A DNA stretch of 59,762 bases, counting the filler. It is 3 parts of 3 records of this genome, joined end to end, with 100 filler letters (N's around TTAATTAATTAA, not from the genome) between each part and the next. Parts side by side here need not be neighbours in the genome. Positions count along the whole stretch, not along the records: positions 45,908 to 59,762 come from SRR31156797_7965; 2 more parts are not named here. One strand, 5' to 3'. Each line of letters begins with the position of its first letter. Position 1 is the stretch's first letter. Position numbers and translations under genes: made by a program. Of the stretch, positions 1 through 59,762 are shown one piece after another. Below the pieces are notes generated by a model, which was given only the letters and a program-made list of their open reading frames with translations, did no database searches and was not told the DNA's origin.

Positions 1-85
1 TAGTTATTCTACAATCAAAATTTTTAACGCTGTTATCGAGCATTTTAGCAAGCTAGGATGAGTAGTTATTGACTACGATTGGTAT
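1..85. repeat. Partial copy of a Vibrio dispersed intergenic (MITE/ERIC-like) repeat at the contig start
   Basis: 60-85 (GAGTAGTTATTGACTACGATTGGTAT) matches the reverse complement of 22721-22746 at 24/26 nt. Non-coding and located at a contig end. Confidence 0.7.
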
Positions 86-197
86 AAACATCATCTGATG
101 CTTTAACAAGCAGTCACTTCTTCATTCTAATCAAGTAATAAGGTCTAAAAGTAGTTGGACTATCGGCGTATTGACTGTTCAAAAATTAAGCTCAACA

Positions 198-249
198 ATA
201 GTAATTGCTGATATAGTAATTACTGATATAGTAATTACTGATATAGTAA
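198..249. repeat. Tandem repeat, about 3.5 copies of 15-bp ATAGTAATTACTGAT
   Basis: Units start at 198 (one mismatch), 213, 228 and 243 (partial). The consensus unit contains the palindrome AGTAATTACT. Confidence 0.9.
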
Positions 250-422
250 ATTATTTAACTCTTTGTAATATTTGCTTTTCCGAGTCAGATAAAGAACAAA
301 AACACCTAAGCAGAGTTACTACCTTGTCCATTTTTTAGCTTCAAGATATCTGACTCAATTCTTTATAGAATTGAGTAATTTGAACTATAACTATAAAAGA
401 ATTAAAGGGACTATCGCTAATC

Positions 423-2483
423 ATGCCTAAAACAAAGAAGATAAACTCTCTTGCATTTAAACAGGCTAAAACCGTATTCCTAGTATCGGTGATACTGGGT
501 CTATGTTTTAGTTGCTATCAAGCAGTGGTTGAACTTCATTTAGAGCAAAGGCGAATAGAAGAAAGCTATCACTTCAAGCTCATGCAAAGCTATACCAATG
601 CCAGCCTTGCCGCTTATCACCTCAACAATGTCCTCGCTAGCCAAGTGGCCACCAGCTTGATGTCTGATCCAGCGATCTACAAAGTCGAGATCATTGATGA
701 TTTTGGCGATACACTGATTGTCAAAGAGCGCCCGACTCCCAAATTAGGCAAGTTCAGAACACTGTTGGCCAACTACTTTACTCCTGATACACCCACTTTC
801 TCGACCGATCTGCACCAACCTGAGTCCAACGTGCTGATAGGAAACCTCAGTTTTTCCGTCGACGGTCATTACCTAGCAACAGGCTTTATTAACAAAACCA
901 CGTATGTCTTACTGTTTGACCTGCTGCGAAATATTCTGCTCACCTGCATACTACTGATCTTTTTTTACCGTAAACTCTCTCGCCCAATTATTTTACTGAA
1001 CATTTGGGTTCGCTCATTAGAGAAAAAGCAGCACATCACACCGCCGCCAATTCCAGAGCAACAAGATGAGATCAGCGAACTGGCCTTTAACTTTCATAAA
1101 TTGTGGAAAGAGAGGGAGAAGGCGGAAATTAAACTCAATCAGCTTGCTTATTATGATGCCCTAACCGGTCTGGCTAACCGCAGTTTACTGTTAAATAAAC
1201 TGTCTGATGCCATCAGCCAAGCCAGTGAAACCAATTCAATCGGTGTGTTGTTCTATTTAGACGTTGACCGCTTTAAAACCATCAACGATTCGCTCGGCCA
1301 TGATATCGGTGACAGCTTGATCCGCTCTATTGCACTACGTATGGAAGCATGGGCAAAAAATGGGTATCTTGCCGCCCGCATTGGTGGTGATGAATTTGCC
1401 ATTCTTAACCCATCAGTCACCGAAGATGAAACCGAAGATGCTGCCCATCAACTACTTGCTTTACTTTCTAACCCATATGCGATTGATGGGCACCAACTTT
1501 ACTGCACCGTCAGTTTAGGGATCAGTACTTTCCCCGAGAACATTAACTCCAACATTGATGTACTGCGTCAGGCTGATACCGCTCTATACAGAGCTAAAGT
1601 TGGTGGACGCAACAATTACGTTTTTTACCGTCCAGAGATGCAGGCTCAGATAGAGTCCTTCTTGACGGTTGAAAAAGGATTGCACGAGGCTTTATCGCTC
1701 GATCAGCTTGAGCTTTATTATCAGCCGCAAGTCGATGTTCATCATAATATCATCGGTGTAGAGGCACTGATTCGCTGGAATCATCCGGACCGAGGACAGC
1801 AGCCTCCTGGCCTCTTTATGCCAATAGCCGAAGAAACTGGCCAGATATTGCAAATTGGTAACTGGATTATTGAACAAGCTTGTTATCAGTATGCACAATG
1901 GAAAAAGTCGGGGTTACTTCCACCACATTTTCGCCGCTTGGCGATTAACATTAGTCCACTACAATTCGCTCAACCCAGCTTTGTGGAATTTATTAATGAC
2001 ACCTTAAAGCAAGCGGGAATTTCGGGTGAGCATATTGAACTGGAAATCACCGAAAGCTTACTGTTAGAAAACGTTGATAGCTGCATTGAAAAAATGGAAC
2101 TCTTAAAAAAGAGCGGGATTAATATTTCGATTGATGACTTTGGTACTGGCTATTCGTCACTGCGTTACCTTAAGCATTTATCTGTCGACATGCTAAAAAT
2201 CGATCGCTCTTTTGTCACTCAACTTCACCTTGATGAAAGTGATCAAGCCATCGTGGATACTATCGTAATGATGGCGAAGAGATTGAACTTGGAAGTAATT
2301 GCCGAAGGCGTTGAAAGCCTCTCTGAACTAAACGCACTGAAAGCACTAGGCTGTGAACAGTTTCAAGGGTATTTGTTTGATAAACCCCTTCCCGTAGACG
2401 AGATTGGATTAAGGTTTCAAAACAACCCATACCTAGCGATTGAGCATACATCAAGCTCAATCAAACTAGGGCAAACTCGTTAG
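423..2483 (+). CDS. Membrane-anchored GGDEF-EAL c-di-GMP cyclase/phosphodiesterase (two TM segments, HAMP-like linker)
   Basis: Motifs YDALTGLANR, ARIGGDEF, VEALIRW and DDFGTGYSS. Two hydrophobic segments flank a periplasmic region. Confidence 0.9.
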   Translation: MPKTKKINSLAFKQAKTVFLVSVILGLCFSCYQAVVELHLEQRRIEESYHFKLMQSYTNASLAAYHLNNVLASQVATSLMSDPAIYKVEIIDDFGDTLIVKERPTPKLGKFRTLLANYFTPDTPTFSTDLHQPESNVLIGNLSFSVDGHYLATGFINKTTYVLLFDLLRNILLTCILLIFFYRKLSRPIILLNIWVRSLEKKQHITPPPIPEQQDEISELAFNFHKLWKEREKAEIKLNQLAYYDALTGLANRSLLLNKLSDAISQASETNSIGVLFYLDVDRFKTINDSLGHDIGDSLIRSIALRMEAWAKNGYLAARIGGDEFAILNPSVTEDETEDAAHQLLALLSNPYAIDGHQLYCTVSLGISTFPENINSNIDVLRQADTALYRAKVGGRNNYVFYRPEMQAQIESFLTVEKGLHEALSLDQLELYYQPQVDVHHNIIGVEALIRWNHPDRGQQPPGLFMPIAEETGQILQIGNWIIEQACYQYAQWKKSGLLPPHFRRLAINISPLQFAQPSFVEFINDTLKQAGISGEHIELEITESLLLENVDSCIEKMELLKKSGINISIDDFGTGYSSLRYLKHLSVDMLKIDRSFVTQLHLDESDQAIVDTIVMMAKRLNLEVIAEGVESLSELNALKALGCEQFQGYLFDKPLPVDEIGLRFQNNPYLAIEHTSSSIKLGQTR

Positions 2484-2926
2484 AAAAAGTAGTAACTCAT
2501 AATGATTGCGTCTTCTTTACCTTTACTGGTCGGGTAATAATCGATGCGGCGATCAATTTCATTGAAGCCCAGCTTTTGGTACAAATCAAAGGCGCGTACA
2601 TTGCTTTCTCTCACTTCGAGCCAAGCACTTTCCGCTTTCTCTTGTTCACACTGATGTAAAAAGAATTCCGCCAACAACTTGCCATAACCGTTGCCTTGCT
2701 CTGCTGGGGAAATCGCAATGTTAAGCAATGACACCTCGCCGACAATATTCTGCGCATAGAAATAGCCAATCACTTGATTCTCTAACAACATTGCAAAGTG
2801 ACAAGCACCGCGACTTGATAGATTGCGGACCATAGACTCTTTCCATGGATGGGTATGTGCCTGCTGCTCTATCTGCCAAACCTGATCCAAATGATCTTCT
2901 GCCAAAGGCAAATACTTTATCGACAT
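2480..2926 (-). CDS. rimI: Ribosomal protein S18 alanine N-acetyltransferase
   Basis: GNAT motifs QGNGYG, WLEVRESN, LYQKLGF and EDAIIM; directly downstream of holD. Confidence 0.93.
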   Translation of the reverse strand: MSIKYLPLAEDHLDQVWQIEQQAHTHPWKESMVRNLSSRGACHFAMLLENQVIGYFYAQNIVGEVSLLNIAISPAEQGNGYGKLLAEFFLHQCEQEKAESAWLEVRESNVRAFDLYQKLGFNEIDRRIDYYPTSKGKEDAIIMSYYFF

Positions 2927-2954
2927 AGGGTGAACCTTAATTATTAAGCTGGAA

Positions 2955-3359
2955 TCAATGGGTTTGATAAGAACAGATTTGCTGCCATAAATCGCGACGA
3001 TGCTGAGTATGGCCTTCGACTTCTGATAACACTGGTGATTGAAGGGTTTTCACACCTTCAATGGTATGACATTCACAACCCGCAAACCAAACCCATTCGA
3101 CAGAGCTAAGGTCAAGGTTAGCCAGATTATGAGGAAATGCATGCTGGGCTTGTTCAAGTGTCACATGAAAACTTTTTAACACCCGCTCGAACAAAACAAC
3201 CTCAGTGGCTGTCGGATAACTGGCACTTATCAACAATAATTTACAGCGACCATCAATCGTCGTTTTTTGGGCCTGATAACCCTGCAAGCGCTCTGGGTGA
3301 GTTAACTCCCAACTCTGAATTCCCATCGCTTGTAAAAATTGTTGTTCTCGGTTTGACAT
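2955..3359 (-). CDS. holD: DNA polymerase III psi subunit
   Basis: N-terminal LQAMGIQSWELTHP and C-terminal RRDLWQQI; holD-rimI synteny. Confidence 0.9.
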   Translation of the reverse strand: MSNREQQFLQAMGIQSWELTHPERLQGYQAQKTTIDGRCKLLLISASYPTATEVVLFERVLKSFHVTLEQAQHAFPHNLANLDLSSVEWVWFAGCECHTIEGVKTLQSPVLSEVEGHTQHRRDLWQQICSYQTH

Positions 3360-3437
3360 CGTTATCTAAGGTCTGCTGGGGTTGAAGTAAATAGGGCTAA
3401 GCATTGAATGCTAACAAACTTCAACTCATGGTGTAAC

Positions 3438-3463
3438 AAAAAAGGAGCCATACGGCCCCTTTT
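3438..3463 (-). terminator. Probable intrinsic terminator after the GNAT gene
   Basis: AAAAAAGGAGCC-ATAC-GGCCCCTTTT hairpin with a U-tract on the minus strand. Confidence 0.55.
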
Positions 3464-3478
3464 AGATCAACAAAGTGT

Positions 3479-3985
3479 TTAATCAAAAACATCAAACTCA
3501 GAGCAATACTCAATTAACCCTTGACGGTTATCAAGTTCATTTTCCCATAGGGCAAGGATTTGGAAGGCTTCTGCAGGGACTTCCCATTTGCATCGGAACC
3601 CGTATTTATCTGCCGATTCAAAACCAAATCGCTGATAATATTTCGGATCGCCCAGTACCACACAGGCAGGGTAACCCAGTTCACCCAGTGAACTTAATCC
3701 TTCGTTAACTAAATCAGCACCAATTCCTTGGTTACGATATCCCTCTTTAACAGCCAACGGCGCTAAACCTTGCCAGTTAAGATGTTCACCTTCCAATGAG
3801 ATCGGGCTGAATATGGCAAAGCCCACGATTTCACCATCATCTTCACAGGCCACGAGAGATAAGGTTCGATTCCCATTCTCACGTAGGGACATCACCAAGT
3901 TCGCTTCAGCTTCTGTTTCAAAGACCGATTTTAATAATTGGTCAACAACAAGGATATCGGCTGGAGCTTCAGTTCGAATAAGCAT
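3479..3985 (-). CDS. yhbS: YhbS-like GNAT acetyltransferase
   Basis: Motifs LAPLAV...RNQGIG and VVLGDPKYYQRFGF; downstream of ubiT as in enterobacteria. Confidence 0.8.
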   Translation of the reverse strand: MLIRTEAPADILVVDQLLKSVFETEAEANLVMSLRENGNRTLSLVACEDDGEIVGFAIFSPISLEGEHLNWQGLAPLAVKEGYRNQGIGADLVNEGLSSLGELGYPACVVLGDPKYYQRFGFESADKYGFRCKWEVPAEAFQILALWENELDNRQGLIEYCSEFDVFD

Positions 3986-4496
3986 TCATTACCTCTTTGT
4001 GCGCGTTAGGTGCTTGCATGCCTTTATGCACAAAATCCGCCAATTGGTGAAGTAAAATTTGTAAAGCCTTCGGTAATTGTTCCAAATCCACACTGTCCAT
4101 CAAGTTTTTAACCTCTAATCCCAGTTCAGTATCACCCTGAATAGAGAGACGACGTTGGAAAAACAGTGTATCCGGATCTTCTTTACGGCCCGCAATCAAA
4201 ATTAAATCGTTCAGCGTTCCGCTAAAGCTGACATCTTCATCTTTGATGTTATCAGCGACAACTAACTTATCGTCTTCATAACTGATATACCAACACAGGT
4301 TCATATCACTAATTTCAACTTTCAGCCATTTGTCTTCTAGGAACTCAAAGTCACCGTCATCCAGTGCTTCATGAAAGACCATTTCCAAGCCATCGAGTAA
4401 GGCTTTTTTTTGCACAAACTTAGGCAATAACTGGACTGGAGATCTCAAAATTGATGCTGCATTTTGAACTAGTTGAGTACGAATGTTGTTAATCAC
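3969..4496 (-). CDS. ubiT: SCP2-domain anaerobic ubiquinone biosynthesis accessory factor
   Basis: RKEDPDTLFFQRRLSIQGDTELGLEVKNLMD signature. Confidence 0.92.
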   Translation of the reverse strand: MINNIRTQLVQNAASILRSPVQLLPKFVQKKALLDGLEMVFHEALDDGDFEFLEDKWLKVEISDMNLCWYISYEDDKLVVADNIKDEDVSFSGTLNDLILIAGRKEDPDTLFFQRRLSIQGDTELGLEVKNLMDSVDLEQLPKALQILLHQLADFVHKGMQAPNAHKEVMNAYSN

Positions 4497-4559
4497 GCCT
4501 TTTATCCGTTACCTTTGACTGAGAATGACTCATCATACGAGATGTAATAGTGCCGAACC

Positions 4560-4573
4560 CTGTTATGCATCAA
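4560..4573. promoter_or_regulatory. FNR-like box upstream of ubiT
   Basis: Minus strand reads TTGATGCATAACAG versus consensus TTGAT-N4-ATCAA. ubiTUV are FNR-controlled in E. coli. Confidence 0.5.
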
Positions 4574-4693
4574 GAAAATGTGCAACACGGAGAAGCTTTT
4601 CTAACCGTGAAATCAACGTTATAGTTAGCACGTAGTGATCCAATTATCTCAACCCGAACAATTAAGCGCTTAATCACAGTTGGTAGTATCTGA

Positions 4694-6754
4694 ATGTCGT
4701 CGCAAATGCCTTCGCAACATTTACAGCACTGGTTCGCAAAAATAACGTCTAACAGTCCGTTCTTTTTTGCCGTTTTAGATAACCAACATAGTTATGTAAT
4801 GGTTAACGAAAGGTATTGTGATATTTCCGGCTTAACCGCCAACGAGTTAGTCGGGATGAATGATAGCCAAATTCTCGGCGAAAAGTTTTACAACCACCTC
4901 AAAGATTACTATCAACGCGCATTAGGTGGTGAGACCATCGAAGCGGAAATGACGCTCCATGATATCGACTTGGAAATGAGCCTTCACTTCTCTCTCTCCC
5001 CCATTTTCAACGATAAAAAAGAAGTCGATTACGTCATCTTCCACGCCATAGACACCTCAGAAAAACAAATTCTAATTCGGTCACTTGAAGATTCAGAAAA
5101 CAAATTCTCAACCTTAACCACTTTGCTTCCTGATGGGTTACTTTTGGTTGAAGATGACATTATTATTTCTGCCAACCCAGCAGCTGCGCGTTTGCTCGGG
5201 TTCGATTCAACCTCTGACCTGCTTGATGAAGAGCTGTCTCGCCTGTTTGTGGATGAAAAGACCAAATCGGTATTTAAAACCAAACTGGGTGACTTGCTTA
5301 CCGAGACCCCACTTGTTTGCTTAACCGGCCCACGCTGTGGTTTTGAAAGAAGTGTTCAGCTACATGCTGGGACAACACAGATTCTCGGTAGCAACTCGCA
5401 ACTGGTGTTAATCCAAGATGGTAATCATGCGACTAAGCAACTGTCTGCCACCAGTCAAACCGACATTCATGTGGATTCACTCACAGGCTTATACAACCGC
5501 TTAGGTTTCACAAAGCGCCTAGAGCACTTTATTCAAAATGAAACCCCGCTGGTTATGCTCTATTTAGACATTGATAACTTTAAGAACATCAATGACTCTT
5601 TAGGGCATCACATCGGTGATAAAGTCATTCAAGAAGTCTCTTCTCGCCTAAAGCGTTTATTACCTGATCAAGCAATTTTAGGGCATCTAGGTGGCGATGA
5701 GTTCGGACTCATTCTTCCAGAACCTGAACATAATCGCTCTGCTGAAATGCTGGCGGAAAGAATTATCTCATTGATCAATCAGCCTTTTGATCTTCACCAC
5801 TTCAGTAAACGCCTGGCCTGCTCTATCGGTAGCGTGCAATATCCCGGTGACGGCAATGATGCACGTATCCTGTTGCAAAATGCCGATACTGCCATGTACG
5901 AAGCGAAAGACCGTGGCCGTAACCGTTTGATTCAGTTCCACGATCAAATGAACAAAGAAGCGCGAATGCGTTTATGGCTGGAAATTGAGCTACAAAAGGC
6001 ATTGCAGCAAAACGGCTTAGAAGTTTGGTATCAACCTAAGGTTAATGCCCGTGATTTTAGTATCAACGGTGCCGAAGCGCTGGTTCGCTGGAAACACCCA
6101 GTAGAAGGTTATATTAGCCCTGCGGCTTTCATTCCTGTGGCAGAAAAAGCGGGTCTGATTGAACACCTTGGTCGAGTGGTCATGCGTGATGTCTTTTCCA
6201 CGGTTAAACGTTGGAAACAACAAGGTATTTTACCGGGTCGTGTTGCTATCAATATTTCGCCAGAGCAATTTGGCAACCCTCAACTGGTTGATTATCTTGA
6301 AAAGTTATTGAGAACCACCTCACTTGATCCAAGCTGTATCACGTTCGAACTGACAGAAAGTGCTGTAATGAGCGATAGTGAACATACGTTGCAAATGCTC
6401 AAAGCGATTAAAAGGCTTGGCTTCAATCTATCGATCGATGACTTCGGTACAGGCTATTCATCGCTAGCCTATTTGGCTCGTTTCCCAATTGATGAATTAA
6501 AGATAGACCGCGCATTCATTACTGATATTGATACTTTGCCAAAGCAGATCACCGTTATCGAAAATATTATCAACTTAGGTAAATCACTCAATTTAACCGT
6601 GGTGGCCGAAGGTGTCGAAACACAACAGCAAGCCACGCTGCTATCAAACCTCAACTGTAACTCGATTCAAGGGTTCCATTTCCATCGACCTCAACCAAAA
6701 CATGAAGTTGAAGAACTGTTTGCCAAGCACAGACGTCACCGTAAATCACTGTAA
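4694..6754 (+). CDS. Cytoplasmic PAS-PAS-GGDEF-EAL protein (probably the V. cholerae RocS-type locus, from recalled synteny)
   Basis: Two PAS-like regions, then LGGDEF, AEALVRW and DDFGTGYSS; no TM segments. Confidence 0.88.
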   Translation: MSSQMPSQHLQHWFAKITSNSPFFFAVLDNQHSYVMVNERYCDISGLTANELVGMNDSQILGEKFYNHLKDYYQRALGGETIEAEMTLHDIDLEMSLHFSLSPIFNDKKEVDYVIFHAIDTSEKQILIRSLEDSENKFSTLTTLLPDGLLLVEDDIIISANPAAARLLGFDSTSDLLDEELSRLFVDEKTKSVFKTKLGDLLTETPLVCLTGPRCGFERSVQLHAGTTQILGSNSQLVLIQDGNHATKQLSATSQTDIHVDSLTGLYNRLGFTKRLEHFIQNETPLVMLYLDIDNFKNINDSLGHHIGDKVIQEVSSRLKRLLPDQAILGHLGGDEFGLILPEPEHNRSAEMLAERIISLINQPFDLHHFSKRLACSIGSVQYPGDGNDARILLQNADTAMYEAKDRGRNRLIQFHDQMNKEARMRLWLEIELQKALQQNGLEVWYQPKVNARDFSINGAEALVRWKHPVEGYISPAAFIPVAEKAGLIEHLGRVVMRDVFSTVKRWKQQGILPGRVAINISPEQFGNPQLVDYLEKLLRTTSLDPSCITFELTESAVMSDSEHTLQMLKAIKRLGFNLSIDDFGTGYSSLAYLARFPIDELKIDRAFITDIDTLPKQITVIENIINLGKSLNLTVVAEGVETQQQATLLSNLNCNSIQGFHFHRPQPKHEVEELFAKHRRHRKSL

Positions 6755-6778
6755 GTATCAGCCTTAATTTATCGAAAC

Positions 6779-6792
6779 CTGCCTTACATCAA
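6779..6792. promoter_or_regulatory. FNR-like box upstream of ubiU
   Basis: CTGCCTTACATCAA (reverse complement TTGATGTAAGGCAG), ending about 63 nt before the ubiU start. Confidence 0.55.
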
Positions 6793-6855
6793 TTCCAGCC
6801 CCCTTCTTTATTAATAAAATATGGCTACTTTTTCATAACAAATAGTAACCGAGCA

Positions 6856-7869
6856 ATGGAACTTCTCTGTCCTGCAGGCAATCTACCTGCACTTAAAACT
6901 GCCATTGATTGTGGCGCAGATGCCGTGTACATCGGCTTCAAAGATGACACGAATGCTCGTCATTTTGCTGGATTGAACTTCACAGGCAAAAAACTCACTA
7001 AAGCGGTTCAATATACTCATGATCATGGGAAAAAGATTCATGTTGCTCTAAACACATTTGCTCAGCCAAGTGGCTTCGAGCGTTGGACCAACGCCGTCGA
7101 CGAGGCGGCTAGCCTTGGTGTCGATGCTCTTATCATAGCCGATCCAGCCATTCTCGAATATGCAGCGAATAAGTACCCAAATTTGGAACTTCACTTATCA
7201 GTACAAGCCTCTGCAACTAACGCCAAGGCGGTGGAGTTCTACCATCAAAACTTCAATGTGAAGCGTGTTGTACTTCCTCGCGTTCTTTCTATCCATCAAG
7301 TTAAACAGTTATCGCGCAATATTCCTGAAGGCGTTGAGTTGGAAGTTTTTGCTTTCGGCAGCTTGTGTATTATGTCTGAGGGCCGTTGTTACTTGTCTTC
7401 ATACATGACGGGTGAATCACCGAACACCGTGGGTGCGTGTTCTCCGGCTAAATACGTTCGTTGGCAGGAAACCGAGTCCGGTTTGGAATCCCGTTTAAAT
7501 GAAATTCTCATTGATCGATATGCCATGGGCGAGAACGCTGGTTACCCTACGCTATGCAAAGGTCGTTTTACGACCGAGCTGGATGGTGAGAAAAAGTGCT
7601 ACCACGCTTTAGAAGAACCGACCAGCCTGAATACTCTGTCTCTTCTGCCTGAGCTATTCGCGGCAAACGTTGCCTCAGTCAAGATTGAAGGTCGTCAACG
7701 CAGCCCGGCTTATGTAGAACAAGTGACTCGCACATGGCGCGCAGCCATTGATCGTTACTTAGCGAATCCAGAGAACTATCACGTTGAGAGTGCTTGGGAT
7801 GCCGCATTAGCGAACGTTTCAGAAGGTACACAAACCACTTTGGGTGCTTACCACCGCAAGTGGCAATAA
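6856..7869 (+). CDS. ubiU: U32-family anaerobic ubiquinone biosynthesis protein UbiU
   Basis: MELLCPAGNL start, Fe-S cysteines in CIMSEGRC...GAC...LCKG, KIEGRQRS, and TTLGAYHRKWQ end. Confidence 0.95.
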   Translation: MELLCPAGNLPALKTAIDCGADAVYIGFKDDTNARHFAGLNFTGKKLTKAVQYTHDHGKKIHVALNTFAQPSGFERWTNAVDEAASLGVDALIIADPAILEYAANKYPNLELHLSVQASATNAKAVEFYHQNFNVKRVVLPRVLSIHQVKQLSRNIPEGVELEVFAFGSLCIMSEGRCYLSSYMTGESPNTVGACSPAKYVRWQETESGLESRLNEILIDRYAMGENAGYPTLCKGRFTTELDGEKKCYHALEEPTSLNTLSLLPELFAANVASVKIEGRQRSPAYVEQVTRTWRAAIDRYLANPENYHVESAWDAALANVSEGTQTTLGAYHRKWQ

Positions 7870-7885
7870 AAGCAGAGGAGAAATC

Positions 7886-8764
7886 ATGAAATACGCATTA
7901 GGTCCACTTCTCTACTTTTGGCCCAAACAAGATGTAGAGAGTTTTTACCAACAAGCGAAAGAGAGCAGTGCTGATATCATTTATCTAGGTGAGACCGTCT
8001 GCTCAAAACGTCGAGAGATGAAACCGCAGCACTGGTTTGATATTGCCAAAGAGCTTTCTTCCGTCGGTAAGCAAGTGGTGCTTTCCACTATGGCTCTGTT
8101 TGAAGCTCCGAGTGAAATCAATGTACTTAAAAAGTATATCGATAATGGGGATTTCGCCATCGAAGCTAACGATGTTTCTGCGATTCAAATGGCCCATGAA
8201 AAAGGTATTCCATTTATCGTTGGTCCAGCGGTAAACACCTACAACGCCCACACGCTCAATATTTTCCTTAAACAAGGTATGACGCGTTGGTGTATGCCAG
8301 TCGAACTTTCACGAGAGTGGCTAAGCAATGTACTGAACCAGTGTGAAGGGTTAGGTATACGCGATAAATTTGAGGTGGAAGTGTTTAGCCATGGATATCT
8401 CCCTCTGGCTTATTCTGCTCGCTGTTTTACCGCCCGAGCAGAAAACAAAGCCAAAGATGACTGTCAGACTTGTTGCATCAAATATCCAACGGGTATTCAA
8501 GTTCACAGTCAGGAAGGACAATCGGTGTTTAACCTAAACGGCATTCAAACCCAATCGGGTTACTGCTATAACCTGCTTAACGATTTACCCAGCATGGAAG
8601 GATTGGTTGATGTGGTGCGCTTAAGCCCATTAGGAGTGGAAACATTCCACCATCTTGACCAGTTTAAGCACAATGAACATGGTTCAAATCCAATCAAATT
8701 AGAAAGCCAGCAATGTAATGGCTACTGGCATCAATTGGCAGGGATCGAAGTTAAAAACGTTTAA
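7886..8764 (+). CDS. ubiV: U32-family UbiV
   Basis: Start MKYALGP after the SD GAGGAG; motifs YLGETVCSKR, PLAYSARCFTAR and NGIQTQS. Confidence 0.93.
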   Translation: MKYALGPLLYFWPKQDVESFYQQAKESSADIIYLGETVCSKRREMKPQHWFDIAKELSSVGKQVVLSTMALFEAPSEINVLKKYIDNGDFAIEANDVSAIQMAHEKGIPFIVGPAVNTYNAHTLNIFLKQGMTRWCMPVELSREWLSNVLNQCEGLGIRDKFEVEVFSHGYLPLAYSARCFTARAENKAKDDCQTCCIKYPTGIQVHSQEGQSVFNLNGIQTQSGYCYNLLNDLPSMEGLVDVVRLSPLGVETFHHLDQFKHNEHGSNPIKLESQQCNGYWHQLAGIEVKNV

Positions 8765-8774
8765 TCTTCTGCCA

Positions 8775-8802
8775 TAAAAAAGCGAGGTCATGACCTCGCT
8801 TT
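8775..8802. terminator. Bidirectional terminator between ubiV and serB
   Basis: AAAGCGAGGTCATGACCTCGCTTT palindrome between convergent genes. Confidence 0.8.
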
Positions 8803-8809
8803 GTTCATG

Positions 8810-9790
8810 TTACGGCTTTGTTTTCCAGCTGAGCTTTTGCTGCTTAACTAAGCCCGCAGACAGAATACATAACACACCACCTAACCCGATAAAACGCACC
8901 GCGGTTTGAGCTTGCTGCTCAACTTTAGGTTTAGCGTGAAAAGCTACGCCCAATCCAGCAGCATCCATCATAACCAGATCGTTCGCTCCATCACCAACGG
9001 CAACCGTATTGTGCATTTCGATATCAAACTGGGTCGCCAGTTCCTCAACGATATTTGATTTAGTTTGCGCGGTAACAACATCACCCAGCACGTTTCCGGT
9101 TAGCTTACCATTGACGATTTCTAGCGTGTTAGACTGAGCATGATCTAAGTTCAGCTCTTGCTTTAAATAGTCAGAAAAATAGGTAAAGCCGCCTGAAGCA
9201 ATCGCGGTTTTCCAACCTAATGCTTGTAGCGTACTGACTAACTCTCGCAGATCTTCCATCATGGGCAACGTCGAACGGACCGATTCTAAAATTGACTCAT
9301 CCGCCCCTGTTAGTTTACCGACTCGCTGACGTAGACTCTGTTCAAAATCCAGTTCTCCTTGCATTGCTCGCTCTGTCACTTCAGAAACTTCGTCACCAAC
9401 ACCTGCAAGCTTGGCAATTTCATCGATACATTCAATTTCGATTGCGGTTGAATCCATATCCATCACAATCAAACCTGGCTTAGACAAATCAGGCACTTCA
9501 CTAATTAATGCGTAATCTAATTTCAAACTCTGTAGTGCATGCTCATGATGTTGCGTGAGTTCTCCAGCCATTAAAGCAACTTCATACTTTCCCACCTTCC
9601 AAGCATCAAGGATAGTATTGTATTGGCCAGTATAAGTATCGAGTTGATCAAAGTGCTGAGGCGACAAATAAGGCCCAAACACAATCCAGTTAGCTCTATT
9701 TTTCTCTAACTGCGTTGATAAACGGATTTCAGGCAACTTGTTCATCAGTTGAGTATGTTTTTTAATCGATAGCATTCTAGAAGCGTCCAT
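8810..9790 (-). CDS. serB: Phosphoserine phosphatase
   Basis: HAD motifs DMDST, ASGGF and GDGANDL; AFHAKP. Confidence 0.95.
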   Translation of the reverse strand: MDASRMLSIKKHTQLMNKLPEIRLSTQLEKNRANWIVFGPYLSPQHFDQLDTYTGQYNTILDAWKVGKYEVALMAGELTQHHEHALQSLKLDYALISEVPDLSKPGLIVMDMDSTAIEIECIDEIAKLAGVGDEVSEVTERAMQGELDFEQSLRQRVGKLTGADESILESVRSTLPMMEDLRELVSTLQALGWKTAIASGGFTYFSDYLKQELNLDHAQSNTLEIVNGKLTGNVLGDVVTAQTKSNIVEELATQFDIEMHNTVAVGDGANDLVMMDAAGLGVAFHAKPKVEQQAQTAVRFIGLGGVLCILSAGLVKQQKLSWKTKP

Positions 9791-9890
9791 GTCTACATTT
9801 CTATTGGTATAGCCTGACGTTAACCTATTGCAATTTAGAAACGCAAGTCTAATATGGACAAAGTCTCATTTTCTTTAGGTTTAGAGTGTT

Positions 9891-10496
9891 ATGAACGGAT
9901 CTTTGTTCTCTTTTCGTTTAGTTATCCGCATATTAGCCTTACTTTTACTGGCGGGCATGCTGCTTATCACCGTCAAAAACAGCGTGGTTATCTCGAAAGG
10001 CAATGAGCAAATTCAAGCGAACCAACTCGAAACACTTACTAAGGTATTGATTACCCAAGCTTCTCTATCAGCCAGCACTGGCATTGCAGAGCAAGACCAA
10101 GAACGACTGCTTAACCTGACTAATCAACTAGCACAAGAACGGCTGGTTTTTGATGCGACTATCTATGATGCTGAAGGCGTGAAATTGGCATCCAGCGAGT
10201 CCGCGTTAAGTGTCCGAGAGGTGCTAGGGTTAGATACACCATTACAAACCGCAAGCATCGGCCGACAACAGCTCGTTGAGCCTGTCTTACTGGACGGAAA
10301 CATCATCGGATTTGTACGGGTGACTTTTGAAACCGGTAAAGTGACCGCAATATCCGATCATCACTACCGCAAGAGCGACCGCTACATGTACTTAATGGTG
10401 ATCATGAGTTTTGTGAGTGGTGTGCTGTTTAGCTTACTTCTTAAACGTAAGCCTAGAAGCAAAGGGGAAAACCTATTGCTGAAAAATGCCGAATAA
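9891..10496 (+). CDS. AhpA/YtjB (Smp) family membrane protein
   Basis: Divergent from serB; TM segments at both ends; motifs DATIYDAEG and RQQLVEP. Confidence 0.8.
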   Translation: MNGSLFSFRLVIRILALLLLAGMLLITVKNSVVISKGNEQIQANQLETLTKVLITQASLSASTGIAEQDQERLLNLTNQLAQERLVFDATIYDAEGVKLASSESALSVREVLGLDTPLQTASIGRQQLVEPVLLDGNIIGFVRVTFETGKVTAISDHHYRKSDRYMYLMVIMSFVSGVLFSLLLKRKPRSKGENLLLKNAE

Positions 10497-10610
10497 AAAT
10501 ACCAATAACAATCTCTAATCAAAGTGACCGTTATTGGTACTATAAACCTCTGCTATTGCCTTAACTCTTTTCAATTCCGAGCAAGGTGGACTTATTTTCA
10601 GGCTTTTGCG

Positions 10611-11738
10611 TTAACCGCGATGAATAGCATCATTGGCTTGTTTAAGTAGGTTTTGGCTCTCTTGCATAAACTGTTGAGAGTAGTCCCCAAACCACTGGCT
10701 GACTTGCTCAAAGTTTTCGACAAAACCGGCTTTATCTCTACTTTCAATCAGTTTAACCGCTTCACTGAAGCTATTTTGGAATCGTTGAATCATTTCGATG
10801 TTTTCATCTGAAGATAAGATGATATCACCGTACAGGTTTGGGTCCTGACCAAACAAACGCCCCACCATCGCTAACTCTAAGCGGTAAATAGGTGAACTTA
10901 ATTGCAGTAATTGCGCGATATTCGGTTTCACTTTCGATAGATGGTAACCGTAGGCAAATGAGGTAAAGTGACGCAGGGCCTGAATCAGAGTCATCCCGTG
11001 ATCATGCTCTTCAGCTTCAATATTGCACAAGCTTGCTCCCCAGATTGAGAACTGCTTTAGCAGCCAATCGTACTGATCTTTTGCTCGCCCATCACAATGA
11101 ACAATCACCTGCTTGGCTAGGCTTGGAACGTCTGGACCAAACATTGGGTGTAATCCCACGACCGGGCCTTTATGAACCGCTAACATCGCTTTCAACGGTT
11201 TCGATTTAATCGAGGTTAAATCACAAAGAATACAGTCTTCAGGCAGATTATTAAGCTTTTCAATCACACCGATGGTTTTGTGAATGGGCACTGTCACAAC
11301 AACCAGACCTGCATTCTCAAGCAGAGCGTCTGCTTTATCCCAATCCTGACTGCCGAGCACTTTTACATCATAGCCTGAGAGTTTAAACATACGTCCAAAC
11401 AGGCCGCCAAGCTGGCCGTTACCACCGATAATCACCACCGAGCGTAATTCAGGATTTAAACACTTAAACCCAGAATCTTTTTCGCTGGCATAAGACTCTC
11501 GCATGGTGCGGCGAAGAATATCTTCAATCAATTGCGGTGGTACACCTTTTCTCTCCGCTTCTTCGCGGCGAGAAGCAAGCATCGCAGCTTCTCGGTCAGG
11601 AGCATAAATAGGCAGACCATGTTGGCTTTTTACTTCACCTACCTTTTCAACCAGTTCAAGTCGGCGAGCAAGCAGCTCTACCATCTGTTTATCAACGGCA
11701 TCGATTTGGTCACGCAATTCATTCAGTTCAACAGCCAT
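10611..11738 (-). CDS. tyrA: Bifunctional chorismate mutase / prephenate dehydrogenase
   Basis: Motifs LRDQIDAVD, IIGGNGQLG, GLHPMFGP and QALRHF. Confidence 0.96.
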   Translation of the reverse strand: MAVELNELRDQIDAVDKQMVELLARRLELVEKVGEVKSQHGLPIYAPDREAAMLASRREEAERKGVPPQLIEDILRRTMRESYASEKDSGFKCLNPELRSVVIIGGNGQLGGLFGRMFKLSGYDVKVLGSQDWDKADALLENAGLVVVTVPIHKTIGVIEKLNNLPEDCILCDLTSIKSKPLKAMLAVHKGPVVGLHPMFGPDVPSLAKQVIVHCDGRAKDQYDWLLKQFSIWGASLCNIEAEEHDHGMTLIQALRHFTSFAYGYHLSKVKPNIAQLLQLSSPIYRLELAMVGRLFGQDPNLYGDIILSSDENIEMIQRFQNSFSEAVKLIESRDKAGFVENFEQVSQWFGDYSQQFMQESQNLLKQANDAIHRG

Positions 11739-11750
11739 GCTTTTTCCTTG

Positions 11751-12824
11751 TTATCCTTTCAGGCGATCTTGTAAAAACGGAATCAGTTCTTTATGAGCTT
11801 TACGTAATAATGCCTCAGTTGTGTCCCAATCGATACAGGCATCTGTAATTGATACGCCATATTGCATATCTTTGATCGGAAGATCAGAAGATTGGTTACC
11901 TGGGTTAATATGGCTTTCGATCATAAGACCAATAATAGAACGGTTACCTTCGCGAATCTGATGAATGGCATCTTCTGCAACTAACGGCTGACGACGGTAG
12001 TCTTTACGTGAGTTTGCATGGCTACAATCGATCATCAGTGACGCATCTAGACCCACTTTTGCTAGATCTTCTTCACACTCTGCGACAGAGACTGAATCGT
12101 AATTGGTTTGCTTACCACCACGAAGAATTACGTGACCATTCGCATTACCTTTAGTAGTAAGTAGTGCCACGTTACCTTCTCGGCTGATACCCATGAAACG
12201 GTGACTTGAAGAAGCGGCTTGCATCGCATTAATCGCTGTTGAAAGGCTACCATCAGTACCATTTTTAAAACCAATAGGCATTGAAAGGCCACTCGCCATT
12301 TCACGGTGAGTTTGAGATTCGGTCGTACGTGCGCCGATTGCCGCCCAACTAAAGGTGTCTGCCAAATATTGCGGGCTAATCGGGTCTAAAGCTTCCGTTG
12401 CCAGTGGAATATCCATCTCAGCTAAATCCACCAGCAATTGACGTCCAACATGCAGACCATGCTCTATATCGAAAGAACCATCCAAATGTGGGTCATTGAT
12501 TAAACCTTTCCAACCGACTGTTGTACGAGGTTTTTCAAAGTAAACACGCATTACGATATAGAGCTGATCACTGAGTTCTTCAGACAGCGCTTTAAGGCGT
12601 TTGGCGTACTCTTTGGCTGCTTCAACATCGTGAATAGAACATGGGCCACAAACCACTAATAAACGGTGGTCGCGTTTATGGATAATATCTGCGATAGTCT
12701 GACGAGATTCGCGAATAAAACGACGGCTATCGTCACTCAACGGTAATTTTTCTTTTAGAGCATCCGGAGTAATCAATATTTGTTCTTCAATAATATTGAT
12801 ATCACTTAATTCACTTTTCTTCAT
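11751..12824 (-). CDS. aroF: DAHP synthase (Tyr-sensitive type)
   Basis: Motifs GPCSIHD, YFEKPRTTVGWKG, IGARTTESQ and DCSHANS; operon with tyrA. Confidence 0.93.
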   Translation of the reverse strand: MKKSELSDINIIEEQILITPDALKEKLPLSDDSRRFIRESRQTIADIIHKRDHRLLVVCGPCSIHDVEAAKEYAKRLKALSEELSDQLYIVMRVYFEKPRTTVGWKGLINDPHLDGSFDIEHGLHVGRQLLVDLAEMDIPLATEALDPISPQYLADTFSWAAIGARTTESQTHREMASGLSMPIGFKNGTDGSLSTAINAMQAASSSHRFMGISREGNVALLTTKGNANGHVILRGGKQTNYDSVSVAECEEDLAKVGLDASLMIDCSHANSRKDYRRQPLVAEDAIHQIREGNRSIIGLMIESHINPGNQSSDLPIKDMQYGVSITDACIDWDTTEALLRKAHKELIPFLQDRLKG

Positions 12825-12833
12825 CTCGACACC

Positions 12834-12851
12834 TGTAATAATACTTTTACA
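12834..12851. promoter_or_regulatory. TyrR box (proximal) of aroF-tyrA
   Basis: TGTAATAATACTTTTACA versus consensus TGTAAA-N6-TTTACA. Confidence 0.75.
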
Positions 12852-12917
12852 CCAAACCGTACTGGGAAGTACTCACTGAATAGAACACAAGTTATCAGGC
12901 TCAAAAAAGAATTCAAG

Positions 12918-12957
12918 TGTAAATTTTAAAAAACACATGTGTAAATATAAATTTACA
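12918..12957. promoter_or_regulatory. TyrR double box (weak plus strong)
   Basis: TGTAAATTTTAAAAAACA at 12918-12935 and perfect TGTAAATATAAATTTACA at 12940-12957. Confidence 0.85.
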
Positions 12958-13100
12958 CAATGAAAATTGACAAGCTATTCATTGATTATTGTTTTTAGCA
13001 CGTGATTTCTTACTACAAACTCTCATAAAATACCCAAAGAGTTTGTTAATCTTTGCGCTCAACAAGCACTTACCGTCATTTTACATCTGCTGGATAGTTT

Positions 13101-14777
13101 ATGGATTTAGTCCTCTCCTTATTACAACAAATGTGTGTTTACTTAGTTTTGGCTTACATGCTAAGTAAGACTCCGCTGTTTTTACCTTTACTGAACATAT
13201 CCAACCGAATCGATCACAAGCTGAGCGTTTATGTGCTGTTCTCTCTGTTTTGTATCATGGGCACCTATTTCGGTTTACAGATCGATGATGCGATCGCCAA
13301 TACTCGCGCAATTGGGGCGGTTATGGGCGGGTTATTCGGTGGACCTATCGTTGGTTTTGCCGTCGGTTTCACTGGCGGTATACACAGATACACTTTAGGC
13401 GGGTTCACCGATGTTGCCTGTGCAATATCAACCACCGCAGAGGGCCTGATTGGTGGTTTGCTGCATATGTACTTACTTAAAAACAGCAAGGGGCGTTTAG
13501 TCTTCAGCCCTAGTATTGTATTTGCTGTCACCCTTTTTGCTGAAATCATTCAAATGTTGCTGATTCTTCTGGTCGCAAGACCTTTTGAAGAAGCCTATGC
13601 ACTCGTTTCAACTATCGCAGCTCCGATGATCATTGCCAACTCAGTTGGTGCGGCCTTGTTCATGAGTATTTTGCAAGACAGAAAAACCATCTTCGAGGAA
13701 TACTCAGCAACCTTTTCTCGCCGAGCACTGAATATTGCCGAACGCTCAGTGGGCATTTTGGCTCAAGGATTTAACCCGAAAAATGCCGACAAGATTGCCC
13801 GGATTGTTTATGAACTGACCAATGTCGGAGCGGTATCCATTACCGACCGGGAGAAAATCCTCGCATTTGTTGGTATTGGTGATGACCACCATAAACCCAA
13901 CACACCGATATCTTCGCAAAGTACGCTGGATGCGATTTCAGGAAATGCCATTATCTATTTGGATGGTAAAGAGCAGCCGTATCAATGTTCTTTGTCGCCA
14001 ACCTGTAAGCTCGGCTCAGCACTGATCATCCCTCTGCGAGCAGGAGACAGAGTCATCGGTACGATCAAGCTGTATGAACCTAAGCGTAAACTGTTTTCCA
14101 CCATAAACATGTCGATGGCTCAGGGGATTGCACAGCTGCTCTCCAGCCAGATTCTTTATGGCGAATACCAACAGAAGCAAATTTTACTTTCCCGCGCTGA
14201 AGTCAAACTGCTTCAGGCTCAGGTCAATCCACATTTTCTGTTTAATGCCCTAAATACCATAAGCGCGGTTATTCGTCGTGATCCAGCCAAAGCGCGCGAA
14301 CTGATTCAGCACTTATCACAGTTTTTCCGCAGTAACTTAAAACAGAATATTGAAACCGTGACATTGAAAGATGAGCTTGCCCACGTCAACGCATACTTAA
14401 CCATCGAAAAAGCGCGTTTCAGTGATCGTCTGGATGTCGAGATTGATATTGATGATTCCCTACTCGACCGCTATGTACCGACTTTCACCTTACAACCGTT
14501 AGTAGAAAATGCGGTTAAACATGGTACGTCAAACTTACTTGAAAAAGGGAAAGTCCGAGTTTATAGCAAACCCACCCTCCATGGTTCGCGAATTGTGGTG
14601 GAGGACAACGCAGGTAGCTACCAACCGCCAAGCGAAGACCATGACGGACTGGGAATGCAGATTGTGGAAAAGAGACTCACTAATACTTTTGGTGAAAAAT
14701 CTGCTTTAAAAATAGAAGTTGAACCCGGACAATACACCCGAATGAGCTTTATCATTCCCAATCAGGATATGGAGTAA
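13101..14777 (+). CDS. btsS: LytS-family sensor kinase (BtsS/YehU-like pyruvate sensor)
   Basis: 5TM-LytS N-terminus (ANTRAIG), GAF region, QVNPHFLFNALN and LQPLVENA. Confidence 0.88.
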   Translation: MDLVLSLLQQMCVYLVLAYMLSKTPLFLPLLNISNRIDHKLSVYVLFSLFCIMGTYFGLQIDDAIANTRAIGAVMGGLFGGPIVGFAVGFTGGIHRYTLGGFTDVACAISTTAEGLIGGLLHMYLLKNSKGRLVFSPSIVFAVTLFAEIIQMLLILLVARPFEEAYALVSTIAAPMIIANSVGAALFMSILQDRKTIFEEYSATFSRRALNIAERSVGILAQGFNPKNADKIARIVYELTNVGAVSITDREKILAFVGIGDDHHKPNTPISSQSTLDAISGNAIIYLDGKEQPYQCSLSPTCKLGSALIIPLRAGDRVIGTIKLYEPKRKLFSTINMSMAQGIAQLLSSQILYGEYQQKQILLSRAEVKLLQAQVNPHFLFNALNTISAVIRRDPAKARELIQHLSQFFRSNLKQNIETVTLKDELAHVNAYLTIEKARFSDRLDVEIDIDDSLLDRYVPTFTLQPLVENAVKHGTSNLLEKGKVRVYSKPTLHGSRIVVEDNAGSYQPPSEDHDGLGMQIVEKRLTNTFGEKSALKIEVEPGQYTRMSFIIPNQDME

Positions 14778-14786
14778 GGGAAAACA

Positions 14787-15503
14787 ATGCTGACAGCACT
14801 GGTTATTGATGACGAGCTTTTTGCCCGAGAAGAGCTTACAGATCTGCTTGAAGAGAGTGGCGAAATTGAAGTAATCGGTCAGGCGAACAACGCCATTGAA
14901 GGGTTAAAAAAGATCAATCAACTTAGACCTGAAGTCGTCTTTCTCGATATTCAAATGCCACAAATTACCGGCATTGAAATGTTAAGTATGCTTGATCCAG
15001 AGACCATGCCGAAAGTCGTTTTCGTTACCGCATACGACCAGTATGCATTACAAGCCTTTGAAGACAACGCATTTGATTACCTGCTTAAGCCTATCGACAT
15101 TGCGCGTTTAACTAAAACTATTCAACGCCTGCAACGCAGTAATCGTCAGGAAAAAGATTACTCCGTTCTCGCTCCTAACTCGCTGGATCAGGTACCGTGT
15201 ATCGGCCTCAACCGTATTGTTATCATCCCGACGGTCGATGTCGAATTTGCCTTTAGTGATATCAGCGGCGTACATGTTCAAACCAAAGAGCAGCGAGCCA
15301 CCAGCCAACTCACTCTCAAAGTATTGGAAGAGAAGACTCCGCTACTGCGATGCCATCGCCAATATTTGATCAACGTGAAAGCGATTAAAGAGATCAAACT
15401 GATTGAGAACGGTCTGGCTGAGATCATTACCCGCTCTGATCATAAAGTTCCCGTTAGCAGACGCTATCTGAAAGAACTGAAAGAGACTCTGGGTTTTCAT
15501 TAA
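14787..15503 (+). CDS. btsR: LytTR response regulator (BtsR/YehT-like)
   Basis: REC motifs FLDIQMP, VTAYD and DYLLKP; LytTR motifs RCHRQYL and VPVSRRY. Confidence 0.88.
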   Translation: MLTALVIDDELFAREELTDLLEESGEIEVIGQANNAIEGLKKINQLRPEVVFLDIQMPQITGIEMLSMLDPETMPKVVFVTAYDQYALQAFEDNAFDYLLKPIDIARLTKTIQRLQRSNRQEKDYSVLAPNSLDQVPCIGLNRIVIIPTVDVEFAFSDISGVHVQTKEQRATSQLTLKVLEEKTPLLRCHRQYLINVKAIKEIKLIENGLAEIITRSDHKVPVSRRYLKELKETLGFH

Positions 15504-15525
15504 AAAGGCTCTTTCGAGCCTTTCT
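15502..15525. terminator. Bidirectional terminator between btsR and nagZ
   Basis: AAAAAGGCTC-TTTC-GAGCCTTT hairpin. Confidence 0.7.
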
Positions 15526-15535
15526 GTCTGTTCAA

Positions 15536-16528
15536 TCAACCGTGTTGCTCTAACAATTTCGCCACCGCATTAACGGCATTTTTCCATTCAGCGGAAGATT
15601 GCAGTTGGCGATAAGTAAAATTCTGCTTCTTCAGCAAGTGGTTAGCTTCAGGTACGTCAATAATCTCTAGGGTATCTAACACCTCAACTGCAGCTTCTCG
15701 CTTGTTACACATCAAAATCATGTCACAACCCGCAGTTAATGCTTGTTGTGAACGCTCGGCTGGAGAGCCCATTATCGCCGCGCCTTCCATGCTCAAATCA
15801 TCAGAGAACACGATTCCCTTAAATCCCATCTCGCTGCGCAACACTTGTTTAAGCCAGTATGGAGAACCACTTGCTGGTTGAGCATCAAAATGGGGGTAAA
15901 TAACATGCGCCGGCATCATTGCATCTAAGATCCCGGCCTCAATTTGCGCTTTAAAGATCTTAATATCGTCACTGATTACTTCACGTTCGTCATACGGTGT
16001 TTCAAGGTGAGAATCAGCAATCACTGCGCCGTGTCCTGGGAAGTGTTTACCGGTTGTTGCCATCCCGACCGCTTTCATCCCTTGCATAAAAGCACTGCTA
16101 TGCTTCAATACTGTCTCGACATCATCCCCAAACGCACGATTACCTATCGCTTTACAGTCAAAGCCTTTATCAAGTACTGGAGCAAAGCTTAAATCCACGT
16201 CATGAGCGATAAGCTCGGCTGCCATCAACCACCCACCCTGTTTGGCCAAATCAATACCGTTGTCACTCTGAGCATAATACTGAGCGGCGGGAATTTTAGT
16301 GAAGCCTTCTCTAAAGCGTTGAACTCGTCCACCTTCTTGGTCAACACCGATGAGTATTGGACGCTTAGCCGCCTGACGAATCGCTTTGTTTAACGCCAAT
16401 AACTGCTGATTATCGTGGTAATTGCGAGCAAAGAGAATGACACCACCAACAGTAGGATGCTGCAAAATTTCGCGATCTTCCGCAGTCAATTCATAACCTT
16501 CAACATCAAGCCAAAGTGGACCCATCAT
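15536..16528 (-). CDS. nagZ: Beta-N-acetylhexosaminidase (GH3)
   Basis: Motifs [24 protein letters not shown] and SDDLSMEGA. Confidence 0.96.
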
Positions 16529-16623
16529 TTCTCCTAAATTTTATTTTTGTCTTTGCGGTGAGGTTATTCAGTTTATTTTTCAATTACAATGGGTTTGTTG
16601 AGATCTGACGATGGAATGACACA

Positions 16624-17736
16624 ATGAGTGAACGTGAACTTTATATAGGAATTATGTCGGGAACCAGCTTAGATGGTGTCGATACCGCGCTAGTGGCAAT
16701 GCAGGATAATAAAATCGAGTTACTTGACCACGACTTTTTCCCGTTCCCGCAAAGCTTAAAATCACGTGTACTCAACGTCTGTACTGGACAAGCCACCCAC
16801 CTGCCTGAAATTGGTGAACTTGACCATGAGTTAGGCCACCTGTTCGCTGATGCAGCTATCGCTCTGTTGAATAAATCTAACCTAAGCAAAGATCAAATCA
16901 CAGCGATTGGTAGCCACGGGCAAACCGTCTTCCACCAGCCCAACAGCGATAAGCCTTTCACGATGCAAATCGGCGATAGCAACATTATTGCGACAAAGAC
17001 CGGCATTACGACCATTGCCGATTTCAGGCGTAAAGATATGGCTTTAGGTGGTCAAGGCGCGCCATTAGTTCCCGCTTTTCACCACACCATCTTCGATGTG
17101 ACCGATTCAACCGTGGTTGTGCTTAACATTGGTGGTATTTCCAATATCTCAGTACTCAAACCGAATGGTGAAGTGATTGGTTATGATACTGGCCCTGGCA
17201 ACATGTTGATGGATGCATGGTGTCAGAAAAACCAAGGGGTTGGGTACGACAAAGACGCCGTATGGGCGTCTCAAGGGAAAGTGATTCCTGAGCTGCTAGA
17301 GCGCCTGTTACAAGAGCCTTACCTTACGCAAAAAGCGCCAAAGAGCACGGGTCGAGAACTGTTCAATATCGATTGGCTTGAACAACATTTGAAAGGCGCG
17401 CATTATGATAGTGCTGATGTTCAACGAACGCTTTGTGAATATACGGCGGTGACGATCTGCCAACAAATTGCTTTATTCTCTGTTGGAGGTAATCCAGAGA
17501 TACTGGTCTGCGGTGGTGGCGCGCAAAATCCATTATTAATGGCGCGTATTCAGTCAATCTTACCTGAATGGCAAGTTGCCCCGACCATCAATAAAGGGGT
17601 TGATAGTGACTATATGGAAGCGATGGCGTTCGCATGGTTAGCACAAAGACGTATACATCATTTACCAAGTAATTTACCCGCAGTAACAGGGGCTAGCCGG
17701 CTAGCAAGCCTTGGTGTCATGTATTTCCCTGACTAA
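16624..17736 (+). CDS. anmK: Anhydro-N-acetylmuramic acid kinase
   Basis: Motifs GIMSGTSLDGVD, GSHGQT, GGQGAPLVP, DTGPGN and EAMAFAWLA. Confidence 0.96.
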   Translation: MSERELYIGIMSGTSLDGVDTALVAMQDNKIELLDHDFFPFPQSLKSRVLNVCTGQATHLPEIGELDHELGHLFADAAIALLNKSNLSKDQITAIGSHGQTVFHQPNSDKPFTMQIGDSNIIATKTGITTIADFRRKDMALGGQGAPLVPAFHHTIFDVTDSTVVVLNIGGISNISVLKPNGEVIGYDTGPGNMLMDAWCQKNQGVGYDKDAVWASQGKVIPELLERLLQEPYLTQKAPKSTGRELFNIDWLEQHLKGAHYDSADVQRTLCEYTAVTICQQIALFSVGGNPEILVCGGGAQNPLLMARIQSILPEWQVAPTINKGVDSDYMEAMAFAWLAQRRIHHLPSNLPAVTGASRLASLGVMYFPD

Positions 17737-17792
17737 AGGTGGTTGATGTGAGTCCGGCTCTCAGAGCTATTTTATAAGGAATTAAAATAAGC

Positions 17793-18710
17793 ATGACTAA
17801 CGACGCGCTCATCTCCGCGCTTTCATACCTTGTATCTGAACAGCAAAATCCAGACACGATTGATCTGGATTTACTTCCCGCAAAAGAAATTCTTAAGCGC
17901 ATTAATCAGCAAGATCAAATGGTTCCACTTGCGGTTGAGAAAGTATTACCCCAAATCACTCAGTCGGTTGAGAAGATAACCTCTGCTTTTAAACGCGGCG
18001 GTCGCTTGATTTTTCTGGGAGCAGGAACCAGTGGACGACTTGGAGTCATAGAGGCGACTGAATGTCCACCGCTATTCGGCACCAGTGAGAAAATGATCGT
18101 CGGTGTCATTGCTGGTGGGCCACAAGCCATGTTTACGGCGCAAGAAGCTGCGGAAGACTCTCCAGTGCTAGGTGAAAGCGATCTCAAAGCCATTCATTTC
18201 TGTCGCAAAGATGTTCTGGTTGCCGTCGCCGCAAGTGGGCGAACTCCTTATGTGATCGGAGGCTTGGAATATGCCCATCAATTAGGAGCCAAAACCGTTG
18301 CGCTATCTTCTAACCCTGACTCCCCCATCGCAGAGCTGGCCGACATTTCTATCTGCCCACAGGTGGGGCCAGAAGCTTTATCAGGCCTGACTCGGTTAAA
18401 ATCAGGCACGGCGCAAAAGCTGATTCTCAATATGTTAACCACGGCGAGTATGATTCGCTTAGGAAGAAGCTATAAAAACTTAATGGTCGATGCTCAGCCC
18501 AACAACACTAAGTTTAAAGCCAGAGCAGTGAGGATCGTAATGGAAGCAACAGATTGCGATCAAATGACAGCGAAAAATCTACTCTCTCAAACGGACTATA
18601 ATGCGAAAGTGGCTATTCTTATGCACTTAACCGGAATAGACGCCGAGCAAGCCAAAGAAAAACTGTCAGATTCTGATGGCTTCTTACGCAAAGCCATCGC
18701 AGACCACTAA
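17793..18710 (+). CDS. murQ: N-acetylmuramic acid 6-phosphate etherase (divergent)
   Basis: SIS motifs [21 protein letters not shown] and KSGTAQK; next to anmK. Confidence 0.85.
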
Positions 18711-20506
18711 ACCGCTTTATCTTGAGACTTTATCAGCGAAACTACGGTTTCTCCTGCTTTAGGCTCAAAGCTGTTTAAATCAGAACACATTTGTACCCGA
18801 GTGCGAGAATCCACCATAAACAAAGGCAAAATATAGCTGCCTTTGTGCTTTAACAAGTAATCCTCATAAGTGAAGCTATCACTGAGCTTAGTATGCTTAA
18901 TCTCAGCACCCTGATTAATCAAACTCGCCAATTTTTTATACGTTATCTCACCGCCCAAGAACGATAGCCCGTGATACTCCTGTGCCACTAAATGCTTGTC
19001 TTTAGTATTGCCATTAGCCTTGTCATGCAGACAAAAAACCCGTTTATCGCCGAAGTCTGATAAAAACTGCATACACGCCATGATATTGAAGTGCTTATCA
19101 GGAGTGAGCGCTAACACATGACCAATACCAATTAAATTCAAATACTCGTCAGCGTGACTAGAAATAGGGTTACCATAATAGTGCTCAAGCCCTACCATGC
19201 GTGCCTGACGAATGTAATCCCAGTTAGAATCGCTCAATACTACCCGGCAATCATACTTCGCTATCGCTTGTGCTACCTCTCGGGCGACATCATTCGCACC
19301 AATAATGAGGAAACCTTTGGGTGCTGGCTCTGCCACTTTGAGCGCCAGAGCGACAGGTCGTGCGGTTGCGCTTTGTAAAACCACAGTGCCAATAATGATC
19401 ATAAAAGTAAGGGGAACCAGAAGTTCCGCCTCTTCCATACCAAAGGCACTCAGTTTAATCGCGAATAGGGATGATATTGATGCTGCAACAATACCTCGAG
19501 GCGCAACCCAAGCCAGAAAGAGTTTTTCCTTGAATACTAGGCTACTGCGTAAAGTGGACAAAAAGATAGAAACAGGGCGAGAGATCAACTGCATGACCAC
19601 GAACAGTATTAATGCACTGGCACCTAAGGTTGAGAAATCTTCCAACCGGATGCGAGCAGCCAATAGAATGAATAAGCCCGTAATAAGCAGTAACGTTAAG
19701 TGCTCTTTAAAATGCAAAATATGACGAATATTAACTTCTTTGGCATTGGCCAACCACATCCCCATCACTGTAACTGTCAATAATCCCGATTCGGATTCAA
19801 TGGTATTGGAAAGGGCAAATACTCCCAGAACAACGCTCAAAACAGCGAAGGGTTGAAGATATTCAGGAATTAGGGATTTACGTAAAAAATAAGCGACAGA
19901 GACACCGGAAGCAACACCAAACCCTAATCCGACAGAGATAATCAGCGCAAAAACTTGTAGGCTATGAGCTTCACTACTGGAGACAATGAACTCATAAACC
20001 ATCACCACAAACAGTGCACCAAGCGGATCAATCAGAATACCTTCCCAGCGCAACACGTTGGAAAGCTTAGTATTAGGCCGAACAGTTCTAAGCAAAGGGA
20101 CAATAACGGTCGGCCCTGTGACAACCGTTAAGCTGCCAAAAAGCAGTGCTAACGGCCAATCAAAATGAAGTAGCCAGTGTGCAGCAGCAGATGTGATTCC
20201 CCAAGAGATCAACGCCCCAATGGAAACAATACTCCACACCGAATTGCTCACCCCCTTAATTTCTTTGAAATTAAGAGTTAAGCTCCCCTCGAAGAGTATC
20301 ACCGCAACCGCCAGTGAAATAAGAGGGAAGAGTAGATCACCCAGTAGCACTTGCGGATCTAAAATACCCGTGACAGGGCCAACAACGATGCCAACCAACA
20401 ATAGAAATAGAATGGCTGGTAAGCGAAGACGCCAAGCTAGCCATTGACATAGCAAGCCAATCACCCCAACCGCTGCAAACGTTAACGCAATCGACTCGTC
20501 ATGCAT
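18707..20506 (-). CDS. CPA1/NhaP-type cation:proton antiporter with C-terminal RCK-like domain
   Basis: Many TM segments; motifs [14 protein letters not shown] and [10 protein letters not shown]-terminal LIIGAN. Confidence 0.88.
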
Positions 20507-20573
20507 TTCATCGCCTCGTATTCTATTTCACTATAAAAATGGTATAACCGCGTTCAAGCAATCCTAACAAAGA

Positions 20574-20915
20574 TTATTTGCTGTACTCGCTCCAACCTCG
20601 TTGCCACTCCATACGAAACTTCAGCGCATGCTCGGTGCCTTCACAAACACCTTCGTAATACTGGCCACTGACGCCGATTTGGTAAGCGAAGTTAGGGTTA
20701 CAGTATTCTAAAATTCCCACCGAATAACCACTTTCATAATCGGCTTCCTGTACATCTCCCAATTCAGACAGTGTTTTATAAGAGCGTTGAGTATGGCCTA
20801 TCACGCCATCCTGATAACCAATCTGGTACCAGTCGCCACTTTTAGCGAGTTCACTGTCACTGGCAGCGCATCCCATAAGACTCAATGTAACGATGACTGA
20901 CGTTAATTTTTTCAT
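20574..20915 (-). CDS. DUF2799-like lipoprotein
   Basis: Lipobox LMGC; motifs WYQIGYQDG, YC and YEGVC. Confidence 0.75.
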   Translation of the reverse strand: MKKLTSVIVTLSLMGCAASDSELAKSGDWYQIGYQDGVIGHTQRSYKTLSELGDVQEADYESGYSVGILEYCNPNFAYQIGVSGQYYEGVCEGTEHALKFRMEWQRGWSEYSK

Positions 20916-20952
20916 TATTTTCCTTTAACTTATCGGTTTACTATTAAGGTAT

Positions 20953-21082
20953 ACCACTCAATCCGCAATCTGTCCCTCTCAATGCGTGAAAAAACCTTTC
21001 AATGAATGCAGCCAACCATTTAATCCAATTAAAAACCACTTAACCGCGTAAGAAACCACTTAACTCGCTATTCGACCACTGA
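20953..21082 (+). promoter_or_regulatory. Phased array of LytTR (BtsR-type) direct repeats upstream of cstA
   Basis: ACCACTCA 20953, CCCTCTCA 20974, ACCTTTCA 20994, ACCATTTA 21015, ACCACTTA 21035, ACCACTTA 21055, ACCACTGA 21075. Period 20-21 bp. Confidence 0.75.
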
Positions 21083-21168
21083 CTATCAAACCGAATGTTT
21101 CTAGCCAATGGTTTGCTTACTATGCATCGTGAGCTTAATTCATAATTCAATTACTAAGGATAAACGCT

Positions 21169-22653
21169 ATGTTGTGGTTTCTAACCTGTGTCGCAGCACT
21201 GCTTGGCGGATACTTCATCTACGGTGCATTTGTAGAGAAAATATTCGGCATTAAAGAAAATCGTCAAACTCCTGCCCATACTAAAGCTGACGGTGTCGAC
21301 TATGTTGCTATGTCAACGCCAAAAGTTTACCTAGTTCAACTTCTGAACATCGCGGGTGTTGGTCCAATCTTCGGTCCAATTATGGGTGCCCTATATGGTC
21401 CAGCAGCGATGCTTTGGATCGTTATCGGCTGTATCTTTGCTGGTGCGGTTCACGATTACTTCTCTGGTATGCTTTCTATCCGTAACGGCGGTGCTTCAGT
21501 ACCAACCCTTACTGGTCGTTACCTAGGCAATGGCGCTAAACACTTTATGAACATTTTTGCCATTGTTCTGCTACTTCTTGTTGGTGTGGTATTCGTATCA
21601 GCACCTGCAGGCATGATCACTAACCTGATCAACGACCAAACCGATTTAACGGTAAGCATGACAACAATGGTTGTTATCATCTTTGCTTACTACATCATCG
21701 CAACTATCGTTCCTGTCGATAAAATTATTGGTCGCTTCTACCCACTATTCGGTGCGCTACTAATCTTCATGTCTGTTGGCTTGATTACTGCAATCGCTTT
21801 CTCAAGCGAACACCAAATCCTAGGTGGCTTCCAACCAAGTGACATGCTAAGCAACCTTAACCCGAACGATATGCCATTATGGCCTGCACTATTCATCACT
21901 ATCGCTTGTGGTGCTATCTCAGGTTTCCACGCTACTCAGTCACCTCTAATGGCTCGTTGTATTGAGAATGAAAAGAATGGTCGTTTCGTATTCTACGGAG
22001 CAATGATCGGTGAAGGTATCATCGCTCTAATCTGGTGTGCTATCGCTCTATCATTCTTCGGTACTCTAGATGCACTACAAGAAGCCGTTGCAAACGGTGG
22101 TCCAGGTAATGTTGTTTACTCATCATCATTCGGTCTGCTAGGCGTATTCGGTGGTATTCTGGCATTCCTAGGTGTGGTTATCCTGCCAATCACTTCTGGT
22201 GATACTGCGTTCCGATCTAGCCGTCTAATCCTTGCTGAATACTTCAACATGGAACAGAAAACGCTACGTAACCGCCTGTTCATGGCGCTTCCTCTGTTCG
22301 TTATCGGTGGTGTGCTGACTCAAGTAGACTTCGGAATCATCTGGCGTTACTTCGGTTTTGCTAACCAAACCACTGCGGTAATGATGTTATGGACGGCTTC
22401 TGCATACCTACTTCGTCACAACAAGTTCCACTGGATTACAACAGTCCCTGCGGCATTCATGACGACTGTTTGTATTACCTTCATTCTAAACAACGGTAAG
22501 TTAGGCTTCGGTCTGCCAATGCAACTATCAACCATCATTGGTGTGGTAGCAGCACTAAGTATCACAGCTTACGTTATCAAGATTTCAAAAGGTAAAGGCG
22601 AAACAGAGTTGGCGGATGAAGAGAAACCATCTGGCGTAACTGAAACGGTATAA
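21169..22653 (+). CDS. cstA: Carbon starvation protein A family transporter
   Basis: Motifs NIAGVGPIFGP, AGAVHD, IACGAISGFHA, PITSGDTAFR and WRYFGFANQ. Confidence 0.9.
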   Translation: MLWFLTCVAALLGGYFIYGAFVEKIFGIKENRQTPAHTKADGVDYVAMSTPKVYLVQLLNIAGVGPIFGPIMGALYGPAAMLWIVIGCIFAGAVHDYFSGMLSIRNGGASVPTLTGRYLGNGAKHFMNIFAIVLLLLVGVVFVSAPAGMITNLINDQTDLTVSMTTMVVIIFAYYIIATIVPVDKIIGRFYPLFGALLIFMSVGLITAIAFSSEHQILGGFQPSDMLSNLNPNDMPLWPALFITIACGAISGFHATQSPLMARCIENEKNGRFVFYGAMIGEGIIALIWCAIALSFFGTLDALQEAVANGGPGNVVYSSSFGLLGVFGGILAFLGVVILPITSGDTAFRSSRLILAEYFNMEQKTLRNRLFMALPLFVIGGVLTQVDFGIIWRYFGFANQTTAVMMLWTASAYLLRHNKFHWITTVPAAFMTTVCITFILNNGKLGFGLPMQLSTIIGVVAALSITAYVIKISKGKGETELADEEKPSGVTETV

Positions 22654-22671
22654 ACCATTCGTTCTAAACTA

Positions 22672-22703
22672 AAGAAGGGCTCCAATTGGAGCCCTTCTTA
22701 TTT
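22672..22703 (+). terminator. Intrinsic terminator of cstA
   Basis: Perfect palindrome AAGAAGGGCTCCAATTGGAGCCCTTCTT followed by ATTT. Confidence 0.85.
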
Positions 22704-22720
22704 GTATCTAAACTGTATTA

Positions 22721-22746
22721 ATACCAATCGTAGTAAATAACTGCTC
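22721..22746. repeat. Start of a second copy of the Vibrio dispersed repeat (inverted relative to 1-85)
   Basis: ATACCAATCGTAGTAAATAACTGCTC, truncated by the contig end. Confidence 0.7.
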
Positions 22747-22846
22747 NNNNNNNNNNNNNNNNNNNNNNNNNNNNNNNNNNNNNNNNNNNNTTAATTAATT
22801 AANNNNNNNNNNNNNNNNNNNNNNNNNNNNNNNNNNNNNNNNNNNN
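22747..22846. other. Artificial contig linker (N44-TTAATTAATTAA-N44)
   Basis: N-run with a six-frame stop cassette; composition and apparent taxonomy change across it. Confidence 0.98.
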
Positions 22847-23329
22847 AAATATTTATCAGATCAATTTGATCAGTTAATAACTGAAGCTGTTGATACTGTT
22901 AGATTTTTATCTGAAGATTTAAGTCCTGTAACCCTGTTTAAGGGCGGGTTGGAGAAAGCAATTAAAAAACGGTTAGATGCCATTTCAGGTTTTTATAATA
23001 TAATATACGAGGCTCATTTAGGGACTATTCGTTTCCCGGAACATATTGAAATTAATATTTACAGAATCATAAATGAGTTTATAAATAATACAATTAAACA
23101 TGCTGAAGCCTCAGAGATTAAGGTGAAAATTGTAAATGCAAAAAGTGGCTTGTCATTGCAATATGCTGACAATGGGAAAGGTATAGAAACTGATCTTAGA
23201 GAATTATCTCAAGATGGAAGAGGAATCGCCAATATAATTGGACGTTTAAAATCTTTGAATGCTACCATTTATTTAGATTCAGAATTTGGTAAAGGAGTAA
23301 ATTATGATATTTTGATCCCATTGGCATGA
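22847..23329 (+). CDS. 5'-truncated sensor histidine kinase (NarX/HisKA_3-type ATPase domain)
   Basis: The frame is open from the contig edge (KYLSDQF...AVDTVRFLSEDLSP). Motifs YRIINEFINNTIKHA, DNGKG and GRGIANI. Confidence 0.8.
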   Translation, partial: KYLSDQFDQLITEAVDTVRFLSEDLSPVTLFKGGLEKAIKKRLDAISGFYNIIYEAHLGTIRFPEHIEINIYRIINEFINNTIKHAEASEIKVKIVNAKSGLSLQYADNGKGIETDLRELSQDGRGIANIIGRLKSLNATIYLDSEFGKGVNYDILIPLA

Positions 23330-23531
23330 AACTAAAAGATTGCCTCCATACAGTTGTTTAACAAATCCTTAACATCACCACAATTAAATTCATTAGCGTA
23401 TTATTCTGTTGAAAAACAGCTATTTATTGAACCAGGTAAAAATACCTGTATCTACATGTTTGTTACTTGCTTGGTTTATCAGATATGTTTAATTACTTTT
23501 AGGGCTGATTGTTAACTAAAATTAATGTATT

Positions 23532-26500
23532 ATGAGAAACAAATTTTTTACCCTAACGCTATTGATGTTGTCAATGGTGTTCGTGGTGAATGCACAAAAA
23601 GATGGACTGACATCCATTAAAAAAGAGTACGAGCCTAATAAGTATAAAGGCGCAGATGCTGTGTCAGTTTCCTGGGCAACTCAAAGTTTAGCAAAAGGTG
23701 CTTATACCTACAATCCTGATGATAGCCCGCTAGGATCAGCTTATGATTCTGATACATATGCTGAACTAGGTTGGACAGATATCGTGGTCGCTGAAAGTGG
23801 CGGTGCTGGTGATATTGAAATTACCTACACATGGGATACTGATTCCTGGCCAGGTGAGGGTTCATTCCATTTGGAATCACCAACAGGTACAGCTGTTGTT
23901 ATTGGTGATGGAGAAACTGATGGGACTTATAGCAAAGTTTTAACTGACTTTGTAGGTGAAGAAGTTAACGGAACTTGGAAATTATGGATTGAGGATAGTT
24001 ACGGTGATGGTGGTCATAGTGCTGCTGATATCACATTCGTAGTTAAGACATTGGAAGTTAATGATATGTCTGCTATTGCAATAACTCCTACATTTGTTTT
24101 TGAGGGTGACGATGCTACTCCTACTATTACGGTAAGAAATGCTGGTATTAATTTACAAGATGCATTTGACGTTGATGTTGTTATTAATGATGGTGCTAGT
24201 GATGTATATACAAGTACTAAGTCAATTACAGGAGCTGGATTAACTACTGGTGACATGTTGACTGTAACAATGGATGACGTTTGGACAATGCCTGCAAATG
24301 GTGATTATACTATCACAGGTACTGTAACACTTGCTGGTGATGCTGATTTAAACAACAATACAATTGTTTCTACATTTATGGTAGGAACATGGGGTGATGC
24401 TTATACTGGTAATACAAGTGCTGGAGTATATAACGCAGTAACATTTGCTGATACAGCATTTGATGCTGTTGGTGTTATGGGTTCTGATCCATTTCCTATG
24501 GCTGAAGAATTTGATGGAACGAATGTTTACAGAATTTACAATGATTTCACTATTGGAACTGTGAACCCAGTTGGTGAGTATACATTACTAGACACTATTA
24601 CCAATGTAACAGGAACTCCTGTTGGATTAGCATATGATTGGATTAATGATATGATGTATGCTCTCGTATTAGATGGTAGTAGTAACCCACAATTGGGAAC
24701 TATTGACATGGGCACATTTGAATTTACTCTTATTGGAACTGGTACAACTACCCTTATTGCAATGGATATGGCAAATGATGGGTATTTATACGGACCATCT
24801 CTTACAGACGAGAGTTTATATAAAATTGACCCTGCTACTGGAGCAACTACTCTAGTAGGTCCATCAGGTCTTACAGATATCAATTTTGGACAAGATGTTT
24901 CTTATGATCCTGTTGAGAATAAATTATATTCTATAACAAGTGGTGATCAAAACTATTATGGTACATATAGCTTAGTAACTGGAGAATTTTCAATGATTCT
25001 TGATATGGGTTCTGACCAATATGCAACCTTTGTAGTTACTAAAGAAGCTCCTGCAATGAATGTTGTAACATTTAATGTGGTTGATGATAGTGCAAACCCA
25101 TTAGAAGGTGCAAAAGTTGATGTGATTAATTTACGTCTTTTAACTGATGCTGCCGGTGATGCAATGTGTTATATTCCTGATGGAGATGCTGATTATTCTG
25201 CATTCCTTGCTGGATATGAGGGTGTTACAGGTACTGTAACTGTTGCAGGTGATGTAACTGAATCAATCGTATTAAATGAAATTCCACCACAATTATCAGT
25301 AGATCCAACATCTTATGACTTTGGTGATGTTTATATCGATTATTCAGTAACACAAGCTTTCAATATTTCAAATATTGGAACTGGAGTCTTAACTGTGAAT
25401 GATATCTCTTTAACTGGAGCAGATATTGCTGAGTTTGAAATTATTAGTATTGGTGGTGAAGCAGATACTGCTTTATGGCCTGATACCTGGGACTTAGCTA
25501 CAGGTGAAGTTGCAGAGATTGTAGTTGAATTTACTCCTGCTACTGAAGCTCCAAAAACAGTTTCTTTAACAATTACTGATAATGCTACTAAAGCAACAAC
25601 AGAAGTTGAAATTACAGGTAATGCATTATTGAGACCTGCTGGTTCTACATGCGCTTTACCATATGAAATTACTCTTCCTTTAGTTGACTTTAATGGAAAT
25701 ACTGAAGATAAAGGTGATGATTATTCGAACACTTGGATTGATCCTAATAGTTACTATATCAACGGTAACGACATGGTTTTCGAATTTACTTTAGCAGAAA
25801 GAAGTGTAATTGAAGCAAATATGACATCAACCGGAACATGGATTGGTTTATTCATTGTTCAGGATTGTCCTACTGATACTTTACCTGCTCCAGTATTTGG
25901 AAGTGCAACTTCATCTGGTTCAGAAGTTAATTTAACAGACGTGGTGCTTGATGCAGGTACTTACTTTGCAATTGTTTCTTCATGGCCATCTCCACAAACT
26001 ATTGAATTTACATTAAATATGGACGCTACTCCAGTTTATGATGTAGTATTTAATGTTACAGATGGTACTGACCCAATTGAAGGTGCTGAAATTTTAATTA
26101 ATGAAGTTACATTAACTACAGCAGCTGATGGTAATGATACTATTGAGTTACCCGTTGGAACATATGATTATAAAGTTACATATACTGGTTTTGGACCACA
26201 ATTCGGAACAGTAGACGTTGTAGATGCAGCTCAAACTATTAGTGTTGTTATGGATGCTGCTTATGATGTTACATTCTCAGTTACTGATGGTACTGACCCA
26301 ATTGAAGGTGCTGCTGTATCTGTTAATGACTTTGAAATGGGTACTACTGATGCAACCGGTGCTTTAGTTGTTGCATTATCAGATGGTACGTATAACTATG
26401 ATGTAACTGCTACAGGTTATGCTGAAGCAGCTGGTTCAGTAACAGTTTCAGGCGCTATTCTTACAGAAGATGTTGTGATGGATACTGTTTATGAAGTTGC

Positions 26501-28952
26501 TTTTGCTGTTGTTGATGAATTTGGTGCTGCCATGGAAGGTGCAACAGTTACTATTGACGGTGAAGATTTAATGACTGATGGTGCTGGAGAGGCTTCTACA
26601 TTATTAGTTGCTGGTAACTATCCTTATGCAGTTAATATGGATGGATATACTGAGGTAACAGGTGCAGTTGATGTAATTGATACAACTGTAAATGTTGATG
26701 TAGAAATGATGTTGATTCGTTACACTGTTACTTTCTTCGCTAAAGATAATAATGATGTTGTTCTCGAAGGTGTTGATATCGACGTAGAAGGTACTGTAGT
26801 AACAACTGATGCTACTGGATATGCTATGTTAGACACAATTAATGGAACTTATGATTATACTGCAACAATTACTGGTTATGCAGCTATATTAGGTGAAGTT
26901 GTTGTTGCTGATGCTGACATTACTGAAGAGATTGTATTCGAAGAGCCTGCTTATACTGTAACTTTCACAGTTGACGATGGAACAGATCCTATCGAAGGTG
27001 CTACTGTTGCTGTAGGTGGACTAGAAGGCACAACTGATGCAACTGGAGTTGTTGAATTTGATTTACCTGCTGGTGATCATGACTACTTAGTAACTTATGC
27101 TGGATATGACGATGTTACAGGAACTGTAACTGTTGTTGATGCTCCTGTTACTGTACCAACTATTACAATGGTTGAAACCGTATACAACATTAATTTTGTT
27201 GTAGAAGATGAGTGGGATGCTGCTATTGAAGGAGCTACTATTACATTTGACGGTGAAGATATGGTAACTAACGCAAGTGGTGTAGCTACATTCCAACGCG
27301 TTAATGGTACTTATGCTTGGAGTATTGTTGCTGCAGGTTATGAAGATACCGCAAGTTCTGTTGATGTTACTAATGGTAATGTTACATTAAATGTTGAAAT
27401 GATTGCGTTACGCTATACTGCAACATTTACAGTAGATAATGCTATAGGTACATTATTAGAAGGTGCTTCAATTGAAATTGATGATCAAACATTAACTACT
27501 GATGCTTCAGGTGTCGCTACAGTTGAATTACCAAACGGTGTTTATGATTATACTGTAATGGCTGCTGGTTATGATGAGTATATGGGTTCAATTACAGTTG
27601 CTGATGCTGATTTAGCAGAGGATGTAGAAATGGTTGAAACTATTACTGCTCCTTCTGGATTAGTTATTTCAAACATTGATCCAATTGCTTTAACTGCTAC
27701 TTTCGCATGGAACCAAGGTGCTGGTGGATTCTCAGATAGCTTCGAAGATCAAACATTTGACGCTTGGGGTGAATTTATTCAAGGTCCCGGAACTCCTGGA
27801 GATGGTGACAAAGCTTACTGGGCAGTGGAAGTAGCTGACGGTGGTGCTGCTCCTGATGGAACATATGTTGGACATGCTGACTGGGGTTATGGAGTTGATA
27901 CATGGTTAATTACTCCTGAAATTAGCATTGCTTCTGGTACTGCTATTACATTCAACTGGAATAAGAGTTACTATTGGTCAGTTGATCCTAACGACAATGA
28001 TGACCTTATGATTAAAGTATCTAATGATGGTGGTACTACATGGACTGTTCTTTGGACAGAAAATGACTACGGTGTATTTGATAACTTTACTTGGTATGAA
28101 ACTACATTAGACCTTTCAGCTTATGCTGGAACTGCAATGATTGCTTTCCACTTAGAAGGTGATGACAATGCTACTAATGAAATTGATATGATTACTATTG
28201 GTACTGCTAAACGCCCATTTGGAACAAGAGCTATTTCTGACGCTGCTCCAGTGGCTGCTAATGCAAAAACTGATAATGGTTATAAATATAATTTCTTAGC
28301 TGGTGTTAAAGAAGCACAAAGTTATGACGTATACTTGAATGACCTTGTGAATCCAATTGCTACTGACATGACTGGTGATTCATATGAGTTAACAGGTTTA
28401 ACTGTAGGTACTCATACTGCTGGTGTTGTAGCTAACTACTTAACTGGTGCTAGTGATATGGCAACGATCGAATTTGAAGTTCCAAATCCTGCTTACACTG
28501 TTACATTTAATGTAACTAGCTCAGGTACTGCTGTTGAAGGCGCAACTATTGATATCAATAGTGAAACTATTACAACTGATGCAGCTGGTGTAGCTACTAT
28601 TATGTTAGAAGATGGTACTTATAGTTACTCAGTAACAGCTGATGGTTTTGAAGATGCAACTGGTGAAGTTATCGTTGCAGGTGCTGATGTTACAGAAGAT
28701 GTAGATCTAACTGGTATGGGTGATGTAAATGCTAATTTCAGTATTTATCCAAACCCAACTACTGGAATGCTTTACATTAAAGCAAACGGAACTAACGAAG
28801 TTACAGTTCTTAACGCTATTGGTAATGTTGTGAAAACACAACAAATTGAAGGTAACGACAAAATTGATCTTTCAGGTTATGCTGAAGGTATCTATTTCAT
28901 TCGTCTGAAGTCAGACAATAAAGTAGCTACAAAACGCATTATCGTTGAATAA
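23532..28952 (+). CDS. 1806-aa T9SS-secreted surface protein: P-domain-like N-terminus, propeller-like region, Ig-like module, multiple ~75-aa carboxypeptidase-regulatory-like repeats, cleaved-adhesin-like domain, type A CTD
   Basis: Signal peptide; NGTWKLWIEDSYGDGG; repeated VTF.V.DG..PIEGA; DTWLITPEI; C-terminal IYPNPT...GIYFIRL...KRIIVE. Confidence 0.85.
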   Translation: MRNKFFTLTLLMLSMVFVVNAQKDGLTSIKKEYEPNKYKGADAVSVSWATQSLAKGAYTYNPDDSPLGSAYDSDTYAELGWTDIVVAESGGAGDIEITYTWDTDSWPGEGSFHLESPTGTAVVIGDGETDGTYSKVLTDFVGEEVNGTWKLWIEDSYGDGGHSAADITFVVKTLEVNDMSAIAITPTFVFEGDDATPTITVRNAGINLQDAFDVDVVINDGASDVYTSTKSITGAGLTTGDMLTVTMDDVWTMPANGDYTITGTVTLAGDADLNNNTIVSTFMVGTWGDAYTGNTSAGVYNAVTFADTAFDAVGVMGSDPFPMAEEFDGTNVYRIYNDFTIGTVNPVGEYTLLDTITNVTGTPVGLAYDWINDMMYALVLDGSSNPQLGTIDMGTFEFTLIGTGTTTLIAMDMANDGYLYGPSLTDESLYKIDPATGATTLVGPSGLTDINFGQDVSYDPVENKLYSITSGDQNYYGTYSLVTGEFSMILDMGSDQYATFVVTKEAPAMNVVTFNVVDDSANPLEGAKVDVINLRLLTDAAGDAMCYIPDGDADYSAFLAGYEGVTGTVTVAGDVTESIVLNEIPPQLSVDPTSYDFGDVYIDYSVTQAFNISNIGTGVLTVNDISLTGADIAEFEIISIGGEADTALWPDTWDLATGEVAEIVVEFTPATEAPKTVSLTITDNATKATTEVEITGNALLRPAGSTCALPYEITLPLVDFNGNTEDKGDDYSNTWIDPNSYYINGNDMVFEFTLAERSVIEANMTSTGTWIGLFIVQDCPTDTLPAPVFGSATSSGSEVNLTDVVLDAGTYFAIVSSWPSPQTIEFTLNMDATPVYDVVFNVTDGTDPIEGAEILINEVTLTTAADGNDTIELPVGTYDYKVTYTGFGPQFGTVDVVDAAQTISVVMDAAYDVTFSVTDGTDPIEGAAVSVNDFEMGTTDATGALVVALSDGTYNYDVTATGYAEAAGSVTVSGAILTEDVVMDTVYEVAFAVVDEFGAAMEGATVTIDGEDLMTDGAGEASTLLVAGNYPYAVNMDGYTEVTGAVDVIDTTVNVDVEMMLIRYTVTFFAKDNNDVVLEGVDIDVEGTVVTTDATGYAMLDTINGTYDYTATITGYAAILGEVVVADADITEEIVFEEPAYTVTFTVDDGTDPIEGATVAVGGLEGTTDATGVVEFDLPAGDHDYLVTYAGYDDVTGTVTVVDAPVTVPTITMVETVYNINFVVEDEWDAAIEGATITFDGEDMVTNASGVATFQRVNGTYAWSIVAAGYEDTASSVDVTNGNVTLNVEMIALRYTATFTVDNAIGTLLEGASIEIDDQTLTTDASGVATVELPNGVYDYTVMAAGYDEYMGSITVADADLAEDVEMVETITAPSGLVISNIDPIALTATFAWNQGAGGFSDSFEDQTFDAWGEFIQGPGTPGDGDKAYWAVEVADGGAAPDGTYVGHADWGYGVDTWLITPEISIASGTAITFNWNKSYYWSVDPNDNDDLMIKVSNDGGTTWTVLWTENDYGVFDNFTWYETTLDLSAYAGTAMIAFHLEGDDNATNEIDMITIGTAKRPFGTRAISDAAPVAANAKTDNGYKYNFLAGVKEAQSYDVYLNDLVNPIATDMTGDSYELTGLTVGTHTAGVVANYLTGASDMATIEFEVPNPAYTVTFNVTSSGTAVEGATIDINSETITTDAAGVATIMLEDGTYSYSVTADGFEDATGEVIVAGADVTEDVDLTGMGDVNANFSIYPNPTTGMLYIKANGTNEVTVLNAIGNVVKTQQIEGNDKIDLSGYAEGIYFIRLKSDNKVATKRIIVE

Positions 28953-28971
28953 TCAGTTTTTTAGATATAAT

Positions 28972-29004
28972 AATGGCCACCGGATTCCGGTGGCCATTTT
29001 TTTT
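28972..29004 (+). terminator. Intrinsic terminator
   Basis: ATGGCCACCGG-ATT-CCGGTGGCCAT followed by a T-tract. Confidence 0.9.
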
Positions 29005-29197
29005 GAATTCTGGTGTTAACTTTACTTTAACATAACAATGTTCTTGTTGTTTTGCAAGAACTTCGTTAATTTGTTTTAAATATTAATTACATTAAAGTAA
29101 ATGCACATAAAAGCATATATGCCGTTCGTGTAAATGTACTTTTATTCAAAGCTATTTTTTCATACCTTTAAATAATGTTAATTTTAAATCATCTGTT

Positions 29198-32100
29198 ATG
29201 TTGAGAAATATACTAGTATTCCTTTTTATTATGCTTTTCTTAGGCTTTTCCTCTATCGCCCAAAAAAGCACTACGGTATCTCGATATCTGTCACCAGATA
29301 AAACTGATTCACAAATAAAAGTTGTTAGTCAAAATAATGCAAAAACAACAAAAAGTCTTCTTTTAACGGAAGATTTCAGTGATGGATCTTTACCTACTGG
29401 ATGGCAAAGTATTAATAATAATGGAGGACCGGTAGTCTGGGAATTTGATAATCCTGGTGGGAAAACGCTCAATTCATCTACTGGAGGAAATGGTTTTGCA
29501 ATTTGTGATAGTGACTTCTACGGAAGTTTTGATGCAGAGGATACAGATTTAATCACTCCTGTTATTGACTGCTCTGGTGCTACTGGAGTTATTTTATCAT
29601 TTGAACATTGGTTTGATTGGGGTTATGGCGCCGTGGGTGAAGTGTTCGTTAGTAATGATAATGGTTCTACATGGACTAGTATAGATGCTTGGGGCGATAA
29701 TAATGGAACAGATAATGCAGTAGTAGCGGAATATAATATTTCAACTATTGCAGCAGGTTTTTCTCAAGTACTTGTCCGTTGGAATTGGTCCTCAAATGAC
29801 TGGTGTTTCTCTTGGGCAGTAGATGATGTGAGCATTACTTCAATTGCTACTTCTGATGCAGGCGTTGAAAATGTATTCCCAAATTTTGTTAGGTCAAATA
29901 CAACTAATGATATAACTCTAGAAATCGCAAATAAAGGTTTTGATGACCTGAATGATTTTACCATTGATGTTGAAATAAATGATGGTTCAACTGTATTGTA
30001 TTCAAGCACAAAAAGTATTACTGGGGCTGGTTTAACAACTGACTCTTCACAATTTTACATAATGGATGATCAATGGACTAACACAGGCGAAGGAGCTTAT
30101 AATATTATTGCCTCTGTTAATCTAACTGGTGATGAAAATGATCTTAATGATACTGTGGAAAGTACCATTAATTCTGCGGAGCTGAGCTATCAACGTGATA
30201 AAGTATATGGTTATGAAAGAATTAATACAGATAATTTTGAACAAAATCAATACTTAGTTGAAATTAATGCAAATACTGGTGCATATTCAGTTATTGGTTC
30301 AACAGGAATAGATGAAATTAGAACAGGTGATTTTGTTGGTACTTATCCAAATCTTGAATATGTTGTTACAGTTGGCAATTTATTATATGTTTTGAATAGT
30401 GATGGAACCCCATATTATTATGGCGAAGTTGATCTTGCAATATCACAATTTAAAGGATTTACCTGGGATGCTACTCAAGATCTATTCTATGCAACAGATG
30501 GTAAAATATTGTATGAAATAAATCGTTTATTTGAAGCCACAGAAATTGGAAATATCGTTGGTTCAGATCTTATGTTAGGTCTTGCTGCAAATTCTCAGGG
30601 TGATTTATACGGTATTGGTTCAGATGATAATTTATATCAGATTAATACAACAACCGGAGCAGGTTCTATTGTTGGTAGTCTTGGAGTAGATGTTGCAAAT
30701 CGTCAGGATATTGCTTTTGATCGACAAAATGATGTTTTATACGGTACCTTGTTTAATTCTGGTGATCTGGAAGGAGGATTATATACTATAAATCTAACCA
30801 CAGGTGGGGCCACTTTAGTTGGAAGTAAATTTCAAAAACAAGTAACTTCCTGTGCTATTATTGGAAATCAAAAATATAAGGCTTTATTTAATGTGTCAGA
30901 TGGTGGAAGTCCTGTAGCAAATGCAGAAATTGTTATTGCAGGAAAAACTTTAAACACCGATGTAGATGGAAAAGATTCCATTTTGTTGGTTTCTGGAGAA
31001 TATCCTTATAATATTTCCGCATCAGGATTTGGCGACGTATTTGACACTATTACAATACTCGGAGACGATTTAACAGAGAATGTAACTTTATCTTCAGCAT
31101 TTAGCATCACCTTTACTATTCAGGATGGTGTTGATCCTGTTCAAAATGCTACTTTGTTTATCAACGGTTTTGAAAAAGGTTTAACAAATGCTTCAGGTCA
31201 AATTGTTGTTGAACTTTCACCTGGAGATTATGACTATACTGTAGTTAAGGAAGGATTTTTTGATTATGAAAGTTCAATTACAGTTGTAGATACTGATTTT
31301 GAAGAGGTAGTTCCATTTGTAGCTAAGTTAAATGTTACTTTTAATTTTACTGACGAGAATAGTCAACCATTACAAGGAGTGAATTTGAACATTAATAGCA
31401 CTGACTATACATCTAATAGTTCAGGTGTGGTGTCGTTCCTGATTGGTCCTGGAGATTACCCATATACAGCATCTATTGCTGGATATAATGATTCTATTGG
31501 AACGCTTTCAGTTGTTGACGCAGATGTGGTTCGGAATATAATGATGACAGGGGTACGTTATACAATAACTTTCAATGTAACTGATGGTGTTGATCCACTT
31601 GAAAATGTGAATATAAATATTGATGATACCGATATTTTAACAAACGCAGCTGGTGAGGCAACAATAGATCTTCCAAATGGCTTTTATCTATATACCGCAA
31701 CACTTGAAAATTATGATGATGTAAATGGTTTTATCGGCGTTTCAGGATCTGACGTACAAAGAGATATTGAAATGACGGAAAGCCTTTATCCAGTTGTAAT
31801 TACTGTTAAGAATATATTAGATGATCCATTAACTGGCGCCATTGTTTCAATCAATGAAATAGATTCAATAACAAATGTGAGTGGTGTAGCAACTTTTGAG
31901 TTACCTGTTGGGTCATATGAAGTTATAACTGCTTTTGATGGATACATTAATGACACTGTTCAAATAACTTCAACTTCAGCAGTTGATGCATTTGATGTTG
32001 TGCTCCTTGAAGATATACAAGACCCTCAAAATCTCGATATTGTAGTAAATGGTGATGAGGCCACATTTAGTTGGGATCAGGAAATCAAAGCACCTAATAA

Positions 32101-33220
32101 GGCATTTGTTTCATATATACTTTATTTAGATGACCTGGAGAATCCATTATTAGCTGATTATACAGATAGCTCATATGTTTTTACATCACTTACAACCGGT
32201 TCGCATCAAGCTGGTGTTCAAAAAGTATATACCACTGATACTTCTGAAATTGTAACCATTGATTTTGATATTGTATTGGAATACACAGTGACATTTACTG
32301 TAACTGATGGAGCAAATCCACTTGAAGGAGCAACCGTTTCTATAAATAGTGAGGATCTCACAACTGATGCAAGCGGTGTCGCAACAATCGATCTTCCTGA
32401 TGGGGATTACCCATATACAATTTCACTTGCAGGTTATGAAGATTCAGTTGGTAGTGTTACTGTTGCAGGTAGCGCTGTAGACGTACCAATCGCACTTAAT
32501 ATGCTTGAATACACAGTAACATTTACTGTTACAGATGGAACAAACCCACTTGAAGGGGCAACCGTTTCGATTAATAGTGAGGATCTTACAACTGATGTAA
32601 GTGGTATTGCTACTATTGAATTAGCTAATGGTACTTATCCCTACACAGTTACATTAGATGGTTACGAGCCATTTAGTGATGAAGTAATTGTAGCAGGTTC
32701 TGATGTGAATGTTGACGTAGTAGCACCACCAAGTACTTATACTGTTTCAATAACCGTTCAAAACTCTGCGCTAGTTGCAATAGAAGGAGCTTCAGTTGAG
32801 TTGTCAGATGGCACAGACACATGGACTGAAACAACAAATGCTTCTGGTATAGCTGTGTTCTCAGATATTGCAAACGGTAGTTATGAAGCAATTGCTTCTG
32901 CCACAGGATATGAGAATGACACAATCTCAATTACAGTTGAAGGAGCTGATGTTGATGAAACAATTACGCTTTTAGATATTGGTATTAGTAGTGTGTCGGA
33001 TAACTTCAAACTATATCCAAATCCAACTTCAGGAATATTATTTGTGGAAGCAAATGGAACGAATGAAGTAACAGTTCTAAATGCAATTGGAAATGTGGTC
33101 AAAACAAAATTATTAGAAGGAAACGGTGAAATAGATCTTTCTGGATATACAGAAGGCATTTACTTTATACGATTGAAATCTGATGATAATATAGTTACGA
33201 AACGTATTATACTGGAATAA
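29198..33220 (+). CDS. 1340-aa T9SS-secreted surface protein, paralogous to the upstream gene
   Basis: Signal peptide; adhesin-like EDF...LITPVID...VDDV; same ~75-aa repeats; CTD LYPNPT...GIYFIRL...KRIILE. Confidence 0.85.
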   Translation: MLRNILVFLFIMLFLGFSSIAQKSTTVSRYLSPDKTDSQIKVVSQNNAKTTKSLLLTEDFSDGSLPTGWQSINNNGGPVVWEFDNPGGKTLNSSTGGNGFAICDSDFYGSFDAEDTDLITPVIDCSGATGVILSFEHWFDWGYGAVGEVFVSNDNGSTWTSIDAWGDNNGTDNAVVAEYNISTIAAGFSQVLVRWNWSSNDWCFSWAVDDVSITSIATSDAGVENVFPNFVRSNTTNDITLEIANKGFDDLNDFTIDVEINDGSTVLYSSTKSITGAGLTTDSSQFYIMDDQWTNTGEGAYNIIASVNLTGDENDLNDTVESTINSAELSYQRDKVYGYERINTDNFEQNQYLVEINANTGAYSVIGSTGIDEIRTGDFVGTYPNLEYVVTVGNLLYVLNSDGTPYYYGEVDLAISQFKGFTWDATQDLFYATDGKILYEINRLFEATEIGNIVGSDLMLGLAANSQGDLYGIGSDDNLYQINTTTGAGSIVGSLGVDVANRQDIAFDRQNDVLYGTLFNSGDLEGGLYTINLTTGGATLVGSKFQKQVTSCAIIGNQKYKALFNVSDGGSPVANAEIVIAGKTLNTDVDGKDSILLVSGEYPYNISASGFGDVFDTITILGDDLTENVTLSSAFSITFTIQDGVDPVQNATLFINGFEKGLTNASGQIVVELSPGDYDYTVVKEGFFDYESSITVVDTDFEEVVPFVAKLNVTFNFTDENSQPLQGVNLNINSTDYTSNSSGVVSFLIGPGDYPYTASIAGYNDSIGTLSVVDADVVRNIMMTGVRYTITFNVTDGVDPLENVNINIDDTDILTNAAGEATIDLPNGFYLYTATLENYDDVNGFIGVSGSDVQRDIEMTESLYPVVITVKNILDDPLTGAIVSINEIDSITNVSGVATFELPVGSYEVITAFDGYINDTVQITSTSAVDAFDVVLLEDIQDPQNLDIVVNGDEATFSWDQEIKAPNKAFVSYILYLDDLENPLLADYTDSSYVFTSLTTGSHQAGVQKVYTTDTSEIVTIDFDIVLEYTVTFTVTDGANPLEGATVSINSEDLTTDASGVATIDLPDGDYPYTISLAGYEDSVGSVTVAGSAVDVPIALNMLEYTVTFTVTDGTNPLEGATVSINSEDLTTDVSGIATIELANGTYPYTVTLDGYEPFSDEVIVAGSDVNVDVVAPPSTYTVSITVQNSALVAIEGASVELSDGTDTWTETTNASGIAVFSDIANGSYEAIASATGYENDTISITVEGADVDETITLLDIGISSVSDNFKLYPNPTSGILFVEANGTNEVTVLNAIGNVVKTKLLEGNGEIDLSGYTEGIYFIRLKSDDNIVTKRIILE

Positions 33221-33238
33221 TATAGTTTCTAAAATATT

Positions 33239-33269
33239 TAAAGGCCGTCAGTTATTGGCGGCCTTTTTT
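33239..33269 (+). terminator. Intrinsic terminator
   Basis: AAGGCCGTCA...TGGCGGCCTT followed by a T-tract. Confidence 0.8.
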
Positions 33270-33475
33270 ATGAGTATAACTTATATTAATTATCCTGAGC
33301 TCGGTCTTAGGATGTTCTATATGGTTTGATTACTTGATGATTTAGTTACAATATCATATATAGCTACAAATTTTATAAACAAATAGACAAATAAGCAAAT
33401 CACCAGCTTTGGGCAATAATTAAAATTAAATGATTGCCGATAGTTTACTTGATTTTTATACGTAACTGACGTTAA

Positions 33476-34363
33476 TTATCTAAACCAATGACCTACTATT
33501 TTATTTTTTTGATAACTAATTGCAGGTAAAGGGATCTTTACCATATTAAGAGCTCGGAAAAGTATCTTTAACCCTCTACTTTTAGTTTTAATTTTTTGCC
33601 AGTCTATATCAGGTGATATGAAAAACTGCCTGTAGCGCTGAATATCTTTGAAATTTTCTGGATTTGATTCGCCTCCTAGCATCCCGTTACCGCTATAACC
33701 AATGGCTATAGCAAACCAATCAGGCAGGTAATCAGTTTTTATGAAGCTATTTAAATTAGCACTTAACCAATAAGTTTGGGCATTATAATCTTTCAATAAA
33801 ACTTCAGGGTAGCCATCACCCAAAGCATCAGGGCGTTTTTTAGCATATGGCGATTGTTTATAGCTAAATTTCATTCTTAATCTTTGCTCTTTCCATAATA
33901 ATTCTTGAGACAGGTAAAGTAATCCTCCGGCGCTATTTGCTAATAAATCACCATAGGAAGCGCCCCATTCTGCAGAAAACCCGTCATATATTTCAATACT
34001 CGAAATAGCAAAAATGGAGATTCCGGTACTTAGCCACATGGCTTTTTTTCTTTCCATACCTGTTTTCTGTAGCAAAAAACTGTTTTGATAGGCTATTTGA
34101 TATGTGGCATAGCTGTGGCCAATTTTATCCATTTGGAGCCATTCATTGTTATCATTAAACCAATGAAAATCAGATCTTGGATAATCGGCATACCAGGCTT
34201 GTCCCAGAGCCAGCATACTTGCTCCATAAAAAGCAGCCTCGCCTATGATTAAATGATGTGGTTTTATACGAGAAATTGTATCAACTCTTTCCTGGCCTTG
34301 AGTAGAATTGATGAAGGCCAGAATAATGATAAATAAGAATATTTTAAATTTTACAGTTTGCAA
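33476..34363 (-). CDS. DUF2279/YfiM-family exported protein
   Basis: Motifs WLQMDKIGH, EIYDGFSAEWGAS.GDL.AN and KDYNAQTYWLS. Confidence 0.8.
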   Translation of the reverse strand: MQTVKFKIFLFIIILAFINSTQGQERVDTISRIKPHHLIIGEAAFYGASMLALGQAWYADYPRSDFHWFNDNNEWLQMDKIGHSYATYQIAYQNSFLLQKTGMERKKAMWLSTGISIFAISSIEIYDGFSAEWGASYGDLLANSAGGLLYLSQELLWKEQRLRMKFSYKQSPYAKKRPDALGDGYPEVLLKDYNAQTYWLSANLNSFIKTDYLPDWFAIAIGYSGNGMLGGESNPENFKDIQRYRQFFISPDIDWQKIKTKSRGLKILFRALNMVKIPLPAISYQKNKIVGHWFR

Positions 34364-34379
34364 AGCTTCTCGTTTGTCA

Positions 34380-34387
34380 CAAAGCTA
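34380..34387 (-). promoter_or_regulatory. Bacteroidota -7 promoter element
   Basis: TAGCTTTG (TAnnTTTG) on the minus strand just upstream of the start codon. Confidence 0.55.
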
Positions 34388-34398
34388 AGCTTTTCTCT

Positions 34399-36636
34399 TT
34401 AATTGAATACTTGTTTATCTATTTTGGACTGGAAAGGTGTGTCTTTAGCTTTTTGTTCAATTTCTTCCTCTCTTATTTTTTGTAAAGAAATAATTATCTT
34501 TTCTACCACACCTTCGTTTTTGATTCCATTAGACTTTAACTTTAAATTAAATTCATTACCAATTACTGTGAGTGTAACATATGCTTTTCCAATTCCTCCG
34601 GAATATGCTGCCTGTAGTAATGTGCTTAATTGATATTTGAAGTTCTCAGTTTTTACAAAATTGAAAATGGTTTGTCCTTTAATTGAAGTACCTGCAATGT
34701 TAAATAAGTCTTCAGATAATTTATTGATTTCAATAATATCTCCATCAGGAGTTACCTCAATAATAGGTACTATTTCTTGTATGGCGCCAAGCTCCTTTAT
34801 TAAAGAATTTTCTCTTCTATTGGCCTCCTCCTGAGTAGCTTGCATCTCTTCCATGTTTTGTCTGAGTTCTTCTTCTTGTGATGCTATTTCATCAGCTTGC
34901 TCTTGAGCTTGCTCCAATAGTTTTTGAGTTTGTTCGTTTATTTTAATGGCTGAAACAGTCGTTCCAAGATTCTCAGCAATTCTTTCAATAAAGCCCTGTA
35001 TATGATCTGTAAACTCATTAAAACTTGCTATTTCAATTACACCCATAACATCATTGTCCTTTTTAATTGGGGCAATAAAAATATTTGTAGGTGTTGCATA
35101 ACCCAATCCCGAAGTAATTTTAATGTAATCGTCAGGAATATTTGTCATATAAATACTTTTCTTTTCAAATGCACAGCGACCAACAATATCTTTTCCTAAT
35201 TCAATTCTATCACCGGCTAGTTTATCTCTACCGTAGGCTACTGCAGCAATTTTATCAAGATATTTTTCATCGCCTTCTTCCTGTAAAATGAACAGTGCTC
35301 CCTGATTAGCATCAATATAGGTAATTAATTCTGATAACATTTTATATCCCATTTCTTTGAGATCTTTATCATAACTTCGCATAATATCGCTGAACTTTGC
35401 TACTCCTTCATTCAGCCAATTACGAATTTTATCTTTCTTTTCATTTTCTGCACGCTCTTCAGCCAGCTCAAGCAATTGCCTTCTCATTTCTACAAGGGCA
35501 CCGCCAAGATCACCTTTATTACCAAATACATTAATTTCCTCTTTTAAATTTCCCTTTCCAACAGCTAATGCAAATTCTCTGGTATTTCTCAGGTTATCAA
35601 GAAGTTCATTAATTGACTTGATCATATCAGCAATTTCATCGTTTTTCTTTATTTCTAAACTATCAGGTAATTCACCATTTCCGAGCCGAAGAATAAATGT
35701 CCGTAATCGTTTTATAGAATTCAATATTCTTCTGGTTACTCCAATTAAAATTGAAATGATAATGAGTGTTAGGATCAAGCTTACAATAAATAGCGTTTGT
35801 ATTGCTGTGTTTACTTCTTCTCTTGCTTTTTCGCTTATGATTTTCTGAATTTCTGAAACGCTATTTTCAATTTTCTTACTTGTATTATTTAGCTCATGAA
35901 TTAGTCCCATTTGCTGAGTAAGACCAATCTTAATATCCTTTTGAATCACATTTTCAAAAAGTGAATAATAACTGTCTAGTAAAATGATAAAATCATCACC
36001 ATTTGAGATATTTGATGCGTTAATTTGACCTTTAAGTTTGGTTAGATTTTTATTGAATTTTTCCAAATATTTTAAGTCTTTTCTTAAGAGATAGTCTTTT
36101 TCATTTCTTCTCAACATTAGCATTGAAATCGTAAATTCAGGGTGCTTGCTATGTATTTTAGCCATAGTTTCCACTTTGTGAATTTTTTCTCTCATTTCAC
36201 CAATTAAACCATAATCTTTGAATCCTTTTTCCAATGAGATAGTTAACATTTTTTCAAAAGAATTTTGATAATTGGTAAATAACTGATTGAGTTTTGATAG
36301 ATTCAGTGTTAATCCATTGTTTTTAATGATTTTTTCCAATTTTAACTGATCAATACTATTAGTTACCTCTTGAATTAAATCATTGAAATCATCCTGATAT
36401 GTGCTTCGTTGATTTTTATAAAAGTCAATATTTTTGGTTTCAAGATTGATGAAGTCTTTCTCGAGTTTGCGCAATTGTAACTCACTGTAATTAATGTCTT
36501 TGATTAAAGACATGGCATCAAAATGTTTTAATGCGTTATGGATATAAAAATTTGCAACTAAGCCAATTACAAACAAAATAATAAATATCCCAATAGCTGT
36601 GGCATAGAGCCTTGATTTAATAGTAATTCTTCGCAT
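34399..36636 (-). CDS. Membrane sensor: TM, chemoreceptor-like periplasmic helical domain, TM, HAMP, GAF, coiled coil, PAS; no output domain
   Basis: LRRNEKDYLLR periplasmic motif; DEIADM HAMP; ANQGALF...GVIEIAS GAF; EEELRQNMEEMQATQEE. ATG at 36636 preferred over TTG at 36654. Confidence 0.78.
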   Translation of the reverse strand: MRRITIKSRLYATAIGIFIILFVIGLVANFYIHNALKHFDAMSLIKDINYSELQLRKLEKDFINLETKNIDFYKNQRSTYQDDFNDLIQEVTNSIDQLKLEKIIKNNGLTLNLSKLNQLFTNYQNSFEKMLTISLEKGFKDYGLIGEMREKIHKVETMAKIHSKHPEFTISMLMLRRNEKDYLLRKDLKYLEKFNKNLTKLKGQINASNISNGDDFIILLDSYYSLFENVIQKDIKIGLTQQMGLIHELNNTSKKIENSVSEIQKIISEKAREEVNTAIQTLFIVSLILTLIIISILIGVTRRILNSIKRLRTFILRLGNGELPDSLEIKKNDEIADMIKSINELLDNLRNTREFALAVGKGNLKEEINVFGNKGDLGGALVEMRRQLLELAEERAENEKKDKIRNWLNEGVAKFSDIMRSYDKDLKEMGYKMLSELITYIDANQGALFILQEEGDEKYLDKIAAVAYGRDKLAGDRIELGKDIVGRCAFEKKSIYMTNIPDDYIKITSGLGYATPTNIFIAPIKKDNDVMGVIEIASFNEFTDHIQGFIERIAENLGTTVSAIKINEQTQKLLEQAQEQADEIASQEEELRQNMEEMQATQEEANRRENSLIKELGAIQEIVPIIEVTPDGDIIEINKLSEDLFNIAGTSIKGQTIFNFVKTENFKYQLSTLLQAAYSGGIGKAYVTLTVIGNEFNLKLKSNGIKNEGVVEKIIISLQKIREEEIEQKAKDTPFQSKIDKQVFN

Positions 36637-36785
36637 GGTAACCCTTTTGTACAAAGCAAATAATTAGGATTGTTTAAGTAATTATCTAAACGTTATTTGA
36701 ACGTTAAATCGGTTGCTTAGGGTATTTATAATTATTATTTGTGAAAGTTAAAATTAGGTGCTAACTTTAAGAAAAATTATCGATT

Positions 36786-37184
36786 ATGGAACAATTACCC
36801 TGGACAGATATAGACTGGAAAGGAAAAAAAATATTGCTGGCAGAAGATGAAGAGGTAAATCTCATCTTTTTCGAAGAATTGCTGGAAGATACCGGCGTTG
36901 AGCTAATTATTGCTTCCGATGGGCAAACAACAGTTGATGAAGCATTGTCAAATAATGATATTGATCTGATTTTAATGGATGTGAAGATGCCTGTAATGAG
37001 TGGACTTGATGCAACCAGAAAAATTAAGGAGAAATTGCCAAAAATTCCAATTATCGCTCAAACAGCCTATGCAATGGAAGATGAAAAGCAACATTGTCTT
37101 GATGCAGGTTGTGATGATTATATTGCAAAACCAATTGATCCTAATGATCTTTTTGCTTTATTGAAGAAATATATGGACAAATAA
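36786..37184 (+). CDS. Stand-alone response regulator receiver domain
   Basis: Motifs LLAEDE, LMDVKMP, QTA and YIAKP. Confidence 0.92.
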   Translation: MEQLPWTDIDWKGKKILLAEDEEVNLIFFEELLEDTGVELIIASDGQTTVDEALSNNDIDLILMDVKMPVMSGLDATRKIKEKLPKIPIIAQTAYAMEDEKQHCLDAGCDDYIAKPIDPNDLFALLKKYMDK

Positions 37185-37257
37185 AATGCATGTTATTGTT
37201 TTGCATAGTTTTTGTTTTTCGTGGTTGAAAATTTAACCACGATTTTTTTTTTTGCCA

Positions 37258-38670
37258 ATGATACGATTAAAATATTTAAGTGTTTTTTTGCTAATAGCTG
37301 TCTCTACTTTTGCTCAGAATGATGTCAAAGTTGATTCTCTCAAATTGAGGCCTGTTAAGGATAGCTTATATATTCAAATGGATACTACCCTTCAGGAAAA
37401 AAATCCAGATACTTTAAAAGTCTCAAACAATAAAGAAATTAAAGCTAATGATACTGCTCAATATGATTTTTCTCGTGTCATTGATAGTCTTAAATTATTG
37501 CCTGAGCAGTTGAACGCTAAAATAAGTGTTTTGCATGTTGAAAAAGACACCTTGAACCAACAAGTTGGTCGACTAAATGATTCAATTAAAGGGATATTGG
37601 TTCAATACGATTCTTTATTGACAAAACATCAGATATTCTTAAAAGAGCACAAATTATTTGAAGATTCTCTTTTATTAGCAAAAAGTACGATTGATAGTTT
37701 AACCCTTCAAGTTGAAAGATTGCGTAAAAGAAATGAGCTTCTTCAACCTCTCAATAAGGAATTGAACGAGCAAATTCAAAATCTGGAAGAAAAAATTGCA
37801 TTGCAAAGTCAAATGCTTGATCAGCAAATTCAAAAAATAAAGGAAAAGGAGCTTCTTTTTGCTGAGAAAGAGCTGATTTACAAGAATGCAATACAGGAAT
37901 CAAAAATAGATTTGGTCAAATTAGAAGGTCAACTGCAAACTAAGAATAGCGAGTTGGCCGGGAAAGACAGGGAAATTGAATTATTGGCCGAAAGTATTGC
38001 CGAACGGAAATCAGATATTAGCGCCAAGAATAAAGAGATTGAGCAAATTAAAGAGAAAAGAAATAGTGAAATTGTAAAAATAGATACGCTTCGTGACCAT
38101 ATAGCAAAAGTTGAGAAAGATTTATTATTGGCTAAAACAAATTTAGAATACTCTACAAAAGAGATTAAAGCTTTGAAACAGAGAATTCATGAGCTTACCA
38201 ATAAAAAGAAAAAAATTAGACTGGTGCAAGGTATAGCTATTCGAAACTTTAGAAGTCCTTTATATTCTTTAGCACCGGAAAGCTCGGATAATCCTGATAG
38301 ATATGTGATTAGTAATGAAAATGCCGGAGATTACGAATTTGATTTTGTAACCGGAGCTACTTTCAGATTACTTGATCTTAATAAAGAAGACGCTAAATAT
38401 ACTTCTGATGTAGGTTTTTTTCTTGGTTTTGGAGGTAAAAATTTATTTAAGAACTTTTACATAGGTCCTAACATTAAAATTTTCGATGTAATTCACATTA
38501 ATGCAGGTATAAATATTGCTGAATACCGTTTGCTGAAAAGTGGCTTTAGTGAAGGGGACCTGGTTCCTCAAGGAATGTCGATCCCGACAGTAAGTAAGTG
38601 GGAAATTACGCCTTATTTCGGGTTGACCTTTGATTTTAGCCTAATTACATCAATAGCGGGTAAACTTTAA
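37258..38670 (+). CDS. Exported long coiled-coil protein with beta-rich C-terminal domain, function unknown
   Basis: Signal peptide ending TFA-Q; heptad-rich K/E/Q/L region; amphipathic strands near the C-terminus (PYFGLTFDF). Confidence 0.7.
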   Translation: MIRLKYLSVFLLIAVSTFAQNDVKVDSLKLRPVKDSLYIQMDTTLQEKNPDTLKVSNNKEIKANDTAQYDFSRVIDSLKLLPEQLNAKISVLHVEKDTLNQQVGRLNDSIKGILVQYDSLLTKHQIFLKEHKLFEDSLLLAKSTIDSLTLQVERLRKRNELLQPLNKELNEQIQNLEEKIALQSQMLDQQIQKIKEKELLFAEKELIYKNAIQESKIDLVKLEGQLQTKNSELAGKDREIELLAESIAERKSDISAKNKEIEQIKEKRNSEIVKIDTLRDHIAKVEKDLLLAKTNLEYSTKEIKALKQRIHELTNKKKKIRLVQGIAIRNFRSPLYSLAPESSDNPDRYVISNENAGDYEFDFVTGATFRLLDLNKEDAKYTSDVGFFLGFGGKNLFKNFYIGPNIKIFDVIHINAGINIAEYRLLKSGFSEGDLVPQGMSIPTVSKWEITPYFGLTFDFSLITSIAGKL

Positions 38671-38764
38671 TCAATTTTTGCCAAGCTTTTATCCTTTTTA
38701 TTGGACTTTTCCTAAACCATGTAATTATGCATTTGTTATTAGTGAGTAGACAAATGTATTATTG

Positions 38765-40675
38765 ATGGGAACTCAATCAAAAGAACAATTTAATCTTACT
38801 ATTCCTGATAATTTAATTCCGGTTTTTGATAAACTTGGAAATGTCAATTTATTGTATAATCAGTTTGAACAGAATCCACAAGCTATTTTAATCACAAATA
38901 CCAATGGTGAAACCATTTATGTTAATAAAAAGATGGTTGAGCTTACTGGTTATACCCGAGATGAGTTAGTGGGCGAAAATCCTTCTAAGCTGAAAAGTGG
39001 AGCCCAGCCTGATTCATTTTACGATAGGCTATGGGATAATATTCGTAAAGGTGAAACTTTTGAATCTCGATTTAAAAATAAGAAGAAAAGTGGTGAGCTA
39101 TATTGGGCTTACTCAGTAATCAGTGCGCTTTATAATGATAACAAAGAGATTGTTGGGTTTATAGCCATTCAGGAAGATATTACTAATCTTGTAAAATTCG
39201 AAGAAGAAAATATTGAAAATGAATTCGTTCTTCAAAATCTAACTAGATCTCTTCCTAATATAGGTATAATAGTATTAAGTCATGACCCTGATGAAGTATT
39301 TCAGGCCGAAGGTGAAATTATTCAGGAATTTTTCTCAGACAAAAAACCAACATATGAGGACTTAGTTAATGCTTTTAAAGTATATGGCTATAATCTTGGC
39401 ACTGAAGTAAAGAAATTTTGTTCCAAGGGCAGTGGAAGACGCAAAAAAGTGCAAGTTGATGAACGAACTATTGATTTTCATATTTCCCCGGTTCAAATCT
39501 CTAATTCTGAGAAATCATATTGTTTGCTGGTTATAAGAGATGTTACTTACTATCAAAAAATCATTGAGCAGGTTCAAAATAGTGAAAAACAACTAGAAGC
39601 TATTTTTCAAAATGCCGGTGTAGGTATTGCCATTCTTGATCCTGCCGGGAAACACTTACGAACAAATAATGGCTGGTCTGATCTAATTGGATATACAAAG
39701 TCTGAAATCCTAAACGCTACTGTTCATGATTTTGTGCATCCTGAAGATATGGATGTTTTAAGACCTGAATTACACCAGGTTTTAAAAGGTGTAAAGAGTT
39801 CAGTGAGGGTTGAAACAAGAGCTATTAGAAAGGATAAAAGGGTTATTTGGGGTGATGTGAGTATTACAGCTATTCGAGGACAAAATAATGAAGTAACTGC
39901 AGTTATTGCAGTATTTGTTGATATTACTGATAATAAGCTAAACAGAGATGCACTTGAGAAAAGTGAAAAACAATTTAGAGAGTTAAATGCAACCAAGGAT
40001 AAATTCTTTTCGATTATATCACATGATTTGAAAAATCCCTTTAGTAATATTTTAGGATTAACAGATCTGGTCTTAGAAGATCCGGATGATAAAACCCATG
40101 ATCAATTGCTAAGTTATATTCAGGCAATTAATTCATCAGCTAATCAAGCTTATAGTTTATTACAAAATCTGCTTGATTGGTCCCGCTCACAAACAGGTGC
40201 AATGTCTCCGGCGCTGGTTCATCATGATTTGTATGATATCGTATCAACTTCAATTGATCATGTGATTAATATGGCAGATTCTAAAAATATATCCATTGAG
40301 AATAATATGAATACTGATCAATGGGTGATTTGTGACTATGATATGATGAATACTGTCGTTCGCAACCTTCTTACAAATGCTATAAAATTTAGTCATAAGG
40401 ATTCGAAAATTGAGATTTCGAGCCAAAAAGAAAAAAGTTATACAACTTTAATCATCCAAGATTATGGAGTAGGTATGGCTGATGATTTTAAAAATAAGCA
40501 TTTTGATATAACTCATAATATTTCTAGTCCTGGTACAAATAATGAAAAAGGAACTGGCTTAGGGTTAATCCTTGTCAATGATTTTGTCAAGTTGAATAAT
40601 GGAGAATTATCTTTTGAAAGCCAATTGGATGAAGGTACTACCTTTAAAGTAAAAATACCTAATGAGGTTGTTTAA
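38765..40675 (+). CDS. Cytoplasmic multi-PAS sensor histidine kinase
   Basis: PAS/PAC regions; H-box SHDLKNP; RNLLTNAIKF, DYGVG and EKGTGLGL. Confidence 0.92.
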   Translation: MGTQSKEQFNLTIPDNLIPVFDKLGNVNLLYNQFEQNPQAILITNTNGETIYVNKKMVELTGYTRDELVGENPSKLKSGAQPDSFYDRLWDNIRKGETFESRFKNKKKSGELYWAYSVISALYNDNKEIVGFIAIQEDITNLVKFEEENIENEFVLQNLTRSLPNIGIIVLSHDPDEVFQAEGEIIQEFFSDKKPTYEDLVNAFKVYGYNLGTEVKKFCSKGSGRRKKVQVDERTIDFHISPVQISNSEKSYCLLVIRDVTYYQKIIEQVQNSEKQLEAIFQNAGVGIAILDPAGKHLRTNNGWSDLIGYTKSEILNATVHDFVHPEDMDVLRPELHQVLKGVKSSVRVETRAIRKDKRVIWGDVSITAIRGQNNEVTAVIAVFVDITDNKLNRDALEKSEKQFRELNATKDKFFSIISHDLKNPFSNILGLTDLVLEDPDDKTHDQLLSYIQAINSSANQAYSLLQNLLDWSRSQTGAMSPALVHHDLYDIVSTSIDHVINMADSKNISIENNMNTDQWVICDYDMMNTVVRNLLTNAIKFSHKDSKIEISSQKEKSYTTLIIQDYGVGMADDFKNKHFDITHNISSPGTNNEKGTGLGLILVNDFVKLNNGELSFESQLDEGTTFKVKIPNEVV

Positions 40676-40803
40676 TAGGCTTCTTTTGAAAAAAATGAAT
40701 AAAATCAACCAACTAACCTTTGATTATTTTAATTTTGTTTAAATAAAATTAGATGTTTTTTGTGTTTCTGGTTTTATTGCCAAGGGTTTATAAAGATTAT
40801 AAA

Positions 40804-41706
40804 ATGAAGATTGTAGTTAAAGTTTTAGGTTTATTTATACTAACCTATCTGTTATTTGCATGTACTGCGGAGAAAAAAAGTGGAACCTTACATAAAGATA
40901 TAATTTATGTAAGTATTGAACCGCAAAAGTTTTTTGTCGAGCAAGTTGCCGGTGATTTGTTTGAAGTAAAGAGTTTACTGCCCCCTGGAGCTAGTCCTGC
41001 TACCTTTGAACCTTCACCCGTTCAGCTCAAAGAGCTATCAAAAGCAAAAGCCTACTTAAGAATAGGCTATATTGGTTTTGAAAAAGCCTGGATGGATCGA
41101 ATTCAAAGTACAAATCGTCAAATGAAGGTTTATAATCAATCCATAGGTGTTAATTTTATTGAAGCCGATCATGATTGTAGTCATGAGGGGCATGATCATG
41201 AACATCATCACCATGGAACAATTGATCCACACATTTGGGTTTCTGCACAACAAATGTATCCGCAAATTCAGAATATTAAAAATATGCTGTTAGAGTTAAT
41301 TCCTGATAGTGCAAACTTTTTTGAGCAAAAACACCATGAGTTGAAGGTGCTTATTGCAGATACTGATAAATCAATTATGTCCATTTTTGAAAACGTGGAT
41401 AATAAAACTTACATGATATATCACCCTTCAATGAGCTATTTTGCACGTGATTATGGATTAAATCAGCTACCTATAGAGTTCGAAGGCAAAGAGCCAAGTG
41501 GTAAATATATGACTGAACTAATTGATAAAAGCAAAAAATTAAATATAAAAACCATTTTTATTCAAAAGCAATTTCCAGATAGCAAAGCCAAAGCTATTGC
41601 AAAGGAATTAAATGCTGAAATAGTTAAAATTGATCCCTTAGCATATGACTGGCCTCAAAATATGGTTTCTATGGCAGAACAAATAAAAAAATCTCTGGTT
41701 GATTAA
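40804..41706 (+). CDS. znuA: Zn/Mn ABC transporter substrate-binding lipoprotein
   Basis: Lipobox LFAC; His-rich loop HDCSHEGHDHEHHHH; DPHIW and YFARDYGL. Confidence 0.85.
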   Translation: MKIVVKVLGLFILTYLLFACTAEKKSGTLHKDIIYVSIEPQKFFVEQVAGDLFEVKSLLPPGASPATFEPSPVQLKELSKAKAYLRIGYIGFEKAWMDRIQSTNRQMKVYNQSIGVNFIEADHDCSHEGHDHEHHHHGTIDPHIWVSAQQMYPQIQNIKNMLLELIPDSANFFEQKHHELKVLIADTDKSIMSIFENVDNKTYMIYHPSMSYFARDYGLNQLPIEFEGKEPSGKYMTELIDKSKKLNIKTIFIQKQFPDSKAKAIAKELNAEIVKIDPLAYDWPQNMVSMAEQIKKSLVD

Positions 41707-41710
41707 AATT

Positions 41711-42475
41711 ATGGCAAAAGATCTTATCGAACTAAAAGATGTTAATGTAGCTTATGATGGGAGGGTTGTCCTTAATAATGTGAACTTAAGTATTGTTGAG
41801 GATGATTTTATAGGAGTTATTGGTCCAAATGGTGGAGCGAAAACGACTTTAGTTAAGACTGTATTGGGCTTAATCAAACCATCTTCAGGAAAGGTAATTC
41901 GCCATGTTAAAGATTTTGAAATGGGATATTTACCGCAATATAATGAAGTGGATAAAAGATTTCCCCTAAAAGCTTGCGATGTGGTGATGAGTGGATTGAT
42001 GAATCGAAAAGGCTTATTTGGCAACTATTCTAAGAAAGATCGTCAAAAAGCATGTGAGGCAATGAATATAATGGGTGTGGGTCATTTATCAAAAAAGCAT
42101 ATTGGTAGTCTATCTGGTGGGGAAACGCAGAAGGTACTTTTGGCAAGAGCCATTGTTTCTGATCCTGCACTTTTAATTCTTGACGAACCCGATACTTATG
42201 TTGATTATGCTTCAGAGGGAGAAATTTATGAATTGCTAAAGAAATTAAATGAGAAAATGGCAATTATTATGGTTTCGCATGATTTGGGTATCATCTCAAC
42301 ATATATTAAAACAATAGCCTGCGTAAATAAGGATCTTCATTATCATAAAAGTAATGTGATTACCGAGCAGCAATTGCAGACTTATAATTGCCCTATTCAA
42401 CTAGTTACACATGGTACTGTGCCTCATACTGTTTTGGCAGATCATGTGCATACACCTCATAATCATAAACACTAA
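41711..42475 (+). CDS. znuC: Metal ABC transporter ATPase
   Basis: GPNGGAKTT, GYLPQ, LSGGE, LDEP and VSHD; His-rich tail. Confidence 0.85.
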   Translation: MAKDLIELKDVNVAYDGRVVLNNVNLSIVEDDFIGVIGPNGGAKTTLVKTVLGLIKPSSGKVIRHVKDFEMGYLPQYNEVDKRFPLKACDVVMSGLMNRKGLFGNYSKKDRQKACEAMNIMGVGHLSKKHIGSLSGGETQKVLLARAIVSDPALLILDEPDTYVDYASEGEIYELLKKLNEKMAIIMVSHDLGIISTYIKTIACVNKDLHYHKSNVITEQQLQTYNCPIQLVTHGTVPHTVLADHVHTPHNHKH

Positions 42476-42490
42476 TCAGTATCAGATAGA

Positions 42491-43345
42491 ATGAATCTTA
42501 GTGAATTATTTCAATACGATTTCTTTGTAAATACAGTCTTAGCCGCATTATTTGCGAGCATTTCTGCAGGAGTTATTGGTACCTATATTGTTTCTCGTAG
42601 AATGGTGTTTTTAAGTGGCGGGATTACTCACGCTTCATTCGGGGGAATTGGAATTGCGTACTATTTGGGGTTTAATCCGGTTTTTGGTGCAGCAGCTTTT
42701 GCTGTTTTTTCTGCCGTTGGAATTGATCTTTTTTCTAATAAGCGTTTCATGCGAAATGATAGCTTAATAGGGATATGGTGGTCTGCAGGTATGGCTTTAG
42801 GAGTGTTTTTTGTTTACATAACTCCCGGCTATACACCAAACTTAATGACATATTTATTCGGTAGTATTTTGACAGTTACTGCTTTAGATGTTTACTTACT
42901 GGCAGGTCTTGCAGCTATAGTGGTTATATTTTTCTTGTTGTTTCACAAAATCATTATGTTTATAGCATTTGATCAGGAGTATGCACGCACCCACAACTTG
43001 CCCGTTCATATAATGTCATTGTTTACATCAACGTTGGTTGCATTAACAATTGTTTTTAGCATTAAAGTAGCTGGAATAATTTTAGTCATTTCATTACTAA
43101 CGGTACCTCAAGCAATTGTCAATTTGTTTACACATAACTATAAAAACATTATGTTGTATTCGGTTGTTCTCTCTTTCGTAGGAATATTTGCCGGGTTACT
43201 GATTTCATTTACTATTGATGTGCCTTCTGGTGCTTCAATTATCTTTTCACTTTTATTTATGTTTTTGGTAGCCAGATTCCTTTTGTTTATTTTGCATAAA
43301 ATTGGTGTGCGTAAAACAGTAAAAATTAACTTGAATAAAAAATAA
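42491..43345 (+). CDS. znuB: Metal ABC transporter permease
   Basis: Motifs GITHASFGG, YLFGSIL and FDQEYA; multiple TM segments. Confidence 0.87.
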   Translation: MNLSELFQYDFFVNTVLAALFASISAGVIGTYIVSRRMVFLSGGITHASFGGIGIAYYLGFNPVFGAAAFAVFSAVGIDLFSNKRFMRNDSLIGIWWSAGMALGVFFVYITPGYTPNLMTYLFGSILTVTALDVYLLAGLAAIVVIFFLLFHKIIMFIAFDQEYARTHNLPVHIMSLFTSTLVALTIVFSIKVAGIILVISLLTVPQAIVNLFTHNYKNIMLYSVVLSFVGIFAGLLISFTIDVPSGASIIFSLLFMFLVARFLLFILHKIGVRKTVKINLNKK

Positions 43346-43361
43346 TAGTAAAATCAATATC

Positions 43362-44753
43362 ATGAGTTACGATTTAATAGTTATAGGAAGTGGTCCTGGT
43401 GGATATGTTGCAGCAATCAGGGCTACTCAGTTAGGAATGAAAACTGCAGTAATTGAAAAAGCTGAATTAGGTGGTATTTGTTTAAATTGGGGATGTATTC
43501 CAACTAAATCACTCTTGAAATCTGCACAGGTTTTTGATTATACAAAACACGCTAAAGATTATGGTGTAAAAATAAATGGAGAAGTCGAAGCTGATTTTGA
43601 AGGAATGGTTAGCCGTAGTCGTGAGGTTGCAGGAAACATGAGTAAAGGAATTGAATTTCTTTTCAAAAAGAATAAGGTTGAAGTAATCAATGGTTTCGGT
43701 AAAATAGCGGCCAAAGGAAAAGTTGAAGTAACAGATGATAAAGGTAACAAACAAACCTATGAAGCCAAAAATATTATGTTGGCAACCGGTGCCAGATCAA
43801 AAGAACTTCCAAACCTAAAGCAAGATGGTAAAAAGATTATTGGTTATCGTAAAGCAATGACCCTGGATAAAAAGCCGGAATCAATGATTGTTGTTGGCTC
43901 AGGAGCTATTGGAAGTGAGTTTGCATACTTTTATTCAACTATAGGAACTAAAGTTACTTTAGTAGAGTTCCTACCTAATATTTTACCTAATGAAGATGAG
44001 GAGGTATCAAAACAAATGGCGCGTTCGTTTAAAAAGGCTGGGATGAAAGTTATGACCGGTTCATCGGTTGAAAAGGTAGATACATCTGGTAAGAAATGTA
44101 AGGTTACAATCAAAACCAAAAAAGGAGAGGAACAACACGAAGCTGATATTGTACTTTCTGCGGTTGGCATTACTCCAAATTTGGAAGGTGTAGGTATTGA
44201 GGAAATGGGTATTGAACTTGAAAATGGAAAAGTAAAAGTTGATGAATTCTATAAAACAAACGTAGAAGGTGTATATGCAATTGGTGATATTGTGCATGGA
44301 CCAGCACTTGCTCATGTAGCATCGGCTGAAGGAATATGTGCTGTGGAGAAAATGGCAGGTGAAAACCCACAACCAATTGATTATGGAAATATTCCAGGTG
44401 CAACTTATACAATTCCAGAAGTTGCTTCAGTTGGTATGACTGAAAAACAAGCTAGAGAAGCTGGCTATGAAGTGAAAGTTGGGAAATTCCCATACACTGC
44501 TTCAGGTAAAGCCTCTGCTGCTGGAAATAAAGATGGATTCATCAAATTGGTATTTGATAAGAAATATGGTGAGTTATTAGGTGGTCACATGGTTGGGTTA
44601 AATGTAACCGAAATGATTGCCGAATTGGTTGTGGCTAAAAAGCTTGAAACTACAGGTCATGAGCTAATTAAAGCCATACATCCACACCCAACAATGTCTG
44701 AGGCCATTATGGAAGCTGCAGCAGCAGCCTATGATGAAGTGATACATATTTAA
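43362..44753 (+). CDS. lpdA: Dihydrolipoyl dehydrogenase
   Basis: Motifs GSGPGGY, CLNWGCIP, GSGAIG and HPHPTMSE. Confidence 0.96.
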   Translation: MSYDLIVIGSGPGGYVAAIRATQLGMKTAVIEKAELGGICLNWGCIPTKSLLKSAQVFDYTKHAKDYGVKINGEVEADFEGMVSRSREVAGNMSKGIEFLFKKNKVEVINGFGKIAAKGKVEVTDDKGNKQTYEAKNIMLATGARSKELPNLKQDGKKIIGYRKAMTLDKKPESMIVVGSGAIGSEFAYFYSTIGTKVTLVEFLPNILPNEDEEVSKQMARSFKKAGMKVMTGSSVEKVDTSGKKCKVTIKTKKGEEQHEADIVLSAVGITPNLEGVGIEEMGIELENGKVKVDEFYKTNVEGVYAIGDIVHGPALAHVASAEGICAVEKMAGENPQPIDYGNIPGATYTIPEVASVGMTEKQAREAGYEVKVGKFPYTASGKASAAGNKDGFIKLVFDKKYGELLGGHMVGLNVTEMIAELVVAKKLETTGHELIKAIHPHPTMSEAIMEAAAAAYDEVIHI

Positions 44754-44773
44754 TTAATTATGATATTCTTATG

Positions 44774-44803
44774 AAGGTCGATTTTTTAAATCGGCCTTTT
44801 TTT
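44774..44803 (+). terminator. Intrinsic terminator after lpdA
   Basis: AAGGTCGATTT...AAATCGGCCTT followed by a T-tract. Confidence 0.8.
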
Positions 44804-44836
44804 GTGCTTCGCTTTAATATTCTTATCCGTTTTTCG

Positions 44837-44867
44837 TTTGATAAAGACAGGTAATCAGTTACTTTTG
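44837..44867 (+). promoter_or_regulatory. Bacteroidota sigma70 promoter (-33/-7)
   Basis: TTTG (44837), 19-nt spacer, TACTTTTG (44860). Confidence 0.65.
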
Positions 44868-44886
44868 CTCTAAAATAGATTTGAAA

Positions 44887-45807
44887 ATGAGAACAATTAT
44901 TCTAAAAACGATACTGTTATTAAGTTTATTCATCATACTAGCTTGTGAGAAAAATGAGTCAGATAATAACAATCCAACAGTTGAAATAACAAGCCCTGAT
45001 GAAGGAGATCAGTATGAGCAAGGCCAGAATGTAACCATCATAGCAGATGCCAATGATGTAGATGGAAATCTTCAAAAAGTAAAGTTTTTTATCGATAATT
45101 ATCTAATAAATGAGGATACTGAATCACCCTATAGATATGTATGGTCGACGAGTGCCGCTGCACTAGGGGATCACATTCTTAGAGTTGAGGCTGTAGATAC
45201 GGAACAGGCTTCTAGTATTGATGAAGTGACAATAGGTATCTATACTGAAATTGAAATTACGCCATTGGAAATGATTCTTGTTGAAGCAGGATCATATGAT
45301 ATGGGCTGTATGTCAAATGACCAATACAGTTGTTTCAATAATGAACTTCCGATTCATAGCGTTTCAGTTGATTCTTTTTACATCAGTAAACATGAGATTA
45401 CGAATTTCCATTTTGCTGAGTTTTTAAATAATATAAATGTTGATTCGTTGGGCGTTTATCAGGATGAAGTTATAATCGATATGCAATCTGGTAATGTTCA
45501 GATAAAATATTCTAATGGAGAATTTAAACCTTTAAATGGTAAAGAAAACTTTCCTGTAATTGAAGTCTCATGGTTTGGTGCAAAAGCATTTTGTGAATAT
45601 CATGGTGGGCGCTTGCCAACAGAGGCAGAATGGGAATTTACAGCTAGAGGTGGAAATGAATCGGATACCACTTTGTTTGCCGGTGGTAATGATATCAATA
45701 TTGTTGCCTGGTATGGCGGAAATGCTGGTAATGCTCCACACGAGGTTGGTACTCGACAAGCTAATGAACTTGGAATTTATGATATGAGTGGAAATGTTTG
45801 GGAATGG
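44887..45807 (+). CDS. 3'-truncated lipoprotein: Ig-like (Big) domain plus FGE-sulfatase/SUMF1 domain
   Basis: Lipobox ILAC; PTVEITSP; PVIEVSW, RLPTEAEWE and NELGIYDMSGNVWEW at the contig end. Confidence 0.85.
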
Positions 45808-45907
45808 NNNNNNNNNNNNNNNNNNNNNNNNNNNNNNNNNNNNNNNNNNNNTTAATTAATTAANNNNNNNNNNNNNNNNNNNNNNNNNNNNNNNNNNNNN
45901 NNNNNNN
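45808..45907. other. Artificial contig linker (N44-TTAATTAATTAA-N44)
   Basis: Same structure as the first linker. Confidence 0.98.
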
Positions 45908-47712
45908 ACGCTGTGGCCGATGTTATGACCAAGCCCCAAAATATCTTCTGTTATTTCAAGGATTAATTTGTGTGGGGGTATTTTATGCTTATTTATGGCT
46001 TGCTCAATTTTGCCGGTAAAATTTTTTTCCATGAAACACAGGGGTGAAATATTAATTGATATTGTCAGGTCTGAATCGTATTTCATGACCAAAGCCTGAT
46101 AGTCACTCAACACTTTGTCAATCATGTAATCGGTAAATTCCGTTATCAGATTAAGCTGATTTATAAACGGAATAAACACATTGGGCGGCACGAACCCCAT
46201 TTCACAAGAAATCCATCGTGCTAACGCTTCCACACCCACAACTTTTTCAGTGGTGAAATCAACCTTCTCCTGATAATAGGGAATGATCTCTTTGTCTAAA
46301 ATGCCTTTGCCCAAATGCTGGCGCATGGCAAGCTCGTTTTTTACCCTCTCTTTCATTGACTCTTCAAACAGCGTTATTGATAAATCCTTATTTTCTCTGG
46401 CTGTCCGCATTGCTGTTGTGGTCTCTTCGTATAATGTCTCAAAGGATTTGTTTTGACTGTCGTATACGGTCAAGGATAAGTATATATCAAGCATCTGATT
46501 GTAACCGTTCTCTAAAATGTATTGTTTACTTTTACCTCTGACCTCCTCTAAGAGTAGTGCGATGTGCTGTTGCTCAACGTCTTCAATCCAGATCGAAAAT
46601 TCATTACTGCCGGTACGTGCCGGATAACTATTGTTTTTTTTACATTGGCGCAGGGATTCACCAAAGAGTCCCAATACCCTGTCACCCTGCTCATACCCCA
46701 AGGTCAGATTAATCAGTTTTAGCCCCATGATGTCCAGTTGGGCCAGATATCCGAATCTGCATCCATTATTTAACCTTTGATCAACGTATTCTTTCAAGCC
46801 GTTTCGATTGGGAAGTTGTGTAAGGTCATCATTGTAGGCAAGGTAGGTCAAACGATTATTTTTGATGGCGATCTTTTGTTCGGCCCTCTCAAGGGATGCA
46901 ATCATGGTGTTGTAACCGTCAATTAACATTTTGGTTTCATCATTATGATTGCCGGAATGGATTGACTGATAGCGGCCTTCAGTCACATTTTTCATTCCCT
47001 TGGCAATATCAAGTATGGGTTTCGTTGCTGATCGGATATATATAGTACCAACATAACCGGTAAAAATGACCAGTATAACGGTTACAAGTAATATCGTATA
47101 AAGAATCCAGGTTGCTTCATTTACAAAATCCAACTCATATGCCGTTGAAGCAACAATCCATTCCCAGTCAGGGTTATAACCAACATAGGAAATTTTTGTG
47201 CCGATTTTGTCAGAGTGAGGAAAACGCCATGCATAATAGGTATAACCGCCACCACTGAGTGCAATCTCTATCTGTTCCCTGACAATATAATGTTCAGGAT
47301 CATTAAAGTTGGTTACATTCCATACGTTTTGCCCCTCCAGGGTGGGATGCAGGACTTCAAGGCCTGCTTTATCATAAATGATAAAATATCCATGTTCACC
47401 CAAATCAATATTTCCATGTAGCTCTCTTGTGCCGTCGACCTTCATGGGGCCAAGTAAAATGGTCTTAATGGTTTCCTGTGCATTTGATTTAGAGATTAAT
47501 CCTGCCTTAACTTTATCATATTCCGAATGAATCAAGGCCAATGCCTGGATAACGCTGTTTTTAAGAACAACTTTACCTTTTTCGGCGAGTGCCTTTTTAG
47601 CGATTTGATAACTGGAAATGCCTATGAGGGATGTCGCGATTATTAATATGAGTAAATATATTGATATAAGCTTGCGGTTAAACGATTTCCTATATTCGTT
47701 TACAAGGTTCAC
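45908..47712 (-). CDS. 3'-truncated Cache-HAMP-degenerate GGDEF-EAL protein (probable phosphodiesterase)
   Basis: Cache motifs GYFIIYD...HPTLEG and WEWIV; DDLTQLPNR; GSNEF in place of GGDEF; VEALARW and LEITE. Confidence 0.82.
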
Positions 47713-47801
47713 GTGCCGCTCCTTATGGATACAGATAATTGCTTTGAATCTATATACTTACCATAATTTGGAACAGTTGGTATAGACTTTTTACGAGGCA
47801 A

Positions 47802-49040
47802 TCAATTTTCCATCTTAGCCATAGGAACAGTTATGGTAAAGAATGTGCCCTTATCCACTGTACTTGTACAACTGATTTCTCCATTCAGCGTTTTAGTGAC
47901 AAGGTTAAATACCAGGTGCATCCCGAGTCCGGTACCACCGGAGCCGCGTTTGGTGGTGAAAAAGGGATCAAATATTTTTTTCTGGTGCTCTTGTGTCATA
48001 CCGTTACCGTCATCTTCATAGTGGAGAATGATTGAATAATCATCGTTTTTAACGGTAATGGCAATCTGCCCCTTTTCTATATCTTCAAATCCGTGGAGAA
48101 GAGAATTCATGACAAGATTGGTCAATATCTGGGAGAACGCCCCTGGATAACTGTTTATCTCCAAATCTTTAGGCACATCCACGATTACAGTATGTTTGGT
48201 CTTTTTTATGCGTGGATAGAGACTGAATAAAATTTCATCAATATACTGTTTTATATTGAAAATTCGTTTTTCGTCATTGGACTGGTCAACCGCAATCCGT
48301 TTAAATCCCACCACCAGTTTCGCCGCACGCTTGAGATTGGAAAGGGTTACCTGGCAGGCCTCTTCACAATCTTCCATAAATGTTTCAAGATCCGTTTTGG
48401 TTGCTTCTCCGGCTGCGAACCGTTTTTTAAAGACTTTGGTTGAATCATTGAGATATGAGATGCCGGTTACCCCAATCCCAAGAGGGGTGTTAATTTCATG
48501 GGCAACGCCTGCCACAAGATCTCCAAGAGCAGCCATTTTTTCTGACTGCACAAGTTGTTTCTCAGTGCGTTTTCTGTCTTCTATCTCCTGCTGAAGCTTA
48601 ACAGTCTGTTCTTCCAGACTTTTCTGGTATGCTTCATTTTCAGCAATGAGTTTGGCCCGATCCAGTGCTTTTTCAACCGCCTGCAGCAGAACATCCAGAT
48701 TGAATAATGGTTTCACCAGATAATCCCAGGCGCCTAATCGAACCGCTTCAATGGCATCATCCAAAATCCCTGCGCCTGAAACAATCAGTATGGGAATTTT
48801 TTCGAATTTTTCCTTCACTGTGCGGACCACTTCAAATCCATTTATTTCAGGCATTTGCAGGTCACACAAAATGAGGTCAGGCTTATGTTCCCCGATCTTT
48901 TTTAGACCAATATGGCCATTCTCTGCCTGGATAACCTCATATCCGTTATCTTCAAGAATGTCCGTGAAATTATCGCGGATGAATTTTTCATCATCAATTG
49001 TGAGTATCAGCGGCGGGTTGTTTGATACTGTATCCGGCAT
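47802..49040 (-). CDS. Hybrid REC-histidine kinase
   Basis: REC motifs IDDE, CDLQMP and DYLVKP; kinase motifs AHEINTPLG, DDGNG and PFFTTKRGSGGTGLG. Confidence 0.92.
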   Translation of the reverse strand: MPDTVSNNPPLILTIDDEKFIRDNFTDILEDNGYEVIQAENGHIGLKKIGEHKPDLILCDLQMPEINGFEVVRTVKEKFEKIPILIVSGAGILDDAIEAVRLGAWDYLVKPLFNLDVLLQAVEKALDRAKLIAENEAYQKSLEEQTVKLQQEIEDRKRTEKQLVQSEKMAALGDLVAGVAHEINTPLGIGVTGISYLNDSTKVFKKRFAAGEATKTDLETFMEDCEEACQVTLSNLKRAAKLVVGFKRIAVDQSNDEKRIFNIKQYIDEILFSLYPRIKKTKHTVIVDVPKDLEINSYPGAFSQILTNLVMNSLLHGFEDIEKGQIAITVKNDDYSIILHYEDDGNGMTQEHQKKIFDPFFTTKRGSGGTGLGMHLVFNLVTKTLNGEISCTSTVDKGTFFTITVPMAKMEN

Positions 49041-49056
49041 CTTAGCCTCTCAAGTG

Positions 49057-50580
49057 TTAATCAACAAATTTATCTCTGATCACCAAAAACTTATCCAGAT
49101 TTTCAAGAAACAGCTCTGTTAACAGTGGATCAAAATGTTTACCCGCCTCTTCTTTGAAAAGTGAAATGATTTTATCAAGGGGCCAAGCCTTCTTATAACA
49201 GCGCTCACTTCCCAGGGCATCAAAGACATCGGCAATGGCGGTTATCCGACCATAAATATGGATATCAGTGCCTTTCAGGCCCTCCGGATAACCACTGCCA
49301 TCCCATTTTTCATGATGAGTCAAGGCAATTGTGGCACTGATATTCATTACAGCCAGAGACGATTGTTCGAGTATTTCGTACCCTCGTTTCGGATGAGTCT
49401 TCACAATATCCCATTCTTCGGGAGTCAATTTTCCCGGTTTGGTCAAAATTGCATCGGGAATTGCGATCTTACCAATATCGTGCATTGGCGAAGCTGTCTT
49501 TATTAATTCTGCTTCGGTTTTATTCAGCCCAACCAGCAAGGCAAGCAACTCTGAATAATGGGCCATCCGCTTCACATGGTTTCCAGTCTCCTTTGAACGG
49601 GATTCGACAACCTCACCCAACCGGTATACCATCTCCTTTTGACTGTCGGTTATTGTCTCATTGAGCTGAATGTTTTCCAAAGTTACGATCAGGTTCTCAG
49701 TAAATATGTTAAGCAGACGAATATCAAGACCAGACAGTGGCTGATTTATCTGAGCAAAAAACAGAACAATCTGATTGTTATTTGAGCAGTACATAACAAA
49801 TCTATCTTTTTCAAAAATATTTTTTTGCTCGGTAATTGCAGATAAAATTATATCCCGTTTACCATCTGGTAACTCAGCAGCATTAATGCAGCTTGATCCA
49901 AGAGGATTATCCGAGGAATACACCTCTAAACACTGCTCTAAAACGATATATCCTGTGACCTTGCAGGAAAAAATAGTGGTCTCTTCTATATTAAGAAGAT
50001 GGGTCAACTGCTCAACCGTAACGCGTATGAATTGGGCCAGCGCCCCCCTGGATGAAATTCCCCTTGAGGCAACAATGAGTTTTTCCAATCCCTTTCGACT
50101 TTTTTCCAGGGTAATGATATCACGGTAGGATCTTAACGTTGCATACATCAGGGTAAACAATTTGTTCGCGGTAAGCTCGGTTTTGGTCTTGTAGTCGTTG
50201 ATATCATAATTTTGAATGACCTCTCGCTCCGGTGCCTGCCCCGGCTGACCAGTCCTTAAAACAATCCGGGTGTTGATATTCTTGAGATCTTCCCGGATTT
50301 TTTTCACCAGCTTTAATCCTGCATGTTCAGACTCCATTACCACATCGAGTAAAACGATGGCTATATTGGGATGCTCAACGAGATATTCAAGGGCCTCTGC
50401 GGCGGAATAGGCATGGAATAATTTTAATTTCCTGTTATCAAAAGTGAAATTTTTGAGGGCCAGTGCTGTTACCTGATGAACTCCTTTTTCATCATCCACA
50501 ACCAGAATCTTCCATGGTGAATCCCTACCGTCATTTTTCAGGATATTGTCTTCTTCTTTTAGTATAAGTTCATCCATCAT
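49057..50580 (-). CDS. REC-DUF3369-HD-GYP cyclic dinucleotide phosphodiesterase
   Basis: Motifs LLDVVME, RTGQPGQAPE, ETGNHVKR, HDIGK, HHEKWDGSGYP and ADVFDAL. Confidence 0.9.
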   Translation of the reverse strand: MMDELILKEEDNILKNDGRDSPWKILVVDDEKGVHQVTALALKNFTFDNRKLKLFHAYSAAEALEYLVEHPNIAIVLLDVVMESEHAGLKLVKKIREDLKNINTRIVLRTGQPGQAPEREVIQNYDINDYKTKTELTANKLFTLMYATLRSYRDIITLEKSRKGLEKLIVASRGISSRGALAQFIRVTVEQLTHLLNIEETTIFSCKVTGYIVLEQCLEVYSSDNPLGSSCINAAELPDGKRDIILSAITEQKNIFEKDRFVMYCSNNNQIVLFFAQINQPLSGLDIRLLNIFTENLIVTLENIQLNETITDSQKEMVYRLGEVVESRSKETGNHVKRMAHYSELLALLVGLNKTEAELIKTASPMHDIGKIAIPDAILTKPGKLTPEEWDIVKTHPKRGYEILEQSSLAVMNISATIALTHHEKWDGSGYPEGLKGTDIHIYGRITAIADVFDALGSERCYKKAWPLDKIISLFKEEAGKHFDPLLTELFLENLDKFLVIRDKFVD

Positions 50581-50593
50581 AGTAAAGTTATCC

Positions 50594-51451
50594 TTAAACA
50601 GTGAAAAAGTTTAGTATTTCCTGTGCAATTTCATTTACCTCTGATTCTTTTTCTTTTATGTCCTCATCTTTCATGTCCAGCTGTGCCAAAGGTTCTTTCA
50701 GTATGGCTTTGCGATAATTGACAGTTTGTCCCTGCTCTGTTGCAATTGCCTCAGCGGCAAGTCTTGTGGCGATATGGAGGATGCAGCAGGAAAAAAAGTA
50801 AGGCTGCTCAATGTCAGGCAAGTGTTGATAGGCAACAGGAACAACAATTTCATCAGGCAGGTTCCAGGACTTGAGCAATGCCCCGCTGGCCTGCGCTACA
50901 GTAAAGCCGAGAACCTCTTTTTCCCGCTGCCAGTGGAATTGCCCTTTATTGGGAGCCCCTATGGCTGTTAAAGCAATATCCGGGGCATATTTCACAACTG
51001 CCAATGCCCCAATATTACTCAGTAGCCCTGCAACAAAAAGAGTTTCATCATCCTGTGATTTGTTCGGATTTAGGGCTTTGGCGAAGATCGCAGAATAAAC
51101 AGCCTTTTTCCAAAGGGTTTTCATTTCAATATAGCTACCGCCAACTGTTTGAATAATGGCAGCAGCGCTTGTCGCCAACGCTAAATTATACAGTTGAGAG
51201 GCTCCAATAAGGGAAATGGCTTCGGCAACGGAGGAAATTTTTTGTGGAAAATAATAGAGAGGACTGTTTACTATTTTCAATAATCTTGCTGTGAGTGCCG
51301 GATCTTTAGAGATCAGCTTTGCAAGGTCACCAATTGACGAAGCTGGATCTGCCACGAGCCGTTTAACCTGCATACAGATATCGGGCAGCGTTAACAAGGA
51401 CCCTGCATTCTTTATGATATCACTTATTTTAATTAAATAGGCCAAAGGCAT
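50594..51451 (-). CDS. HDOD domain protein
   Basis: Motifs TLPDI, DPALTARLLKIVNS, GLLSNIG (HD replaced) and WNLP. Confidence 0.88.
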   Translation of the reverse strand: MPLAYLIKISDIIKNAGSLLTLPDICMQVKRLVADPASSIGDLAKLISKDPALTARLLKIVNSPLYYFPQKISSVAEAISLIGASQLYNLALATSAAAIIQTVGGSYIEMKTLWKKAVYSAIFAKALNPNKSQDDETLFVAGLLSNIGALAVVKYAPDIALTAIGAPNKGQFHWQREKEVLGFTVAQASGALLKSWNLPDEIVVPVAYQHLPDIEQPYFFSCCILHIATRLAAEAIATEQGQTVNYRKAILKEPLAQLDMKDEDIKEKESEVNEIAQEILNFFTV

Positions 51452-52027
51452 TCTTTCATTTTACGATACATTAATAACAAAAAATACATTTAAAGTCTGT
51501 TTTTTAAATGTTTATACAACCTTGGGGTGGGACTTGTCCATCCTGAACCCTTTCATCAAAACAGTGGAAAAATCGCTCCAGCAATCCACCTGCATTACTT
51601 ATTTTTCCCAGCCCTTTATTCTTTTTCGCCTTGGATCATCATCTCTTCCGTTTGGCAAGGATCTTTTCTGCCGAGAACCAGGTCTTGATCGCCGGAATCT
51701 CAATCACTGATTCCATGGTGGCCGCCGGATAATCGCAAAGATAGGTCAGACGGCCAAAATACGTGGGGCAGTTCAATTTTCGTTGACGCCAAGCACCTCA
51801 CTGCCGGTGTCCATTCTCGCGATGTCTATGGGGTCTTGTCATATATGATGGATAAGTTGTAATGGTGACAATTGGTCATAAACGCGCTTTGAATTCTGTT
51901 TAAGGCAAAAATGTCATAGATCTTGGCGTTGAGGAACTTTTTGATATAAGTATGTCAAAAGTTTAAGATATAAACTTACTTTTTGTCAATCAAAGTATGA
52001 AAAAAATAGACGTCGGGAATCTGTCCC

Positions 52028-53098
52028 CTAACTTTGGGGTTTAAGGTTATCCGGATTTCGCCAGCACAGGGGGTCCGACGCCAGAACATCACCGGTAACC
52101 TGGAAGGCTGCGCCCCGGCACCCGTAACAAGTGTCATGCTTTTCACAGGTGCGGCAGAAGCCTTTGATGTTCTGCCGGTGATTTTTCAGCAGGCGAAGTT
52201 CCCGGGAATGGTCCAGAATGTCCTTAAGGCGGGTTTTGCGTATGTTTCCTATGGATTTTGTAATTCCCACACAGGGTTGGACGTTGCCGATGGAGGTGAC
52301 CGTGCAGGAAAATTGGTGCCGCATGCACTGGTTGCCCATGAGCGGCGGCTGGGGATCCCATTCAATGCCGTAGCGTTCCCGGTCAATGGCACATATTTTT
52401 TCGAACACCGCTTTGAGTTCCAGGGGAGTAAGTTCCAGGGCTGGATTCTTTTTTGCCTGGCCCTGGGGGGTAATGATTTCAAAATAGGGTGCCATGTTGT
52501 TGTCCCTGATCCAGGTCCACAGATCCGTCAATTCATCCTGGTTCTGGCGGCAGATAATGGTGCTTAACGCCAGGAACGCATCTTTGGCGGGATAGCCTGC
52601 CGCTTTAAGGTTGTCAAGGGCATTATGGATAATGTTAAACGCGCCTTTTTTGCCTGCAAGCACATCCTGCCTGGCTTCATCAAAGGAGTTCATTTTTAAG
52701 ACAACCCTTACGCCGCCTGCGTGAAGTTCCCGGGCAAAATCAGGGGTAATGCCGGTGCCGTTGGTAAACATTTCTATTTCTAAACAGTGGTGTTCTAAAA
52801 ATCTAATGACCTCCCGGATATGGGGGTAGATACTGGGTTCTCCGCCTAACAGGATAATCTTTCCGGCCCCAAGTGCTTTGGCCTGCAAAATGACCTCAAA
52901 GATTTCGTCAAGACTGAGTTCATTATCAAAATATGAATCATGGGGCACATAGCAGTAGCTGCATCGAAAATTGCACCGCAGGCTTAATTCAATCTCCATG
53001 GAAAGAAGCCTGTTTCCGGCTAGGGCATGATCAATTCTTTGTTTGGAAAATTCAAAGTTTCCGGCACAACCAATGTTGTGACTGGTACAGATATTCAT
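52028..53098 (-). CDS. Radical SAM protein with SPASM domain
   Basis: CNFRCSYC and GGEP; C-x6-C-x5-G-x4-C ... C-x2-C-x5-C-x2-C-x17-C. Confidence 0.9.
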   Translation of the reverse strand: MNICTSHNIGCAGNFEFSKQRIDHALAGNRLLSMEIELSLRCNFRCSYCYVPHDSYFDNELSLDEIFEVILQAKALGAGKIILLGGEPSIYPHIREVIRFLEHHCLEIEMFTNGTGITPDFARELHAGGVRVVLKMNSFDEARQDVLAGKKGAFNIIHNALDNLKAAGYPAKDAFLALSTIICRQNQDELTDLWTWIRDNNMAPYFEIITPQGQAKKNPALELTPLELKAVFEKICAIDRERYGIEWDPQPPLMGNQCMRHQFSCTVTSIGNVQPCVGITKSIGNIRKTRLKDILDHSRELRLLKNHRQNIKGFCRTCEKHDTCYGCRGAAFQVTGDVLASDPLCWRNPDNLKPQS

Positions 53099-56000
53099 GG
53101 GGACACCTTTGCGACAAACCAGACGGTTTCAGGATTATTACCGGATACTTTGGTATACTCCATCCTGAAATCCGTCTCGTTGATAAAATCTGTGATGGCT
53201 TGCACAGACAGGTAATGGGGAACCACCCCTTTTAATTTCAATTTAAGCGCTTCAATGGGCCAAACCAGTGTCGGTTTTCCGGCCGGGGTGATAATGGCCC
53301 TGATGATAAGGGCACCGCCGGGAACCATAGTTGCCCTGATTTTATTTAACGTTTGTCTGAATTCATCGGGTGTTAAAAAATGGGCCATATCAAGCATCAG
53401 GGTCATGTGGATAGGTTTTGAAACAGCGGGAATATCCGGGGCGTGGCCCAGGTCAATGCGTCCCTGACCTGAAATGGCAATGGTACTGATCCGCCGGCTT
53501 TCGGGGTCCGGCTCCAGGCCGAATACGCGGGCATGGGGAAACCGTTCAAGAAGAAAGCAGGCCGGCACCCCGAGCCCCGTGCCGATGTCCATGATCCGGG
53601 AAACGTTTTCCTTGTCTGCCAAAATGTCGGGCAGCTCCTTGAACATGGGGTCTAACTTCAGTTTAAACCGGGTGAACATTCTGGGATATGCCTCTACCGT
53701 GCGGTATCGGGCAAGAATCCGGGATGTCACAGGTGTTCTCGCATCCTGACCTCGATCCTTCCGGGACACTGACGATCCCACGGTTTGTAAAATAAAATGT
53801 CGGCGCAGCAGGGGCGGCAGAATCAAAAACGTGCCCCCAAGGCAAAAGCCGATGCCCAGAAGGGAAGCTATGCCTGCACTTTGCAAAAGCGAATGCTCGG
53901 CCAGGCACATCACCCCGAATCCGATCATGGTGGAAATACCTGCCATGAATACGGCCAGGCGTATCAATTCAACCGATGGATGGAATTCGTCACGGTAACG
54001 CTGGTAGGCGCGCACAAAGAACAACGAGAAGTCAATGCCGATGCCGAAGACGATGATGGAGAGCATCAGCGAAGGGATGTCCAGGTTGTGTCCTAAAAGC
54101 TTCATGGTGCCCAGGGTGCCGATAAAGGCAAAAAAGACCGGCAGCATGGTGATGATGGTGAGTCTGATGTCCAGAAAAAAGATGAACAGCAGGATCAAAA
54201 CCGCCCCTGCAATAATGAAAAACATTTTGGCAAAGGTTGAATGCAAAAGGGTGCCCAGGGTGGTGGAAAAAAGCTGGGGTTCAAACACGGTGGCAACACT
54301 GCTGAACGATTCATAGAAACTTTTTTCATCCACAGCCGGGTTACGCATCAGGCTTGTGGTCCAGGTCCAGTGACCACCGGCTGCCTTGGATTGGGAAATA
54401 CCCATCATGGGATAAAGGGCCTGGGGAATTGCCACAGGTCCCTCCGGCAGGTCGGTGGGGACAAGCAGGCGTAAAAACAAGTCAAAGGCATCCCGGGTGA
54501 AGCCGAGCGGCGCTGCCGCCCGGCTCAGATTCTGTTTGAGGGCATTGACCCGTTCTTTATTCCAGAATTGCAGCCAGGCCTCATAGTTCTCTTGTTTTTT
54601 GGCCTTTCCCGGGAATATCATTGAAAGCGTTGTGCCCGAGGCCTGCACTCCTTGGGTCTGAACCGCAGAAACCCTGTCTGCCAGCTGGTCGCTTAAATCC
54701 TGAAGCTCCGGTACTGATACGGCCGTCAGCATGAGATGGGATTTGCCTGTAAACCCTTTGCCCCAGGTCTCATAGAATTTAGTATCCGCATCCCGGGTTT
54801 CCCGGCTTACCGTACTCATGGCAGACAGATCCACCTGAAAGGCCGGCCAGGCAAACCACACCAGGGCCAGTGTCACTGCCAGGGCAAACCAGACACCGCC
54901 GTTGCCGGGAATAATCAGGGCGTTAACCAGTCGTTGCAGGGGAAGCGCTCTGGGTTTTGCCGGGTAAAGCACAGGCACGATCCTTGGGAACAGGGAATGA
55001 ATAAAAATAAAGGAGAAGCCCATGCCAAGGGCCGTAAATTTCCCAAGTTCTTCAAGGATTTTAAAATCACTCATTCCTAAAGAGAGAAACGCGCATACCG
55101 TGGTCAGGGTGGCGATCAGACCCACGGCCCGCACTTCAGTGGATGCATGTCTGCCCGATATTTTCCGGGGCTGGTCCAGGAACAGCAGATAGGTAATGCC
55201 GTGGTCGATGGTGATGGAGATGATGGCACCGCCAAATCCAAGGACAATAAGAGAGATACTGTCATATAACAGGGAATATGTAAAAAGGCCCGCAATAGTG
55301 CCGAACATGGCAGGAACCAGGGCTAAAAGCCCGATCCACGGCCGGGGGAAGGCCAGACACAGCAAAAGAATGATGGCTGCCGTGGCAAAGAGAATGGCGG
55401 TTTGCACATCATGCTTGATGATTTTTTCATTGTCATAGGCTGCTCTGAATGCCCCTACTGAGGTGAGGACGGCATGCTCACCCGGCTGGGAAAATTGTGT
55501 TTGGGCCTGGGCTTGGATGTCATGAATCAGCTCCATGGCCTGGGTGGAAAATTTTGAATCCGTGCTCGAGCCTTTGGGGGTGGCCATGATCAGGCAGTGC
55601 TGTGAATCCCGGGATAGAAGTTTTCCTTTGTAAATGTTGAAGTCATCAACCGGTGCAAGGGATCTCAGCCTTGCCAGCACGATGTTTTTCAACCCCAAGG
55701 GGTCAACGGCTATGAATTCGGATGTGCCTATTTCATCAAGACTCAGCAGCCGCGTATAGATCTGTGCTAGTGTTTCCCGGATAGCATCCGGCGTGAGCCG
55801 GGGCGCAACCTGGGTTTCAAGCTGGATGCGGGTGAATTGAAAGGGCAGGGTCTTTATTACCAAGGTCATCAGTTCCGGCATGATCCCCTGGTAATGATCC
55901 ATGCCCACATTGCTGAACAGGCCGGATGCCCCAAGTTTTTTTTCTACCATGGCGGCAAATTTTACCAGCCGTTCCGGATTCCGGGTGCCAAGGCTTGCGC

Positions 56001-56214
56001 TGATAACGACCTGGTCCTGGATGGGATGGTGGTCAAAAAAATAAAGAGCATCATGAATCACCGGGTTGTGTGCCGGAAGCGATGCCGTGATATCGGTTTG
56101 AATATGAAGCCTTTGGAAACTGACAAATAGCATGAATGCCGCAGCAAGGATCGTGATGATCAAAAGACTGACGTTCAGCTGTTTTTTTTGTTTTTTTGAA
56201 TTTACCATATACAC
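53095..56214 (-). CDS. MMPL/RND-family exporter fused to a C-terminal class I SAM methyltransferase
   Basis: Two MMPL TM bundles (ISITIDHG; GIGIDFSLF); C-terminal MDIGTGLG...GLEPD. The start may be 56208. Confidence 0.85.
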   Translation of the reverse strand: MYMVNSKKQKKQLNVSLLIITILAAAFMLFVSFQRLHIQTDITASLPAHNPVIHDALYFFDHHPIQDQVVISASLGTRNPERLVKFAAMVEKKLGASGLFSNVGMDHYQGIMPELMTLVIKTLPFQFTRIQLETQVAPRLTPDAIRETLAQIYTRLLSLDEIGTSEFIAVDPLGLKNIVLARLRSLAPVDDFNIYKGKLLSRDSQHCLIMATPKGSSTDSKFSTQAMELIHDIQAQAQTQFSQPGEHAVLTSVGAFRAAYDNEKIIKHDVQTAILFATAAIILLLCLAFPRPWIGLLALVPAMFGTIAGLFTYSLLYDSISLIVLGFGGAIISITIDHGITYLLFLDQPRKISGRHASTEVRAVGLIATLTTVCAFLSLGMSDFKILEELGKFTALGMGFSFIFIHSLFPRIVPVLYPAKPRALPLQRLVNALIIPGNGGVWFALAVTLALVWFAWPAFQVDLSAMSTVSRETRDADTKFYETWGKGFTGKSHLMLTAVSVPELQDLSDQLADRVSAVQTQGVQASGTTLSMIFPGKAKKQENYEAWLQFWNKERVNALKQNLSRAAAPLGFTRDAFDLFLRLLVPTDLPEGPVAIPQALYPMMGISQSKAAGGHWTWTTSLMRNPAVDEKSFYESFSSVATVFEPQLFSTTLGTLLHSTFAKMFFIIAGAVLILLFIFFLDIRLTIITMLPVFFAFIGTLGTMKLLGHNLDIPSLMLSIIVFGIGIDFSLFFVRAYQRYRDEFHPSVELIRLAVFMAGISTMIGFGVMCLAEHSLLQSAGIASLLGIGFCLGGTFLILPPLLRRHFILQTVGSSVSRKDRGQDARTPVTSRILARYRTVEAYPRMFTRFKLKLDPMFKELPDILADKENVSRIMDIGTGLGVPACFLLERFPHARVFGLEPDPESRRISTIAISGQGRIDLGHAPDIPAVSKPIHMTLMLDMAHFLTPDEFRQTLNKIRATMVPGGALIIRAIITPAGKPTLVWPIEALKLKLKGVVPHYLSVQAITDFINETDFRMEYTKVSGNNPETVWFVAKVSP

Positions 56215-56915
56215 AGACCAAGCCCTGCGAGAATCGCTAAATGACCGACAATAACCAATAGGCGGTGGGCATGAAAAAATTCGTTGATCAGTTGGATGAA
56301 TTTAAGACCGCCAAAACAGCGCCGGAACCTGTCCAGGCCGCGGCAGGCATCATTGTCTGTTTCCGCATTGCTCTGGAAGGCAAAAAAAGGCGTTATTCCC
56401 AAATAGTCGTCACAAAGGTTTTTGAGCATTACGTCATAGGGCATTCCGCGCCAGGGTTGGCTTGCGATTTTTTTCCCAAAAGCGCGGTTGGCTGCATAGG
56501 CATGGGTCAACGCTTGATACCTGATTTTTTTTACCCCTGGATTTTTGGTTTTTGAACTGCCCTTGATCAGACATCCGAAAAACAACAAATTCCAGGTGCT
56601 GCTGGTTGACATATGTTTAACGGCTTCTGTTAAGGCTTTTGGGGAATACCGGTGAAACACCACGTCATCCTCAAACACAACCCAGGATTGTGCTCCGGCG
56701 TCAATGGCTTTTTCCATGCACAGAAGATGGGATGCAAAAATTCCCCGGCAGGGGTCGTCGTGATCTTTGTCCACCAGGACAAATTCCACCCGATCCAAAA
56801 TGCCCATGCGTGAAAATTCAAGCCTGGTCCGTTCCCGGCGGTCTGTGCGATCCCGAAGGGATATGCAGTACAGTTTGTCAAAAAAGGCCCAGGGGAGGGC
56901 ATATTCCGGTGTCAT
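56202..56915 (-). CDS. Glycosyltransferase family 25-like protein
   Basis: Motifs YCISLRDRTDRR, GIFASH, VFEDDV and THAY; C-terminal hydrophobic tail. Confidence 0.75.
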   Translation of the reverse strand: MTPEYALPWAFFDKLYCISLRDRTDRRERTRLEFSRMGILDRVEFVLVDKDHDDPCRGIFASHLLCMEKAIDAGAQSWVVFEDDVVFHRYSPKALTEAVKHMSTSSTWNLLFFGCLIKGSSKTKNPGVKKIRYQALTHAYAANRAFGKKIASQPWRGMPYDVMLKNLCDDYLGITPFFAFQSNAETDNDACRGLDRFRRCFGGLKFIQLINEFFHAHRLLVIVGHLAILAGLGLCIW

Positions 56916-57517
56916 GGCGTATCATTCGCTTTTTTTGAAACGTCCCTGGGTTGATTTCTGGATACAAGGGCAAGTAGGTTGCTTTTGTGATTTAGTACGA
57001 TAAACCCCATGCACACAATAACCCCGGTGATTCCCATAAAATTGGTACCCGATATCCGGGCAAGGCCCATGCTGATAATGGCCACAAGGACCATGGAGCC
57101 TGCAAAGGCTTGCCGGAAAAAAAGATACCCGGCACACCACCCGGCAAGGGACAGTGCCGTAAATACAGGGGTGAGAAACAGGGAAAAACCAATGAAATGG
57201 GCAACGCCTTTGCCCCCTTTAAATTTGTGAAAACATGGGAACCGGTTCCCAAGCAGCAGAAAAAATCCCACCCATAGGGTTGCAGGCACGGACAGCAATC
57301 GGGATGCCGCCGCTGAAATCAAAAACGCCTTGCCCACATCGGTCATGAGAACAAATCCGGCCCATTTCAGCCCCAGGATTCTGTAAACATTGGTTGTACC
57401 GGCATTTTTGCTGAACAGGGTCCGGGGATCTTTTTTTGTTTTTACCTGCAGCACAAGGATGGATGCGTTTAATGAGCCTGCGGCATAGGCAATCAGGCAT
57501 AAAGCGGTGAATATCAT
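56912..57517 (-). CDS. PlsY-like glycerol-3-phosphate acyltransferase
   Basis: Motifs DPR...SKNAGTTNVYR, DVGK, FKGGKGVA and HKSNL. ATG at 57517 overlaps the upstream stop (ATGA). Confidence 0.85.
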   Translation of the reverse strand: MIFTALCLIAYAAGSLNASILVLQVKTKKDPRTLFSKNAGTTNVYRILGLKWAGFVLMTDVGKAFLISAAASRLLSVPATLWVGFFLLLGNRFPCFHKFKGGKGVAHFIGFSLFLTPVFTALSLAGWCAGYLFFRQAFAGSMVLVAIISMGLARISGTNFMGITGVIVCMGFIVLNHKSNLLALVSRNQPRDVSKKANDTP

Positions 57518-58398
57518 TGGAGACCCTCCCGGATCCACACCGGAGGGGTGATGGTGCCGCCGCTGACATCCCGCATCATTACCCCTGACACGGCTTCACA
57601 CAGCTCGCCTTGGTCATCGATAATCCATATGTCAAACCCCAGGGTCCCGTGGGTTTGATATTGGGGGATAACCCGGGCCGTATAATTTTTATGTTCAACC
57701 GTGGGTTTGTAAATAACCCGTTTTTCAAACCCAATTGGAAAGGCCACAATACCGAAAAAACGCTGGCTCCAGACACATCCGGCATGAAAGGCGCCGTCAA
57801 GGGGAAAACCCGATCCCAGTATGGTTTTACACGAATCTTTCGGATCATCCGGCATCGCTTTAAGCATTACGCATGCCCCGGATCGGGAAAGCCGCAATTC
57901 ACCTTTAATGGAGTGAAAGGCAGGCCCGAATGGAACCAGTTCCCGGTATATGGAATCGGCGTCCACCGTAAACACGGGCGCGCTGCATTCATGCATATGG
58001 GCAGAAGACAGATTGAAGGGCAGGTCCGGGGGCGGTTCGTTTGTTCTGGCGTTAAAGGTGGCCGTACAATGCTCTTTGATTCGTGTTATGGCGCCTTTTT
58101 TTGTGGAAAACCGGGTGGCCAGGGAGAGCGACATTTGCGTATCGTTCATGCGGCGGATATTGCACAGCGCTTCAATGGTGTTTTGACCGGGCTCAAGCAC
58201 AAGAAATTTATTGAACCGTGCATCGGTCATATGCCGCAGGGCAATACCAGAGGCAAGAAGATTGTCTTCTTTGAGTGCTCCGGCCAGGACTTTCAACGCC
58301 TCCACGGCCGGAAACACCACCTTGCCTGCAAAACAATGGTCCATGAAGTGGGGATATACGGTTATGGTTAAGGCAACCTGGGTAACGGATCTGTCCAT
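57514..58398 (-). CDS. Stand-alone PKS-type (double hot-dog) dehydratase
   Basis: DHCFAGKVVFP (HxxxGxxxxP), FGPAF and LDGAFH (DxxxH). Confidence 0.8.
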   Translation of the reverse strand: MDRSVTQVALTITVYPHFMDHCFAGKVVFPAVEALKVLAGALKEDNLLASGIALRHMTDARFNKFLVLEPGQNTIEALCNIRRMNDTQMSLSLATRFSTKKGAITRIKEHCTATFNARTNEPPPDLPFNLSSAHMHECSAPVFTVDADSIYRELVPFGPAFHSIKGELRLSRSGACVMLKAMPDDPKDSCKTILGSGFPLDGAFHAGCVWSQRFFGIVAFPIGFEKRVIYKPTVEHKNYTARVIPQYQTHGTLGFDIWIIDDQGELCEAVSGVMMRDVSGGTITPPVWIREGLQ

Positions 58399-58399
58399 A

Positions 58400-59446
58400 T
58401 CAGGTTCTGCTTGGCGGCTCTACAAATTTGGGGCTCAGGTTTTTCCCTTTTTCATACCCCATCACCCATACGGCCAGATAGGTATCCACATAATCCAGCC
58501 AGGCCTTGAAGGTTTCAGGATCAGTGGCGTGTCTGAAAAGTCTTGCCGTAACAACGGCACTGCCGGCCGCGTAGTGGCGGCAGTCCACACAGTCCGTATC
58601 CGGAACACAGCACGCAGCATTTCTGTCCCAGGTCAGATCCGCCCGGTATTGTCTGAATGTTTTACCCAGGCCGACATCTTCATGGGGATTCATTCTCGGA
58701 TAAGAGCATTGAAACAGATCATGCAGGCCCAGCTCATGGGTATGGGCAAGGATGTTATAGTGGGAGAAGAGCATATGTTCGGGATAGGTCTCAAGCATCT
58801 CCAGCATGACATCCCGGGTTCTAGCCAGTGTCTGCCGGGTGTGCCGCAGGTCGCCATTATATCCCACCGGCGCGGAAAACATATTAAAGGTGAAAGGGCA
58901 GCCGTTTTCCGCAAGGATGGGTGCCACATCCCGTATCTCATCAATGTTGCTGCTGGTAAAGGTATAGACAAACACAGCCCTGGGATCGTCTTTGTAATTT
59001 TTGATCTGTTTTTCAAGCATGTGATCGGCCCTGCGGACGGCCTGGCTTGTCCGGTCATTGCCCCACACGGAGATGTGAATCCTGTATCCCACGCTTTCGG
59101 GTATGAATTTTAACCCATTGGATGCGATGGCACCCAAAGGAATTTGCCGGTAACAGGTCTGCAAAAGCTCGGGAACCAGGGCAGGCTCCGCCCCTGCCAG
59201 CACAACAAAGGTGATGCCCCGCGCCTTTTCTTTGACCATCAGGGTCTGCCATGCGTCAGCGTCGTTATTCTCGGAGACAAACTGTTTATCTCCTTCATAG
59301 AAATAACAGCCTTCACACCGGATATTACAGCGGTTGGTCATATCATAGGTAGATTCCCTCAGGAAAAAGTATTTTTTTACCCGCTGCCATCGGCTTCGAA
59401 TGACCGGGTCGGACAGAATATCTGAGAATTTCCAATGTGTTTGCAT
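58400..59446 (-). CDS. Radical SAM protein with atypical C-terminal Cys cluster
   Basis: CNIRCEGC, GAEP and SNG; C-terminal CCVPDTDCVDC. Confidence 0.88.
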   Translation of the reverse strand: MQTHWKFSDILSDPVIRSRWQRVKKYFFLRESTYDMTNRCNIRCEGCYFYEGDKQFVSENNDADAWQTLMVKEKARGITFVVLAGAEPALVPELLQTCYRQIPLGAIASNGLKFIPESVGYRIHISVWGNDRTSQAVRRADHMLEKQIKNYKDDPRAVFVYTFTSSNIDEIRDVAPILAENGCPFTFNMFSAPVGYNGDLRHTRQTLARTRDVMLEMLETYPEHMLFSHYNILAHTHELGLHDLFQCSYPRMNPHEDVGLGKTFRQYRADLTWDRNAACCVPDTDCVDCRHYAAGSAVVTARLFRHATDPETFKAWLDYVDTYLAVWVMGYEKGKNLSPKFVEPPSRT

Positions 59447-59454
59447 AAAGGGAT

Positions 59455-59715
59455 TTAACGTTTGTTGTTAATGTATTCGGCAATGAGCCGGACGTTTGTC
59501 AGTTTGGGGTAGTCATCCTCGTCAATGCGGATGCCGTATTCATCCTGGATCACCAGGGCCACAGTGGCAAGGTCCATACTGTCAATCCCAACTTCATCCA
59601 CTAAGTCCATCTCAGGCTCAAAGGTTTCGGGCGTCACATCCTCAATCATGAGTTCATCAATGATAATCCGGGCCACATTGATAATGACGTCGTCAATGGT
59701 TTTTACTTTGTTCAT
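59455..59715 (-). CDS. Acyl carrier protein
   Basis: Acidic 86-aa protein with GIDSMDL phosphopantetheinylation motif and EYGIRI; SD GGGAG upstream. Confidence 0.93.
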   Translation of the reverse strand: MNKVKTIDDVIINVARIIIDELMIEDVTPETFEPEMDLVDEVGIDSMDLATVALVIQDEYGIRIDEDDYPKLTNVRLIAEYINNKR

Positions 59716-59762
59716 TTTTTGATTTTTCTCCCTTTTTATATGAAAGTTCCAATAAGTTACTG

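Follow-up and report, generated by a model that had tools for sequence, protein, structure and literature searches.

Do seven adjacent genes that encode an acyl carrier protein (ACP), two radical SAM enzymes (rSAM1 and rSAM2), a dehydratase, an acyltransferase, a glycosyltransferase and a lipid exporter make up a lipid pathway of their own, and in which organism? The window (the whole stretch analyzed, 59,762 nt) consists of three contigs joined by N runs. The genes lie on a contig of 13,855 nt that ends at position 59762, so that everything upstream of the ACP gene is missing from the window.

Gene content, host, and conservation

All seven co-oriented open reading frames of the initial annotation were found again on the minus strand, together with their gaps and overlaps. 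They encode an 86-aa ACP dedicated to rSAM1 (59455..59715; DSM motif, Ser46; PF00550 over cut-off); rSAM1, an uncharacterized radical SAM enzyme of 348 aa (58400..59446); DH, a stand-alone PKS-type (double hot-dog) dehydratase of 294 aa (57514..58398); a divergent acyl-phosphate:glycerol-3-phosphate acyltransferase, PlsY, of 201 aa counted from ATG (56912..57517; PF02660); a GT25 glycosyltransferase of 237 aa with an EDD motif and a C-terminal membrane helix (56202..56915); an MMPL/RND lipid exporter that carries a fused class I SAM methyltransferase (1037/1039 aa; 53095..56208/56214); and rSAM2, an accessory radical SAM/SPASM enzyme of 356 aa (52028..53098). Gaps of 8 nt and 1 nt and ATGA overlaps at 57514-57517, 56912-56915, and 53095-53098 couple the genes, while GT25 and MMPL overlap by 7 nt from an ATG start or 13 nt from a GTG start. 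Pfam cut-offs were met by ACP, PlsY, GT25, MMPL, and rSAM2 (Radical_SAM and SPASM). Three domains scored slightly below theirs with motifs retained: rSAM1 (23.9 vs 29.5 bits; CxxxCxxC at 40-47), PS-DH (23.4 vs 23.7; HxxxGxxxxP at 21 and D201, the catalytic dyad His21/Asp201), and the C-terminal methyltransferase (26.6 vs 27; DxGxGxG at 874).

By sequence comparison, the host is assigned to Desulfobacter, with rSAM1 91 to 95% identical to its Desulfobacter counterparts. The full block was colinear in three Desulfobacter loci (L001, L004, and L005), and L003 and L006 showed the same order for the first six genes. The arrangement is thus not due to chance, which bears out the proposal that the genes form a genuine conserved operon serving an ACP-based lipid pathway in anaerobes. 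Contigs of a single RNA run (X17), from a relative about 90% alike, span the whole seven-gene block and leave 46000-51966 nearly bare, a region that two DNA runs do cover. Coming from one study and possibly containing DNA, they give a weak hint that the block is expressed in that relative.

Relation to a larger cluster

The block had been read as a seven-gene operon for a candidate pathway. Relatives indicate that it is not self-contained and is the tail of a larger aryl-polyene-lipid/flexirubin-like type II cluster of about 25 to 30 genes, which in Desulfobacter is divided over two or three loci, loci B and C being deduced from relatives, not from the window's own genome. The upstream part of locus A contains a KS-CLF fusion, a PEMT-like methyltransferase, the rSAM1 paralogue RS1b, a thioesterase, a DAK2-DegV-B12-rSAM fusion, a second ACP, and an ApeI-like dehydratase, with DarG, DarH, ABC, and ACP genes divergent. 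Locus B comprises an AMP ligase, three ketosynthases (KSs), a PlsC-like acyltransferase, a thioesterase, and GT2 and LpxL-like genes, with FlxJ and DarB nearby; locus C comprises an ApeP-like dehydratase, FabG, LolA, a lipoprotein, and a B12-rSAM. In the near-complete relative G160, loci A and B are contiguous within 40 kb. The DarB, DarG, DarH, and FlxJ genes beside the Desulfobacter loci point to resorcinol as an acceptor, in place of glycerol or alongside it.

No KS lies on the 13,855-nt contig. Of the sources suggested earlier, a KS elsewhere in the genome fits the relatives, and supply by primary FAS does not: a dedicated KS-CLF fusion and further intact KSs are present there at the same or a second locus. 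Cys-His-His is retained in the N-terminal half of the fusion and in KS411, KS415, and KS421 and is not retained in the C-terminal half; KS415 and KS421 were present in 42 of 52 loci. ApeI-like and ApeP-like dehydratases, LolA, thioesterase, and a PlsC-type acyltransferase were also recognized by Pfam in these loci, and GT25, GT2, and polysaccharide deacetylase are all in the cluster. The recurring ORF families included no enoyl-reductase family, and the chains are therefore probably unsaturated. Nothing was found on a product, an enzyme assay, or a lipid analysis of the cluster.

rSAM1 and its constant partners

The ACP gene lies at most 600 nt upstream of rSAM1 in 75/76 loci, with median identities across loci of 71% (ACP) and 70% (rSAM1). 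RS1b, outside the window and 26% identical to rSAM1, is directly downstream of it in 61/67 loci; in Desulfobacter it stands 8 to 15 kb upstream. The constant partners of rSAM1 are its ACP and RS1b, and the window's two radical SAM enzymes do not form the core pair. The accessory rSAM2 occurred in 3 of 121 genomes of the phylum, all three among the eight rSAM1-positive ones, and was not found in G004; in other lineages (L075, L080, and G092) a B12-rSAM, B12c, adjoins it.

In rSAM1, the CxxxCxxC cysteines are residues 40, 44, and 47, and five conserved C-terminal cysteines (247, 279, 280, 286, and 289) probably bind an auxiliary Fe-S cluster; no NCBIfam cut-off was met. The predicted structure (pLDDT 91) matched BlsE (7vob; Z 17.9), SkfB (6efn; 17.5), and anSME (4k36; 16.8), superposing at an rmsd of 3.1 to 3.7 Å over 229 to 262 residues, and viperin and ChlB were also among the best matches. 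The Twitch/SPASM enzymes BlsE, SkfB, and anSME have the fold and the auxiliary-cluster C-terminal cysteines in common with rSAM1, which differs from them in its CC-x5-C-x2-C tail, paralogous partner, and dedicated ACP; none of the three is known to act on acyl-ACP. The nearest folds, a nucleoside-sugar lyase and peptide/protein maturases, are tied in Z and only 10 to 23% identical, and the fold thus gives no pointer to acyl chemistry. Distant relatives of rSAM1 either have ACP/NRPS or hot-dog thioesterase genes as neighbours or form a single protein with a thioesterase.

The reading tentatively preferred, one that could well prove wrong, is that rSAM1 and RS1b abstract hydrogen and, via the auxiliary cluster, carry out a net two-electron oxidation leading to O2-independent desaturation or ring closure. 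Alternatively, the pair (with rSAM2) might spare the acyl chain and modify the ACP or another pathway protein or oxidize a sugar head group for GT25. The structural matches of rSAM1, the best profile models of rSAM2 (haem and peptide SPASM enzymes), the sugar genes of the cluster, and an ACP conservation compatible with a role as both carrier and substrate would all suit this. However, rSAM1/RS1b, flanked by the ACP and the KS pair, is retained where GT25 and MMPL are absent, and its distant relatives accompany thioesterase/dehydratase and carrier genes. We consider the alternative improbable.

Optional members of the block

rSAM2, PlsY, and GT25-MMPL are optional members: PlsY, GT25, and MMPL were present in 15, 16, and 17 of 40 loci, and DH in 35 of the 40 loci having at least 9.5 kb downstream. 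A tail of about 220 aa was carried by 13 of 42 ORFs homologous to DH, and all three tails tested matched PF01648; in many relatives, then, DH and a PPTase form one protein. GT25 was invariably accompanied by MMPL (17/17 GT25-bearing loci). Strong MMPL orthologues numbered six among the 121 genomes, every one rSAM1-positive, and the best plasmid matches of MMPL were, at 25% identity, those of flexirubin/aryl-polyene-type clusters.

PlsY is intact. Residues S36, R46, K103, S141, H177, and N180, at least 90% conserved in 18 sequences, match by position the glycerol-3-phosphate pocket described previously (PMC5700162). Window-type PlsY was present in 27/59 rSAM1-positive and 12/192 rSAM1-negative genomes of the class.

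A fatty-acid kinase fusion and its proposed link to PlsY

The DAK2-DegV (Fak) fusion comprises Dak2, FakA-like_M, and DegV domains, with FakA and DegV/FakB as best PDB matches; at 59 bits it falls far short of the 975 bits required for the FakA equivalog. The fusion tracks rSAM1 closely. Among the 121 phylum genomes it occurred in exactly the eight with rSAM1 and RS1b. In 251 class genomes, rSAM1 occurred in 59 and the fusion in 57 (both, 54; rSAM1 only, 5; fusion only, 3; neither, 189). The co-occurrence counts are raw, with kinship ignored, and many of the genomes are MAGs. Five of five further genomes (four Spirochaetota and one Smithellaceae) also had it, and a thioesterase gene was directly 5' of it in G001-G003, G160, G190, G195, and G356.

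PlsX was not found in G001-G004, where the sole PlsY found (in Desulfobacter G001-G003 as in G004) was the cluster copy; an acyltransferase of about 890 aa in these four genomes is presumably PlsB-like. Some PlsY was present in all eight rSAM1-positive phylum genomes. Window-type PlsY was missing from 32 rSAM1-positive class genomes, and the five checked all had another PlsY and no PlsX. The failure to find PlsX, with the operon PlsY the only one, suggests a route from thioesterase through kinase and acyl-phosphate to PlsY. PlsY without a PlsX match was also seen in genomes with neither rSAM1 nor the fusion (G010, G025, G034, G041, G051, G065, and G077); such a state hence does not require Fak. 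The fusion, scoring so low for FakA, could instead activate imported or recycled acid. In Firmicutes, Fak acyl-phosphate feeds PlsY (PMC12594616). Common to both systems are a DAK2 kinase domain with NVFPVxDxDTG, a middle domain, DegV, and PlsY as acceptor; the cluster version differs in being one polypeptide, B12-rSAM-fused in Desulfobacter, behind a thioesterase inside a biosynthetic cluster of Gram-negative anaerobes.

That the Desulfobacter block is a decaying remnant, or its PlsY merely housekeeping for phospholipid synthesis, seems extremely unlikely. The cluster is broken up, with differing unrelated inserts upstream of the ACP, and its PlsY is the only one found; against this, all frames are open, catalytic residues are retained, partner genes are still present at other loci, the PlsB-like protein is present where PlsX was not found, and, weakly, the RNA contigs span the block.

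Comparison with known systems

In the aryl polyene lipid (APEL) plan, two ACP-made chains on glycerol-phosphate-GalNAc are exported via ApeM/L/N (10.1101/2020.12.19.423268). The ape clusters compared, from Xenorhabdus doucetiae and E. coli CFT073 (10.1101/2020.12.19.423268; PMC8253772), share with this one several ACPs, KS and CLF, ApeI/ApeP-like dehydratases, FabG, thioesterase, glycerol-phosphate acyltransferase, MMPL/RND exporter, LolA-like protein, and GT2 with a lipid-A-type acyltransferase, the last two being adjacent genes here and one protein in ApeJ. Unlike ape, this cluster has five or six radical SAM enzymes, the PKS-type DH (often PPTase-fused), GT25, the KS-CLF fusion, PlsY with a fused fatty-acid kinase, and anaerobe hosts; the aromatic starter and pigment of ape clusters are not shown for it.

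The cluster kind had been thought undescribed, yet FASII/radical-SAM clusters of deltaproteobacteria were already reported in Desulfotalea psychrophila, Geobacter, and Pelobacter, where they show synteny to Kuenenia (Rattray et al. 2009, PMC2649909), and antiSMASH "ladderane" calls exist for Desulfobacterota (PMC9902471). Shared with the 2009 clusters are multiple FabF paralogues and ACPs, B12-rSAMs, a desaturase-like gene, an MMPL-like membrane protein, acyl-CoA ligase, glycosyltransferase, and polysaccharide deacetylase. TIGR04072 scores fell into tiers, nine genomes at 560 to 636 bits, only one of them rSAM1-positive, and copies inside rSAM1 clusters at about 355 to 400 bits; the 2009 clusters may therefore be a sister type. 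A ladderane-type (cyclobutane) pathway equivalent to the anammox candidate cluster would agree with canonical versions, whose ACP, FabZ-like protein, KS and CLF, B12-rSAM (B12a, passing TIGR04072 at 392 vs 360), and sometimes phytoene-desaturase-like gene equal the anammox Cluster I gene set. It is nevertheless very unlikely: a search for B12a, with G004 and G005 as positive controls, came up empty in G001-G003, and Desulfobacter appears to lack this ladderane-like B12 enzyme; the desaturase-like gene was not found in five Desulfobacter-type genomes in a search without a positive control; and no ladderanes were detected in D. psychrophila (PMC2649909).

A Persicobacter flexirubin/APE-type cluster (L118) has homologues of 15 of its 21 proteins in these loci. 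We take it to be a flexirubin-type Bacteroidota cluster (DarB/DarG/DarH/FlxJ). Dar genes adjoin the Desulfobacter loci, namely DarG (173 vs cut-off 70) and DarH (436 vs 300) divergent to KS-CLF at locus A and, by locus B, DarB (538 vs a subfamily cut-off of 450) together with a FlxJ-like methyltransferase (483 vs 560); in G190 and G356 the Fak gene is flanked by these genes too, and MMPL resembles Bacteroidota-cluster MMPLs. The product might on these grounds be a flexirubin-type ester, a radical-modified ACP chain on a DarB/DarG/DarH dialkylresorcinol, with PlsY and Fak in a side role such as recycling. We consider this unlikely. DarB occurred in 4/8 rSAM1-positive and six rSAM1-negative genomes, against 8/8 for the Fak fusion; within 10 kb, DarB was found at 1/80 loci and DarG, DarH, and FlxJ at 0/80; and no aromatic ammonia-lyase was found near the cluster in G003 or G160, or in G195 at all. 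This cluster also differs from the flexirubin type in having no ammonia-lyase, C45 peptidase, or AMP ligase of the same type, an MMPL without an internal acyltransferase domain, and Dar genes that are not constant.

Proposed function

In anaerobes, a dedicated type II FAS/PKS pathway would make a specialized envelope glycero(glyco)lipid on the APEL plan, and the seven genes are probably its tail block. The KSs, FabG, and dehydratases would extend chains on dedicated ACPs, as the genes and KS triads suggest, and rSAM1 and RS1b, linked by synteny, would act on the ACP-held chain. The thioesterase could then free the acid, from which the fused FakA-FakB kinase, in line with its co-occurrence, would make the acyl-phosphate that PlsY, with its intact sites, would load onto glycerol-3-phosphate. 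By analogy with APEL, PlsC-like, GT2/LpxL (a split ApeJ-like pair), GT25, and methyltransferase proteins may finish the lipid, and MMPL with LolA may export it. The larger lipid-building pathway to which the block would belong is widespread, in sulfate-reducing bacteria.

Operon, contig and host

The three contigs of the window (positions 1 to 22746, 22847 to 45807 and 45908 to 59762), separated by N runs, were unrelated, with GC contents of 0.44, 0.35 and 0.47. By eye, the first resembled gammaproteobacterial DNA, carrying a gene for a U32 peptidase (6856-7869). The second, again by eye, resembled Bacteroidota DNA and encodes an 1,806-aa protein bearing a sorting domain for type IX secretion (23532-28952). 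The third, of 13,855 nt, is from Desulfobacter and carries the operon on the minus strand (52028-59715), encoding an acyl carrier protein (ACP), the radical SAM enzyme rSAM1, a PKS-type dehydratase (DH), PlsY, GT25, an MMPL-methyltransferase and a second radical SAM enzyme, rSAM2. Checked in the sequence, the seven ORFs with their gaps and overlaps were exactly as the initial annotation gave them, and its domain assignments held in Pfam, where rSAM1, DH and the methyltransferase tail scored slightly below cut-offs with their motifs intact. The contig was identical to a record of sequencing run X1, its possible source. Because it ends at 59762, the locus is truncated on its upstream side in the window, which itself contains only the ACP and MMPL of the aryl-polyene (APE) core set.

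Downstream of the operon, HDOD, response-regulator/HD-GYP-type and hybrid kinase genes were present at 47802-51451, with GC contents of 0.42 to 0.44 versus 0.49 to 0.52 in the operon. These neighbors also occurred 3' of the operon in locus L005 and partly in locus L001 and were absent from all distant loci, and they are therefore probably unrelated to the operon. Scanning 51400-52100 for promoters and terminators gave matches at chance level only. In metatranscriptome run X17, contigs of a relative with about 90% similarity spanned all seven genes and almost none of 46000-51966, a stretch covered by the DNA runs X2 and X3. This is a weak hint, from contigs of one study possibly including DNA, that the operon is transcribed in this relative.

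Distribution and layout of the larger cluster

Among 4,247 candidates, 2,062 rSAM1 relatives were found at E <= 1e-10. A genome scan gave at least 594 true relatives among 600 matches, of which the best 80 were kept for analysis of loci. Of these best 80 of at least 594, the top five had 91 to 95% identity and came from Desulfobacter (four records) and a Desulfobacterales MAG; at about 70%, Desulfobacterota and Spirochaetota made up most of the remainder. Three loci (L001, L004 and L005) had the whole block of seven genes in colinear order, and two more (L003 and L006) had its first six. In samples of the phylum and the class, which share the center genome, rSAM1 was found together with its paralogue RS1b in 8/121 genomes, one further genome having a single weaker match, and rSAM1 was found in 59/251 genomes, respectively. 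Among sulfate reducers of sediments the cluster is common, and cultured strains carrying it include D. curvatus DSM 3379 and D. vibrioformis DSM 8776. One genome (G333) had two full rSAM1 copies, on contigs C65 and C45, and in the Desulfobacter genome G002 the 3'-terminal 59 codons of rSAM2 were duplicated about 1.5 kb downstream (C25, 21224-21400).

The common layout was obtained by clustering the ORFs of the best 80 of at least 594 loci. The recurrent main arm comprised an ACP, a 720-aa ketosynthase-chain length factor (KS-CLF) fusion, the B12-dependent radical SAM enzyme B12a, an ApeI-like dehydratase, a second ACP, rSAM1, RS1b, two KSs, a thioesterase and DH, optionally followed by PlsY, GT25, MMPL and a deacetylase. 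The recurrent divergent arm contained an ApeP-like dehydratase, FabG, LolA, a lipoprotein and another B12-dependent radical SAM enzyme (B12b). Within this set of loci, the ACP lay directly 5' of rSAM1 in 75/76 and RS1b directly 3' of it in 61/67; both KSs were present in 42/52 and DH in 35/40, and the remaining operon genes were less frequent (PlsY, 15/40; GT25, 16/40; MMPL, 17/40; rSAM2, 5/40).

Desulfobacter was the rearranged exception. There, RS1b, the KS-CLF, a thioesterase, the ApeI-like dehydratase, an ACP and a DAK2-DegV-B12-radical SAM fusion were encoded upstream, in L001 past an unrelated insert, with a KS trio, an AMP ligase and an acyltransferase at a second locus and ApeP, FabG, LolA and B12b at a third; in genome G160 the first two loci were within 40 kb. 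The Cys-His-His triad was kept in the stand-alone KSs and in the N-terminal half of the KS-CLF, the C-terminal half being a CLF. The layout of the larger cluster, the split loci and the KS active sites together show that the window holds the tail of a pathway with dedicated KSs, and the Desulfobacter version is a streamlined, split variant of a widespread radical SAM lipid cluster. The original reading of the operon as a lipid pathway was strengthened by the conserved colinear block in Desulfobacter and had to be amended, since the operon is only the tail of a larger cluster whose KSs are dedicated; the accompanying suggestion that the chain might be supplied by primary fatty acid synthesis was rejected, as dedicated KSs exist in relatives.

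Differing unrelated inserts separated the ApeI-like gene from the rSAM1 ACP in L001 (2578-9387), L005 and G160; that of L001 carried a sensor kinase gene and one that by eye resembled an aldehyde oxidoreductase gene. These differences suggest that the gap 5' of this ACP is an insertion hot spot in Desulfobacter-type genomes. A C-terminal 4'-phosphopantetheinyl transferase domain was fused to DH in 13/42 homologous ORFs, at L029 (17673-19175), L050 (15355-16878), L026 (19336-20838) and 10 more. A PDB sequence search with DH returned no match.

The radical SAM enzymes

In rSAM1, the CxxxCxxC motif, C-terminal auxiliary-cluster cysteines and a SPASM/twitch-like fold were all present, which in a predicted model places it in the SPASM/twitch branch of radical SAM enzymes, with a putative auxiliary cluster. 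rSAM1 and RS1b were 26% identical, and in each of them five cysteines of the C-terminal region were retained in addition to the SAM motif; C286 and C289 of rSAM1 were invariant across 90 near and distant relatives. The Pfam SPASM model did not match rSAM1, and none of rSAM1, RS1b and rSAM2 reached the curated NCBIfam cut-offs of named radical SAM families. A PDB sequence search with rSAM1 found weak SkfB and PqqE matches only, and the ESM Atlas returned solely nameless radical SAM clusters. The first structural model (pLDDT 75) was poor in the Cys regions; with a deeper alignment the pLDDT rose to 91, and the nearest folds were BlsE, SkfB and anSME (Z scores of 17.9, 17.5 and 16.8; 10 to 23% identity).

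Several observations bear on whether the substrate is a carrier-bound acyl group rather than a protein or a sugar. The ACP and rSAM1 had median identities of 71% and 70%, versus 39 to 46% for DH, PlsY, GT25 and MMPL, and their pairing survived the rearrangement in Desulfobacter. Distant rSAM1 relatives (26 to 30% identity) on plasmids of aerobes had as neighbors either ACP, TauD and NRPS genes or genes for a PaaA-like ferritin and a hot-dog protein of the MaoC/PaaI kind, and another (P0224) was fused to a thioesterase. From this conservation, the retained pairing and the neighbors and fusion of the distant relatives, we infer that rSAM1 and RS1b act on a carrier-bound acyl group. Auxiliary clusters often take up an electron in net oxidations, and desaturation or ring closure is therefore tentatively favored as the chemistry, with not quite even chances.

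Classical SPASM protein rSAM2 was found in 3/121 genomes, all rSAM1 positive, and accompanies another B12-dependent radical SAM enzyme (B12c) in other lineages; it is therefore accessory. With RS1b, not rSAM2, adjacent to rSAM1 at the frequency stated for the best 80 of at least 594 loci (61/67), a core pair of rSAM1 and rSAM2 was rejected.

On an Alteromonas plasmid (L089, 11165-13520), a PaaA-like ferritin, a distant rSAM1 homologue and a MaoC dehydratase lay beside a Tn3 transposase; the radical SAM homologue of this unit occurred on plasmids of Alteromonas (11) and Enterobacter hormaechei (one), with the neighbors read in a single case. In a Burkholderia stagnalis plasmid (L090, 3979-14073), a ferritin, radical SAM and PaaI unit was divergent to a cluster encoding an A domain, an ACP, a chlorinating enzyme and an AHL synthase. 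Distant homologues also occurred in an ACP-TauD-radical SAM-NRPS operon of a Methylomagnum plasmid (L091, 8362-17154) and amid MaoC/PaaI, Rieske-like (by eye), PaaA-like and AurF-like genes on Tistrella pTM3 (L092, 7280-13921).

Link to a candidate fatty-acid kinase and PlsY

The DAK2-DegV protein contained the DAK2 kinase, middle and DegV lipid-binding domains and is, on its domain content, a candidate fatty-acid kinase of the FakA/FakB kind; it did not reach the FakA equivalog cut-off. This Fak fusion was found in exactly the same 8/121 phylum genomes as rSAM1 and RS1b. Among the 251 class genomes, 54 had both rSAM1 and the Fak fusion, 5 rSAM1 only, 3 the Fak fusion only and 189 neither (Fisher P of 4e-45, uncorrected for kinship), and the fusion was also found in 5/5 further genomes picked for rSAM1 presence. 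A thioesterase gene was directly 5' of the Fak gene in the three Desulfobacter genomes G001 to G003 and in G160, G190, G195 and G356, and not in G005. A triple fusion of DAK2, DegV and B12-radical SAM enzyme (about 1,120 aa) was encoded in G001 (L083, 377-3736), G002, G003, G160 and G367; beyond genomes of the Desulfobacter type, separate genes encoded the two partners, kinase and B12 enzyme.

Relevant passages of two papers give acyl-phosphate as the PlsY substrate (PMC5700162) and PlsX or Fak as its source (PMC12594616). PlsX was not found in G001 to G004, where the cluster PlsY was the sole PlsY found and a PlsB-like protein was present. Matched by position and motif rather than by alignment to the Aquifex protein, the window PlsY kept the counterparts of the published glycerol-3-phosphate pocket residues (Ser35, Arg45, Lys104, Ser142, His177 and Asn180) and the GGKG motif; it scored 86.6 against the TIGR00023 equivalog, below the cut-off of 137.2. 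Window-type PlsY was found in 27/59 rSAM1-positive versus 12/192 rSAM1-negative class genomes, and an obligatory role for the cluster PlsY was accordingly rejected. The five genomes checked among the 32 rSAM1-positive ones lacking window-type PlsY all had another PlsY and no PlsX. Seven genomes (G010, G025, G034, G041, G051, G065 and G077) had a canonical-scoring PlsY, no PlsX match and no Fak fusion; either their acyl-phosphate source is unexplained or they are incomplete. Since window-type PlsY was patchy and PlsY occurred without PlsX in at least seven genomes lacking the system, a route from thioesterase to kinase to PlsY would be plausible and is put no higher.

Relation to aryl-polyene, flexirubin and ladderane-type clusters

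The aryl-polyene core list of KS, CLF, ACP, ApeI/ApeP dehydratases, KR and ApeM-type transporter (10.1101/2020.12.19.423268) was matched in full across the three loci of the split pathway in relatives. The aryl-polyene lipid product is a glycerol-phosphate-GalNAc lipid bearing two ACP-made chains (10.1101/2020.12.19.423268), and the backbone of the present cluster agrees with aryl-polyene lipid clusters (10.1101/2020.12.19.423268; PMC8253772, in the parts describing them). The best model for the AMP ligase was 4-coumarate-CoA ligase, at 114 far below the cut-off of 335, and no ammonia-lyase was found anywhere in G195, nor close to the cluster of G003 or G160. Third among the PDB matches of the KS-CLF N-terminal half was 6qsp, which we take to be ApeO.

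A flexirubin-type resorcinol ester was a further product considered. An annotated Bacteroidota cluster of flexirubin/APE type, from Persicobacter, had homologues in the present loci for 15/21 of its proteins; a shared AMP ligase was ruled out, the two ligases being unrelated. DarB, DarG, DarH and a FlxJ-like gene flanked the Desulfobacter loci. DarB occurred in only 4/8 rSAM1-positive genomes and was rejected as a core gene. The gene at L096 (1570-2481), presumably that for DarA, was matched by no model. A literature search, with most subscription papers outside its reach, found no paper on dialkylresorcinol/DarA flexirubin genes in Desulfo- bacteria.

The kind of cluster was already noted in 2009: Rattray et al. 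described, in the sections concerned, clusters combining FASII and radical SAM genes common to Kuenenia and Desulfotalea, Geobacter and Pelobacter, and reported there that ladderanes were not found in Desulfotalea (D. psychrophila) (PMC2649909). "Ladderane" calls in Desulfobacterota MAGs are given as of unknown function in the relevant part of PMC9902471. As far as the corresponding sections of two papers describe it, anammox Cluster I, the candidate ladderane cluster, resembles the upstream module of the present cluster (PMC10139942; 10.64898/2026.05.19.726425). B12a, the TIGR04072-type enzyme encoded next to the KS/CLF, was not found in G001 to G003, with positive controls working, and was present in clusters of the G004/G005 type; Desulforhopalus sp. 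IMCC35007 is among the B12a-positive carriers. A phytoene-dehydrogenase-like gene was found in 0/5 Desulfobacter-type genomes, in a search without a positive control, and within 10 kb in 4/80 loci (the best 80 of at least 594). Two tiers of TIGR04072 scores suggest that the published 2009-type loci may be a sister type of the rSAM1 clusters. The Desulfobacter marker 10-methyl-16:0 was dropped as a product, the listing examined giving no support. No paper joining fatty acid kinase or DegV with radical SAM KS clusters was found in the same literature search.

Implications

The window contains a fragment of the cluster, with putative radical chemistry. What the analysis adds is the reconstruction of the full cluster in cultured Desulfobacter, together with counts that tie it to a fused fatty-acid kinase. 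In the most far-reaching reading, which is possible but on balance unlikely, rSAM1 and RS1b would found an uncharacterized radical SAM family that makes rings or double bonds on an ACP-bound chain without O2, the chain then passing through the thioesterase, the fused kinase and PlsY into a new class of membrane glycerolipid. If true, this class would occur in about one-fourth of Desulfobacteria (59/251 sampled) and in some Spirochaetota. Passages of PMC13459092 give only ladderanes and Jaw5 as radical SAM-modified ketoacyl lipids proposed so far; this would be the third case, with cultured Desulfobacter providing a naturally occurring version without the ladderane-like B12 enzyme. Unlike anammox, the cluster can be grown and tested, given its cultured carriers. 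The thioesterase-kinase-PlsY link would direct the search toward a glycerophospholipid whose sn-1 chain is unusual, and the product could be an unrecognized membrane lipid and biomarker.
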